Of a stretch of 64,000 nt of DNA, positions 1 to 64,000 are shown one piece after another. The stretch is taken from positions 23,312,001 to 23,376,000 of the forward strand of contig OZ249444.1 in NCBI GenBank assembly GCA_965235115.1, read 5' to 3'. Numbering within the stretch: position 1 is the first letter of the stretch; each line of letters opens with the position of its first letter. The DNA is from Laetmonice hystrix (taxonomy: Eukaryota). The position numbers were made by a program, and so were the translations under genes. The notes under the pieces are model-generated. The model worked only from the letters and a program-made list of their open reading frames with translations, was not told the DNA's origin and ran no database searches.

Positions 1-757
1 ACGTTTCCCATCCACCCGAGAGTTGACCTTGAGAGGTACGTGGTTCTTCTAGCCATGGAACCAACTAAAGGCGATGTATTTTTTGACCAATCTCATCTGG
101 AACCAATGTGTTTCCTTTGACTGATGACGTGGGAACATAGGAGGACCTGGAGGGGAGACTTGATGAGGTTGGTTTAATTGACGGAGTAAATTGTTCGTGT
201 CTGTTTTATCGCTGCTTTGACACTGAATCTGACAACGACCAGAACGGAGTCCTCCAAGTAATTAGATGGATTAGCATCGTGCCGACTCCACGTTAAATCA
301 GCCTCTAATTACTGTCAATATCTTCGATCTTCACTAAATGTCCCTAATTACCAGTTTCAAGCCTGTCAGATATATACTTTAAATCCTTTAGGTGGCGAAA
401 GGAAAAATGCATTTATTCAGCCATATAATTGACTACCAATGGGAATATTGTTGTAGAAACTGATTGTACCAAATGACTAGCTGTTTTACAATATAATGTT
501 GTAGAGTACGCCTCAGCTAGAACAGAAAAAAACACCATTTTCCTGACCACCAAATATATATCTTAGTCTAATTGGACCATAATCTGACAATAAGGAATAG
601 TAATTCATCTTAACTAATTGTTGTGAGGCAGATTGCGTGACAATTTCTAGGCCATAGATCGTGAGAATGTAAATGACCTTTTTATAACCGAGAGAAAGCA
701 GATTGTGTAGATTCGTGTTTTGTCTTGTTCTATTATGTGTACCCTACCTGTCATTAG

Positions 758-784
758 AAACTGGTCATACTACCATATCACCAG
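758..784 (+). CDS. Possible 27-nt micro-exon of the host gene (upstream part)
   Basis: Acceptor 'accctacctgtcattag' and donor 'cag|gtaata'. Length is a multiple of 3 and it is open in phase 1 (ETGHTTISP) and phase 2 (NWSYYHITR). A donor 'gag|gtacgt' at 36 could precede it. No homology support. Confidence 0.25.
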
Positions 785-1259
785 GTAATATTACTACCCT
801 CCACTTTATACGTTAACTTCATTTGATAATGTTCTTTTAAACAAGATGAGCTCAAATCCCCCATGGTGGCTGACATTTTCTAAATCTGTAAGGCGAAAGT
901 AATGGCAGTATAAAATATGGGCCAGAAGAGAAAAAATAACACAACAATAGGCACTGTGGTGTCGTTACGTACACTGAACGCTCTATTGTTACCCAAGATC
1001 CCATTAGAAAGGTGGCTTTGTACGGTGAGACGATCAATTAACTGACTGAGGGTAAATTTTTACGGGAGTAATTTCTTGCCTTAATAGTTGTTTAGAATGA
1101 CTTGCTGATTTGCTTGAGGTCCAGATGGCTAAAGGTTGTGTCCTATAAACCTGAATTAAATCAAATCACTGACAAGCAAAGAGAATTCTCTTGCCCAGTC
1201 GTAAAGTGTTTTTGTCTCGAAAATCTTCAAAAAATAGAATTATTGACAAGAGCAAAAGA

Positions 1260-1360
1260 ACTAGATACTCTTATATACTAGATACTCTTATATACTAGAT
1301 ACTCTTATATACTAGATACTCTTATATACTAGATACTCTTATATACTAGATATTCTTATA
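1260..1360. repeat. 17-bp minisatellite (actagatactcttatat) x~6
   Basis: Direct reading of tandem units. Confidence 0.95.
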
Positions 1361-4300
1361 ATAATACCAGATAACTTGAAAGGGTTCCGGTATTCTGACT
1401 TTGGTATAAATGTAGAGAGAATTTCGTGTGAACTTCTGAATGTAGGCCCTAATAATGTCATGCGGGGAATGAACTAGTTCTGAAAGTTAGCCCCAGACTG
1501 AGGACACGATTTTATATCAGAATAATCATTGCATGTAATTCATGAAGAGACATTAACCATGTAAGTTACAGTCGACTCCATTCGCAATCACAGAGCCGGC
1601 ACACGCGAGGACAAGTGTCGCCGGAGTTTTCTAAAGGACAACTTACCGGCTGACTTGATTCCATTCTACATTACGATAATTTATGTGGGTACGTTCTCTG
1701 TTTTTGAAGGCCTTCGTGTCAGTTGAGGCTTTTGTTGATGTGTAACGAGGAAATGCACAGCTTGATGATGAAGACTTGAGCTGAGTAATGGTTGGGTGTG
1801 GGCCACCTCTGAAGTCAGCCAACTGTGCAATTTAATGAGCGCGCCAAAAGGCATGCACGTCTGCCCTGCATTTATTCCCTGCCCCACCCCAGTTCACCGC
1901 CAGCCTCCCCCACATCCCCGACTTGTTTCTGTCCCCGCGTATTCCTGTCAGACTTCGCCGCGCATAATCAGACCCCCCAGAAAAAAAGATAACCGTATCA
2001 TAGTAAGGGGAGCACAGCACGGGTATCTGCTGTCACGGCAGTGGTCAGTGAAGGAGCAGGGATACATCAATGGTGGAGTACAGGATTCAATGTGGGCAGT
2101 AATAGCACGGTGGAAGCTAGGTGAAGTGTTATCAGGGTGTGTGACCGGCAGCCGGGGTTCGATCGCTAACCAACGGACGGCCCAGAGAACGCCACTGCGG
2201 GCCCCGGCACTCGGCGCTTCCACACGGCGTGATCACGGATTGTTTAACGGGGCTGCTGCCAGGTGCCGGGCCTGCACTGATATAAACCGGCGGCATGACC
2301 AAGGTAGGTCTTTATGGATTATTCCTTGACGCCTCATCAGTAGGGGCATGGATGTTAGTAAAGGACGACGGTTGTTTTATGTGGGAGGGTTGGTGGGGGC
2401 TGGTCGGTGGAAGGTTTGACGGGTTGGAGTGGAGGGCGGCCATGTGCCCACGCTGCTGCTGACAGTGTTAGCGCTGGCTGGATGCTCTCTGGTTCCCCAG
2501 CATCAGCAATGGGTGCCAGGTGGCTGGCAAAGCGTTGATAACCCTTTGTGTTTTAATGGCCAGATTTCTTCACCTAGACCCTATAATCAATCCAAACCAT
2601 CGCTGCCATCATGATACAGGGTCTTGCCACAGATCTCCACCCAAGCTGACGCTGTCCGGACACTGTGAGGGTTTCCCCAGTGAAGATGCCGCTATTATCT
2701 ATGCAGGTACAATAATAGCGTGTAGCATGAGCCCAGACCAACCCTTTGTGTCCCAGGGACGACTCCCGTGGTGTCAAAATATTCACCGCAGCCACCAGAA
2801 ATGGTGTCACCCCTGTGGGGTGGTGGGGAGGACACCATGTCCTGAGACGGGGGATAATCCACATAGTTTATGTAATGAAGGCGGTGGCCGCCTGAAGAGG
2901 AAACCTACTGCCATGTGCCAGACCCTCATCTCCATCAGATTGAGGATGCAGGGAGGCAGGGGGAGGGAGGGCTGAGCATTGCCTTGTAAGAAGCTGCTGC
3001 AGCTGCAGCTCCTGCTGCTGCTACTATTGTCGCCGAGATCTGGGTCAATAAATGCTAGCCCCACCAGGACCAGCAGAGGTAAAGAATCGATGTCTGGATG
3101 GGTTCACGGGTTATTGACTGACCTGACATGACCTAGACGTTGGAACCATACCCAGCTGTCACCTTGTCCTTCCGCAAAGCCGCCACCGGTCAGTTAGTCG
3201 GCCCGTGAAGGACGTCATCATAGCACTGTCAGCCATCCAGCCTTCCTTATCAGGTCATCGGAACAACCATTCCTTACCGGGCTATCAGTGTGGACAGCTT
3301 CAACGTCAACCAACTCAGCCGTCATAACTGACGACTAGCCGTCAACAGTCACATGTAGCCTGCAGGATCAAAGATGGCAGTCACGCCATCCTTCATCCAA
3401 CCTTGGTCTAATTATAGCTCGGTCAGGATCTTACCACACCATTAGCTGTCAAATGATGCTGTAACCACAGAAGTCAGAGATCGTAGGGAGGGTAGTAATG
3501 TTAAATGTATAATGCACTGACCAGAGTGACCTTATCCCAGGGAGGTTGACTCACTTTCTTCCAATGACGCAATGACTAACCAATATCCACGGAGAGCTAT
3601 TTCCCCACCTCATCCTGAACTGGGACAGGGGCTCTGCAGCAATATCAGGGAACAAAAAGGATGTGATATTGCCGATCATAATTCAAGTATTATCAGTACA
3701 TGTTGTGTGTATTGTAATCAAGGAACAAATAGACAAATTTGATAAAGGAAGCTCGCTGCCATTAATCATGTGTAGGATATTTGATTGGTCATTATTAAAA
3801 CACTCCTTGTTTTATCATCAGTGAATGCCACGTTTGATCTGATCACCTGTTGACCACTGGCCCTCAATGCCGAGGATACATGTCATAGTGTGGGTGTATA
3901 AGTGATGTCAGTCAAGGTCAGATGACGGAGGGACAGGCCGTTACTGAATAATGGAGGGCAGTCAATCAGCAATCTCGGGGTTTTCCATGGGAAAAGAAAC
4001 GCATGTAAATGTGCTGGCACACATGAAGCCAAACTGAGGGATTTTTTTGAATACTCATTTTTAGGAAGCAGTGTATTTTTGCAAACGTATGCATGAAAAA
4101 TGTGATTCCTAAACAGACTGTAAGGGGTCATTTTCATGTTTTCGTCATTCATCATTGCGGTTCGTGTCCAGTTCAGGGAGGAATATTTGTGGTCGACACC
4201 AGTTGACTTGAGACAAAAGAATTGTTTTCCAAACGTTTTGCCAAATACCTCTGGGCTAGCTGAGGGGCAGTCACTCAAACCGTGACAGCTGCTTGTTGAA

Positions 4301-5305
4301 GCAGGTAAAACATTACCCACATTGTGTACCTTCACCATTGTGTGGTTACTGTGGAGACATTCCAGGCAACCACCAGATGGCGTACCCGTCGCCAGTCATC
4401 TTAATAATGTTATCTCCCAATGATGTCAATATTGCATTTGTAAGGTCTCTTATCTTTGACATCTGGTCCTGGGCTGTTAGTCATGATGTCCATCAGGGAA
4501 GATTTACTTCTGGATATCAATCATGTTAGCTACCGGTTCTTTACATCACCGGGGGAATCATCTAGGTCTATACATCTGAGAGTTAGACCCTGGGCAACAT
4601 TAGACTTACGAGGGAATGGGTACTGTAGGTTAGCTGAGAACAGCTGGAAGTCTAATGTTATAACTAGCCGTGACGGTTTAGTGCTCCCGTACACACCTCC
4701 TCACCCCAGAGAGCACTCTGAGACGCTGAATGAAGTAAATTAAGATGATATTGAGGGGAATGGGAACGCTATACGTGTCCATGTATATAGAGAATGAATG
4801 GAGATAGAAGTGAGTGGTTATGATGGTAAGTGTAACGGAAGGATTACCAGACGGCTGGTTACCTTAGCCTTCATGGCTATAGGAAGAGGAACCTGTATTT
4901 GTACCGAGATCTGGCACGTCTACAACAACGTCTTTGATAGGAAGTCATAGACAGCGTCCGTTACCTGGTATCAAGGTATATGGAGAGGATATTATTGGAT
5001 CAAACGGTGAGCCCTGTCATCCAGGGTCGATGTCGGGGGACATGGAAGTGTAGAGAGACAACCAGATGGTTCACGTCGCTCTGATGTTGGGGGTTATGGT
5101 ATACTACTAACGTGACATCAAAGTAGTGGAACTATATGTTACTGATGATGGTGCCAACGGTGTGAGGATCCAGGCCAGTGGAATCGGTGTCATGTCTCAG
5201 ATCACAGAACCACGGGATAAAGGCAGTTATAGAGGGGTGCAGGGGTTAAACTGACTAAATTGTTATCTCCGTACTGTACTCACAACTGTAGAATATCATG
5301 TCGGA

Positions 5306-5433
5306 ATTATCAGAGACTGGTGAGATTAGTGATGACAAAAATTGTCAGATTATCAGAGACTGGTGAGATTAGTGATGACAAAAATTGTCAGATTATCAGA
5401 GACTGGTAAGATTAGTGATGACAAAAATTGTCA
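5306..5433. repeat. 43-bp tandem repeat x3 (attatcagagactggtgagattagtgatgacaaaaattgtcag)
   Basis: Units start at 5306, 5349 and 5392. Each carries a donor-like gtgag/gtaag. Confidence 0.9.
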
Positions 5434-8400
5434 CAAGTAGTTCTCATTCAGAACCGAACAAAAATATTAATAGCGAATATTTTATCATTTATAAATGTCG
5501 TTCTCATCCCGTTCGAAGCTATTGGGCCATTGATATGGAGATTTCCACACGTCATTAGGATACCGTACCAATGAGCGATTATCAAACAAGTTTTCTTTTT
5601 TCTTCTGCATGGATTGTAACCTCCGACCGACCCCCCATCCATGGGTATTAATCAGTACTTGTGTAGGACAGCGAGATTTGTGTGTACCTAGATTAAAACA
5701 GAAGTGATGGTGAGATTTGGCATCCCTCTACCCTAATCGGGGTAGATGGGAATCCCAGAGGTCATAGGGTCAGGGTGTTATCGCGTCACCCCAGGGCGAC
5801 CTGGGCAGACATTGCCAGACACCTCCCCATCACAGCAGGACGGTCCTACCCATTTATCAGTGGGACCTTCACAATGGGCGGATCGTCTGGTTTGAGATCG
5901 CATAACAGAATAAATCGGGTTGTATATTGGCGAAAAAGATCGGGTGAGTTTTGCTCGACAAAATCTGTCCCCTACGGCTATGATTACAGGGGCGGTTCCA
6001 AATTGGGGTTGGAGTGAACGTGAGCGGCCAAAAAATAAAAATAGAAAAAAGGTCAATCCGGGCAAACAAGAACCCCTCCCCTACACACAGACTTTCTAAT
6101 AGCAGGTTAGAACCCCCCCCCCCCCCCTAACACCCCTACTGGAGAACCAGTGGATTATATTGTTATCAAGGTGCATGTTAGTGCTAATATGTACGATACA
6201 AAGGTTTTACTCGAGGGGAAGTCACACTATTATTCCATGGCATGCCATGTTTGTTGAATATGATCTTTGAGATGTCTCCCCAAAGAGACAAGCTTTGGTT
6301 GAGCTGATTCCCATTGCCTGTCGGCACTGCATGGCGGAAATGGACGGAGGTCATTCGCGCAGCGCTGGCGCCCTCTAGTGTGCGATGAATGCATGATGAA
6401 AGCGGAGAGATCAGATCGCCCCCCTCGGAGCGTCCTCGGCCGGCGGGCACGGCGTTCATAAATATGGAACCTTCTATTCCAGGGTCGGGATAACCCCCCA
6501 CCCCCACACCTCCCTCAGTGCCCTGCACTCTGATGTGATTTACGATCTCACAGATCTCTGGTCAAGAATGAATATTAAGTAGAACACTTGCACGACCTTC
6601 CGTGATGTTTCACGGGCACGCAAAGCCTAAATACCAGATTGACCGTGAAAATTAGAGTCAGTATAGATTACCACAGGCCCTAGGGGTCACCGTGCATGGA
6701 ATTGACAAAGCGGGCACTCTCAGACATGGGGTCGAGTGTCCCGAGACCCTGAAAGCCAGACGTATTTGCATGCTATGTGTTAGGTAGTTTTGAGATACAT
6801 GGATTAGCCTATAGAATATAGAAATATTGGTGTATAGGGCAATTTCCCCCTGATTGAGAATGGGTGGTATAACTTTGGAAAATGATGTGTGGGCGCCCAT
6901 ATCTCTGTCATACTGACCAGGTGAATACTGCATTAAATAGAGGTACACAACTGTGGTTCTGGATATACCGGTATAGTCAGTCTATATTGGTGTAGTTCGT
7001 TAGTTAGACAACAGGTGGCGGGGCAGGCGGTGGCCCAGACCCACAAGGAGACAGATGGTCCTGGCTGGCCGACCACACAATAGACCATGTGGTCAGACAG
7101 TGGCTGTAGGCTTGTTTCTCCCGTATCACCCGTACAGATTACAGGACGTGTCACAGACGCTCAGGGTTCAGAGCGGTCTTCTCATCAGAATTTAATTTAA
7201 TGTCTGATCGTAACCTTTAATCACAGGTTTCGCTCGCTAATTAAGGCGAGTGTAATTTTCTGATGTATTCACGTTTACCATTGGTTGTGTCATGATTTGG
7301 GTTAACTTTCAAAGGTGGCACATAACGTCTAGTCATATGTGACAATGTTTATTTTAAATAGGAAATAACCAAATCTTTCTATTGTATTAATAAGCACATT
7401 TGGCATAAAAGCTGCACAATGTGGTTAATGATATTTCAGCTGTTGCCAAGGGCGACAGTCTGATGTGCTATGGTAACAGGTGATTGCCTGCTGGATGTGG
7501 CTGGCCAGGTTGTTGTAATGAACACAGCCAGATGATCGGCTGACTTTGGTCACAGGTCAGTGATCACAGCTTCAAAAGGTCATGCCCTCCCTGTAATTAC
7601 TTCAGTATTGACCTATTGCACGCTATTTTAACATAGCCTTCATGGACTTTTAACGCCAAAAGTGAGAAGGGTCTGGCCTCATTTATAAAATGGGGGGGGG
7701 GGGGGGGGGGTTCATGGAGGTTGTTTTCTGTTAATTAATTTTAAAAACGAAAACTTTCCGAGTACATTTTAAGGCAATAATCCTCGACAAATCCAGAATA
7801 TGTGTATCCCCAGTTAGGGAAAACTAAACGTGATTCTAGAAGAGAAGTTGAAAATGACCGATACCGTCATGTTTCTAGAAAATCTGTCACTGTGTCATAT
7901 CAGTGAGATCTAGTCACTGACCTCAGTGGGCCAGTGCTTATAATGCATCACCATGGTAACAGTTATTGTTTACAAACATTGTTGGCAGGGTGTGTGTCTC
8001 ACGTGGTGACCAAACGTCCTGTTTCGTTTCTGAAGCTGTGTTGTGTTAACGGACTTTGACTGATGCTGTTAGAACTCATGCCTAGATTATACAGTCCTTT
8101 GTCTCATATCTCTCAACTTGGGACATATGTGTATATATTGGTATACTGCCAGGGTTACTAGAGTATACGACCCGGGGATTGTCAAAGGGTTTGACATTTC
8201 TAGTGACGATGGTGAGCATAGAATGACATCTCTGAATCCTGGCCTACTTCACGTCTCGCCGTGAGTGACTTGCCTTTTTTGGATCACTCCCTGGCAAGGA
8301 ATTTTAGAAGTACTATGCGGACTTCCTGTTCGACAATCTTCGTCCAATGAGATACCATGAAACATGGGACTCACCCGGGTATATCTAGTATAGGGAAGTT

Positions 8401-10080
8401 GGGTTTTCACACCGTTTCGGCTCCAGATATTTACTGGCAGTGTTGATCATTCTTACAGTGTTTAGAACTTCAGGCGTACTGAACATGGTAATGAGAAAGT
8501 AGGGTCAGTAACCATAGTAACGAGGTAAGGGACACCTTAGGGCAGCAGGAGCCCGCGGTCATTGTGTGCTCTATAGAAGTGAGACTGGGAGCACGAGTTG
8601 GTCATGTGCTGGGACACTCAACAGGTGACTTTCTCACCTTCAGACTGTGCACTCGAGCGAGTCGTTCTGGATCATAGGTCTCGGTCCACTGACTTCACTC
8701 AGCGTCAGCAAAGGATGTTGGGTACTATTGGAATGTCATGGTTAAACTTAAAGTCGGATGACGCAGTTTTGAGAGATCCGCTTTATCGCCTAAATTATCT
8801 GTTTTCTTATAAATAAGGATAGAGGAAGATTTCTCTGAAGCTAGATGTCAAGAGAGAACGCGACAAAATTTGTGTTTAAAACATAACAAATTAATGAAAC
8901 ACAATTTTACTGGTCCTTCTCGTATTTTTGGGATCCTCTGTCATGAATATTGTCTGCAAACTGAGCCTCTCGATAAAGAGTGTAATTTGATGTGACTTTG
9001 TTGAAGCTGACCAGTTGTGGTTGAGGTTAACCCCGTATGCCCTTGGTACTGTGTAGTATTTTACAGTATTATGACGTGAGATTGAAGGCATTCCAAAAAC
9101 TTTCCTCTTTATTCGCCATTTCTAAGTGAAGTGGTGACCCCTTGGTTGAGTGCATGCTCGCCACTAAAGGTAGATGTGAACTGAACTGACCTGGATGATC
9201 TGATATCGAATGGTATTCTTCTATACTAACAGTGCTGGATGATCTTATATCGAATGGTATTCTTCTATAATAACAGTGCTGGATGTTCTTATAGCTCAGG
9301 AAAACAGATTAGCTTTTGCGTTTTCACCATCTTAATCCTTGATTTTTGGCATTATACAACGGTTTAAATTCCAAAGGATAAGACATGGCTTTAAATTAGT
9401 CGCATAATCTTGGACGGCCATGTTATTACCGGGTAATAGGTTAAATCAGAACAAGAACCTCAGGTACTTACTGCAGATGTTATTATAGTGTTGACAGGTC
9501 ATGATAAATATGTAATCCGGCCAAACATCTACATATTAGAACTTTTCATGGTATGTGTTCTGCACCAGAAAGTAAAAGAAAAGTGTAAGTCAGTCAGTGA
9601 GGGGAAATGGAATGCATGACTTGTTTCATCAACTAGATCTGTGGCCAAATGACTAATACATTTCTTTGGAAAGAAAATCCGGAAAGATGTTTCATTCTTT
9701 TGGCCGATTAACATTGCTTTCACGGTTGTGTGGTTAAGGAATGAGTTCAAGTTAAGCTTATAGAACGCCAGGAAACCACAGAATATCTCTCACCATCAGA
9801 CAGAAAAAACAATAAAACAACGAAGAGACCAGACGTATATCTACAGTGACAGCGGGTGATCTATGGTTTTGATATATGGTTTTGAACCACTCAAACCCAA
9901 GTCGACCCACTCTGTGAACCCCTAAACCCAAGTTCAACTCCTGTGTGTTATTTTTAGGCCAGTAAACTTAAAATACTCAGTTTACAGTCCAAGGTGCGGG
10001 AACTGATGAGATCGATGTTGGTCAGGTGTGAAGGCGGGTAGAGAAAGATATCCCCACCGTGTTCCCAGAGTGTCCTCACT

Positions 10081-10407
10081 CAGACTCCCTCGGGTGTTGG
10101 GAAGGTTGTAACCCAATGTGAATAGCATTGTTCAGACTGAGGTTTGGCAGACTCCCGGGTGTTGGGAAGGTTGTAACCCAATGTGAATAGTATTGTTCAG
10201 ACTGAGGTTTGGCAGACTCCCGGGTGTTGGGAAGGTTGTAATCCAGTGTGAATAGCATTGTTCAGACTGAGGTTTGGCAGACTCCCGGGTGTTGGGAAGG
10301 TTGTAACCCAATGTGAATAGTATTGTTCAGACTGAGGTTTGGCAGACTCCCGGGTGTTGGGAAGGTTGTAACCCAGTGTGAATAGCATTGTTCAGACTGA
10401 GGTTTGG
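10081..10407. repeat. 65-bp tandem repeat x5
   Basis: Unit cagactcccgggtgttgggaaggttgtaacccaatgtgaatagcattgttcagactgaggtttgg at 10081, 10148, 10213, 10278 and 10343. Confidence 0.95.
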
Positions 10408-10563
10408 CTGGGGGGTTGTTACACATCCCTGTGTGTACACACAGGTCCCGTGAACTCAAGATAAGGGCACTGTATACACACACCTCGATCTGTGCTGTAG
10501 ACTGTAACCATCGCCCACTTGGACAGGGTTCGGCGGACCCCTCGCCCTCCCCCACGTACCTAT

Positions 10564-11668
10564 AGGTCTGTGGGTGATGGGCGTTAAACACCAACTACTT
10601 ACTCACTATAGTCATTCACTCAGGTCTGTGGGTGACTGGGCGTTAAACACCAACTACTCACTCACGAGTCATTCACTCAGGGTCTGTGGGTGACTGGGCG
10701 TTAAACACCAACTACTCACTCACGAGTCATTCACTCAGGTCTGTGGGTGACTGGGCGTTAAACACCAACTACTCACTCACTATAGTCATTCACTCAGGTC
10801 TGTGGGTGACTGGGCGTTAAACACCAACTACTCACTCACTAGTCATTCACTCAGGTCTGTGGGTGACTGGGCGTTAAACACCAACTACTCACTCACGAGT
10901 CATTCACTCAGGGTCTGTGGGTGACTGGGCGTTAAACACCAACTACTCACTCATGAGTCATTCACTCAGGTCTGTGGGTGACTGGGCGTTAAACACCAAC
11001 TACTCACTCACTAGTAATTCACTCAGGTCTGTGGGTGACTGGGCGTTAAACACCAACTACTCACTCACTATAGTCATTCACTCAGGTCTGTGGGTGACTG
11101 GGCGTTAAACACCAACTACTCACTCACTAGTCATTCACTCAGGTCTGTGGGTGACTGGGCGTTAAACACCAACTACTCACTCACGAGTCATTCACTCAGG
11201 GTCTGTGGGTGACTGGGCGTTAAACACCAACTACTCACTCATGAGTCATTCACTCAGGTCTGTGGGTGACTGGGCGTTAAACACCAACTACTCACTCACT
11301 AGTCATTCACTCAGGTCTGTGGGTGACTGGGCGTTAAACACCAACTACTCACTCACGAGTCATTCACTCAGGTCTGTGGGTGACTGGGCGTTAAACACCA
11401 ACTACTCACTCACTAGTAATTCACTCAGGTCTGTGGGTGACTGGGCGTTAAACACCAACTACTCACTCACGAGTCATTCACTCAGGTCTGTGGGTGACTG
11501 GGCGTTAAACACCAACTACTCACTCACGAGTCATTCACTCAGGTCTGTGGATGACTGGGCGTTAAACACCAACTACTCACTCATGAGTCATTCACTCAGG
11601 TCTGTGGGTGACTGGGCGTTAAACACCAACTACTCACTCACGAGTCATTCACTCAGGTCTGTGGGTGA
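10564..11668. repeat. ~57-bp tandem repeat x~19
   Basis: Unit aggtctgtgggtgactgggcgttaaacaccaactactcactcacgagtcattcactc. Variation is confined to a few positions in the (actc)n part. Confidence 0.97.
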
Positions 11669-11705
11669 TTCTCTCGTGCTAGCATTCCAACCAGTTTGTG
11701 GGTCT

Positions 11706-11867
11706 GGGTTACGGTAAGGGGCAGGGTTACGGTTAGGGGCAGGGTTACGGTTAGGGGCAGGGTTACGGTAAGGGGCAGGGTTACGGTTAGGGACAGGGTT
11801 ACGGTTAGGGACAGGGTTATGGTAAGGGGCAGGGTGACGGTTAGGGACAGGGTTATGGTAAGGGGCG
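11706..11867. repeat. 18-bp G-rich tandem repeat x9 containing TTAGGG/TAAGGG
   Basis: Unit gggttacggttaggggca with minor variants. G-run spacing is compatible with G-quadruplex formation. Confidence 0.9.
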
Positions 11868-11882
11868 GGTCTCTAGAATACT

Positions 11883-11960
11883 ACTGCCCTGAGGACGCCC
11901 ACTGCCCTGTGGACGCCCACTGCCCTGAGGACGCCCACTGCCCTGTGGACGCCCACTGCC
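11883..11960. repeat. 18-bp tandem repeat x4 (actgccctgWggacgccc)
   Basis: Direct reading; gag and gtg variants alternate. Confidence 0.9.
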
Positions 11961-12485
11961 ACCAGGGAGCCGTCTCTCCCGTGCTCACTCAGAGAGCTGA
12001 GCTGGCGTCTCTCACCTGAATGCCCCCCCCCCCCGACCCCTCACGCCGCCGAGAGTGAGTGCCGCCAAGACGCAGTGACAGTCTTCAACCAGAGACCGGT
12101 GACCGTCCACGTCCCCACTCCTACACACATGGCAGCCTCTTCAATCGGAGCGGGTTAATTACCTGGTACGCCCACAAAAACGGATATGGTTCTCTTAGGA
12201 TGTGTCACGGCACGCTCTAGGATCTGTTTAATAATACCTGGCTCGAGCTCAGAGCTGGAGTCTGTGTCCACACTGGTGTATTGGCACCAGTGGTGAGACA
12301 CCATGATGATATAACAAAGGCAGAGATGATCCTAGGATTAACGTTTACTCGGCAAATCTTCATCATTGTTTATTGTTCTGTCACCCACGGCTTTGATCAG
12401 GACTGACTATAGATATCATCAGATGGACGGCACTGCCTGAGTTTAGAGTTGTCCCACGGGTGCGATCCAACAGGGTAACAACATA

Positions 12486-12803
12486 TGTTATGTTGGGGTA
12501 GCTGTTCGGTTGAAGACTTGAAGACGCGTTGTTGGGATTCCAATATACTTTATTGTGGTGAGGATTTCCTCTCCACTCTGGACACTCTTCTCTACAATAC
12601 TGCCGATTCCCCTTGCGTCTCCTACTATATAGGCCCTTCTCTCGGGCATGCAGGTGCGCGTCTATAGGGCCATAAAGGTATAACTCTTTTGTAACCGTGG
12701 GGGCAATTACGCTAACTCATGTATATGTAATCCCTTAATGGGAGTGACCAACAATAAGGTTGTAAAACTGTATGTGTGGGCAAGGTGAAACCTGACCATA
12801 ACA
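12486..12803 (-). repeat. 3' LTR (318 bp)
   Basis: No differences from 14999-15316 found by eye. On the - strand a TATA-like element (12626-12631) precedes AATAAA (12549-12554), as expected for U3-R-U5. Confidence 0.95.
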
Positions 12804-12812
12804 TTACCCCCC
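12804..12812 (-). other. Polypurine tract of the LTR element
   Basis: The - strand reads ...cggggggtaa immediately before the 3' LTR TGTTATG. Confidence 0.75.
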
Positions 12813-13587
12813 GACACGATAAAAAGTGGCAGTCCCTTGCCACAGATAGGCCGATAAACGTGTATAAAAAGTTTTACACAACCTTGGCTTCTATAGAACT
12901 TTCACTTGGGTAAACCTGCCATAGATTTGTAAAATAATTATATGTTACACTGGATGTACATATTGCTTATCGCATTGCTCGACACATTAAATCATCAAAG
13001 TCCATGTCAACTTAAAAATACATACATAAAAGTGACAGTGTGATAACATACTAAAATATACACGAAGGACAAATATACGCACTTATACTTCACAACAATC
13101 TCGCAGGTGTATCAACGAGTTAGACAAAAGCTTTCTGGTTATCCAAAATTTGGTTCTTACACAGTTGATTAGGGACTTCCCCAAAGTTATCGCATGGCTT
13201 GTAAGTTGTCTGTAAACAACGACACTGTCACGATAACCTACTGATATGTGTATGCATCCTTTGATGCGAGTAATTACAAAAACTGTGAAAATAATATGAG
13301 ACTTACAAACCTTACTTATATGTGCAAATGCGGCTATGTGAATTAACCAAATATCCAAATGTTACAAAGCTTTAGAGGCTAGAAAAAGTATAGGGGGGAA
13401 AACCCAATATACCTAAGGTAATATGCATGAAAGCAGCAAGCAGTTAACTGATACAATGATACGCAACAATGAAATAATGTCATACTCAGTATCACTAAAG
13501 CTATATAATTTTCGCAACAGAAATATAGATTTTATACACCTCAAAAGTACCAAAATTGAGAATTCATAAAATTGACTTAATGTACTG

Positions 13588-14937
13588 TTAATGGTAATAA
13601 CCATAAGGTGATGAAAAATGTGTAGGATGGCTGTACATAGGTTGTGGTACATATGGTCCATACACAGGTTGTGGACATGTTGGGTATGGTCCAGTATCGT
13701 ATTCTTCATAAGAGTCCTCACCGTGGGAATCATAATCTTCCGTGCTGTGATCGAAGTCACAATCACAGAAGAAAACGTTGTGGTGATCGTGAAGAACCAT
13801 GGTCACCTTAAGTTCCTCCTCGAATATAAAAGGTGGTAAGGTCCCAAGAGGAACTTTGTCCATAAGACGATAATGACAACCATTGAATTTAACCAGGAAT
13901 GTTGATTGGATGTCGCTGTTTTCACAATACCTTTGTGATATACCTTCTGACAAGAATTTCCGCTGCTGCCTTAAAATCGGTTTGAGCTTAATGTCTCTTG
14001 TAAAAACTTTGGTCCCAAAAGAAATATGGATTGGTAGAACAGCAGTCGAAGAAAAGTTATTTGGAAGTATATCATTGAGAAATGGAATGTCACATAATCG
14101 TGAGTGCTGGAAAAAGTCATTTGTGAAAAATGGATCTGCAAAGTCTGTAGAAAAAGCTGTTTGGGTTGCACTCTCACGGCTGACACATAAAACATTGTGC
14201 TGCCCAAGAGCTACCTTCATACTGTCAATCTCTTTGTCTTTTAGAGCCAGGTCGTTGGTTAGACGGGTGATTGTTTTAAGGGATTCCTCTAACTGCAGCT
14301 TTAGTTTAACGATGTCCGTGTTCTGTTTGATGGCTGTGTCGGCGAGTATCTTGATGTTTGCCTTGAATTTAGAAAAGTCATCTTGCCCTTTGTTGACGAA
14401 TTGAGCACAATTATTACGTAGTGCGACAGCTTCATGTCTCAGGGAAGAGACAGTTCCCTGAATTTTTATCAGATCTTTAGTTGTATCTCGCTGTGGTTCC
14501 GTTTGACTGGATGTTTCTGTCATATGTAAGATGGTTTGGGCCTGAGAATGAACATATAGAACTGGCTTTGGTGGAGAATATTGAGATACCTGAAGGTGTT
14601 CTTTCGGTGCTTTGGTGTACAGGTAACGTTGTAGAGTTTCACTGTCCAGGTCGGCAAATGGTAGCATCATCATGACTGACTTTCTGCGAAGGAATTCCTC
14701 CATACGACGCTTGTCACGAGCACGCTGTGTTTTTGGCTTAAAGGTGACTTGCCTTTCATGGGTGGTGAACGACCTGGCAAAACACATCCGTCCAAAGTGT
14801 CCATCACGACCACACTTGGCGCACTGCTGGTTGTAGGCTGGACAGAAGTGGCGGCTTAAACAAGGAAAGCCACATCTGTAGCATCTGCGCTGGACGTGCT
14901 GGTTCATATTGTTGAATCTTGTCCTCTGGTGTTCCAT
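13588..14937 (-). CDS. 449-aa ORF of the LTR element: N-terminal Gag-type double zinc knuckle, coiled coil, unknown C-terminal domain
   Basis: CYRCGFPCLSRHFCPAYNQQCAKCGRDGHFGRMC contains a canonical CX2CX4HX4C preceded by a degenerate knuckle, the pattern typical of Gypsy Gag nucleocapsid. Heptad-rich central region. Uninterrupted ORF lying between PBS and PPT. Confidence 0.9.
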   Translation of the reverse strand: MEHQRTRFNNMNQHVQRRCYRCGFPCLSRHFCPAYNQQCAKCGRDGHFGRMCFARSFTTHERQVTFKPKTQRARDKRRMEEFLRRKSVMMMLPFADLDSETLQRYLYTKAPKEHLQVSQYSPPKPVLYVHSQAQTILHMTETSSQTEPQRDTTKDLIKIQGTVSSLRHEAVALRNNCAQFVNKGQDDFSKFKANIKILADTAIKQNTDIVKLKLQLEESLKTITRLTNDLALKDKEIDSMKVALGQHNVLCVSRESATQTAFSTDFADPFFTNDFFQHSRLCDIPFLNDILPNNFSSTAVLPIHISFGTKVFTRDIKLKPILRQQRKFLSEGISQRYCENSDIQSTFLVKFNGCHYRLMDKVPLGTLPPFIFEEELKVTMVLHDHHNVFFCDCDFDHSTEDYDSHGEDSYEEYDTGPYPTCPQPVYGPYVPQPMYSHPTHFSSPYGYYH

Positions 14938-14979
14938 GTCTTCAGGTACGGGAAAGCGTGTAAAGGTGAAATTTACACC

Positions 14980-14997
14980 ATCCGGGTTCTATCACCA
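14980..14997 (-). other. Primer binding site (TGGTGATAGAACCCGGAT)
   Basis: Starts with TGG (complement of tRNA CCA) 1 nt after the 5' LTR. The priming tRNA was not identified. Confidence 0.8.
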
Positions 14998-14998
14998 G

Positions 14999-15316
14999 TG
15001 TTATGTTGGGGTAGCTGTTCGGTTGAAGACTTGAAGACGCGTTGTTGGGATTCCAATATACTTTATTGTGGTGAGGATTTCCTCTCCACTCTGGACACTC
15101 TTCTCTACAATACTGCCGATTCCCCTTGCGTCTCCTACTATATAGGCCCTTCTCTCGGGCATGCAGGTGCGCGTCTATAGGGCCATAAAGGTATAACTCT
15201 TTTGTAACCGTGGGGGCAATTACGCTAACTCATGTATATGTAATCCCTTAATGGGAGTGACCAACAATAAGGTTGTAAAACTGTATGTGTGGGCAAGGTG
15301 AAACCTGACCATAACA
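14999..15316 (-). repeat. 5' LTR (318 bp)
   Basis: Apparently identical to 12486-12803; followed on the - strand by the PBS. Confidence 0.95.
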
Positions 15317-15824
15317 CATATAACCCCCTTACTGCGGGTGTTAACGGTACAATCACCGTGATAAGTGAGGGTGACGTGTGTTGGGGTGATCACACGTGCC
15401 CCACCCCCCGGTATTGATTGGACGTGGAGCGTTGCCTGAGGACGGCTGGTGTCAGCGGCTGGACGCTGGTGGTGGAGGAATGCTGGCGGCACCAACGTGG
15501 ACGAGCTCCAGTCGATGGCAGCCTGGGGAATAGTGGTTATTGACGGGAACTTGTAGGTCAGCGACATGCTGGTAGTCTACACGTGCAGCCAGTGGTAGTG
15601 AACTAAGACTGCTGCTTCATGTTAGGACTGCCAGCAGCCTGCAGAGGTTATGTGTTGGTAATAATGGCTCATGGAACCCAAACTGGAACAAAACGGAAAG
15701 CTTTCAACTCGGATGGCATGCGTCACGCAACTTTACATCATGACATTTGCTTTAGTTTGTTGGATACCTGAAACCGATTATAAGACCGACGATTTAAAAC
15801 TTGTGTGAAACAACCGGATTTGCA

Positions 15825-16157
15825 ATGGGATTTACGGGTTTTAATCTGCGAGGGTGGCGGACAGAACCAAGGAAGGCCACCAAAAAGAAAGAGGAGAAAA
15901 AACGGCAGAAAACTGTGAAAAAGCAGCCCTCTTTTACGGTACCACGGAACTTGTACGGCCGCAGTCGGTACAGTATCAGGCGGAGACCTAACTCCGGCAC
16001 GTGGACATCGTACAACATGGTTCGGGAGACAGGGGTCGGCCCGACGTTTGGGGCCAGGGGCAAAGGGAGATTTCTACAGAATCTCAATGACCAAGTGTCA
16101 CATAGACTTGACATGGAGGAGATATCGGAGTGGCAGGACTGGGTCCGGAGACACAGG
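15825..16157 (+). CDS. Candidate alternative first coding exon (MGFTGFNLRGW...WQDWVRRHR), Lys/Arg-rich
   Basis: ATG at 15825 within ORF 15801-16211. Phase-0 donor 'agg|gtaggc' at 16158 matches the phase-0 acceptor at 25408. Protein-like composition; no homology evidence. Confidence 0.45.
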
Positions 16158-16474
16158 GTAGGCTGGTCATTTTCTCTTCCAAACTCAGAACGAATCCCGT
16201 CAGGTTTCTAAAGAGTCTGTTTAGGTACCGTGTTTATTGACACTCTACTGGCCCTTTGGGGATGTAGCATTTCCATTTCAACGGAATCTTATTACTTCAG
16301 GGGGAAAAGCTTTGGCATTTGGGGGAAAGTGGTTAAAACCTGGCTAATTGTACCCACGGCCGAGGAGTTATAATTAGGGAATTTAGGGCAATAGGATGGA
16401 TACCATCCCTGGCCATTGATCTGTTACAGCCTCGGGAGTTTTAAAACACGTGCATGAGATTCTACACACGTCAA

Positions 16475-16689
16475 TATCACCTGTCACGTCTCTCCCATTG
16501 TGTATACGGTCAATGAAACGCTTGAACGTGAAACATTCTGATGACCTAACCTAGGACTATGTACCCTGAAACTTAAGGCTATATCACCTGTCACGTCTCT
16601 CCCACTGTGTATACGGTCAATGAAACGGTTGAACGTGAAACATTCTGATGACCTAACCTAGGACTCTGTACCCTGAAACCTAAGGCTAT
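16475..16689. repeat. 107-bp tandem duplication
   Basis: tatcacctgtcacgtctctccc... at 16475 and 16582. Confidence 0.9.
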
Positions 16690-19129
16690 AGGTATTACCC
16701 CATGTGCTCACTATTTATTCGCCATGCAAGACATCTGTTTGCCTGTCTCAGTATTTGCAAGACGTCTTCCCTTATCTGGAGCAACAACTAGGTTATAAAA
16801 GTTCCTTCAGAATTTACACAGTATGTTTGGCCTGAGGGGATAGCCGTCTGTATATGGTGTATTATAGCACTGGTGCCAGGACATTGCCTACAGTACCCCC
16901 TGAGGTATATTCAGTCCATGACATGGCCCAGAGATGTCTTAATCACATTCAGACCCTCAATGTTATGTCAGATTTCATCATAAGATATGTATGCATTGAG
17001 GTCAAGATTTCACCATCGTGACAATCGGACCAGTAGAGCACTCAGGTGTGATCGTCTGGCAACTTAATTAAAGTTGGGAATTATCTCTCAAACCATAGAT
17101 CTTCGATCTACGTCCTCGTAGGAAAGAGATCTGAGTACTGTTTCTAATTGCCTCTATAGGCTATAGAGCTCTGCATGTCATCTGTCTTGATAAATTCAAC
17201 AATTCTGCTGCTAAGTACTGTCGTGTAACAATGTTATTCAAGTATATTTCCACATAACATAGCTATTTATGACGAATCTGATTACAGCAAGTAATTAGGA
17301 TACTCGTATTAATTGTGATATTAATTAAGATGTCTCATTATTGACAAACATTGTTATTAAATGTCAACTGATCATAGATTTTTCTCCGGTTTGCCTGACG
17401 TATACAAACTGAGGACTTTAGCTTTAATCATACATTATAGATGGGGAGCTAAGCCTGATCAATTAACCTCGTAAAAGCTTTAACAGTCCAGTAGTGTTGT
17501 AGATTACCCACTGTAATAGACAGCGTTTACCTGTCGCCACACAAGACTGTTACTATAGCAATGTCTCTCTGTTTATTTTGGTGTGTTTTGTAAGAAAGAT
17601 TGAACCGACACGCCTCCGGAGTGAAGCAATTGTTTGGCGTTCCGGCGCATTGCTTAGCAACCAGGATAATAGCGTTCCTTTGCCCTCAGTGTGGCTACTT
17701 GGTACATTGGATTTTTGTGTGCTTATAGAAATAAACATTCTACTGAAGAATTTCCATTGATTGTTAGGAGAAAATCAAAGGGAATGCCCAGGAAAACAAA
17801 CAGAAACTGTCAAACGTTCGCGGTGCTGCTTACCGCATAACAGTTCAGGAAATAGCACTGATTCAGCTTAGCAAGAAAAGGACAGTTCGAGATGTACTTT
17901 AAGATCAAATTGCCTTAGAGTAACGTTACATGAGTAGTCTTGGAGGTTTAGGTTACATGGGGAGATACTCTGACAGTTTGTATGAGTCTATGTCCTGGTA
18001 TACTACCTCAGCAGTGGTATACCCTGGTACTGAGCGTTAGGCTACTGTTACATGCCCGACCTGTACCAAACCACAAACCTTGAGTCTACCTCAGCAGTAC
18101 CACTACTACCTCAGCACTACCTCAGTGATATACCCTGGTACTGAGCGTTAGGTTACATGCCCGACCTTTACCAAACCACAAACCTTGAGAATTGAGACTG
18201 TATGCTGTAGATATATGTAGAGTCGAGAGTCGACTAGAAAAGATAAGTCTGCATGAACTTGTTGGCGGGAAAGTTGGTGGTAGGATATCAGATATCAGTA
18301 GGTGTGGTTATATCTTGGATAACTCTCGGGAATAGTAAACCGATTAGGGTTATAGAGATAAAGTGTTCTTTCGTTAAGAACTTAGGTCTTCAAGATTTTC
18401 TAGTGACATTATCTGTTTACATCAATGATATCGTGTATATTGTGTGCCTCAGATACCCGTACATAGCCAGATCTAACGGCCGGTAGGGTTGGTTTCTCTC
18501 GTACCCGCTTGTTTACCTGTCCCAGTCGATTAACCGTTAAAACTGATGATCACACAATGTAGAAACATCTCGGGAGATTATCTGATAATCCGACCTGGAG
18601 TGATCCATTTACTGCCACTGTTATCTGCTGAGTGCATGCTGATGGTGACAATGAGACTGGAGACAGCTGTTCAAAGCCTGTTCGTCCTACAGCTTCAGGC
18701 TACGTTGGTAGGTGGAGAATGGAGACAACTGAAGCCCACAGCTTCAGGCTGACAGGATTTTTTGTCCACAAGCATCTTGATCGTTCTGTCAGAACATTGT
18801 GTTTCTAACCATACATTTTGTCGCATGTAATTTATATCTCAAGGTAGAAACTGTGAAATCATGTGGACGTCCTTGTCAGAAATAATGGGCCGTGTACAGA
18901 AAACTTTTCTGTGGAGGATGATATCCTTCACATTTTCATTATTTGTTGATTTATTTGATTTCTTTATATTTGTCATAAAGCTTTTATCAGTTAGCTCTAC
19001 AGCTAGCAAACGGATCTTTCTCGATCTCCGTCTGTCTAGGATATAATGGACATTGAAAAAAAATATATTCAAGTATTATATAAATGTCATACGACCGGCA
19101 GATGAGAACCGTGTACATGTGACCTTTCT

Positions 19130-20503
19130 GAAACATCATTATGTGATCATGCAGTATACGTGTAGACTGATTGAAACATCATTATGTGATCATGCAGTAT
19201 ACGTGTAGACTGATTGAAACATCATTATGTGATCATGCAGTATACGTGCAGACTGATTGAAACATCATTATGTGATCATGCAGTATACGTGCAGACTGAT
19301 GGAAACATCATTATGTGATCATGCAGTATACGTGCAGACTGATTGAAACATTATGTGATCATGCAGTATACGTGCAGACTGATTGAAACATCATTATGTG
19401 ATCATGCAGTATACGTGCAGACTGATTGAAACATTATGTGATCATGCAGTATACGTGCAGACTGATGGAAACATCATTATGTGATCATGCAGTATACGTG
19501 TAGACTGATTGAAACATCATTATGTGATCATGCAGTATACGTGTAGACTGATGGAAACATCATTATGTGATCATGCAGTATACGTGCAGACTGATTGAAA
19601 CATCATTATGTGATCATGCAGTATACGTGCAGACTGATGGAAACATCATTATGTGAGCATGCAGTATACGTGCAGACTGATTGAAACATCATTATGTGAT
19701 CATGCAGTATACGTGTAGACTGATTGAAACATCATTATGTGATCATGCAGTATACGTGCAGACTGATTGAAACATCATTATGTGATCATGCAGTATACGT
19801 GCAGACTGATTGAAACATCATTATGGGATCATGCAGTATACGTGCAGACTGATTGAAACATCATTATGGGATCATGCAGTATACGTGTAGACTGATTGAA
19901 ACATCATTATGTGATCATGCAGTATACGTGCAGACTGATTGAAACATCATTATGTGATCATGCAGTATACGTGCAGACTGATTGAAACATCATTATGTGA
20001 TCATGCCGTATACGTGTAGACTGATTGAAACATCATTATGTGATCATGCAGTATACGTGCAGACTGATTGAAACATCATTATGTGATCATGCAGTATACG
20101 TGCAGACTGATTGAAACATCATTATGGGATCATGCAGTATACGTGTAGACTGATTGAAACATCATTATGTGATCATGCAGTATACGTGCAGACTGATTGA
20201 AACATCATTATGTGATCATGCAGTATACGTGCAGACTGATGGAAACATCATTATGTGATCATGCAGTATACGTGCAGACTGATTGAAACATCATTATGTG
20301 ATCATGCAGGATACGTGTAGACTGATGGAAACATCATTATGTGATCATGCAGTATACGTGTAGACTGATTGAAACATCATTATGTGATCATGCAGTATAC
20401 GTGCAGACTGATTGAAACATCATTATGTGATCATGCAGTATACGTGCAGACTGATTGAAACATCATTATGTGATCATGCAGTATACGTGCAGACTGATTG
20501 AAA
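19130..20503. repeat. 43-bp satellite x~32
   Basis: Unit gaaacatcattatgtgatcatgcagtatacgtgcagactgatt, highly homogeneous. Confidence 0.98.
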
Positions 20504-20603
20504 AGTAGCTACTTTAGTTACAGTCCTGTCCGGCCTACTCTGTCTGTCTTGATATTTCTGATAAACATCGGAAGTTATTGTCTTGGTAACATACAAGTCT
20601 CTT

Positions 20604-22154
20604 ATCTTACATATTATGTAGAGAGTAGAGATTGCGTTACTCGGAGTGGACACACGTGTGTGCCAGCATGATCTTACATATTATGTAGAGAGTAGAGATT
20701 GCGTTACTCGGAGTGGACACACGTGTGTGCCAGCATGATCTTACATATTATGTAGAGTAGAGATTGCGTTACTCGGAGTGGACACACGTGTGTGCCAGCA
20801 TGATCTTACATATGTAGAGAGTAGAGATTGCGTTACTCGGAGTGGACACACGTGTGTGCCAGCATGATCTTACATATTATGTAGAGTAGAGATTGCGTTA
20901 CTCGGAGTGGACACACGTGTGTGCCAGCATGATCTTACATATTATGTAGAGAGTAGAGATTGCGTTACTCGGAGTGGACACACGTGTGTGCCAGCATGAT
21001 CTTACATATGTAGAGAGTAGAGATTGCGTTACTCGGAGTGGACACACGTGTGTGCCAGCATGATCTTACATATTATGTAGAGTAGAGATTGCGTTACTCG
21101 GAGTGGACACACGTGTGTGCCAGCATGATCTTACATATTATGTAGAGAGTAGAGATTGCGTTACTCGGAGTGGACACACGTGTGTGCCAGCATGATCTTA
21201 CATATGTAGAGAGTAGAGATTGCGTTACTCGGAGTGGACACACGTGTGTGCCAGCATGATCTTACATATGTAGAGAGTAGAGATTGCGTTACTCGGAGTG
21301 GACACACGTGTGTGCCAGCATGATCTTACATATTATGTAGAGTAGAGATTGCGTTACTCGGAGTGGACACACGTGTGTGCCAGCATGATCTTATATATTA
21401 TGTAGAGTAGAGATTGCGTTACTCGGAGTGGACACACGTGTGTGCCAGCATGATCTTACATAATGTAGAGAGTAGAGATTGCGTTACTCGGAGTGGACAC
21501 ACGTGTGTGCCAGCCTGATCTTACATATGTAGAGAGTAGAGATTGCGTTACTCGGAGTGGACACACGTGTGTGCCAGCATGATCTTACATATGTAGAGAG
21601 TAGAGATTGCGTTACTCGGAGTGGACACACGTGTGTGCCAGCATGATCTTACATATGTAGAGAGTAGAGATTGCGTTACTCGGAGTGGACACACGTGTGT
21701 GCCAGCATGATCTTACATATTATGTAGAGAGTAGAGATTGCGTTACTCGGAGTGGACACACGTGTGTGCCAGCACGATCTTACATATTATGTAGAGAGTA
21801 GAGATTGCGTTACTCGGAGTGGACACACGTGTGTGCCAGCATGATCTTACATATGTAGAGAATAGAGATTGCGTTACTCGGAGTGGACCCACGTGTGTGC
21901 CAGCATGATCTTACATATGTAGAGAGTAGAGATTGCGTTACTCGGAGTGGACACACGTGTGTGCCAGCATGATCTTACATATTATGTAGAGAGTAGAGAT
22001 TGCGTTACTCGGAGTGGACACACGTGTGTGCCAGCATGATCTTACATATTATGTAGAGAGTAGAGATTGCGTTACTCGGAGTGGACACACGTGTGTGCCA
22101 GCATGATCTTACATATTATGTAGAGAGTAGAGATTGTGTTACTCGGAGTGGACA
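20604..22154. repeat. 64-67-bp satellite x~23 with internal palindromes
   Basis: Unit atcttacatattatgtagagagtagagattgcgttactcggagtggacacacgtgtgtgccagcatg. Confidence 0.98.
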
Positions 22155-22465
22155 TTATGGGTTCGGTTTTAGGAGGTTGATGTTCATGGATCCGGCCACA
22201 ACAAACTCGCTGTCATTATCATACTGTGTTTAACACTCGTCCTGGGTACATAGGCGGGAAACTTTGGTGCCCGAAACTTGACGAAGAAAAGAAAAATGTT
22301 TATTTGTAAAGAATACTGGCTCGTGTATTCATCATATTTGAAGGGGATTCTCAGTCGGGTAATTCTTGCAGCTGAGATATTTTCAGTATTGAAGGTCATA
22401 TACCAGGCTCAAACATGCTGCACCCATCCGGCTGTGGTTTTGTCGTGTAAACTGAGACAGGATAG

Positions 22466-23712
22466 ATGGGCTTTACTGGCCTCTACATATCGTACAGTTA
22501 CAGGGGTATGAACAATAACTACAGGAGTAGAAACTTCATCCATCCAGGCAGGGCGACATCATCATGTACAACATGGGCTTTACTGGCCTCTACATATCGT
22601 ACAGTTACAGGGGTATGAACAATAACTACAGGAGTAGAAACTTCATCCATCCAGGCAGGGCGACATCATCATGTACATCATGGGCTTTACTGGCCTCTAC
22701 ATATCGTACAGTTACAGGGGTATGAACAATAACTACAGGAGTAGAAACTTCATCCATCCAGGCAGGGCGACATCATCATGTACATCATGGGCTTTACTGG
22801 CCTCTACATATCGTACAGTTACAGGGGTATGAACAATAACTACAGGAGTAGAAACTTCATCCATCCAGGCAGGGCGACATCATCATGTACAACATGGGCT
22901 TTACTGGCCTCTACATATCGTACAGTTACAGGGGTATGAACAATAACTACAGGAGTAGAAACTTCATCCATCCAGGCAGGGCGACATCATCATGTACATC
23001 ATGGGCTTTACTGGTCTCTACATATCGTACAGTTACAGGGGTATGAACAATAACTACAGGAGTAGAAACCTCATCCATCCAGGCAGGGCGACATCATCAT
23101 GTACATCATGGGCTTTACTGGCCTCTACATATCGTACAGTTACAGGGGTATGAACAATAACTACAGGAGTAGAAACCTCATCCATCCAGGCAGGGCGACA
23201 TCATCATGTACAACATGGGCTTTACTGGCCTCTACATATCGTACAGTTACAGGGGTATGAACAATAACTACAGGAGTAGAAACTTCATTCATCCAGGCAG
23301 GGCGACATCATCATGTACATCATGGGCTTTACTGGCCTCTACATATCGTACAGTTACAGGGGTATGAACAATAACTACAGGAGTAGAAACTTCATCCATC
23401 CAGGCAGGGCGACATCATCATGTACATCATGGGCTTTACTGGTCTCTACATATCGTACAGTTACAGGGGTATGAACAATAACTACAGGAGTAGAAACTTC
23501 ATCCAGGCAGGGCGACATCATCATGTACATCATGGGCTTTACATATCGTACAGTTACAGGGGTATGAACAATAACTACAGGAGTAGAAACTTCATCCATC
23601 CAGGCAGGGCGACATCATCATGTACATCATGGGCTTTACTGGCCTCTACATATCGTACAGTTACAGGGGTATGAACAATAACTACAGGAGTAGAAACTTC
23701 ATCCATCCAGGG
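22466..23712. repeat. 107-bp satellite x~11.6
   Basis: Unit begins atgggctttactggcctctacatatcgtac at 22466, 22573 and onward. Confidence 0.98.
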
Positions 23713-25407
23713 CGATGTCATCATTCCTGTAGTTTAGTGACTGTAGAATCTCATCACATTATGCACACGCATCAAGATTGTAAGAAATTATCATGTCTCA
23801 CCCCAGATAATGAATCTAATGAACATTGTGTCATTTAGATATTACTGACAGTAACATAGAATAGCGTGTTGTGAAGGAATCGATTATAAAATTATCTTAA
23901 ATCAAGAATTGTGACTCCGGTCTGGGCCAGTATACAGGGAATAAATGCCATATTCCAGGCATGTCGTTTTAGAGACAACTTAATAGTCATCTTCATTCAT
24001 TTATGATTGTATTATTTCCTTACCTATTATCATTATCATTACCCCTGGGTCCAGGGTAACAACCATAGATCCTCCACCCGGTCGGGTAGCGGGTTATTAC
24101 CCCCCTGAGACCCGGGAAACTGTACGTCCTGACGCCATAATGAACTCAACAAGTTCTGAAGGAATGACTTCTTGTCATGAAGATGGGTTTAGAACGTAGG
24201 GATGCCGGCGTGGCGTACAATCATTGTAACTTGCTCACTCGCTTTAAGAATTATGAGGACAATGGTAGTTAAATTGATGTCTGAGTATTGGTGGGGTGGT
24301 AGGGGTAGTTGTGAAGTATCATCTCCAGGTTCCTGTTGTGTCTGTGGGTCCTCTGACAGCATCCTCCCCCCACCCCCACCCCCACCCCCCAGTGCCGACA
24401 TCCCGGTCTGCCCATCACTGACTTCTCTCACTGAGTGACGCTCAGTACCAGTAACAACCGTCCTGTCACAATGGTCAGAAGGACGGTGACATATACCACT
24501 CACCACTAACCTTGACATCTCACTGGTCACTCATTATGTGGTCAACATTCTGGCCAAAGACCACCAAGGCTCGCAGGGTAAGTCAGTCGTCCTACTCTTA
24601 TCAGTGCTGTGATGGTCAAGCTACAGAAACACTTCAGTTGAAGTTGTATAGTTTATCTACGATACTATATTGATCACTTTTATTTGAGAAATGATGTCCG
24701 TAAGTCCAGTTCATCATGGATGTGCGTGACTGCGAAACTCGTGAGCTAGCGCGAGCAATGATGACATGTATTCATACTCTCTTCATATTATTGGGGTGTC
24801 ATTGGGTTTTGTTATTTTACATAACCCAGATATCTCAGTTCTTTTGTTCGTGTCTGGGGCCCAAAGGATCAAGAAAAGGTACTGGCCAGCATGGATCTGT
24901 TCAGATATTGAGAGAGAAGTGAGAACTGAGGATGACCGTTAGGTCGTACGGAACTGTGTGTTGATTGGTCCATCTGATCGCCTCTATAAGAAAGGTTATT
25001 GGGCTATTGCGATTTACATCTGTGAAGGATGGTGGTATAATGTGGTTATGGCAACACATACAAAAATCACGTTATAAAATAAGGCCAAAGAAAACATTTT
25101 GCACTATTGCTATTATGCAGGTCCTTTCCAGGAATCGGAGAGAAATCTAGGAATCTCAGCCGCCTCATGTTTGACTGAAAGACAGGGGAAGAAACTCCAG
25201 GGGCAGATTCAGGATCTTTGAACGGGGAGGGTGCGTGGGTATATTCTGTCTGTTTTTTTGGGTTCTTTTACGTTTCCTTTCTTTTCTTTTCATCTATTAT
25301 GTCCATGGAAAGAAAGGATGTGCTCTTCACGCCTCCTGGGCCAGCGCCTAAAAAACTTTAAAAGCCACGTTTGTTTATGAAAGTTTGTTGTTTGTGGTTT
25401 TCTCCAG

Positions 25408-25509
25408 GAGCTATACGCCAGCAGCAGTAAGCGGAACAGCCGCGCCCCGCCACAGGTTCCGCGGAGAAACCCGGAGACTCGGCTCAGTTCGGGCTCCACC
25501 GGCTCCCAG
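25408..25509 (+). CDS. Internal coding exon (ELYASSSKRNSRAPPQVPRRNPETRLSSGSTGSQ)
   Basis: Strong acceptor 'gtttgtggttttctccag', donor 'cag|gtcagt', 102 nt, phase 0-0, GC-rich against AT-rich flanks. Joins in frame to 33833. Confidence 0.65.
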
Positions 25510-25820
25510 GTCAGTTATTGTAACCTACTCCTCTATACTCCTCCTCTATACTCCTCTTCCTCCTCTACTCCTGCTTCCTCCTCTTCCTCCCCCGTCTCCT
25601 CCTCGTCCCAACCTCTCACTCAAAGTCTTTGGTCACAGGGATGTCTTCAACAAGGCCATGACTGCCAGCAAACACCTCATCGTTGAGGTTGGATTATGGT
25701 GGAAATAGTTCCTTCTGTAATATTCATAGTTTTAGTATAATAATGTTCAAAAATAGAATGGGACAACATAATTATAAATCTTCTTGCATGCGATTATCTT
25801 GTGTCAAAAGTAGAATTTTG

Positions 25821-26112
25821 ATGACAAATAATCTTGCTTACCGATCGAAGGTCATGAATATACTGGAACGTAAGACGTTTACGGTTCTAACCTGGGTAGT
25901 ATGTACCGGGGAGAGTATTTGGGTTACTTCAGTATGTCGGCATGGATATGGAGATATATCCACATGATGACAAATAACCTTGCTTACCGATCGAATATCA
26001 TGAATATGGTGGTACGTAAGACGTTTACAGTTCTAACCTGGGTAGTATGTACCGGGGAGAGTATTTGGGTTACTTCAGTATGACGGCATGGATATGGAGA
26101 TATATCCACATG
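25821..26112. repeat. 146-bp tandem duplication
   Basis: atgacaaataa... at 25821 and 25967 with few substitutions. Confidence 0.9.
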
Positions 26113-28856
26113 AATTCATAGATCATATGGATCCATAGATATTCCCATAAGGCACCTAGGTTGGTTAGTGAGGGCTCAGGGAAGGTTTTCCGGATCAGTG
26201 CACCATGTATTATAGGCTGATGGTGAGAGTACTAATTCGTTATCTAAAGATTATTTGAAGCATGGTGTAAGAAGGACACGATGGGTATGTTGAAGAAATC
26301 CACCAGGTGTCTCTGTTCAGTCAGGTGTAGGTATACAGGTATGAGAAGTTTGAGAACAGTGTTATATATTACCTGTCATACATATAACGTCCTCAGTGTT
26401 TGTGTCTGTCAGTTCGTCCATACAAACGTCGCGCTCGGTGCCAGATCTGTATAACTAGGAGCGATCACTCTAACGGATAATCTTCGCTAAATCACTGTGA
26501 TTGACAAGATAATCTACCATGATTGAGCAGCAAGTCAATGACGTCCTGCCATCGCACTTATCCCCCCCCCCCACCCAGTGAATCAATGTAGAGAGTATTT
26601 TGAGAGACGCAAGAGGATGGCTAGATAGATGGTAATAAAATAGGCTTACATGTAATTGTTAACTATATTGAAAAGTGGTCTCTCGACCGGGGACACACAC
26701 GACATATTGCTGATGCATTTCTTCTATGTGAAACCCAATAGAAAGTGGTCAAAAGATTGGAAGAAGTTTCTTCATCAGTATGTTAGACTCCGTGTTTTAA
26801 TGTAGAGTAAATTATAGTAAACTATGTATACTATCAATGGTCGTAATGAGGTCCTGGTTCAGCTGTATAAAATATCATGATACTTAATAATGATTCTATT
26901 TATGAGTGGTCAATACGTCTGACAACCTTTAGAGATGATGGCGGAGAGCAAGCCATCAGAACGAAAAACTGAAGGTTGTAAACTCTGTTATACTAAACCA
27001 AGCGGTACCTGTAAATTATACGTGTATTATTATATACTGTCGGCCTTCTAAACCAGGCTGTGCTCCAATCGTTGCTTGCTCTATGGTGACCAACATTTAC
27101 TGACGGGGTTTCAAACACACAATCTTCTCAAACCCAGAGCACATATATCCAGTTTGTGAGTGTGTGTGTGTGGAGGGGTTGTTGACCGAGGATTTGTCTG
27201 AGGGTTTCTGACGGGGCAGCACATGAGACGCCGGTCTCGTCTGTGTCATCAAGACATATAGTTCACAGAACCCGATCCGACCCGGAAAGCAGCTGGCACG
27301 ACGCGGTACTCAGCAAAAGGTCAAGACAAAACAGGTCAACTTTTGACTGCCATCATTCTCAGAACCTTAGGACCTACTTTTGTTTATTAAAACTGACATA
27401 TTAAGACGCCCACCCCCTTTTTGATATACATTGTATTGGTAGATCTTTGTTGTTTTCGACTGTTTTCTGGCACGAATAATATCAGAGCAGTAAAAAATTT
27501 GTTGAAAACATGGAAAACATTTGGGAATTCAGGCATTTGGCATTTTTATTTCGTTCAACCCTAAGATGCTATATGTTCATGCTAACTTAGTATGAAGGTT
27601 ACCAAGGATGTCGTGGCCGGAAGCTAGCCAGAACATGTGCTCAGGAAGCTGTCAATATACTCTGCACATAGATTTAACAGAACACAAAAACTGGCCAACG
27701 CAACGGAAGCGGAAGTCCTCTGCTGGAAGCTTGCTGTCAATATTATATTTGGCTGCCTTAGCCATGACAACTGCACTGAACCAGAACAAGAAACTCCACG
27801 CTCATAGCTCCGTTATAGGAAAAATAGAGCCATTGCTTCACGCTTCATGTCATTCTTTGCTATAATTTATAGGTGAAGTCGAAGATGGTGTTGTCAAAGT
27901 AGTATTTTGATTGAATTCAAATTGATATAGGCCTGTCTACGGTATATCCCCCATGATAACCTAAACCCTACGACATTTGGTCAGAAGTAAAGATCCCGAA
28001 CCCTGACCTTATCCTTAACCCCTAACCCCGGTCCCAACACATCCCAAAAACATTATTCCTATCCTATCCCTATCCCTGACCTAAACCCGAACCCCTACCC
28101 AACATTTTGTCTGGAAGTTACCACGGGGTAATAACCCGGTCTGAGATACTCCACCACAAACATCTTTCTGGGTGCCATCGGAGCAGTCCGAGGTCTCACT
28201 GCTGGAGTAGGTAAAGATATGAACGAATCTGGGGGCTGCGGGCAGAGACCGTCACGGCGTAGTGGTGTACGGTCCATACACCAGGGGGCAGTACTAGTCG
28301 GGGATGGTGACATTAAGGGCTGGAGTGAGGCGACAGACAGAATAAAGTGGTAATAACGAAAATGGAACAGTGCCAATTCTCTACTCGTCTCCCCCTGTTC
28401 TGTTGACGCTCGGCAGACAAAAATATGAATTTAAAGGAATGATAGTGCACCTTGAGGGTAGATAGAATGAACAGGTAAAATGTAAGTAATTTTATATTAG
28501 AGAATCCTTTTCCGTCCGTAGGCCTAACTGTGTCACCAGACGTGGGGATTTGTTTGGGCCAGCTGTTTACTGTGGGTGAAATTTTAGTAGTTTTTCTGGA
28601 AACACTACTCTTACACAACTACTATCAGGAATTGGTACATGCCAACAGATTTGTTATTTCTCACAAAGATAAAAATACAGTGGAAACCCGTAACGTAAGT
28701 CAAGTGCTGCCACCTGGCGGAGAGCAAAGGTACCACTGTTGGAAATTGTTTAGAGAAACGTATAAAACCACAGCGATGTTTTGACCCCCCACTGCAAAAC
28801 AAGATAGAACCCATTATAAACAAATAAATATCCTTGAGAAAACCCTTTGGTTAAAC

Positions 28857-29021
28857 GGGCGACTCCGGGATTTTAGTAAAGGGGGTGGGGATTAAGGGGA
28901 AGAATTTGCTAAGGAAGGGTGGGGAGTTCAGCATGGTAAACTCAGAAAGTTTTATGGGGAAAAAAGGGAAAATCGGTTGCCAAGAGGGGGTAGGTACCCT
29001 TCCCCCCCCCCCGATCCACTG
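28857..29021 (-). mobile_element. MITE-like interspersed repeat fragment, same family as the copy starting at 54366
   Basis: The reverse complement (ggcaaccgattttcccttttttccccataaaactttctgag...ttagcaaattct) aligns by eye to 54407-54500. Confidence 0.6.
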
Positions 29022-30842
29022 GGTTTGTACAGTTACATAGATCGTGGTACGACTTGTGAATGAGGTTTCTGAGATAGTCCTGACTCTACTTTTGGAGAGA
29101 TATGGACGGGATGTTTAAATAGAAATCAATAGAAACTCCCGATTTGTAATTATAGTGGGAAAGGTCCATACAGAGGAAGGTCATGCCAGTTTCCATGGTG
29201 ATACTCGGTTCTCATGCCAACAGTGACGACCCGGCCGGAAGGAGTAACTTGATTCTAAACAGGAAAGTTTGTCTCTTTAAGTTAGCTGGGAAGGCAGTGG
29301 GAACAATGGCCGGAGAAGAATGGCCTGTTGTTTCTCACCCAGCGATCAGGGTTGTGTGTTCAACAGATGTTTAGGGTCGGAAACAGTGTGTGCCGACTTA
29401 TTCCTTGTCTCTGTAGGTGGCACACATGTTTTCTGACAGTTATTAACTGGTTCTATTTGGTCATACTCGACTACTTGAAATGCGTCTGGGAAATGTTTAA
29501 AAAAATTCCTGATCATTGATTGATATCAGGGTATTAAATTTCAAAATCATGATCGAATTCTTCACGGATATGGATTAAGCATTGAAGTGATTAAGCGTGC
29601 TAATCTAACACCGTAGATTTGGTAATAAAGTGGCGAGACTGTCCTGCTAAAAGGTGTTAAACAAGTTGTCTGCACATGTATAGAAAGAAGTGACCATTTT
29701 CAGTCGTCTATTATGTATGTTATGATGAGAAGACAATGGGATGGTACAAAACATTTCAGGCGGTTGTTGTCTTCCTCAGGTTTTTCTTGGCCAATGAGAA
29801 AAACAGGAATGACTAACAAAGTCACGTTGCAACCAATGTCTGGCTATGCTTCCTGCACTGTCGAGGTGTATTAAGTCTTCCATAAACAGGACAACAAACT
29901 CTGAAAGTCTCTTCCGTCAGAATGTTCTTTCCTCAGAGAGCATTGCAAAAACTAGACCATGACATAGAAGGTGAGGGGTGTCTACCGAACACTCGCCCTT
30001 CTTGTGTCATCTTGCGTGGCCACTTCAGTAAAGGCAGTTGTGTTTCTTATTGCTCTGCCAAAAAGAAAAACATACCAGAAAAACTTGAGCTCCACTAACG
30101 TGGGTGCGGAATCCTCAAACCATCCACCACATGTACCACGCCTCGCAAACAGCTGATCGACAGCAGGTTGTTCACCAGACCCGACCCCCACAGGTCTGAC
30201 CTTTCAACTTTAACCCCTGGCCAGGCAGGATCATAATGTTGTAAGCAGTTATTGGTAAACCTGCCGCCTCGGATGAGTGCAATGTCTTCCTCTGTGTCAG
30301 ACCTTAACGTGTGAAGAAAATCTACAAGTTAAAGGAGAAAAAAGTTTGGCTGTGATTCGTCACAAAGGATGGGTAAATATATAGCAGGCGGTAGACGGAG
30401 GCGGGTGCGCAGGACCGGCGGGTCTGACTGAGGTATAGGGAGACGTCTGGCCGGTTGTCGGGGTGTGGTAACCTGCTTCACACACTGAACATCTCGGCGG
30501 CACTTTCACAATCGGTGCTGATTGTTTTATACAATCACACTGAGCTAACATCTAGCACCTACTGGAGGACACAGAGTGACGGATACCGAGTCATTAGATC
30601 ATCAGCATTGCACCTAGTCCACCCAGCCCGCCCAGCTCGCCCAGCCCACCCAGTCCACTCAGCCTTGGATTTAGGAGACAGAGAGGACCCAGAAGAAAAA
30701 GGCTGCCCGGTTACAAAGTCTGACTTGATGAACTGCACAGGTTGTGGATTAGACAGGCCCGGAGATGGCTGTGTACGGAGATTATCTGTGATTGGTGAGA
30801 TCATGGACTCGGAGTCAGACAGACGTTGATCCCGAGCTGTGG

Positions 30843-31194
30843 TATAAAGGCGGTCGCAGTAACCGCCGCGATATTTAGTGACAGGCGGGTTTTTTTCCTA
30901 ATGATTGAAAAGACACCAAGTTGCCGGGACGGAGGGAGAGAGAGAGACAGTGAGACATAGAGACATAGAGACAGAGATAGAGAACATTGGACTGTTGTGT
31001 GCTCACTGAGCCGTACCTGGATCACCTGCAGAATCAGCTGTGGCAAACACCTTTTTTATGTACCGTGCACCTGGACTTGGGATACAATATAACCTACATA
31101 CATAACCACCTAACAAGATCCTGTGGAGATCTGAGGAAGAAAGTCTCAGCACGATTTTAATTAAATACCTACCGACCGAAGTGTACCGAAAATG
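30843..31194 (+). promoter_or_regulatory. Candidate internal promoter and ATG-only first exon
   Basis: TATAAA at 30843. 'gaaaATG|gtaagc' at 31192-31200 gives a phase-0 donor that would yield M-EQIEAQF when spliced to 33833. Upstream ATGs (e.g. 30901) weaken the call. Confidence 0.4.
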
Positions 31195-31514
31195 GTAAGC
31201 TGTTCTTTACTTTATGACTGTCTGAATGTTTGTTTCAAACAGAAGGCCTTGTCAAAAAAGTGCAACGTTGAATTATAATACATCCGGTAATCAATTTTCT
31301 CTGTTGAATTGTTAAGCGCAGTCGGTATACAATGCAGGATGTAGAAGTCTTACCAGCTTCTTCACAAGTTGACTTCATTGACCTTGCCGATTGAATGCGC
31401 ATCGTTGTTTTTTAATAACGCCGCGTCCTCCCAACAAGTCGACATTCCACGAAGCATTAACCTCGAAGTAACTGGTTGTTTCAGAACACGGCAAACATAT
31501 CCGTTTAAGAATTA

Positions 31515-31931
31515 AATATAAAGAAAGAAGGTGTAAGTGGTTGTTGATCACCAATATAAAGTAAGAAGGAGTAAGTGGTTGTTGATCACCAATATAAAGA
31601 AAGAAGGAGTAAGTGGTTGTTGATCACCAATATAAAGAAAGAAGGAGTAAGTGGTTGTTGATCACCAATATAAAGAAAGAAGGAGTAAGTGGTTGTTGAT
31701 CACCAATAGAAAGTAAGAAGGAGTAAGTGGTTGTTGATCACCAATATAAAGTAAGAAGGAGTAAGTGGTTGTTGATCACCAATATAAAGTAAGAAGGAGT
31801 AAGTGGTTGTTGATCACCAATATAAAGTAAGGAGTAAGTGGTTGTTGATCACCAATATAAAGTAAGAAGGAGTAAGTGGTTGTTGATCACCAATATAAAG
31901 TAAGAAGAAGTAAGTGGTTGTTGATCACCAA
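31515..31931. repeat. 38-bp tandem repeat x~11
   Basis: Unit aatataaagtaagaaggagtaagtggttgttgatcacc. Confidence 0.95.
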
Positions 31932-33114
31932 TGGTAACCGTGGGAACATTCCTGGTTGATCATGTGTCTGTGGTCAGTGCCGATCTGCCGACCGTCACTG
32001 GTTGGATCTCAGTGAACGCAGCTGGTACCGGCACCGCCACCAGGTGTCGTGCAGGTCACGTGACCCAGCCGCAAGGTTCAGAAGCTGACCAGTATTTATG
32101 GGGAGAATGTCAGTCAGGAAAGGTGCGTGACAGGTATGAGCCAAGTGTTTCATTCGTTTGGTGCAAATGTTAACTAAAACAATTACACACTACTGGCACA
32201 TAATCAGATTCCCCCCAAAAGCCTCAGACACAGTACAGGACTAAATAGATTAAGATACCTTGACTCTATACGATGAATCTCTAGCTGAAAAGAAAGAGGT
32301 TAATGTAACATATTGAAGCAACATATTGAAGCTACACAATGCCCAAGAAAAACGCAAACGGAAAATTTCGGAAAGATGCAATTGAGAATGATCACTAAAA
32401 GAAACCAATCGTCGGTATACATACATACAAAGTTGTTTTTGCTGTCGCCTTTATAAGAGTCAGACAGATAGAGGCCAGTAGGTTTTCTTACCGTCTGGCC
32501 TGGACGGTGGTGTCATAGGCGCCACCTCCGAGCAAGGGGGGATTTCTGTAGGCTTATTAAAGGTGGCACCAGCAAATAAGGGAGATTTCTGTAGGCCTCT
32601 TTAGTCTTAGAGGCGCAAAGTGGGGAATTCTACATCGGACAAGGCTCTACAGCTGACCGGAGGCAGGGGAGGGATGTAATGGAATTGGGGGTGGGAGGGG
32701 GGGGATTGGGGCTAATTATAGACGAGGTTGTTGTACCTATAATGATGAAATAAGACACCGGTTTATCGCTGCTCTTGTGAGTGAATACCTTTCGAATCTG
32801 AAGCTAAAGAGATGTCTGACAGAAGGGAGAGAACATTTTTTGGGTAGCGATTTTCTTTCTAATTTTTATTTATTTATTTATTTTTGCACATATTTGAACA
32901 AAGACAACAAAGGATAAACTACAATATAGGGGCATATAGCGATCAAAACAGAATACGAAAAAAGTTTTATCTTGTAGTTAAGTAGGCTGAAGGTGGGCGT
33001 CGGGTCGCGGGGCACATGTATATTTTCTGTGTTTTTGGGGCACGTTGGGAGGGATCGTGTGCACAGGCTCCTCGTGATCCGTGCTTCCACCTGGTGGCAA
33101 ACACACAAACCACA

Positions 33115-33454
33115 GGCAAGGGCTACATCCACCTCCAACCCACATTCAGTAATAGTGATGGGGCAGGGAAGAGCTACATCCACCTCCAACCCACATTCAG
33201 TAATAGTGATGGGGCAGGGAATGGCTACATCCACCTCCAACCCACATTCAGTAATAGTGATGGGGCAGGGAAGGGCTACATCCACCTCCAACCCACATTC
33301 AGTGATAGTGATGGGGCAGGGAAGGGCTACATCCACCTCCAACCCACATTCAGTAATAGTCATGGGGCAGGGAAGGGCTACATCCACCTCCAACCCACAT
33401 TCAGTAGTAGTGATGGGGCAGGGAAGAGCTACATCCACCTCCAACCCACATTCA
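33115..33454. repeat. 51-bp tandem repeat x~6.5
   Basis: Unit gggcagggaagggctacatccacctccaacccacattcagtaatagtgatg. It explains the 17-aa periodic ORFs in the track. Confidence 0.95.
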
Positions 33455-33514
33455 ATCCACATTTCAGGTTTTCATAAAGAATATATCATGTGAAATATTA
33501 TAAGGAGCAAATTG

Positions 33515-33738
33515 CAGTGGCGTATCCAGGGGGGTTTCCAAGTATCCCGAACCCCCACCCCTTGGAAACAATTACTATATAAAAGGACATTTTTTGTAAA
33601 ACAAAAGTGTGAAAAGTGCATTATTAACCAAAGGAAATCTTTATATTTCCAAACAAGACGTTCTGAGATTGCATGATTTTATGTCTTTTTTTTAATTTAA
33701 CTTTTTTAATAACCAGTTTCTGGATGTATACGCCCCTG
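33515..33738. mobile_element. 224-bp MITE with CAG(T/G)GGCGTA termini and apparent 5-bp TSD
   Basis: Left end cagtggcgtatccag, right end ctggatgtatacgcccctg. 'aattg' flanks both sides (33510-33514, 33739-33743). Confidence 0.7.
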
Positions 33739-33832
33739 AATTGTGACCGCCAAAACTGAAGGCTACACAATATCTTGACTTTCCTGTCGGATCTAGATTA
33801 TAATAGATCTTCTGTTTGTATTTTGTCGCTAG

Positions 33833-34928
33833 GAGCAGATCGAAGCCCAGTTTCACCGCGATGGACCGGGGTTAGACTCAGGATACGGCACCGCTAACCA
33901 CTCAGACACCGACTTCCCATGTCACACAACTCTCCACTCCGCAGGTTACCATGGCAATCATCATGACAGCTATAGTTACGGCTATCCCGACGGCTACCAC
34001 ACGCACCCAGCCGTCCGGAACGGGGACTCCACCAGCTACCAACCGCCACCGCCGATAGGTGGCGTGCCGCTTCCGCCGCCGCTGCCACCAGGGGGCAGCA
34101 GCAGCCGAGTGAGCGCGGATAGCGGAGGCAGTATGCCCCACTATCCCGCCCCACCTTTACATGGGAACAGTCGGAGTACATCCAATGGTCAATCTTTGCT
34201 CTCAATGACCCCTCCTCCCCCACCCCCACAGTTCGATATGGGTGCGAATATGACTGTGACAGAGGAGCACTATGAAACACGTCTCCCAACCCCATTGGAC
34301 GACCCTACCCTCATGATGGGGGGTGAGAATATAGATAATATATACGGGGCACAGTTACCCCCACCCGGGATGGACAATGGGTACCCCACTCCTTACGAAC
34401 TCTATGAAACCACTTTGCCAAGACCCCAAGTGGGGCGAGGGCCCCCACAGGCGCCCCCGCCCCCTGGGAGGCGGAGTTCGAACTCGTCAAGCGGTAGCTC
34501 CCACAGAGGGGGTTACAGTAGCTGTGACAATATCATGCCAGGAAGTTATGGCACACCCCATAGAAACTCTATAGAGTCACCTGACTCTGACTTCCCGCCA
34601 CCCCCACCTCCGCAGTTCTTCCCAACCATGCCGGCACCATCCTCCTCCGGCCCCGGGTCACCCGTACGGCCTCCACCCCCGACTCTACCCAAACCTAGGA
34701 AAGGAAGCGTACCAATGAATGGGGGCCCGCCGCCCCCACCCCCGCTATCTACGATACCCAGGGCTTCCTCAGTGGACTACGGCAGCCCCCCGATGCCGCC
34801 GTCCTCCATGACGCTGGGGCCAGGGGGACCTCCACCGCCGCCAGCGCCACCTTTTGGACAGATGTCGGATATTGGAGGACTGGCGGCACAACTCCAGGGC
34901 GTTCAGCTGAGGTCATCTCCCCCAGAAG
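33833..34928 (+). CDS. Large proline-rich exon of an actin-regulatory protein (espin/forked-like candidate), ending in a WH2/G-actin-binding-like motif
   Basis: Acceptor 'ttttgtcgctag' and donor 'gaag|gtaaga'; 1096 nt open (phase 0-1). Encodes EQIEAQF..., SDFPPPPPP (EVH1-ligand-type FPPPP), several poly-Pro runs, PPPTLPKP and GGLAAQLQGVQLR. Confidence 0.9.
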
Positions 34929-37484
34929 GTAAGATATAGGACCTCCTCTACAGGAGGGGTCGGAAAACGTCTCGATAGGTCGGCTTTGGCCTGAGCAAAG
35001 ATCCCAACCTTTGAAAGAGATGTTTAATGATTTATATAGAGAAACGTATCAAAATTCATTTCAATAAATCTCGACACTGTTTGCACGGAGTTTCATTTCA
35101 AACCACATCTCTACCCTGACTAACCCGGTCCATGCGAGACTGCTTCCGACGCTTCCGTATACAACAGTCTGTGAGTTTGAGATTTCTGTTTCAGCAGGTG
35201 ACGGCAGATTGCAGGGCATTATTACCCGGTACTCGCTGTCAGTATGTGACGTTAGTCCAATTTATGGTGACATTGGTTTATCCCAATAGACATGGCAGCT
35301 TATCGCCATCTGGTGTCGAATTCCCTAACGATGTCCTACGATTGTATCTGTTAGTTAAAGCCTTACACGAACCTGATGTCTGTAGAAATACTACGAAAGG
35401 ATGGTATATCTACATGTCGTAATGAGTATTACAATAATATTGTACGCCGTTAGTTCCCCGTTTTCCCTCCAGGGGGCGCTTCATCATGGCAGCCTTGTCG
35501 CGCAGTGTTGATCTAGTGGTGAGCTTGGCTTGTCCGGACATGGCGTTGCGTCGGACTTGACAGATGTGGGGCAACAAATGCAATCCCATGACCTAATTTT
35601 TAAGGAGGACTTAGATTGGAAAGCTGAGACTTAAGTATTAAGAAATGAAAGTACTTAATGTAATATAAAGTCGGTATTGAGTGTCTCCTGGCGCCGCGGT
35701 GTAATGGAAGCGGCATGGACAAAGCAGATTAAACTCAGCCATGGTATGTGACAGATTGGCGAGAGCGTCATGATATATCAAATGATAATCAAATCTAAGA
35801 ATACTTGTCGGATGAGGATCACAGAAGTTTTCTCTCGGGGTCATTTGTTTCTTTTGTATTCCTCATTATTTGCAAAAAAAAAATAGCCCTTACAAGAAAA
35901 TATCCCTGTGAATCCTAGTTTTTGAAGGTAAAGATTTAGTTTTCAAATTTAATCGGGTTTGATCCAGTTGGGTCTCACGTATTTAATCCACTAGTGACTA
36001 CAGATGTTTCTCAATCGTGAAATTCTCAACGTCAGTTTGAAACAGCTAATGGGACGGGATTATTTTGGGTCAGATTAGTACAAAAAATGGTAGGCCTATG
36101 GGTGAGAGGATGTGGGCAGACTGACAGAGAGTGTTAACTAGCGCTAGACAATGGCACTTCACCAAGCACAATTACAGCGAGTATTTCAATGTGTTTTTTT
36201 ATTCAATGAGGTGAACGTGTGTAATGTCATGCCTGTCTGGCTATCAATGTGTCTGGGACCGACCAGGGGTACGGTATAGACAGGTTCCCATTGTATTTGA
36301 GAGGATTTACCCTCGGGTCCAGTTGCTGCCCTGGCCCTAAGTGCTCTCATTAGATGTCTGGAATCGAGGCGACCTCTAGCAGCAGAGTCGGTACTATTCA
36401 TATCTCGGCGTTATTCAAATCAACTTCATCATTCACAGGGAGTTGTTTGATGACAGACAGAAAATAGTAACTAGTCTATACTTAATGTCTTTTTTTATTG
36501 TGATAGTTTTTTGAAAACCACTGGGACATCAAACCCAGCAGCCAGATTTTTTAAAAGTCTGAATGAGGTCATCTTTCCCATCCTTTACCATCTTTCCTAT
36601 ATTAGATGACGTAAAAACACATCACCTCCATTTCGAGTCAGTGCCGTGAAGTCGGTTTTTAATGTCTCTCTCTACGCCACTTTTAGTGTTAAGATGCCCC
36701 TAGGTGACACATATCCTTATTGTTTTTTAAAAGTGCAGGTGGCTACCGTTTGTATGTGTATGTTATTAGGTATACTGTGTCCTTATTTAACCACGTTAGC
36801 AGTACCTGAACACAATATTAATACGAGATACAATTTTGCATCCTGTGGATTTGTAGTTGAGAGTAAAAGACCGAGTGAATTACCTTGACAAAGCTAGGTG
36901 TATTGTGTTACTGGACACACTAAGATTACTTCACAACCATGGAAGCTCCCTCTTCAAACTGATTACATTTCCAACGTTAGCCGTCAGATAAAGATATAGA
37001 AAACATGCATTCCTATGGATGCCATCATTTCCATGCAACAAATTGAGTCTGATGTCAGCTGTCCTAAAACTTTCTGTCAGGGAACTTCTTCACGCCCGAC
37101 CAGCAGACACTAACATGGTCTGAGTGTCTGCCAAGCTATATCAAAGATATCCTCACAATGCTATCTAACAGAGTACTTTGGTTACCATAGCAGCGGCCGT
37201 TTGATGTGGCTTACATGACGGCCATGGCAACCACACGCGACTGATGTTACTAACATCTCAGGACATGTGTAAAACAGGAACTGATCATTGTAAACTGTAG
37301 TAAAACAGAGCTTTGAACCAGAACGGGATTAGGAGAACTCGTTGGAGGAGGTTTGTCCTGAGCACTTGTTGAGACAGAGGCAGTGGTTTAAGGCTTTATG
37401 TAAATATCAGGCCGGGATACAAGCTGAGTTAAGAACTGAAACACGCGGACACCTTTCGTCAAGTTGGTTTCACTGTTACAATCA

Positions 37485-38211
37485 GAGTCAGGCAGGCGGA
37501 TGAGAGACTGGTAGGTAGATAGGCTTTCTCTTACTGTAACAGTAACAAAACTGGATTGGTATCGAGTCAGGCAGGTGGATGAGAGACTGGTAGATAGATA
37601 GGCTCTCTCTTACTCTAACAGTAACAAAACTGTGGATTGGTATCGAGTCAGGCAGGTGGATGAGAGACTGGTAGGTAGATAGGCTTTCTCTTACTGTAAC
37701 AGTAACAAAACTGTGGATTGGTATCGAGTCAGGCAGGTGGATGAGAGACTGGTAGGTAGATAGACTTTCTCTTACTCTAACAGTAACAAAACTGTGGATT
37801 GGTATCGAGTCAGGCAGGTGGATGAGAGACTGGTAGGTAGATAGGCTTTCTCTTACTCTAACAGTAACAAAACTGTGGATTGATATCGAGTCAGGCAGGT
37901 GGATGAGAGACTGGTAGGTAGATAGGCTTTCTCTTACTCTAACAGTAACAAAACTGTGGATTGGTATCGAGTCAGGCAGGTGGATGAGAGACTGGTAGGT
38001 AGATAGACTTTCTCTTACTCTAACAGTAACAAAACTGTGGATTGGTATCGAGTCAGGCAGGTGGATGAGAGACTGGTAGGTAGATAGACTTTCTCTTACT
38101 CTAACAGTAACAAAACTGTGGATTGGTATCGAGTCAGGCAGGTGGATGAGAGACTGGTAGGTAGATAGGCTTTCTCTTACTCTAACAGTAACAAAACTGT
38201 GGATTGGTATC
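37485..38211. repeat. 81-bp tandem repeat x9
   Basis: Unit gagtcaggcaggtggatgagagactggtaggtagataggctttctcttactctaacagtaacaaaactgtggattggtatc. Confidence 0.97.
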
Positions 38212-41200
38212 GTTCAGTGGATTTACTGGTGCTAACTTTCAGTCATGGGTATAGATCTAGGTGATGTCAAACTGAATGTACTTAAATCGTTGTAGTATTA
38301 TATCAGTTCTAGAATGTACTACGTTTACTGCATTTAGAGTGGCAATTCTTACACAGGTTGAATAATAAGGCACGGTGTCTTACTGAGTAGTAAGTGTGTT
38401 TAGTCGATCCTGTTGTTTTTTGAGATTGTTGTCGGAACATTTGTATATATTGTCGACAAACACGCCAGTTAATTAACTGCTGAATGTATAATTTTAAAAA
38501 AACTGTAGATTTTGGTGACATTGTGTCAATTACAAACCGGTGCTGTTGGTAAAGTAGGGAAGAGAGGTTTTACCCTAATCGTGATCGGGTTGATTTACTG
38601 GGTACTAGATCAGGAGCCGTGGTGCTCACCAAGGGTTGAGTTTAGAAAACGTCTGCTCTTCAGATGCCTTCTAACGTCAGCCACTGGGCAGAGCAGACCT
38701 GGGTTGTCATGACTCATAACATGTTTGCATTATTTATATCTTTACATAAATTGAACCCATACTTCTATAATTTGATGACCCTCACAGTTCATTTCGTGTA
38801 TAAAAGCAGATCAACCCTTGAAAGTACTTTCCGCGAGGATCACGAATGTGAATGCAAATCCGGGTAATAAATCAAATTTAGGAATGGTTCAAGAAGATTG
38901 ACTGCACATAAAGACGTACTCCTACTTTCTACTTGTTTCCTTTTTGTGCAGTATCTTCGCTATGTCTCACAATACTGATTGTGCCGAGTATAGGAGGGAG
39001 ATTGGTTAGATCAATAACCGTCGTTGTTATCAGTAAGACCGTGCCCGTTCCCTCTGGTCACCTTTACGTGTATTAGTAGTTTACCACAGTCCCGGGAGAG
39101 ACCGGCCACTAGGGGTCAGGTCGGGAGCTGGTTCCAGTACTGATCACCTGACTTTACCTGGCCTTCTGATTGGGTAACAACACGTCATGTCCAGCACGTG
39201 CTGGTCAGAAGGCCACAAACAGCCAGTCGTGCTCCACCGACCAAGCGGTGAACGATCGATAAGTGATCAATACCACCAAAACCTAATTGCCTGACAGTGG
39301 AGATGTCTTTACGGCATGTATTGTAAGGGACTTCTGAAATATACAAGAGGGCCAGTGGAAAATACGGCGTGTATCTACGCGATCAAGGTTACGTTTGGAG
39401 AGCGACAAATTGGGGAAAAATTAAAATGAATAAAGAATTATATAATTTAAAACAAATCTTCAGAAAGGTATAGATCTAGATACATATTTTGACGTTAGAC
39501 GTCTGTCATATTATAGTATATAGTAGCTGGTTTAAATGCCTGCCTGCTAGAAAGATTTCCTATTACTATTGTCCCAGCAGACGTGATTCTGACATTGCCT
39601 GAAGGACTACCAGTAGTAATTACTCGTTAGAGGTCGTTACTATCTGGACGTACAATTAGCCATGTAATACTCGTGCTGACTACTTCATAATTGGTGTGCA
39701 GCCATCCGTGACGTATTAGTCCTTACCTCCTATCATTACCCACTGACTCATAATGTGGCCACCATGACAACTGTTGGCAAGCTCTGGGTGGGCATGGGTA
39801 AAAATAACCAAAATAACCGGCAGAAACTGAGGGAAATTAGATTAAAACCAAATTACCATGTCAGGACTCGAGGAGGAGGGGTAACAAATTGAGGGGGGGG
39901 GGGACCTCCCTGGCTCTGGGGTCCTATAAGCTGTTGTCACTTGATCATCAGCCAGGATGTTTACTAATGTAGCGCTCGGTGTGCTAAATTACTTATATTT
40001 TACTGAATTCATTAGTGCCTACAATGATGTATATTCATATAGTGTTTGTCAATGAGACAATAGAAGGACAGTTGGTCTGTGGTGTCATATGGGGCTACAT
40101 TGTGTATAGGTTGTCATTGTAGGGAGGTGTGGGGGTGAGAATATATCGGCATTCTCAGCTGATGGTATAGGGGTATAGATTTCTAATAGGTATCTGGTGA
40201 TGTCATAGCCATGACGTAATACAATACGTGTATAGAATCACTGTTATTGTGCTTTCATATAGATAGGCAGGTTTACTAAGATGGAAAGTGTCATTGGACA
40301 TAGATTTTTCAAGGGCGGACGTATTTGCTATACGTGGATGGGATAATTTGACATGAGGAAATGTAAGTTCAGCCTCCTCGTTGAAGAATACATGAAGGAA
40401 CGAACGAGTCCTAAACATTGTGCCAAAGCTTTCAGTATTCAAGCCACCCCACCCCTTTCAACACCGTCACCCACCAACCCAGCAAACCCCAGGGCTGTCA
40501 ATCATTGCCACTTAATTATAGATATGACCCAGTTTAGAGCGGTCTGATTGGGTGCCCCTGAACTGTGTCACGGTCGGTGCATAATTAATGAACGAGTTGA
40601 GGTTGGAGAATTCCCGGTACCTCCATATCGGGCAGAGCCAGGAGAACCCTCTGGGTTTAAACCGTGGGGATTGTATTCTACTCGGAATACGGAACGGCAA
40701 CATCTAGCCATGAGCAGTTCAATGAAGTCGTTATAATTGATCAAACTGTTTAAAATCAATGTGGACAGCGTGCTGATCGGAGACAGATGTTCCTACAGTC
40801 CCACTCTCCCGTGAAAATCCTGCATTTTAATTACAGCCTGTCGCTATAGTGATCAGGCTGGGATGCATGCATGCAGCATTAAAAATTAACAATGTTATGG
40901 TCGGCAGGGGGTGTGTGGGGGTAAAATTGGGGGTTAGTATGGTGGGTAGGGGTGAGGGGTTGGCTGGAGGGGGCGTGGCCATGGGAGGGTCACAAAAAGC
41001 GGAGAGGTGGAACAATTCACAGCGTCCTCGCTCAAACACACCGGTGGCATTCGTCATTGAGTACTGATGACCGGCAGCTGGTGAGGCTGAGCGTGGAGGG
41101 GTAGCTTTCATTGTCATCGGCAAGACAAGGGCGTAGCTCACACCCCCGGGGGTAGGCACACAGACTGGTGACAACTCTCACTCACAGAGCGAGGATATTA

Positions 41201-42843
41201 CGTCTAGGTGTACACCGACTGATTGACTGACCGATCGTCCGTTAACCAGGTGGGAACAGTTTAATGATATTAACCAGGAGGATATGTGTGTTAGATTGTT
41301 ATGTAGAAGGTCGGTTCGGAATTCACACGTGTTTGCCTTTGTTTGATTTGATGCGCCTATCACCAAACAAGCGCGGCATGTTTTAAACCGGCTTCAGTCG
41401 CGGTGAACGCAGCGTGAATAAGATTATAGATGAGGTTGAGGCATGCTTTGTTTATAATACTTCATGTTTGTTATAACCAGGAGACAGAGTAAATATTAAC
41501 AGTGGACCCTCAGTATGTGATCAGTGTTTGTTGTGTTCATGGTACACCGGACCATACACTGCCTTGTGTCACACAGACCAGGAGAGAGGTCACCGTGACC
41601 GTAGTAGCAGCAGGACTTCCATCACCCTAAGCTGGACCCAATCCCCTTTGTCCTGACTCGTGGCTGTGTGTTAACATAATGTCTACTTTACATGTCCATG
41701 TGATATTACTCCGACTGAAGGCCCTGGGTTTACCGAGCCACTGTAATCAACACTCAAGTTCTCCTCGTTAGTCCTTCGTATCCTGAAGGAAGTCGTCGAG
41801 GTTCTTAATTATATTGTTTTTTTCACATTTCATTATGTTATTAAAAGCTGCATGATATTGATATTACCAAGGAAATTGCTTATCGTGATGCTCCATGGAG
41901 TTATTTGACAGAATTTGGATTTGTCAGTTTGCTCGATTCTGGGTGAATTAAACCAGGATTTTCTTTCTTTCCATTTTTCTGTAACCACTCAACCCCCCTC
42001 AGAAAATTGACCATACCAATATTTAAGAATTCTCCTCAGGCCTAGCATTCCCCACCGTCATAGAAGTGGAAATATTTCCCATTCCCAGACTGTACATACA
42101 GACGTCCTCACCAGGGTGATCAATACTGAAATGATGTTGATTTACTATTTGATAAAAATTGATCGTAGGGAGTCGGTGCCCTTGAGTGCGTCGTTCATGT
42201 CGGAGTGCGTCTGTTTGACGTTAAACCCTGAGATATCGTCAAGTCGAACGTCTGGTAACAGTTGGTACGTACGTCCTGCCTATGTCTATGAGAGGAGATT
42301 AATGTACTGGGGTGTTACCCCCACCCCCTCCCCGGCATCGTCATCACTCCAATATTGGATCCCATTGATGCCATGTTAATTAAGCACGCAGGCCACGTCT
42401 CGAGGTCAGAGGTCAGCTGTATGCACGCACGCGTAGTAACGGCATGCATGCACACAGGCATGCTGGCACATCGAAATTCACTACCCGGTATGTTAGAAAT
42501 CCATATCGTGACTCCCAAAGTATGTTGTCATTGAAAGGTTATGAAGCTTGAAAGGTGCTGTAGATAATTGTCACTTTGCCTCTGTGTGTCTGGTATAGAA
42601 GGGGTGTTACAAGTCGACGAATATGCCATTACGACTTTGTAATGTACAATTTCAAGGCAGTCACGATCAGTTCTACCAGAAATTCTACCTTGGAAATCGT
42701 TCACCAGAGACTCTTCAATGAACTCGTTTCTTGTAATCAGTTTCTGCATCAATAATGTACCAGGATATGAGGTCCACAGGAAACGAACCTGGACCAAGGC
42801 TTGGTACAGTCAGAGTTGGAAGTTTGAACGGAAACTTTGCACA

Positions 42844-43580
42844 GTCACAGGACGAACGTTGGATCTTTATCTTATTACCTATCTCAGAAACTGTAGATAG
42901 AACCCAGACTTGTAACTAGACCTGACTGTCACAGGACGAACGTTGGATCTTTATCTTACCTATCTCAGAGACTGTAGATAGAACCCAGACTTGTAACTAG
43001 ACCTGACTGTCACAGGACGAACGTTGGATCTTTATCTTACCTATCTCAGAGACTGTAGATAGAACCCAGACTTGTGACTAGACCTGACTGTCACAGGACG
43101 AACGTTGGATCTTTATCTTACCTATCTCAGAAACTGTAGATAGAACCCAGACTTGTAACTAGACCTGACAGTCACAGGACGAACGTTGGATCTTTATCTT
43201 ACCTATCTCAGAGACTGTAGATAGAACCCAGACTTGTGACTAGACCTGACTGTCACAGGACGAACGTTGGATCTTTATCTTACCTATCTCAGAGACTGTA
43301 GATAGAACCCAGACTTGTAACTAGACCTGACAGTCACAGGACGAACGTTGGCTCTTTATCTTATTACCTATCTCAGAGACTGTAGATAGAACCCAGACTT
43401 GTGACTAGACCTGACTGTCACAGGACGAACGTTGGATCTTTATCTTACCTATCTCAGAGACTGTAGATAGAACCCAGACTTGTAACTAGACCTGACAGTC
43501 ACAGGACGAACGTTGGATCTTTATCTTACCTATCTCAGAGACTGTAGATAGAACCCAGACTTGTAACTAGACCTGACTGT
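42844..43580. repeat. 81-bp tandem repeat x9 (different sequence)
   Basis: Unit gtcacaggacgaacgttggatctttatcttacctatctcagagactgtagatagaacccagacttgtaactagacctgact; two units carry a 3-bp insertion. Confidence 0.97.
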
Positions 43581-46500
43581 GTGCCCCGTGAAGTGTGTAT
43601 TTCTACCTTTGGTTACATACTAGCCTCAATAACCGATATGTCTGGGTAGATCAGTACAGCTACAGGTGAGGAGGGTGGGGCAGTGCTTGGCTCCAGCGGG
43701 GCTGAGTCCCTGGGGTATGACGTCACAGGTTACAGACATTGTAAAGGCAGGGGTAGCTCACATCAATAATGTAATGATAATTGGCTATACATCGGTACAC
43801 TATAACTTACCATGGATATCGTATCGTCATAATCTACTTGGGATTGAGAAGAGCATGGCGAGATCAGCAAAATTAGGAATCAGAATGCAGGGAAGGGAAA
43901 CGTTACATTGTCGATAATTAAGTCCTCATGCAATTACTGTAGAGCACGCAGGCACGGCCTGGGAAACTGGAGCAGTAGTGAGCATAGGGATCATTAATTA
44001 TTAAATAATAAAATAAAAAATGTTCTGTTAATGGGAAGAAAAACAGAAAGAGATAATGTATTCCCATACACCGTCAGAGATCAGGGTGTCGAGATGATGT
44101 CGAGATCAGGGCACTGCTAGGCTGTGTTTGACTTGGCCTGACCTGGGGGCCGGGGCCGTATTCATGGAGAGGGGGGGGAGGACCCTCCCAGATCATGTAC
44201 ACATGTGATGACATTAGTCTGGTATATTTACATTGATCCGTGGTCGCCAATGTTTGGCTATGGATCAGATCCCTGATATCTGATCCTTGGGGTAACCGCT
44301 GAGTGACTGTAGGAAGTACTGTCTATGTGACTGATGAGCTAATATACAGGTGACAGAGATTGTGATACCGGTGCCAGATTAAATCCCAGGAATTCACCCA
44401 AAATACGGATTCCTCCTCGACGTCCACCCACCAACAGGGTGTTAGCATTCATTGGTTTATTAATTGTTAATGTGTTCACATTCTTGTACTCCCAGCAAAC
44501 GTAATTATTGACAACAGGAAATGGATTTGGTAAAATGCTAACGACGCTGAGAATTGACCTTTGATGTTGACATAAGTCAGGTCGATATGGTGATTGTGGA
44601 GAAGGTTGGGTGTTAGTGTAGTTGTGTTGTTAAAGGTAACCACTTCATCTTGAGACATCGATCAAATGTTCCATTCCACCGTCGGTCAATAGACGAATAT
44701 TTGACCTGGTTTTAAAAGTACGCCAACCCGTCGACCTCGATACCGGTCCGTCTTTTTCTGTTCAAGGAATACGAACTAGATTGTGACCAAGGCATTATGA
44801 CTGCGTACTGATTGACTCTCCTGAGGTATTGCATAATTCCTGCATGTTTCCAGCCGTGAGTCAGTGACGTTGTGGGTAGAACCAGTCCGTACACGCCCCG
44901 ACCTAGAGTAGCGTTGTGAGTAGTACATGGAAGTGGGGGTTAGCGCTGTGAATCAGCTGTCGGTAAAATTCTCCACCGTCATTCCGGATACTGTTATAAT
45001 AGAAACACTATAAATGACATTTCACAAACTCTCACTAATCACACCGCGGACGGCTGCAGTGACCGAGCGATGATATCTCAGACAGTAACACTGGTTGCAA
45101 CATTACTCGGGTATGTACCCTTGAATTACGTACGTGTATATTTGAAAGCGACATGTGGAGCTACCCCACGGTTTTCATGTTGGGTGTAAAGCAACGCTTT
45201 TGGCCAATTCAGCCGAGTTGTGGTGATTTGTATGAGGCTGGAAGTTCTCTTTGAAATCCATGACGGTTTGCGCCAATAGCAAGCCATAATGAACAATTTC
45301 ACTCGGCCGTTCCCAGCATAAAGCCACCGGACTCCGACAAGCCTGGATTATTAGAGCGCTTTGGAAAGTAGCTCCGATACACGCCTTGGCCTCCGGCGGT
45401 CCACGGCTAATCCATTACACTTTTACGTCGTCTTTCATCGCGTCATATTGGCAGCTTTTAGCCAAACATTGGCTCAGCTTTCTCCTCTGCAAAATCCAGG
45501 TGAAATCGAATAATTGACTTTTTTTACTGCACATTTGCCACATTGAAGCGTTTTATGTTTTCGGTGGGTTGTTTGGGTTTGAAAGAAATAGATCAAAGAA
45601 TTTGAAGACAGGTCCAGGGTTCTGATTGGAGGATTACTGAGAAAATCTCGGGCTCATTAAGTGACTGTGCACTGAAATCCATGTCAGAAATATTCAGTTC
45701 CGGAGAATGAGCTGTAATAAGGCATTCAGTGATTGAAAAGTGGCATCCATTATGGGAGGGGGCGTGCCATCTTGGAATGTGCCTCAAGTGTGGCCAAAGA
45801 AACCAGAGTAGGATAGCTTGAATTACATTCCACCCTCCCTCCAATACACACTTAAAGAGGTGTGTTTATGTGGTTTGATGGAGACTGGTTTTGTTTAAGG
45901 AACGTTAGATATCGTCAGGGACATGTAGAAATATTGAGTGTCCTGTGACGCCTGTCTGGTACGTCTATCGACTTCACAGTTCTATATTTTGACGACCCTG
46001 GAGCCCTATCATTACATAGCCCTCTGCGTTGATCAGATCTCTTGAGTACTGCTATAATCTGACCCGGTGATAATCAAGCAATAGTAGATGGATAATTGTA
46101 TTCCAGTGATCCTAACTGATTCTGACTGAACCCTTGTAGTAGGTATAGGTTTACTCTAGTTGTCAGGTACGGCTCTGCGCCTGTGAAGGCTCCACACATA
46201 ATGTGATGCAGGTCTCCGGCAGGGCTCAGCGCAGTTCAAACCATCCCTGATGAGCGCAGCAATATATCAGAGGGTAACATGCTGTCTTCACCTCTTACCC
46301 TCATCCCAGTAGATGGGGTAAGTTAGAACAGGCTACCATGCCGGGGTATATAGAGACCAACCGTGGAGGGTGGGGGTATGGTGCTGGGATCCGAGCGGAG
46401 CCGGTAGCTCCCCCTGCTGGCCAGCAGTGGAAGCAGTCGGCCTGGGGATCGAAGACGTTGCTCTCCCGTCACGATGGACAAACTTACCATTTCACATCAC

Positions 46501-48784
46501 AGACATCAACCATGGCCTGACCAGATACTTCCACTCACGGTAACCTTTTAAAAACTCTTCTAAACTTACTAAACTCCAGGATCTACATGCCAGGATTTCT
46601 GTCTTCAAACGCAGTTCATGGATTTAACCATGATGGAGATGGCCTGGATCCAAAGTTCACCAGGAACGAATCCAGCAGGTTAACCTTTGACCGACTTATA
46701 TTTGATATAGAAGTTAACCTTGGTGTGACCTACATAAGGCACCTGGAACCAATCATGTGTACCATATATTATCATCATGAGAACATGCTCAACCTGTTCA
46801 CTATGTGTGGCGATACTGCTCTCGTCAAACTCAGAGGGAGAAAACTTGCAAATTTTGAAAATGAAGCTGAAGAATCTGATGTCGTAAAGGTTGACACTAA
46901 AGTTCATTATTAGATCTGGTAAAATGTCGGATCGTTTTTCACATTATTGCCGCTTTTCGTAATACAGCTTTCGTATAAAAGCTGTGCTAATGGCAGCAGA
47001 GAGTGGCTGAGGACCAGGCCATCCAAAATTTGGAGATGTTCAACAGGGCAGTTGGGCATGAATTTGTCCTGAACTGTTTTAATAAGGGAGACTTTCAGAG
47101 TTACACTTGAGACTCGATAACTTGGAGTGAGATTATGCCATGTTTGATATTATCAATACTGCCACTTTTTTACTTCAAACGTTCCGGGAGCCTCCATAAT
47201 GTTTCATTCTGTGGAGCGTTGATAAGAAATTGTAAATTCTCTAATCCATACAGTTTAGCCGAGTAATGTCGCAGTAGTTTTCTGTCATAGGTGCGGCAGA
47301 TTGTTCCTGGATCAGAATCAGGCTGATGTATAACTTTATCATGCTCTCGTTCCGTTTTCCTACATTTTGCAGCAGATTACGTCGTTAAAATCCATCCCTG
47401 TATATACTGTAATGTTATTAAATACACGTCCTATCCAGGAGTGAACACGGGATAATGATACGGAACATTAAAATAACTGATTACAAAAAGATCAGCATTG
47501 TCCGGGTCAGTAGAACAGTCAATATACACATATATAATTGATTCTCGCTACCGACACACGGTGGATATGAGCAGGGGAGATGGTGGACGGGGAGGTGGGG
47601 GGAGCTGTCACAATGCCTCATGCTCCAGTGCGCGTGCGCGGGCACGTTCAATCGGCTTTCAGTGAGTCGATCACTCCCGACAGGCCCTACATCATGGTGA
47701 ATCAATGCTGCTATTTATAATGTCATGGGATTTATGATCGCAAGTGCTGGGGTCTGTGGTAGGTTAAGGTGATTTGATGGATCTGATCGAGTCCAATTGT
47801 ACCCGCTGTGTAGAGTATAGGGAGTAGTTTATCATCGTTTGTTAGCACAGGATGGGCCCTCATAATAATAGATGATTACACCTGTACTGGTATTTCCAGA
47901 GATACCTCAGCAGGTACTAACAATTCGGGATGTTCCAGCTCCTTTTTTTGTTTGATCTTTGATATTGGAAGTGAAAATATAAAATTGCCTGACCCACGCA
48001 TATTTAAAGGTTTTCAGTAATCCCGTATGGCTATGACAATACCTGAGTATTTCAGACATGTCGTTCGAGGTGACATATGAAAGCATTGTTAACAAGTTGC
48101 ACTTACACAAGTGAAAAAATGATTTAACAGACGCAAAGTTCGCGTCTGGTCAGGGCGCCAGTGGTTGGTCATGTCGCTGCCAGTCACCAGAGGGAGTCCT
48201 AGTCGACTATACCATGAAACAGTCAATATATACGACTGTGTGTGACTCTCGTCATGGTGTGTGTATAGACCTATGGCTGTGTCCTCATGTAGTATGTTGG
48301 TATGTGTGTAACCGTGGCAGCTGCCGTCATGTGTGACAGTAGATGGGTCAATGTTCGCTGTATTAAATATGTAGGTCTATTCGTTTGATTTCGTTACCTG
48401 TCATTGCTAATGGATGTATCATCGTTAGACCATGATACTGCTACATCTTGGTGTATGACCATGTTGGTGATTTATACCAACATGTATTTAGATGATATTT
48501 ATATAATTAGTCTTACAAGTTGATAGCTCAAGGTTAGCTCAGTTGTAACTTTAGCCGTATCATACAGACGTACGCCATGGGTATATGGAGTAAGGCGTGA
48601 GTCATTGTGTGGGTTCATGTATTCAGGGACCGTGGGGCAGTGAGAGAGTTAGAGGTCGATAGGTATAGGTCAGTCCTCAGGAGGACCTGTGCCAGATGAG
48701 GTTTCTAACCACGCTAGGCCGGGTCCAACAATAGGGAATGGTGACTGATTAATATAGAATACAGAGTACTGTGTAGATGTGTAG

Positions 48785-48885
48785 CTCTCTCTCTCTCACT
48801 CTCGCTGTCTGTCTCTGTCTCTGTCTCTGTCTCTGTCTCTGTCTCTGTCTCTGTCTCTGTCTGTCTCTCTCTCTCTCTCTCTCTC
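48785..48885. repeat. Compound (CT)n/(CTCTGT)n microsatellite
   Basis: Direct reading. Confidence 0.95.
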
Positions 48886-48991
48886 CCGTCCTTGACCGCA
48901 GTCGACTGCGGCCTATCCTGGAGGTATATTACCTGACAACATGTGGCTTGGGGAAGGAAAGACAAAAACAATTCATTAGCGTTCTGTCCAG

Positions 48992-49117
48992 GGCCCGGTT
49001 CACAAACAAAGTCAAGTCAATTTTAATTAACTTAAAATCCATTTTAACCAATCAGATTCAAGTAAAATTGACTTCAAGTCAATTAAAATTGACTTGACTT
49101 TGTTTGTGAACCGGGTC
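48992..49117. mobile_element. 126-bp palindromic MITE, PIF/Harbinger-like
   Basis: ~42-bp TIRs (ggcccggttcacaaacaaagtcaagtcaattttaatt / aattaaaattgacttgactttgtttgtgaaccgggtc) with 3-bp TSD 'cag' on both sides. CWG/TWA 3-bp TSDs are characteristic of Harbinger. Confidence 0.85.
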
Positions 49118-52100
49118 CAGATCTCCCCACTCCCGGTACGTTCTACTGGTACGTTAGGTCGTACCGACATCCGTGGGGTGGATTAGGGCGGGCGGGGCTG
49201 CCCCTAAACCCCATGCAGAGGATGTCTTGGCGGGTGAAGAGGCAGGATCTAGGAGGATCTAGAATTTCCAATCCATCACCTCACCCCAACACCCCTACTA
49301 CTGCCAGGTGGGCCCCACCTACCCGTCCACCCACTCCATCCAGTGTGGGGGCTCGTGGCCAGTAGTGGATGGGTCAGTTGGACGGGACTTGGCAGGTCGT
49401 CAACGTCTGCTTAATGTATGCAAGTGGACGTAACCTCCGTCCACCCCGTCCATGTCATATCATGTACGCTGTACTCAACTCAGCAGACGGAGCAAGTATC
49501 GACGGTGAAATGTAGTTTGTATTTATGGTGGGCTTAAAGGGTAAACCTCAATTTGGAGCGTATTAAAAGTAGGCCCCTATAGTTCTATAAACGTGCTGCA
49601 GAAGTCTAGTAGGCTTCTGATAAATGGTATTTCATTGAGAGGGATTAGTGATGGTTTGAAGGGCGGATGGATACAAATTATATTTGTGAGAGTTTCTACC
49701 ACAGAGTTACAGTTTAGGGGTTGGTTGAGTCAATGAAATTTCTTGTCTTAATATATCTTGTCAGCGTTAGGTGGCCTATTTCCTAGGTTTGCCGAGAGAA
49801 GGAGCCACTGTAAGCGGGTCAGAGGCGGGAATGTGACGTGGGTGGCAGATGGCAGCCGACATACGCCACCAGGTGGTCAGGTTAGGTACTACTACCTGGA
49901 CGGCCAGTCGCCTCATCTCTGACATGATTACAACGTCACACAGTCTCAACTAGATTAAGCGAGAACTAGAGTGAATTACAGCAAAACCTTGGTTTTATAG
50001 TATTTTTAAATGAACCACACGTTGGTCTGGTGTTGCTATACAAGAAAATCTGGCAGGTCAAAATTTCAAAGATGATTAGTCGTAGAGATGATCGACCAAC
50101 CGCGTGTCAGGGACTCAAAGGTCAAGGTAAAGAAGGTCACAGTCATTCCGTCTGTCTACTGATTCAGTTTGAGGGCATATTGAGACGACAGCTGAGGGAC
50201 CGGATGCATCATAATGAGTTTGGACGAATAAACAAAGCGTTGACCAATTTCTAATTTACACACACCCCACACAGTCAGAATTATAGTTTAATCTCCCTAA
50301 ATATCAGTGACAGCGTTTGAATAAAAGTTTCCGCGATATATTATACACCAATTTTGTACATGGCATTTGCCCACGTTTCAAGGTCCTTAGTTTGTGATCG
50401 GATTTTAACAACTGAGACTGGCTAGCTCCCCCCACCTAACGGTGTTTTTTAAAGGATAATGGTTTGCCTGGTAAGACTTCAATGTAGTTTGTCCGGAGAA
50501 TAAGACGATAAGATTTAAACTTGTTGCAGAGAGTTGTACACATAGCCAGGTGTGGACGAGCAGTCAGTAACGGACGCCGAAACGTATCCGTCATTACTGG
50601 CCTAATTAACACGTCACGCTCATTTTGTCCAACCTGCTGCCATGGTAACAGTTGGTCGCCTTGTGCTCCATATGTCATCCACCTACATGGACGCAGCCTA
50701 GGTGTAGAAACGGATGTAACAACAATAATAGTGGAGTTATTTTATAACTACGGTAATAAAAATACTGTATAAACTATATCAAAGCGTGCTCAGCTTTAGT
50801 CGCCGAGAGAGTTTGTTTCCAAAGAGTGTCATATAAATACAGGAGACTACAGATACAGTTGGAAAGAGCAAATGGGTTTAAGTGTTAATTATCCAAGTTT
50901 GCCGAAATCCAGCTGGGTTCATTGAGAATTGGTGTGGGTTTGGTGGTGGGTTGGGTGGCCTGGTGGTAGTGGCCATTACGACAGTCTGGTGTGGGTGTGT
51001 CCGGGCTATGATTGTCGGAGAGACCGTGTAAGTTCGATTACTGATCACAGACCACAGCCTCGCACCTCCATGGTGACCACTCACTGGTATGTGGCGGCAA
51101 CTGGATCTTATGGTTTCCATGACAGCCTGATCACCCTACTGGCACGTGAAAAATTACACCTTTTTTCGTTGCCATTCTTACCACCCTGGAGGTGACAGTC
51201 TGACCCTCCTGATCGGTCTGTTACTGTGGCTACTGGAGCGGTAAAAAGGGCCACGGACATACATCCTCCAGTAAGGAACTTGTGGTTCAGAGTAAGGCAT
51301 TGTGGGATACGTGAATGTCAGATCGAGGCTGCCATGTATGATTCCCACAGAGGAGACAAGGGAGAGCCATGACGTTTTATGGTAAATATCACTGAGATTA
51401 TTTGGAAACCTGCTCGTATTTCTGAGTCTTATATGACACAGTTGTCCGGTCGGTCACCGTGTCTGTCACAGCGGGGAGGTGACAGAAATGAGAAAGGCTG
51501 TCTTGGGTTCACCTTGGTTGTTGCAGCGGTAGTCATGATTTGTGAGTTCTGAAGATGTTTTCTTCCAGGGTCATTATATATTTTTGGTGAGGTGAAAAGT
51601 CGCCAAACAACGTCCTAGGCCTTGCACCTTTTGATAACATAATATCAGGTGTGAGGAATTTAGAACATTATCCTTTAAACCAATGATTTTGTATGCAGGC
51701 ACGCAATGTCCAGGAATCCCGGCACTTACTCTTTTGTAAACATTATGAGTTATATTGACATAGTTGTTGACTTTATATCTTACAGAGAAACCAGCCAAAA
51801 CATCGTCATCTTTTGCTCACTTGGCACTGATCAACCAGATCCAGCACGGAGTACAACTACGCAAGAGTCCCGCTGGCAAGAAAATCCGAGGGAACGAAGG
51901 TAGGAAACTTGTTCATTTCACATCATCACATTGGCCTATTTTATCATTAAAAAGAACACTTTCAAGATTCTCGTCTAGCCTTCCTTTAATACAGTGATTG
52001 GTGCTATACTCATACCTCAGATCTTTACAAAACAAAAGTCAACAGTAAGGCAGGACAAATCCGCAGCCGTTTGATATTTCGAAAGAATGTCTACAGACTT

Positions 52101-53684
52101 TTAGAATAAGAAGACAAAACACGTGAACAAAAAAGGATGATCCTGCACAAAAAGGTCGTTTCAGGAGTTCAGAACACAAGTCAAGAAACGTTCTGAACAC
52201 AAGTCAAGAAAAGTTCTGAACACAAGTCAAGAAAAGTATCTGTTGTGATGGCCTAGGTCAGCCTCGATATCGCCTTGACCTCAATTAGCAATGATAATGA
52301 TACCGACCCGTTTTCCAGTTCCCTCCTAACCTAGTTATGTCTTGTGAGTGGTCGTTTTTCTGGGCGAGAGAGGGGAGCACATCTGTTACTGTGCCCAGAA
52401 GCCTTGAGGCGATCGATGTGAGCCAGCCGGGAAAATGTGCCTAGAAATGTGCCGGATAACAGAGTGATCAGGAAGTGTACAGCCTGTTCACTGACGTGGA
52501 AAGTCTGGCAGGCTGGAAGACTTGGCCTCATTCTGTCATGAAGGGGGAAATGGTTGAGACATATTTCACGTTTTCAATTATTATTGAGGCATTTCCTATG
52601 GCAGTGACACTGAAACGTTGGACGGAATTGAGCAAAATGTTGGAGAGACGCTTCCATGAGACATAATTAGTTAGACGTCAGTATATAATGTTGCTCATGG
52701 TCTTTTCAGTCTAATTTCCTGCCCTCTGAATATCTAGATGTTAAAGCAAACAACATGCTATTATACTTCAGCTTTTTAACCGGGAATTCAACGAATTTGT
52801 ATTATGTTTGCCAGATGGCCATGGTGATTATAGGTAATGCTGGTAGATTTTGACGACGACATTATGTATAAAATGTGAGTGTCATCTAGCAGTAATTGAC
52901 TCTGATAGTACAAATTAAATCCGGTGTCATATAACTTCCTCCGCCAAATGGCAGAGTGCCACTTGTGTTAAGTTTCAAAGTAACTTGGTTTAAATCTCGT
53001 CAGGCAGTCTCTAGTATTGTTATTGGTGTTATAAATCATAAAATCTGTTTGCTATGGAAGAGAACTTTAACAGATCTGTAGGATTAGCAGGACAATGTAA
53101 ACATTAGTAAGAGGCGTTAAGTTGTCGGAGGTGTGGTCTTCATATTCTCACACCTAGTTATCTTTGAATTAAGAAAATAGATTGAAGTTTCATGTGTAGG
53201 TCTGATTACCAATGGATATCTGCACGTCAGTGATCATCCACGTAGATTACAGAGGAGATTTTAATACGTTTGGCTGGCATCCTTCCACCAATATTTGTCA
53301 GTTTAACCAAAAGGTACATTAGTAGAGTCAAATTGGCAGGTCAGCCACCTGGCAACCTATTCGGTGATGGTGGTGGTGGGGGGAGAGGGGGTCGGCTCAT
53401 TGGCCAAACACCCCCAGGCTGAGCTATCTATGACAATATTGTGATGACCACAAGTTTCAAGGGAGGCTCAGATTTAACTACTGGCATTGGGACTGTTGGG
53501 AAGGTAACTGTAGGATAGTTCTTAAAGTATTGGCGGGTATACTTACGGATATTTTAGAGATCTCCGTCGATTGTGTTTTGTGACATTCAAATTTAAATTG
53601 AGTATTGTGTGATTGAGGGCGAATTGCGACCGTTGCAGATTACTGACAAAATGGACGCTGCAAGTGTATGAAGTTGAGTTGAGG

Positions 53685-53819
53685 TTTTTGTGGTATGGTT
53701 TTTGTCTAGTTGAGCTGAAGTTTTGTGGTATGGTTGTTTCTAGTTGAGCTGAAGTTTTGTGGTATGGTTGTTTCTAGTTGAGCTGAAGTTTTTGTGGTAT
53801 GGTTGTTTCTAGTTGAGAT
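53685..53819. repeat. 34-35-bp tandem repeat x4 spanning a splice acceptor
   Basis: Unit ttttgtggtatggttgtttctagttgagctgaag. The AG|TTGAG junction recurs at 53710, 53744, 53778 and 53813. Confidence 0.9.
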
Positions 53820-53959
53820 CCGACAGGACGATAACAGCGACACGTTTAGTGAAACCGGATCAGTGGCGAGTAGCGGATCAAACGACGACTCGAGTTCAGG
53901 ATCGTCTGGCCGACCGGCACCACCCACACTTCCTAAACCCGGCAAGCCAAGCCCAAGTC
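53813..53959 (+). CDS. Internal coding exon (VEIRQDDNSDTFSETGSVASSGSNDDSSSGSSGRPAPPTLPKPGKPSPS)
   Basis: Acceptor 'ttgtttctag' and donor 'gtc|gtgagt'; 147 nt, phase 1-1, compatible with 34928 and 58470. Repeats the PPTLPKP motif seen in the large exon. Confidence 0.8.
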
Positions 53960-54375
53960 GTGAGTACAACCAATACCCAGGGGCGGATCATGGGGGGCCT
54001 TGGGGTTCGACCGGCACCACCCACACTTCCTAAACCCAGCCAGCCAAGCCCAAGTCGTGAGTACAACCAATACCCAGGGGCGGATCATGGGGGGCCTTGG
54101 GGTTCGACCGGCACCACCCACACTTCCTAAACCCAGCAAGCCAAGCCCAAGTCGTGAGTACAACCAATACCCAGGGGCGGATCATGGGGGGCCTTGGGGT
54201 TCGACCGGCACCACCCACACTTCCTAAACCCAGCAAGCCAAGCCCAAGTCGTGAGTACAACCAATACCCAGGGGCGGATCATGGGGGGCCTTGGGGTTCG
54301 ACCGGCACCACCCACACTTCCTAAACCCAGCAAGCCAAGCCCAAGTCGTGAGTACAACCAATACCCAGGGGCGGA
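53911..54375. repeat. 97-bp tandem repeat x~5 spanning a splice donor
   Basis: Units at 53911, 54008, 54105, 54202 and 54299; gtgagt at 53960, 54057, 54154, 54251 and 54348. Confidence 0.97.
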
Positions 54376-54665
54376 CGTTGGGGAGCCTTAGGGTTCCCCC
54401 CCCCTTGGCAACCAAGTTTTCTTTTTTACCCCATATGACTTTCTGAATTAACCTTACTGACCCCCTCACTTAGCAAATTCTACCCTTGACCCTCTCCCCA
54501 CCCGCCAGGATTTTACACCGGGGGGGGGGGGTATTGAGTCATTTCCCCCAGAAAATTTGAATTTTTATTTTTAGCAAGTCACCTAAATCCTCTCCCCCCA
54601 CTTCTGGTCTTGATGTTGTCCCCCCCAAAGTGAGGTGTTCATGCCTGTGCCTCAGGTAGAATTAT

Positions 54666-55102
54666 TGTTGGAAAAATCTGTATTGTTTGCATGCTATGTT
54701 TCCAATGTTTTGTGAATTCCTGGATGACTGTTGGAAAGATCTGTATTGTTTGTATGCTATGTTTCCGATGTTTTGTGAATTCCTGGATGATTGCTGGAAA
54801 GATTTGTATGTTTGTATGCTATGTTTCCGATGTTTTGTGAATTCCTGGATGACTGTTGGAAAGATCTGTATGTTTGTATGCTATGTTTCCGATGTTTTGT
54901 GAATTCCTGGATGATTGTTGGAAAGATTTGTATGTTTGTATGCTATGTTTCCGATGTTTTGTGAATTCCTGGATGATTGTTGGAAAGATTTGTATGTTTG
55001 TATGCTATGTTTCCGATGTTGTGTGAATTCCTGGATGACTTTTGGAAAGATCTGTCTTGTTTGCATGCTATGTTCCCGATGTTTTGTGAATTCCTGGATG
55101 AC
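54666..55102. repeat. 62-63-bp tandem repeat x~7
   Basis: Unit tgtttgtatgctatgtttccgatgttttgtgaattcctggatgactgttggaaagatctgta. Confidence 0.95.
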
Positions 55103-57541
55103 TGAAGCGTTTGGTTGTGGTTTGTGTCGTTGCTAACATCTTCCACCATGCCGGGCCGACAGTAATCCGCTAGGTGGCGTGGCGGTGGTGTGACTGATGG
55201 TTGTCAGTGGTCGGTTGAAGTAGATACGGACAGACTGAACATACCGTACATATCCCGGATAGCATCAGTCTGCCGCCAGGCTGGCAAACTCTCTGTACAT
55301 GTACAAAATATCACCTGACGGTCAGTAAAGTCAGCTAGAGTAGGCTGGTTAGAACAGGCGATTTACAGTGGACTGATCTATTAAAGAAATTACACACGAT
55401 CCTGATTAGATTGATTATAGGGGCCAGTTAGCCTGGTACGAGGGGTAGGCCTACCTATGTATGAGAGTCGCCGACTCTGCATATGGTGTAGGGCCTAGGC
55501 TGGACAGGATTCAGGTGAACGTTTCAGGTCTGTAAATAGGCTATGGAATTGGAACCAAATGTAAATATATTTAGGCCTAGATCTCTCCACCAGGATCAGC
55601 CCGACTTCTCCTTATGAGCGTCCGCGCTCAGTCGGAACGTATATAGATTACGAACGGTTACCTAGGTCTCAGTGTGCATATAGCCAAGGTGACAAATAAT
55701 TTAATATAGTTAACTAGAGCTTTGTGAAATGTCCTCTTAAGTCACAGATCGGCTGAAGAATTAGATGACCTGGGTACCGATAGCGATCTCGGTTCTCAGA
55801 GTGTCGGCAGTTGCCACTAGGTGGCGGTAGTGTAGGCGGTCTGTCACACGACGTGATGAACAGACAGAAGCAGGAAGGTTTCCTAGCTAGCTGTCACAGA
55901 TTAGGAGTGTTTTTTTGTAGTTAGGTTGATTTCTAATGTTATTATGCTGCTCCACGGTTTAGAATACTGGTTTCCATGATAACCATACAGTAGTTCTATT
56001 GGCCAAGATACGTGTAAAGGCCGATTCTCATCTAGGCCTACATAGCGCAAACAATGCCCCCTTGAAACCATTATAGGCAATCAGGTCTAACATAAAGTAT
56101 ACAATGGAGTATTATGTCTTGTAACTATTATAAATGGATTAGGAATAATCTGATATCGATACGGTCGTAGTGTTACCTGTTGTCTTGGCGAGGAGGTTGG
56201 AAACATGAAGCGTGTATTGTGGGGTACACGCCCACCTGTTGTCGCTAGGTGGCCATCCCTCGATATACAAATCCCATCCCTGATGGAGAGAGGATGGTTT
56301 TATTGGGAACACACCTGTTATTTACCTCAGAGATAGACGAGTATTTCACTGTACGGAGCCAGTAGTACCTAGCCTACCTGCCTGTCCAGCCCCACCTATG
56401 AGGGGCCTACAGGATAGAGCACAGTCCACAGCAGACGCTGAGGGTCAGACGTTCGGTCCATACAGGATACGTTTCTAACGACCCGTTTAATTCAACTGAG
56501 GTTTTAAAAACAGGATTAAGTGAGAAAAAACATCACTCAACAAGGCAGTTAGAGTGCTTGACACTAGTAGCATAATTTTGATAGAGGTGAACCAAGGGGC
56601 AAGGAGACAAAAAATGCCACTCCTGGTTTTATGTTTCTGTCTTCGTATTGCCAGAATACAGGCCACTCCCCAATCCAATGTCTTGTCAATGAGTACAGTC
56701 GTGTATACATAGGGGTCTGTGATCAAACGGTTGTCAAGGACAACAGTGTTTAACAGTGATTCTCTGACCAGATATGGCGTACTGAGCTACTGATACGTTA
56801 TAGATTTCTAACATCGGTTTGAGGATCTAGGGATTGAAATTTGCGGGGCAGAAGAGGAGGAGATGGCTTATTGAAGTATATTAATATTTGAATTCTAGTG
56901 TCAACATGAGGTAGGGCCTACATTATAATTTCAGTAGTGCCAAACCATGATATTGTATCTCTTTCTGCCCGCATACATTTGAGAGAAGTTGACACTAAAG
57001 TTGTCCTTGGACTTTGAGAAACGCGTGAAATCGACCCGTTGATGTGGCGAGTTGTTAGGTGATCGCACGGCCACATGGGTGGGTGGAGGTTAGCGTCTCT
57101 CTCACCTGTAGACGTACAACTGGTGTTATACTGGTCCGCTAATAACGGTCGTGTCAAGTTTGGCTTGGATGAATAGACAGGTAACCGACATGGGATGGTA
57201 ACAAACTGATAGGTGTACGGGTACGAGGGTTACGGGTGAGAGTGTGAACGCTGCACACACCTGGCCAGGGTGTGTGTATCACAGGTTAGCAGTAATCGTA
57301 CCAGTCACCACCACCAGGTGGCCACAGAACGGTGCCAACCTTCAGGTGGATTGTTAGAATAACGACAGGTAATTCTGTTGTTTTTAGTTCAGCCTATTGT
57401 TGTGTGAGGTTGGGTTGGAGTGGTCGAGGTGGCATGTATTTCCTCCATGACATAATGACTGCATTCACAGCAGTTATTTGATTTCTCAATTCTCACGAAC
57501 TCATTATGATAACTTAGTGGATGTAGGTAGGGCAGGCTGTG

Positions 57542-57616
57542 ATTGGACGATTGGACAGGGAGGGGCTCGACCCCCCGTCCGCCCCCGCCCCCCGGCACCG
57601 ACAGTCATATTTAAAA
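57542..57616 (+). promoter_or_regulatory. Candidate internal promoter (2x inverted CCAAT, GC boxes, TATA-like)
   Basis: ATTGG at 57542 and 57550, CCGCCC twice at ~57579-57590, and TATTTAAAA at 57608, in canonical order. Confidence 0.55.
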
Positions 57617-57762
57617 GTGGGCGAGTCTTGCCATTTGTAAAAGCACAACACCCAGCTCCTCCAGTCGACTGTAGCCACAGCAGGACCGTGTCAAACTGAG
57701 AGTGTCGGAGATATAGTGGGTGTTTGACTCGGTATAGGAAGAGTTTGGGGGACAGTGTAGTC

Positions 57763-57772
57763 ATGGACTCAG
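57763..57772 (+). CDS. Candidate alternative first coding exon (MDS+G)
   Basis: gtcATGGACTCAG|gtaggt: strong Kozak context, no upstream ATG after the TATA-like box, phase-1 donor compatible with acceptor 58470. Confidence 0.5.
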
Positions 57773-58469
57773 GTAGGTTGCACTCCCAGAGCCACCACCA
57801 TTATTGTTAGGGTGTGGTTCCACACCAGTATTTAATACAGAGATAGGTTTACTGATGGAAACGGCCCTGTTCTGATGGAGTTTGTAGACTAATGCTGGTT
57901 CGGAACTCGACCACGAATTGTGATACTGGAAGAGACTTTGGGCTGGTAATGCCGGGGATGAATCAATACTTTCGGACGTCTCACTTTTTGTTAGAAAAAG
58001 AAATTCAGTGCAGAGTATTTACAGATTCACGCAATGAAACGTGAATTAATATGTTAGATCCATAAAAGTGGGAAAATGTATCATAATAATGATTGTTAAT
58101 GTATGCGGTGTAAGAATACTCAAGCCATAAGGCCATGAAATCCGTATATCTATAATTAATAATGTAGCGGGCCGTTCATAGATGTGATAGACTTGATGAG
58201 GCTAAAGGTTTTTAAGGAAATACATTTGGCACTTTGAACATTTGTTTCTTGGGTATACATACAAACTTATAATGCCTTAAGATGTTCCATTACAAAGGAA
58301 CAAACACAGTGTATATGATCGCCACCAGAGGGCGGATTTATCTGAAAGTGCAGACCCAGGAAAAGAAAGGGAAATTCTAGAAAATCAATTCATAACCCAA
58401 CACGGATATTACAAATTGATAGTAGATGAGAACAGTGTTAATCTTGGCAAATTTTATCTTTCTATGAAG

Positions 58470-59156
58470 TTGTGAGGGCAAAGTTACTGGGCAAGCTGAA
58501 GCGAGAATCGTACGAACAACAGGTATCGGTGGACAAGGATGTGAGCGGAGATACGGCGGCGGCGGTGGCCGGGGAGGTCCAGGGTGAGGGTAGGGGGGAG
58601 GGCGGGGGTGATGAGGGTAGGGAGAAAGTCGGAGGTCGTCAGGGTACGGAGGAGGTCGGGGATGATGAGGGTAGGGGGAAGGTCGGAGGTCGTCAGGGTA
58701 CGGAGGAGGTCGGGGATGATGAGGGTAGGGGGAAGGTCGGGGGTGATGAGGGTCGTGGGGAGGTCAGGGGTGTTGAGGGTAGTGGGGAGGTCAGAGGTGA
58801 TGAGGGTCGTGGGGAGGTCAGAGGTTATGAGGGTCGTGGGGAGGTCGGTGGTGATGAGGGTAGCGAGGTCAGGGGTGATGAGGGTAGCGAGGAGGTCGGG
58901 GAGGATGAGGGTCGTGGAGAGGTCAGAGGTGATGGGGGTAGCGAGGAGGTCGGGGATGATGAGGGTCGTGGAGAGGTCAGAGGTGATGAGGGTAGCGAGG
59001 AGGTCGGGGATGATGAGGGTAGCGAGTCTGTCAGGGGTGATGAGGGTAGCGAGTCTGTCAGGGGTGATGAGGGTAGCGAGGAGGTCGGGGATGATGAGGG
59101 TAGGGGGAAGGAGGACGTGGAGGACGAAGTGTTTGAAGGAGATGATGAAGGTTGGG
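58470..59156 (+). CDS. Gly/Asp/Glu/Arg-rich repetitive coding exon (VRAKLLGKLKRES...(EVGDDEGRG)n...DDEGW)
   Basis: Acceptor 'tttatctttctatgaag' and donor 'tggg|gtaagt'; 687 nt, phase 1-1, open throughout (ORF 58472-59170). Confidence 0.7.
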
Positions 59157-59821
59157 GTAAGTGTCGGTGAGAGTATGATCGTTGTATGTCGTCGTCGTTG
59201 CTGTATATATCGGGTGAAGTGAGCCGTTATTGGTGTGGCTATAGCAATGTTATCCTCATCCCTGCCCATTGTATAGGCGTAGTGGGTGTGGCCACCAACC
59301 CCAACCCCAAAATTACCCCAAACTCTGGTCAGAAGGAAGACAATGATTGGCGTGTATGTAAGGAGTGCGACCAACCTCCACTCCCTGCCACTCCCGCCCC
59401 TGGAGGTTGTGTCTGAGAACTTGTCGATCCTGAATCTATCTGCCGACATTATAGGCTGATTGTGGAGAATGCCGGGTGATCTGATTGTCTCTGTTGTCTC
59501 CCAGTGTCCTGTATGCACAACCTGTACCACGTATACCACATGTATAATCAAACTGTATGCATATAGATGTTTTGGTTGGTGTGGATTAAACCACCACACA
59601 GACTGAAACTAACATCTTTATACAATAATACAACTACAGTAACTGTGAAATGCTAGTTGAATTCGACTCTTTACTTTATTGTAGCTTTCGCGGATATCTT
59701 TTGTGGTAGGAATTATGTTCTATTAAGAAAGATGGAGATAAGGATATATGTTATGACGTTCTGTGTATATATTGTGAATGGATTAAAATGTTTGTAATAT
59801 GAGCGATGTTTGCTGCTTCAG

Positions 59822-59887
59822 ATACAAGCACAATGCCATCTAGTGGACCTCAGGGAAACCACTCGACACCAACTAGCGACGAAATTG
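59822..59887 (+). CDS. Internal coding exon (DTSTMPSSGPQGNHSTPTSDEI)
   Basis: Acceptor 'tttgctgcttcag' and donor 'attg|gtaagt'; 66 nt, phase 1-1. Confidence 0.75.
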
Positions 59888-60994
59888 GTAAGTGACCAGG
59901 TTATATATAAAATTATCTTTCTTTTATTAAGTTTAGTTTCATTTAGTTGTAAAAGAATCAGATAAGTCACGTTTTAAGCATTCACAGCCAGACTGAAGCG
60001 GAAGTTCCCAGCACTGCCGCTGTGTTTCCGCCAGGAGAGATTAGTTCGCATGTTGATCGCCAGGTGTCGAACATCGATCAGTACCTGTGAGGTCCACGAG
60101 GGGGCAGGAGAGTAGGTGTGGTCTGTACTTGATTTCTGGACGCATGTTTTCCGTGGTAAAATACAGTAAACTCGTTGAAAGAGTTAAACACAACCCCTGA
60201 TATTCTGTAAGGGTTTAACCCACTGACCCTTGAAGAGTTGCAGCAACTCTTTAGCAGGTCTTTAAGAGTTAAATGCGAGTCTGCTCTTTGAAAGAGTAGA
60301 TTTACAACTCTTTAGTTTTTAGAGTGTACAGGCGCATGTGGGTGCATGCGCCTGTATGTGAGATAGTTTCTAATTTCCTGCATTAAATCTACTATTCAGA
60401 TATAGGCGCACCCACGTACGTGATTATATTGTGCAGTTGTGTTACCGTAGGCCTGAGAACATGAATGGACGTAGCCTGGGCCCATGTTTTTCACTTAAAG
60501 GACTGTCGGTGGTAGTATTGCACTCTACCATTAGAGGTGTGCATGTGCGCCTATAATGTAAATACTGTGAATATTAGGGTGCACATGCACCTATATCTGA
60601 CGATTTTTGATTTGATTTGATTTGATTATGAAATTTTTGAAATTTCCTTTAAAAAACCTGCAAATGTCCGCTTATAGGCGCACGTCCCTATAAGTGCGTC
60701 AATACGGTATCAGTTTTACTGGTGGACGGGAACTAGAGAACCTAAAACTCTGGCACTATGTTTGCCATGACGGGATTATAGACAGAAGGTAGTTATCAAA
60801 CCCCCTATATAGGAGAATTGGCAGGTAATGGTTGAATCAGTCCAAGGACTGGTGATATCGACTTTATGTTGAGTGAAGACAGGTGGTAGTACGGGTCAGA
60901 CCATGTCCCGGATGGCGGACAGCCGACCATGGTCTCATGTTGCGTCACAATCTGTTGTTGGTGCTGCCCCCTGCTGACCTTCCTAATATCACAG

Positions 60995-61080
60995 CCGGCA
61001 GCCAAGTCAGTACACGGTCAAAGTTGGTGACCTTCGAAAACCATGGAGTCAGTTCGACAGACAGGATACACATTGATTAA
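60995..61080 (+). CDS. Possible alternative terminal exon (AGSQVSTRSKLVTFENHGVSSTDRIHID*)
   Basis: Acceptor 'ccttcctaatatcacag', phase 1, open to TAA at 61078. No clean polyA signal found, and the pyrimidine tract overlaps a CTCF-like motif. Confidence 0.35.
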
Positions 61081-62323
61081 AAGGGCAAATACCAGGAGTT
61101 CTACTTGACAAGTGATGGCCTTTACTTAATTAATGTACCTCGTGTTGCAACCTGACATTGATTTGTGGACAAAGCATCAAACTGCGGTATCTCGTTTTTT
61201 CGGCTATCGTAAATTAGATTGAGAAATATAGCGGAATTGTCATGGTGACAAGTCAATGGTTGGCACTGAGACAAGACAAGATGGCCGTGTAGGGATTGCT
61301 TCTAGTAGGTATAGGACTGGTGTCATCCATTCTCTCCGAAAACAATGTTACTCGAGTCTAGCCTCCCAACGTATAACACAGACCAAGCAAGCTGTGGCAT
61401 CCTGGCCTCGTCCGAGATTCCAGGGAAAAACTTTAAAAAGGCCGACCAGTATTAGCTAGCAGTTTTATTCTGATACATTGTTTAAACTAATTATTTATTA
61501 TGTGTACAAAGACGTTAGAAAAGACCCATCCTTTCATGCCGGGTTGCTAAATCATGAAGAACTTTATAGTGAGGTTTTCACATTGAGCGTCAAGAGCAAA
61601 TCATGCCATGATCAAATGATGATCAGGAACTTAATGCACCCTTTCCCTGGAAGAAATTTGTGGCTGGATGAAGGAATTGTTGAGGGGTAGAACCCACCAA
61701 GCGGGGTTCTAGGTTGCCCCCCCCCCCCCCAAAAAAAAATAAAAAAAAAAGATAGGTGAAAAAAGGTATCCAGTTCTGTGTGGCTTGCACTAGTCTGTGA
61801 GGCGGGCAGGTAATCCCAAGGTGTAGCTCGGTGTAGTTGTGACTGTATACCTCTGAATGGCTGGGTAGATCTATACACCATTTATACACGAATCGGTGTA
61901 TAAGTGTAAAGGATGTGTCAAACCGTTACCATTCTAGGCTGACAATCTACGCAGTGAGAATAACTACCTATACTTGTGGTACGGAGGATACGGTCGAGAG
62001 TGGCAGCAGACCGCCGCCACAGCAGTGCCACTTAGCCACACTGACACAAGAGAATTGAACGAAGACAATAAAAAACACACACATTGCCACATGTTCAGAT
62101 TGACTTCAGTTTGTCGCCGATTGGTTGCATCTGCAGCCCCATGATGAACACCTCCCTGACGAGGCACATGGTGGGTCTTCGGTACGCCAGGAGTCTGAAG
62201 AATTGGCCAGCGGAAAAAAAATCCGAAAATCTTTGGTTAGGTCACCATGCTGTGTTCTACATGGGAGTCGACCGTGGTTTCCACGTGCTCCTTGATTTAT
62301 GTGACGGACACCAGCTGTCTTGA

Positions 62324-62437
62324 CCAATGACAACCACGGCAGCTGTCACATGACCCAAGTGATGCCGTGACGTGAGAGCCAATGAAAAGGCCCGCCATCG
62401 ACTTGCCGGTGGTTTAAGGCTGATGGTGCATATTAAA
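62324..62437 (+). promoter_or_regulatory. Candidate internal promoter (2x CCAAT, E-box, CRE-like, TATA-like)
   Basis: CCAAT at 62324 and 62379, GTCACATGAC at 62345, TGACGT at 62368, and CATATTAAA at 62429, ~90 nt before ATG 62521. Confidence 0.5.
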
Positions 62438-62520
62438 CCTTCCCTTTAGCTCACTGTGGAGCACATATCATAGACTAGCTCTCTCGTCCTCCCATACACA
62501 GCACCTTACCACCCACGACC

Positions 62521-62785
62521 ATGTCAGAATCCGAGTTTGAGACTCACAGTGTATCGGAGGAGAATGGTAGTGCCCACTCTGAGGAGAAGGTGGACACCCC
62601 GGAGAAGTTGGACCCGTGCCCACAGAGCAATGGTCACGGCGAACCGGAGGATTGTGTGGTAGAGACAGAGAGTACGGGATCACTGGAGGATACCATGGCC
62701 AAACTGGAGCACGCTCTCAAGAAGAACTTTGAACGGTTTGAGGAACACCACGACATGTGTGAAAACGGACGGGAGGAACTCAAAG
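62521..62785 (+). CDS. ATG-initiated acidic exon (MSESEFETHS...GREELK): alternative first exon of the same gene or start of a next gene
   Basis: accATG Kozak context, Glu-rich protein-like sequence, and phase-1 donor 'aaag|gtagat' compatible with acceptor 63361. Confidence 0.75.
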
Positions 62786-63360
62786 GTAGATTGGTGAAAT
62801 TGTATCCCCCTCCCTACCAGAACGAGTCAGACCGTCGTTCACACAGGGCCCCGCCCTATTCAGGCGTGTCGCTAATGATTGCGAAGACATTATGGAGATA
62901 GCCTACAATCAGGCCACGCTGTTCTTGCAGTAGTAGTCGGGCCTGCCTTGGCAATATGAATTAAAGTGAGACATCCTCTTAACATGTAAGATATTATCAT
63001 CAGGTAGGGACAGCAAGTGGGGCGCATGCCCCAGAGGGGACAGGGGAACGCCGGTCTCCATAGCAGGCGAACAGAAAGATTCCGGGCGAGCTCAAAGACT
63101 ATAAGATCATGGACGAGAACTGAGGATCCAGGTCCTGATTCGTTAAGGACGGCAGTTTGTCCAAAGGTCAACAGATCCAAAACAAGTTTTACGGAACTTA
63201 AACTAGTGATATTGTGACGAAATGTGAATTCACTTGTAAGCTATACAAGGCGATACTGAGAACAAGACATAACTCTTGATGAACCTTGCAAAGCTTGATG
63301 TTGTTTCTCTATTGCGGTATAGAGTATCCTGAATCAAATTATGTTCTCCTTCCTTTCCAG

Positions 63361-63464
63361 ATGTGACACAACTTGAAGGGTACCAGCAAATTCCCGAGGA
63401 GTGCCCAGCATGGAAGAGTGCGATGATTGACAGAAAAAATAAGCAGTTGGTGGAGGCATACATG
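63361..63464 (+). CDS. Internal coding exon (DVTQLEGYQQIPEECPAWKSAMIDRKNKQLVEAYM), espin/forked actin-bundling-module-like
   Basis: Very strong acceptor 'gttctccttcctttccag' and donor 'atg|gtaagg'; 104 nt, phase 1-0. The P-x-W-K...RK motif recalls the espin IPEWKRQVMVRK motif. The gene continues beyond the window. Confidence 0.85.
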
Positions 63465-64000
63465 GTAAGGACCAATATTTGATGAAAATTGCCAGTGCTC
63501 GACAGAGTCTGGTGGGGTTAGCAAATTAGACGTAGAGCCATTCTTTGTGACATTTGAAAGTGAAACGCAACGTTCAGAAACGACGAACAGTGATTTCTAT
63601 TTCGATCAGATAGTTTGGGGCTCATTTTCCGCCGAGTAGTAGCGTGCCGGTGCATTACATCATGACCATCAGGAACCTGAGACAATGTGTGACAATTGGC
63701 TGTTGGCTATACCGACAGGCTGGTTACCATGGTTGACGACTTGTCACAACTGGCTTGATGACATTCCTGAAGTAATTATATGTGACGGGTTGACATGGTA
63801 ACAGCACATGTAACAGGTCGTGTCGACCAGTGAAGATGTATACACCCTCAGATCGTGTATGTATCCGTGTATACGGCTAGACAGCTGACCTAAAGTTCAA
63901 CTGGACTTACTATAGGCCTATATAGGCCTACAAGACAAGACCAGGTACTAGTATTCATTTCGCAAAACGCACTACAGATCCGACTTACACCTGTCAAGAT

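What the first reader, a model, noticed from the sequence alone, without database searches (positions are those of the whole stretch)
12486..15316. Very young LTR retroelement with one intact ORF but no capsid, protease, RT or integrase
Seen: apparently identical 318-bp LTRs, intact TG...CA ends, 4-bp TSD, PBS, PPT and one uninterrupted 449-aa ORF. Only 61 nt separate the 5' LTR from the ATG, and that frame is closed by a TGA inside the PBS. No capsid domain can therefore precede the zinc knuckles, which start at residue 19. Known: Gypsy Gag places the knuckles after the capsid and before Pol, and most non-autonomous LTR elements (TRIM/LARD) are non-coding. Inference: a currently mobile, trans-mobilised satellite retroelement that keeps a nucleocapsid-first protein, possibly to bind its own RNA and enter helper particles.
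Basis: partly seen in the sequence, partly recalled or inferred. Interest (0 to 1): 0.75.

Follow-up and report, generated by a model that had tools for sequence, protein, structure and literature searches.

The report
Young single-gene LTR retroelement without pol
This is a structurally perfect 2.8-kb LTR retroelement that has no copying enzymes of its own and carries a single conserved gene of a previously undescribed type, so it probably spreads by borrowing the machinery of another element.

Summary
Window 12486-15316 is a 2,831-bp LTR retroelement on the minus strand. It has two 318-bp LTRs that are 318/318 identical, TG...CA ends, a 4-bp 'cata' target duplication, a TGG-type primer site, a short G-rich polypurine tract, and a TATA box and AATAAA in the right order. 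It holds one 449-aa ORF.

The ORF has no detectable capsid, protease, RT or integrase. From N to C it reads: two CCHC knuckles (residues 19-52), a basic helix, a confident ~100-residue coiled coil, and a conserved ~135-residue C-terminal domain of unknown, apparently beta-rich fold.

The ORF is not a decaying leftover. Two related lineages (62% and 50% identity), multi-copy in other assemblies, keep the same layout, and the C-terminal domain is the best-conserved part. A search of 1.84 billion representative proteins found nothing else except a larger sister family. That family shares the basic-helix and coiled-coil module but has its knuckles at the usual C-terminal position.

The best reading is a trans-mobilised, non-autonomous element with an atypical Gag substitute. 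Gag-only non-autonomous elements are already known (TR-GAG, BHIKHARI, ENS-1), so this is a new variant, not a new kind.

Helper identity, copy number in this genome, dN/dS and the Gypsy assignment could not be tested.

The parts
12482..12485 (.). Target-site duplication, left copy (cata)
   Evidence: Read directly from the sequence. Identical to 15317-15320.
12486..12803 (-). 3' LTR in element orientation (318 bp). AATAAA lies at 12554-12549 on the minus strand.
   Evidence: 318/318 identical to 14999-15316.
12804..12815 (-). Polypurine-tract-like run (minus strand GTCGGGGGGTAA) abutting the 3' LTR
   Evidence: Script output 'before 3LTR'. Short and G-rich; its function is inferred.
12804..13587 (-). 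784-nt AT-rich non-coding region between the stop codon and the 3' LTR
   Evidence: GC is 29-38%. There are only short ORFs with no Pfam hit to PR, RT or IN. No Rfam family matches.
13588..14937 (-). Single ORF, 449 aa plus stop
   Evidence: Relatives are P0001 (62% identity) and P0002 (50-52%).
14782..14883 (-). Two CCHC zinc knuckles joined by a CPA spacer (residues 19-52)
   Evidence: Pfam zf-CCHC on residues 38-52. Weak matches to retroviral NC chains in the PDB. All Cys/His are kept in P0001, P0003 and P0004.
14593..14769 (-). Basic, conserved helix motif (residues 57-115; RARD..RRMEEF..RKS..LPFADL..LYTKAPKE)
   Evidence: 65-69% identity between lineages. Together with the coiled coil it is homologous to the sister family (hhalign probability 97.6%, E 3e-12).
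14188..14490 (-). Long coiled-coil helix (residues 150-250)
   Evidence: AlphaFold2 gives a single helix, H150-250, with pLDDT 65-92. It is the only confident part of the model.
13750..14154 (-). Conserved C-terminal domain of unknown fold (residues 262-396; HYRLMDKVPLGTLPPF core)
   Evidence: 77% and 59% identity to lineages B and C with no gaps, significantly more conserved than residues 116-261 (the linkers plus the coiled coil) (Fisher p 1e-5 and 2e-3). No Pfam, PDB or Foldseek match. The model is low-confidence and beta-rich.
13591..13749 (-). Acidic, then Pro/Tyr-rich, poorly conserved tail (residues 397-449)
   Evidence: 26-36% identity with indels; net charge -8.
14938..14998 (-). 61-nt leader. 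The PBS-like sequence TGGTGATAGAAC... starts at 14997. In-frame TGA and TAG are present. A 3-codon uORF lies at 14981-14973.
14999..15316 (-). 5' LTR in element orientation. TATATA at 15144-15139 and AATAAA at 15067-15062 (minus strand).
15317..15320 (.). Target-site duplication, right copy (cata)

Best explanation
This is a non-autonomous LTR retroelement that inserted recently and depends on the protease, reverse transcriptase and integrase of another, unidentified LTR element.

It keeps every cis signal needed to be transcribed, primed, reverse-transcribed and integrated: promoter and poly(A) signal in the LTRs, PBS, PPT and TG/CA ends.

It also keeps one gene that is under selection. The protein acts as a Gag substitute without a recognisable capsid. 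The N-terminal CCHC knuckle pair and the adjacent basic helix bind nucleic acid. The ~100-residue coiled coil multimerises the protein. The conserved C-terminal domain provides a family-specific function, most plausibly contact with the helper's particle or with a host factor. The resulting multimeric RNP coats the element's own RNA and gets it into helper particles.

Shown: the anatomy, the absence of pol, conservation of the ORF, the coiled coil, and the sister family.

Inferred: RNA binding, multimerisation state, trans-mobilisation, and the role of the C-terminal domain.
For: - Structure: identical LTRs, TSD, PBS, PPT and an ordered TATA/AATAAA.
- No PR, RT, IN or Gag-CA profile hit in the ORF or in ORF pieces of the 3' region. 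No pol-bearing relative appears among 1.84e9 representative proteins, a search with no length limit.
- Family: lineage B (P0001 cluster, 18 members on many contigs) and lineage C (P0002 cluster, 9 members) include both intact and truncated copies, as expected of a dispersed repeat.
- Constraint: the ORF is intact at 62% and 50% identity, although about 12 and 18 stop-creating substitutions would be expected under neutrality (P about 4e-6 and 2e-8, indels ignored). The C-terminal domain and the basic motif are much more conserved than the linkers.
- The coiled coil is modelled with pLDDT up to 92.
- The knuckle Cys/His are invariant in all members that have the N-terminus.
- The sister family A5 (49 clusters, multi-copy) shares the basic-helix/coiled-coil module (hhalign 97.6%) and a CPA-linked knuckle pair (hhalign E 6.5e-5, probability 64%).
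- Precedents for gag-only, trans-dependent LTR elements: PMC4350172 and PMC12067270.
Against: - No helper element was seen, and the window holds only one copy.
- Copy number and polymorphism in this genome are unknown.
- The fold of the C-terminal domain is unresolved (pLDDT 44).
- Knuckle 1 has non-canonical spacing.
- Most called proteins of lineage C lack the knuckles. Either the knuckles are dispensable or those copies are dead.
- Identical LTRs could also result from gene conversion.
- The tRNA matching the PBS was not identified; no tRNA gene lies in the window.
Confidence: 0.6

Rival explanations
1. The ORF is a complete but unrecognisable Gag. The conserved C-terminal domain, perhaps together with the coiled coil, is the particle-forming module. 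The element then makes its own shell and borrows only Pol. On this reading the claim of 'no capsid' is wrong.
For: The C-terminal domain is the best-conserved part. BHIKHARI Gag also combines a coiled coil with a CA that only structure prediction revealed (PMC12067270). Our models of this domain are too poor to exclude a new assembly fold.
Against: No Gag/CA Pfam profile hits at E up to 10. There is no PDB sequence or Foldseek match. The predicted secondary structure is strand-rich (bb-a-bb-bb), whereas retroviral and Ty3 CA is all-helical (low confidence). The domain is only about 135 residues.
Confidence: 0.15
2. The ORF serves the host, or was captured from the host. The LTR unit is then a carrier or promoter for a gene kept for a cellular role, as proposed for BHIKHARI and ERNI, and not for the element's own spread.
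For: Gag-only ERV families with developmental roles exist (PMC12067270). The ORF is conserved. The C-terminal domain has no TE-typical signature.
Against: All relatives sit in multi-member clusters that include truncated and frameshifted copies, as expected of a repeat family. No single-copy cellular homologue was found in 1.84e9 representatives. The identical LTRs and the TSD indicate a recent insertion, not an old fixed locus.
Confidence: 0.12
3. It is a decaying internal-deletion derivative. The ORF is a chance-surviving fragment of a larger gag-pol, has no function of its own, and evolves neutrally.
For: Many non-autonomous LTR elements arise this way. The 784-nt AT-rich 3' region could be a remnant. 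Lineage C shows many broken copies.
Against: The full-length frame is kept in lineages that are 38-50% diverged (P about 1e-6 or less under neutrality). Conservation is domain-structured. There is no pol remnant in the 3' region. No longer protein contains these domains.
Confidence: 0.07
4. It is not a retroelement. It is a local duplication or assembly artefact that happens to flank a gene.
For: None beyond the bare fact of a direct repeat.
Against: The combination of exact TG...CA ends, a 4-bp TSD, a TGG primer site 1 nt from the LTR, a G-run at the other LTR, and TATA then AATAAA on the ORF's strand is not expected from a duplication. There are no N runs in the window.
Confidence: 0.01

Closest known systems
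TR-GAG elements of plants (Chaparro et al. 2015, PMC4350172)
   Same: Both are short (<4 kb) LTR elements with PBS and PPT. Both carry a single ORF and no pol, and both are presumed to be active through helpers.
   Different: TR-GAG ORFs are recognisable Copia- or Gypsy-type GAG precursors. Here no GAG/CA profile matches, the knuckles are N-terminal, and the protein has a long coiled coil plus a novel domain. The host here does not look like a plant, but this was not established.
BHIKHARI-1/2 of zebrafish and ENS-1/ERNI of chicken (PMC12067270)
   Same: These are animal non-autonomous LTR/ERV families that encode only a Gag-type protein with a coiled coil, have young copies, and keep a conserved ORF.
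   Different: Bik Gag runs coiled coil, then CA, then a glycine-rich patch, and has no knuckles. Here the order is knuckles, basic helix, coiled coil, then an unknown beta-rich domain. No sequence relation was found.
LINE ORF1 proteins (modular: coiled coil plus RRM/CTD or CCHC knuckles; PMC4120745)
   Same: The working logic is the same: a coiled-coil multimer carrying nucleic-acid-binding modules, no capsid, and domain shuffling between related families.
   Different: LINE ORF1 proteins are encoded in non-LTR elements upstream of ORF2. No RRM or Transposase_22 match was found here, and the only PDB L1 ORF1p hit is insignificant (E 0.85).
TRIM and LARD non-autonomous LTR elements
   Same: All have LTRs, PBS and PPT, lack pol, and depend on a helper.
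   Different: TRIM and LARD are defined by a non-coding interior. This element has a conserved 449-aa ORF.
Unnamed sister family found here (alignment A5; P0032 and 48 further clusters)
   Same: It shares a homologous basic-helix and coiled-coil module (hhalign 97.6%), a similar 'ME.Q..R' start, and a CPA-linked CCHC knuckle pair. It is also multi-copy.
   Different: The sister family has four knuckles at the C-terminus and lacks the C-terminal domain. Its genomic context (LTR or LINE) could not be examined.

Membership tests
LTR retrotransposon (structural definition) | Two direct long terminal repeats with TG...CA termini | tested here: met
   318/318 identical; TGTTATG...CATAACA.
LTR retrotransposon (structural definition) | Short target-site duplication flanking the element | tested here: met
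   4-bp 'cata' on both sides.
LTR retrotransposon (structural definition) | tRNA primer-binding site next to the 5' LTR and a polypurine tract next to the 3' LTR | tested here: inconclusive
   TGGTGATAGAAC... starts 1 nt after the LTR, and GGGGGGTAA abuts the 3' LTR. The cognate tRNA was not identified: there is no tRNA gene in the window and no tRNA library was available.
Autonomous LTR retrotransposon | Encodes protease, reverse transcriptase/RNase H and integrase | tested here: not met
   No such Pfam hit in the ORF (E up to 10) or in ORF pieces of the 3' region (E up to 1). The 2.2-kb interior is too short.
Ty3/Gypsy superfamily | RT phylogeny and PR-RT-RH-IN domain order | not testable with these tools
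   There is no pol in the element, and the helper is unknown. A 4-bp TSD is compatible with several superfamilies.
TR-GAG | Under 4 kb, LTRs with PBS and PPT, and exactly one ORF | tested here: met
   2,831 bp with one ORF of 449 aa.
TR-GAG | The ORF is a recognisable Copia- or Gypsy-type GAG precursor | tested here: not met
   Only a marginal zf-CCHC hit. No Retrotrans_gag, UBN2 or other Gag family, and no CA in the PDB searches.
TRIM / LARD | Internal region without coding capacity | tested here: not met
   A conserved 449-aa ORF with relatives.
Gag-only non-autonomous ERV (BHIKHARI / ENS-1 type) | Single gag-type ORF, with no pol and no env | tested here: met
Gag-only non-autonomous ERV (BHIKHARI / ENS-1 type) | Structurally recognisable retroviral CA domain in the protein | tested here: inconclusive
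   AlphaFold2 pLDDT is 44 outside the coiled coil. The C-terminal domain is predicted strand-rich, and Foldseek has no hit with E<0.1 or TM>0.3.
Retroviral-type CCHC zinc knuckle (PF00098) | CX2CX4HX4C motif | tested here: met
   C39, C42, H47, C52. Pfam 20.5 bits against a cut-off of 20.8 on the N-terminal piece, so marginal by score but exact by motif. Knuckle 1 deviates (CX2CX7HX1C).
LINE ORF1p | Encoded upstream of an EN/RT ORF2 in a non-LTR element; coiled coil plus RRM/CTD or knuckles | tested here: not met
   The context is an LTR element. A coiled coil and knuckles are present, but there is no RRM or Transposase_22 hit.
Retrozyme | Hammerhead ribozyme in the repeats and a non-coding interior | tested here: not met
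   No Rfam ribozyme at the gathering threshold in the window or at E<=1 in the element.

The most novel reading that the evidence does not exclude
An LTR-retroelement lineage has given up the capsid-based Gag altogether. It uses an ORF1p-like strategy instead: a knuckle-first, coiled-coil RNP protein with a new C-terminal adaptor domain that docks its RNA into, or hijacks, the particles of an unrelated helper. This protein and its sister family with C-terminal knuckles would then be a previously unrecognised, modular class of retroelement RNA chaperones that shuffles domains between element types.
Probability: 0.2. Interest if true: 0.7.

Novelty: new variant of a known kind. Interest (0 to 1): 0.45.

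Why it matters
Non-autonomous LTR elements are usually treated as non-coding parasites (TRIM, LARD) or as carriers of an ordinary Gag (TR-GAG, BHIKHARI). This element keeps a gene under selection, but the gene shows no recognisable capsid and has its nucleic-acid-binding knuckles at the opposite end from normal.

If the protein really drives packaging into foreign particles, it gives a compact, apparently active system for asking which part of Gag function a satellite must supply itself and which part it can steal.

The conserved C-terminal domain and the sister family are unannotated protein families, so there is no existing name for TE annotation pipelines to give them.

Tried and rejected
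1. Pfam on the whole ORF, on the N- and C-terminal pieces, and on every ORF piece of 25 aa or more in the 3' region gave only a marginal zf-CCHC hit and coiled-coil noise. PHROGs gave nothing.
2. PDB sequence searches with the protein and with the family profile gave only weak NC-knuckle and coiled-coil hits.
3. AlphaFold2 was run on the full length and on the C-terminal domain with the family alignment. Both gave pLDDT 44, and only the coiled coil was confident. Foldseek against the PDB on the domain model gave nothing usable. The scattered beta-grasp-like hits at E>0.1 were disregarded.
4. A retropepsin in the C-terminal domain was rejected: there is no D[TS]G motif and no protease profile hit.
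5. A retrozyme or other structured RNA was rejected.
As a result I have no DNA of relatives, no dN/dS, no LTR check of relatives, and no genomic context for the sister family.
7. A McDonald-Kreitman-like contrast at the protein level (within-lineage against between-lineage changes, C-terminal domain against the rest) had too few polymorphisms and showed no signal.
8. Source organism: Pfam on seven other window ORFs gave nothing, so the organism was not identified. GC is 44.7% and CpG o/e 0.65.
9. The third word-index protein search was not spent. The library-wide HMM search has no length limit and already covers fusions and fragments. However, its profile left out the first ~50 residues, which include the knuckles.
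The consensus lines printed automatically by the alignment tools were not used.
Full report
**Observation**

The two repeats at 12486-12803 and 14999-15316 are identical at all 318 positions, and identity stops exactly at their borders (confirmed by blastn and by script). They are the only dispersed repeat pair in the 64-kb window. Everything else that repeats is tandem.

- The only long ORF lies on the minus strand (14937..13588, 449 aa), so the element reads right to left.
- In that orientation the LTR begins TGTTATGG and ends CCAACATAACA.
- The four bases 'cata' flank both ends (12482-12485 and 15317-15320).
- The LTR carries TATATA at position 173 and AATAAA at position 250, the order expected for U3-R-U5.
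- The 5' LTR is followed after one base by TGGTGATAGAAC....
- The 3' LTR is preceded by GTCGGGGGGTAA.
- The leader is 61 nt long. In the ORF's frame it starts TGG TGA TAG, so nothing can be translated upstream of the ATG.

With zero differences in 318 bp, the 95% upper bound on divergence between the two LTRs is about 0.9% (3/318). 'Very young' is fair, but it cannot be turned into years without the host's mutation rate.

**What the element lacks**

The interior is 2,195 bp: the leader, the ORF, and 784 nt of AT-rich sequence (GC 29-38%).

- Pfam finds no protease, reverse transcriptase, RNase H, integrase or Gag/capsid family in the ORF at E up to 10.
- It also finds none in any ORF piece of the 3' region at E up to 1.
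- No Rfam family, including hammerhead ribozymes, is present.

The element cannot copy itself. If it moves, it does so with the enzymes of another element. That step is an inference from established retroelement biology, not something observed here.

**The protein**

| Residues | Feature | Evidence |
|---|---|---|
| 19-52 | Two knuckles joined by a Cys-Pro-Ala spacer. The first is non-canonical (CX2CX7HX1C), the second canonical (CX2CX4HX4C). | Pfam zf-CCHC, E 5e-4, just under the gathering score. Weak similarity to retroviral nucleocapsid chains. |
| 57-115 | Basic, strongly conserved, predicted helical | |
| 150-250 | One uninterrupted helix | pLDDT 65-92, the only confident part of the AlphaFold2 model |
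| 262-396 | Most conserved block; no match in Pfam, the PDB by sequence, or the PDB by fold | |
| 397-449 | Acidic, then Pro/Tyr-rich, poorly conserved tail | |

The two models of residues 262-396 have pLDDT about 44. They suggest a strand-rich bb-a-bb-bb arrangement. That is unlike the all-helical retroviral or Ty3 capsid, but the models are too weak to be decisive. The domain has no D[TS]G motif, so it is not a retropepsin.

**Relatives**

The word-index search found four clusters, and cluster listing added their members. I call the window copy lineage A.

- Lineage B (P0001 cluster) has 18 members on many different contigs and is 62% identical to the window protein over its full length. It has the same domain order, including the N-terminal knuckles.
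- Lineage C (P0002 cluster) has 9 members and is about 50% identical.
- Both clusters mix full-length, truncated, frameshifted and stop-loss copies. This is the signature of a dispersed repeat family.
- The members may come from more than one assembly or haplotype, so the exact number of loci is uncertain.

A profile search of 1.84 billion representative proteins, with no length limit, returned only fragments of this family, two low-complexity matches, and one weak hit, P0032. There is therefore no gag-pol polyprotein, cellular gene or viral protein with these domains in that library. One caveat applies: the first ~50 residues, which hold the knuckles, were not part of the profile. The window's own protein is not in the collection.

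**Sister family**

P0032 belongs to a larger, equally unannotated, multi-copy family of 49 clusters (alignment A5).

- Profile-profile comparison shows homology to window residues 57-213, the basic helix plus coiled coil, with 97.6% probability (E 3e-12).
- The sister proteins start with a similar 'ME.Q..R' N-terminus.
- They carry four CCHC knuckles at the C-terminus and lack the C-terminal domain.
- Their first knuckle pair has the same CPA spacer and aligns to the window family's N-terminal pair (hhalign E 6.5e-5, probability 64%; BLASTP E about 1e-3).

The simplest reading is domain shuffling within one superfamily of retroelement proteins. The window family moved or re-acquired the knuckle pair at the N-terminus and gained a new C-terminal domain. 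Such modularity is documented for LINE ORF1 proteins (PMC4120745). Whether the sister family sits in LTR or non-LTR elements could not be determined.

**Is the ORF under selection?**

DNA of the relatives could not be fetched, so dN/dS was not computed. Two indirect tests were possible.

1. From the codon content of the window ORF, 4.3% of random substitutions create a stop. Reaching 38% or 50% amino-acid divergence neutrally would entail about 12 or 18 stop-creating hits. The chance of an open frame is then about 4e-6 or 2e-8, even ignoring indels.
2. Conservation is domain-structured. The C-terminal domain is 77% and 59% identical to lineages B and C, with no gaps. Residues 116-261 (the two linkers plus the coiled coil) are 40-51% identical overall, and the linkers alone 27-47% (Fisher p 1e-5 and 2e-3).

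Both results argue against a neutrally decaying deletion remnant. A protein-level McDonald-Kreitman-like contrast had too few within-lineage differences to say anything.

**Mechanism proposed (confidence 0.6)**

I read this as a satellite LTR retroelement. Its transcript, running from the 5' LTR TATA to the 3' LTR poly(A) signal, encodes a multimeric nucleic-acid-binding protein. The knuckles and basic helix bind RNA and the coiled coil assembles the protein. This protein marks the element's own RNA. The conserved C-terminal domain couples the RNP to a helper's particle or to a host factor. The helper's RT and IN then produce the observed TG...CA ends and 4-bp duplication.

The main rivals are these:
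- The C-terminal domain is itself a new assembly or capsid module, so only Pol is borrowed (0.15).
- The gene is kept for, or was captured from, the host, as proposed for BHIKHARI and ERNI (PMC12067270) (0.12).
- The ORF is a neutral deletion remnant (0.07).
- The repeat pair is an artefact (0.01).

**Comparison with known systems**

The element meets the structural definition of an LTR retrotransposon, except that the tRNA matching the PBS was not identified.

- It is not a TRIM or LARD, because it codes for a protein.
- It is not a retrozyme.
- It fits the TR-GAG format (PMC4350172) but fails TR-GAG's defining feature, a recognisable Copia- or Gypsy-type GAG.
- It resembles the animal gag-only families BHIKHARI-1/2 and ENS-1 (PMC12067270) in lifestyle and in having a coiled coil. 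There is no sequence relation, and no CA could be shown.
- Functionally its protein looks more like a LINE ORF1p (coiled coil plus nucleic-acid-binding modules, no capsid), but it is not a member of that family.

**Verdict**

It is a new variant of a known kind, a coding non-autonomous LTR element, and not a new category. The parts that would make it exciting remain inferences: a truly capsid-less protein, packaging into a foreign particle, and current mobility. Interest 0.45.

**Limits**

- The source organism was not identified.
A mobilisation assay with an altered copy is listed as a referred step.

Noticed in passing
window 10081-11972, 16474-16690, 19129-23711, 25819-26113, 31515-31932, 33113-33454, 37485-38212, 42844-43580, 53911-55101, 58585-59105: The window holds at least 14 separate minisatellite arrays, with units of 18 to 146 bp, up to 32 copies, and mostly 94-97% matches. 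The element sits about 500 bp from one cluster of arrays. The arrays create long spurious ORFs such as 11205-11717 and 32878-33462.
   Followed up: partly
window 34064-34939 (+): A 291-aa open frame that is very rich in proline (PPPPP runs). It is probably an exon of a host gene. Pfam gave no hit.
   Followed up: partly
window 14492-14509 (-), residues 143-148 of the ORF; protein P0031: The motif SSQTEP is invariant in all lineages of the family. It lies in an S/T-Q-rich linker just before the coiled coil. It recurs as a roughly nine-fold tandem repeat (..ETSSQTEPD.KTISTQTEMN..) in an otherwise unrelated 330-aa protein, P0031. It may be a short linear motif, for example a phosphorylation site, but this is unexplained.
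   Followed up: no
proteins P0002, P0019-P0026 versus P0003, P0004 (lineage C): All called lineage C proteins with an intact C-terminal domain start at or just before the Met inside knuckle 2, so they lack the knuckles. The lineage C copies that keep the knuckles are frameshifted before the C-terminal domain. Either the lineage is dead, or a knuckle-less form is functional.
   Followed up: partly
proteins P0012, P0014 (lineage B): These are two 504-aa members that have lost the stop codon and read 70 residues into the 3' region. The extension has no recognisable domain.
   Followed up: no
window 14973-14981 (-): A three-codon upstream ORF (ATG GTG TAA) lies inside the PBS/leader, 44 nt before the main ATG.
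   Followed up: no
window 15357-15381 and 16464-16488: A 25-nt imperfect inverted repeat (80% complementary) lies 1.1 kb apart, just outside the element's right flank. It may mark the ends of an older DNA transposon into or next to which the element inserted.
   Followed up: no
alignment A5 (P0032-P0065), residues about 17-30 of P0032: The sister family has a nearly invariant hydrophobic N-terminal motif (VLPVV.YLTLP) that is absent from the window family. Its function is unknown.
   Followed up: no
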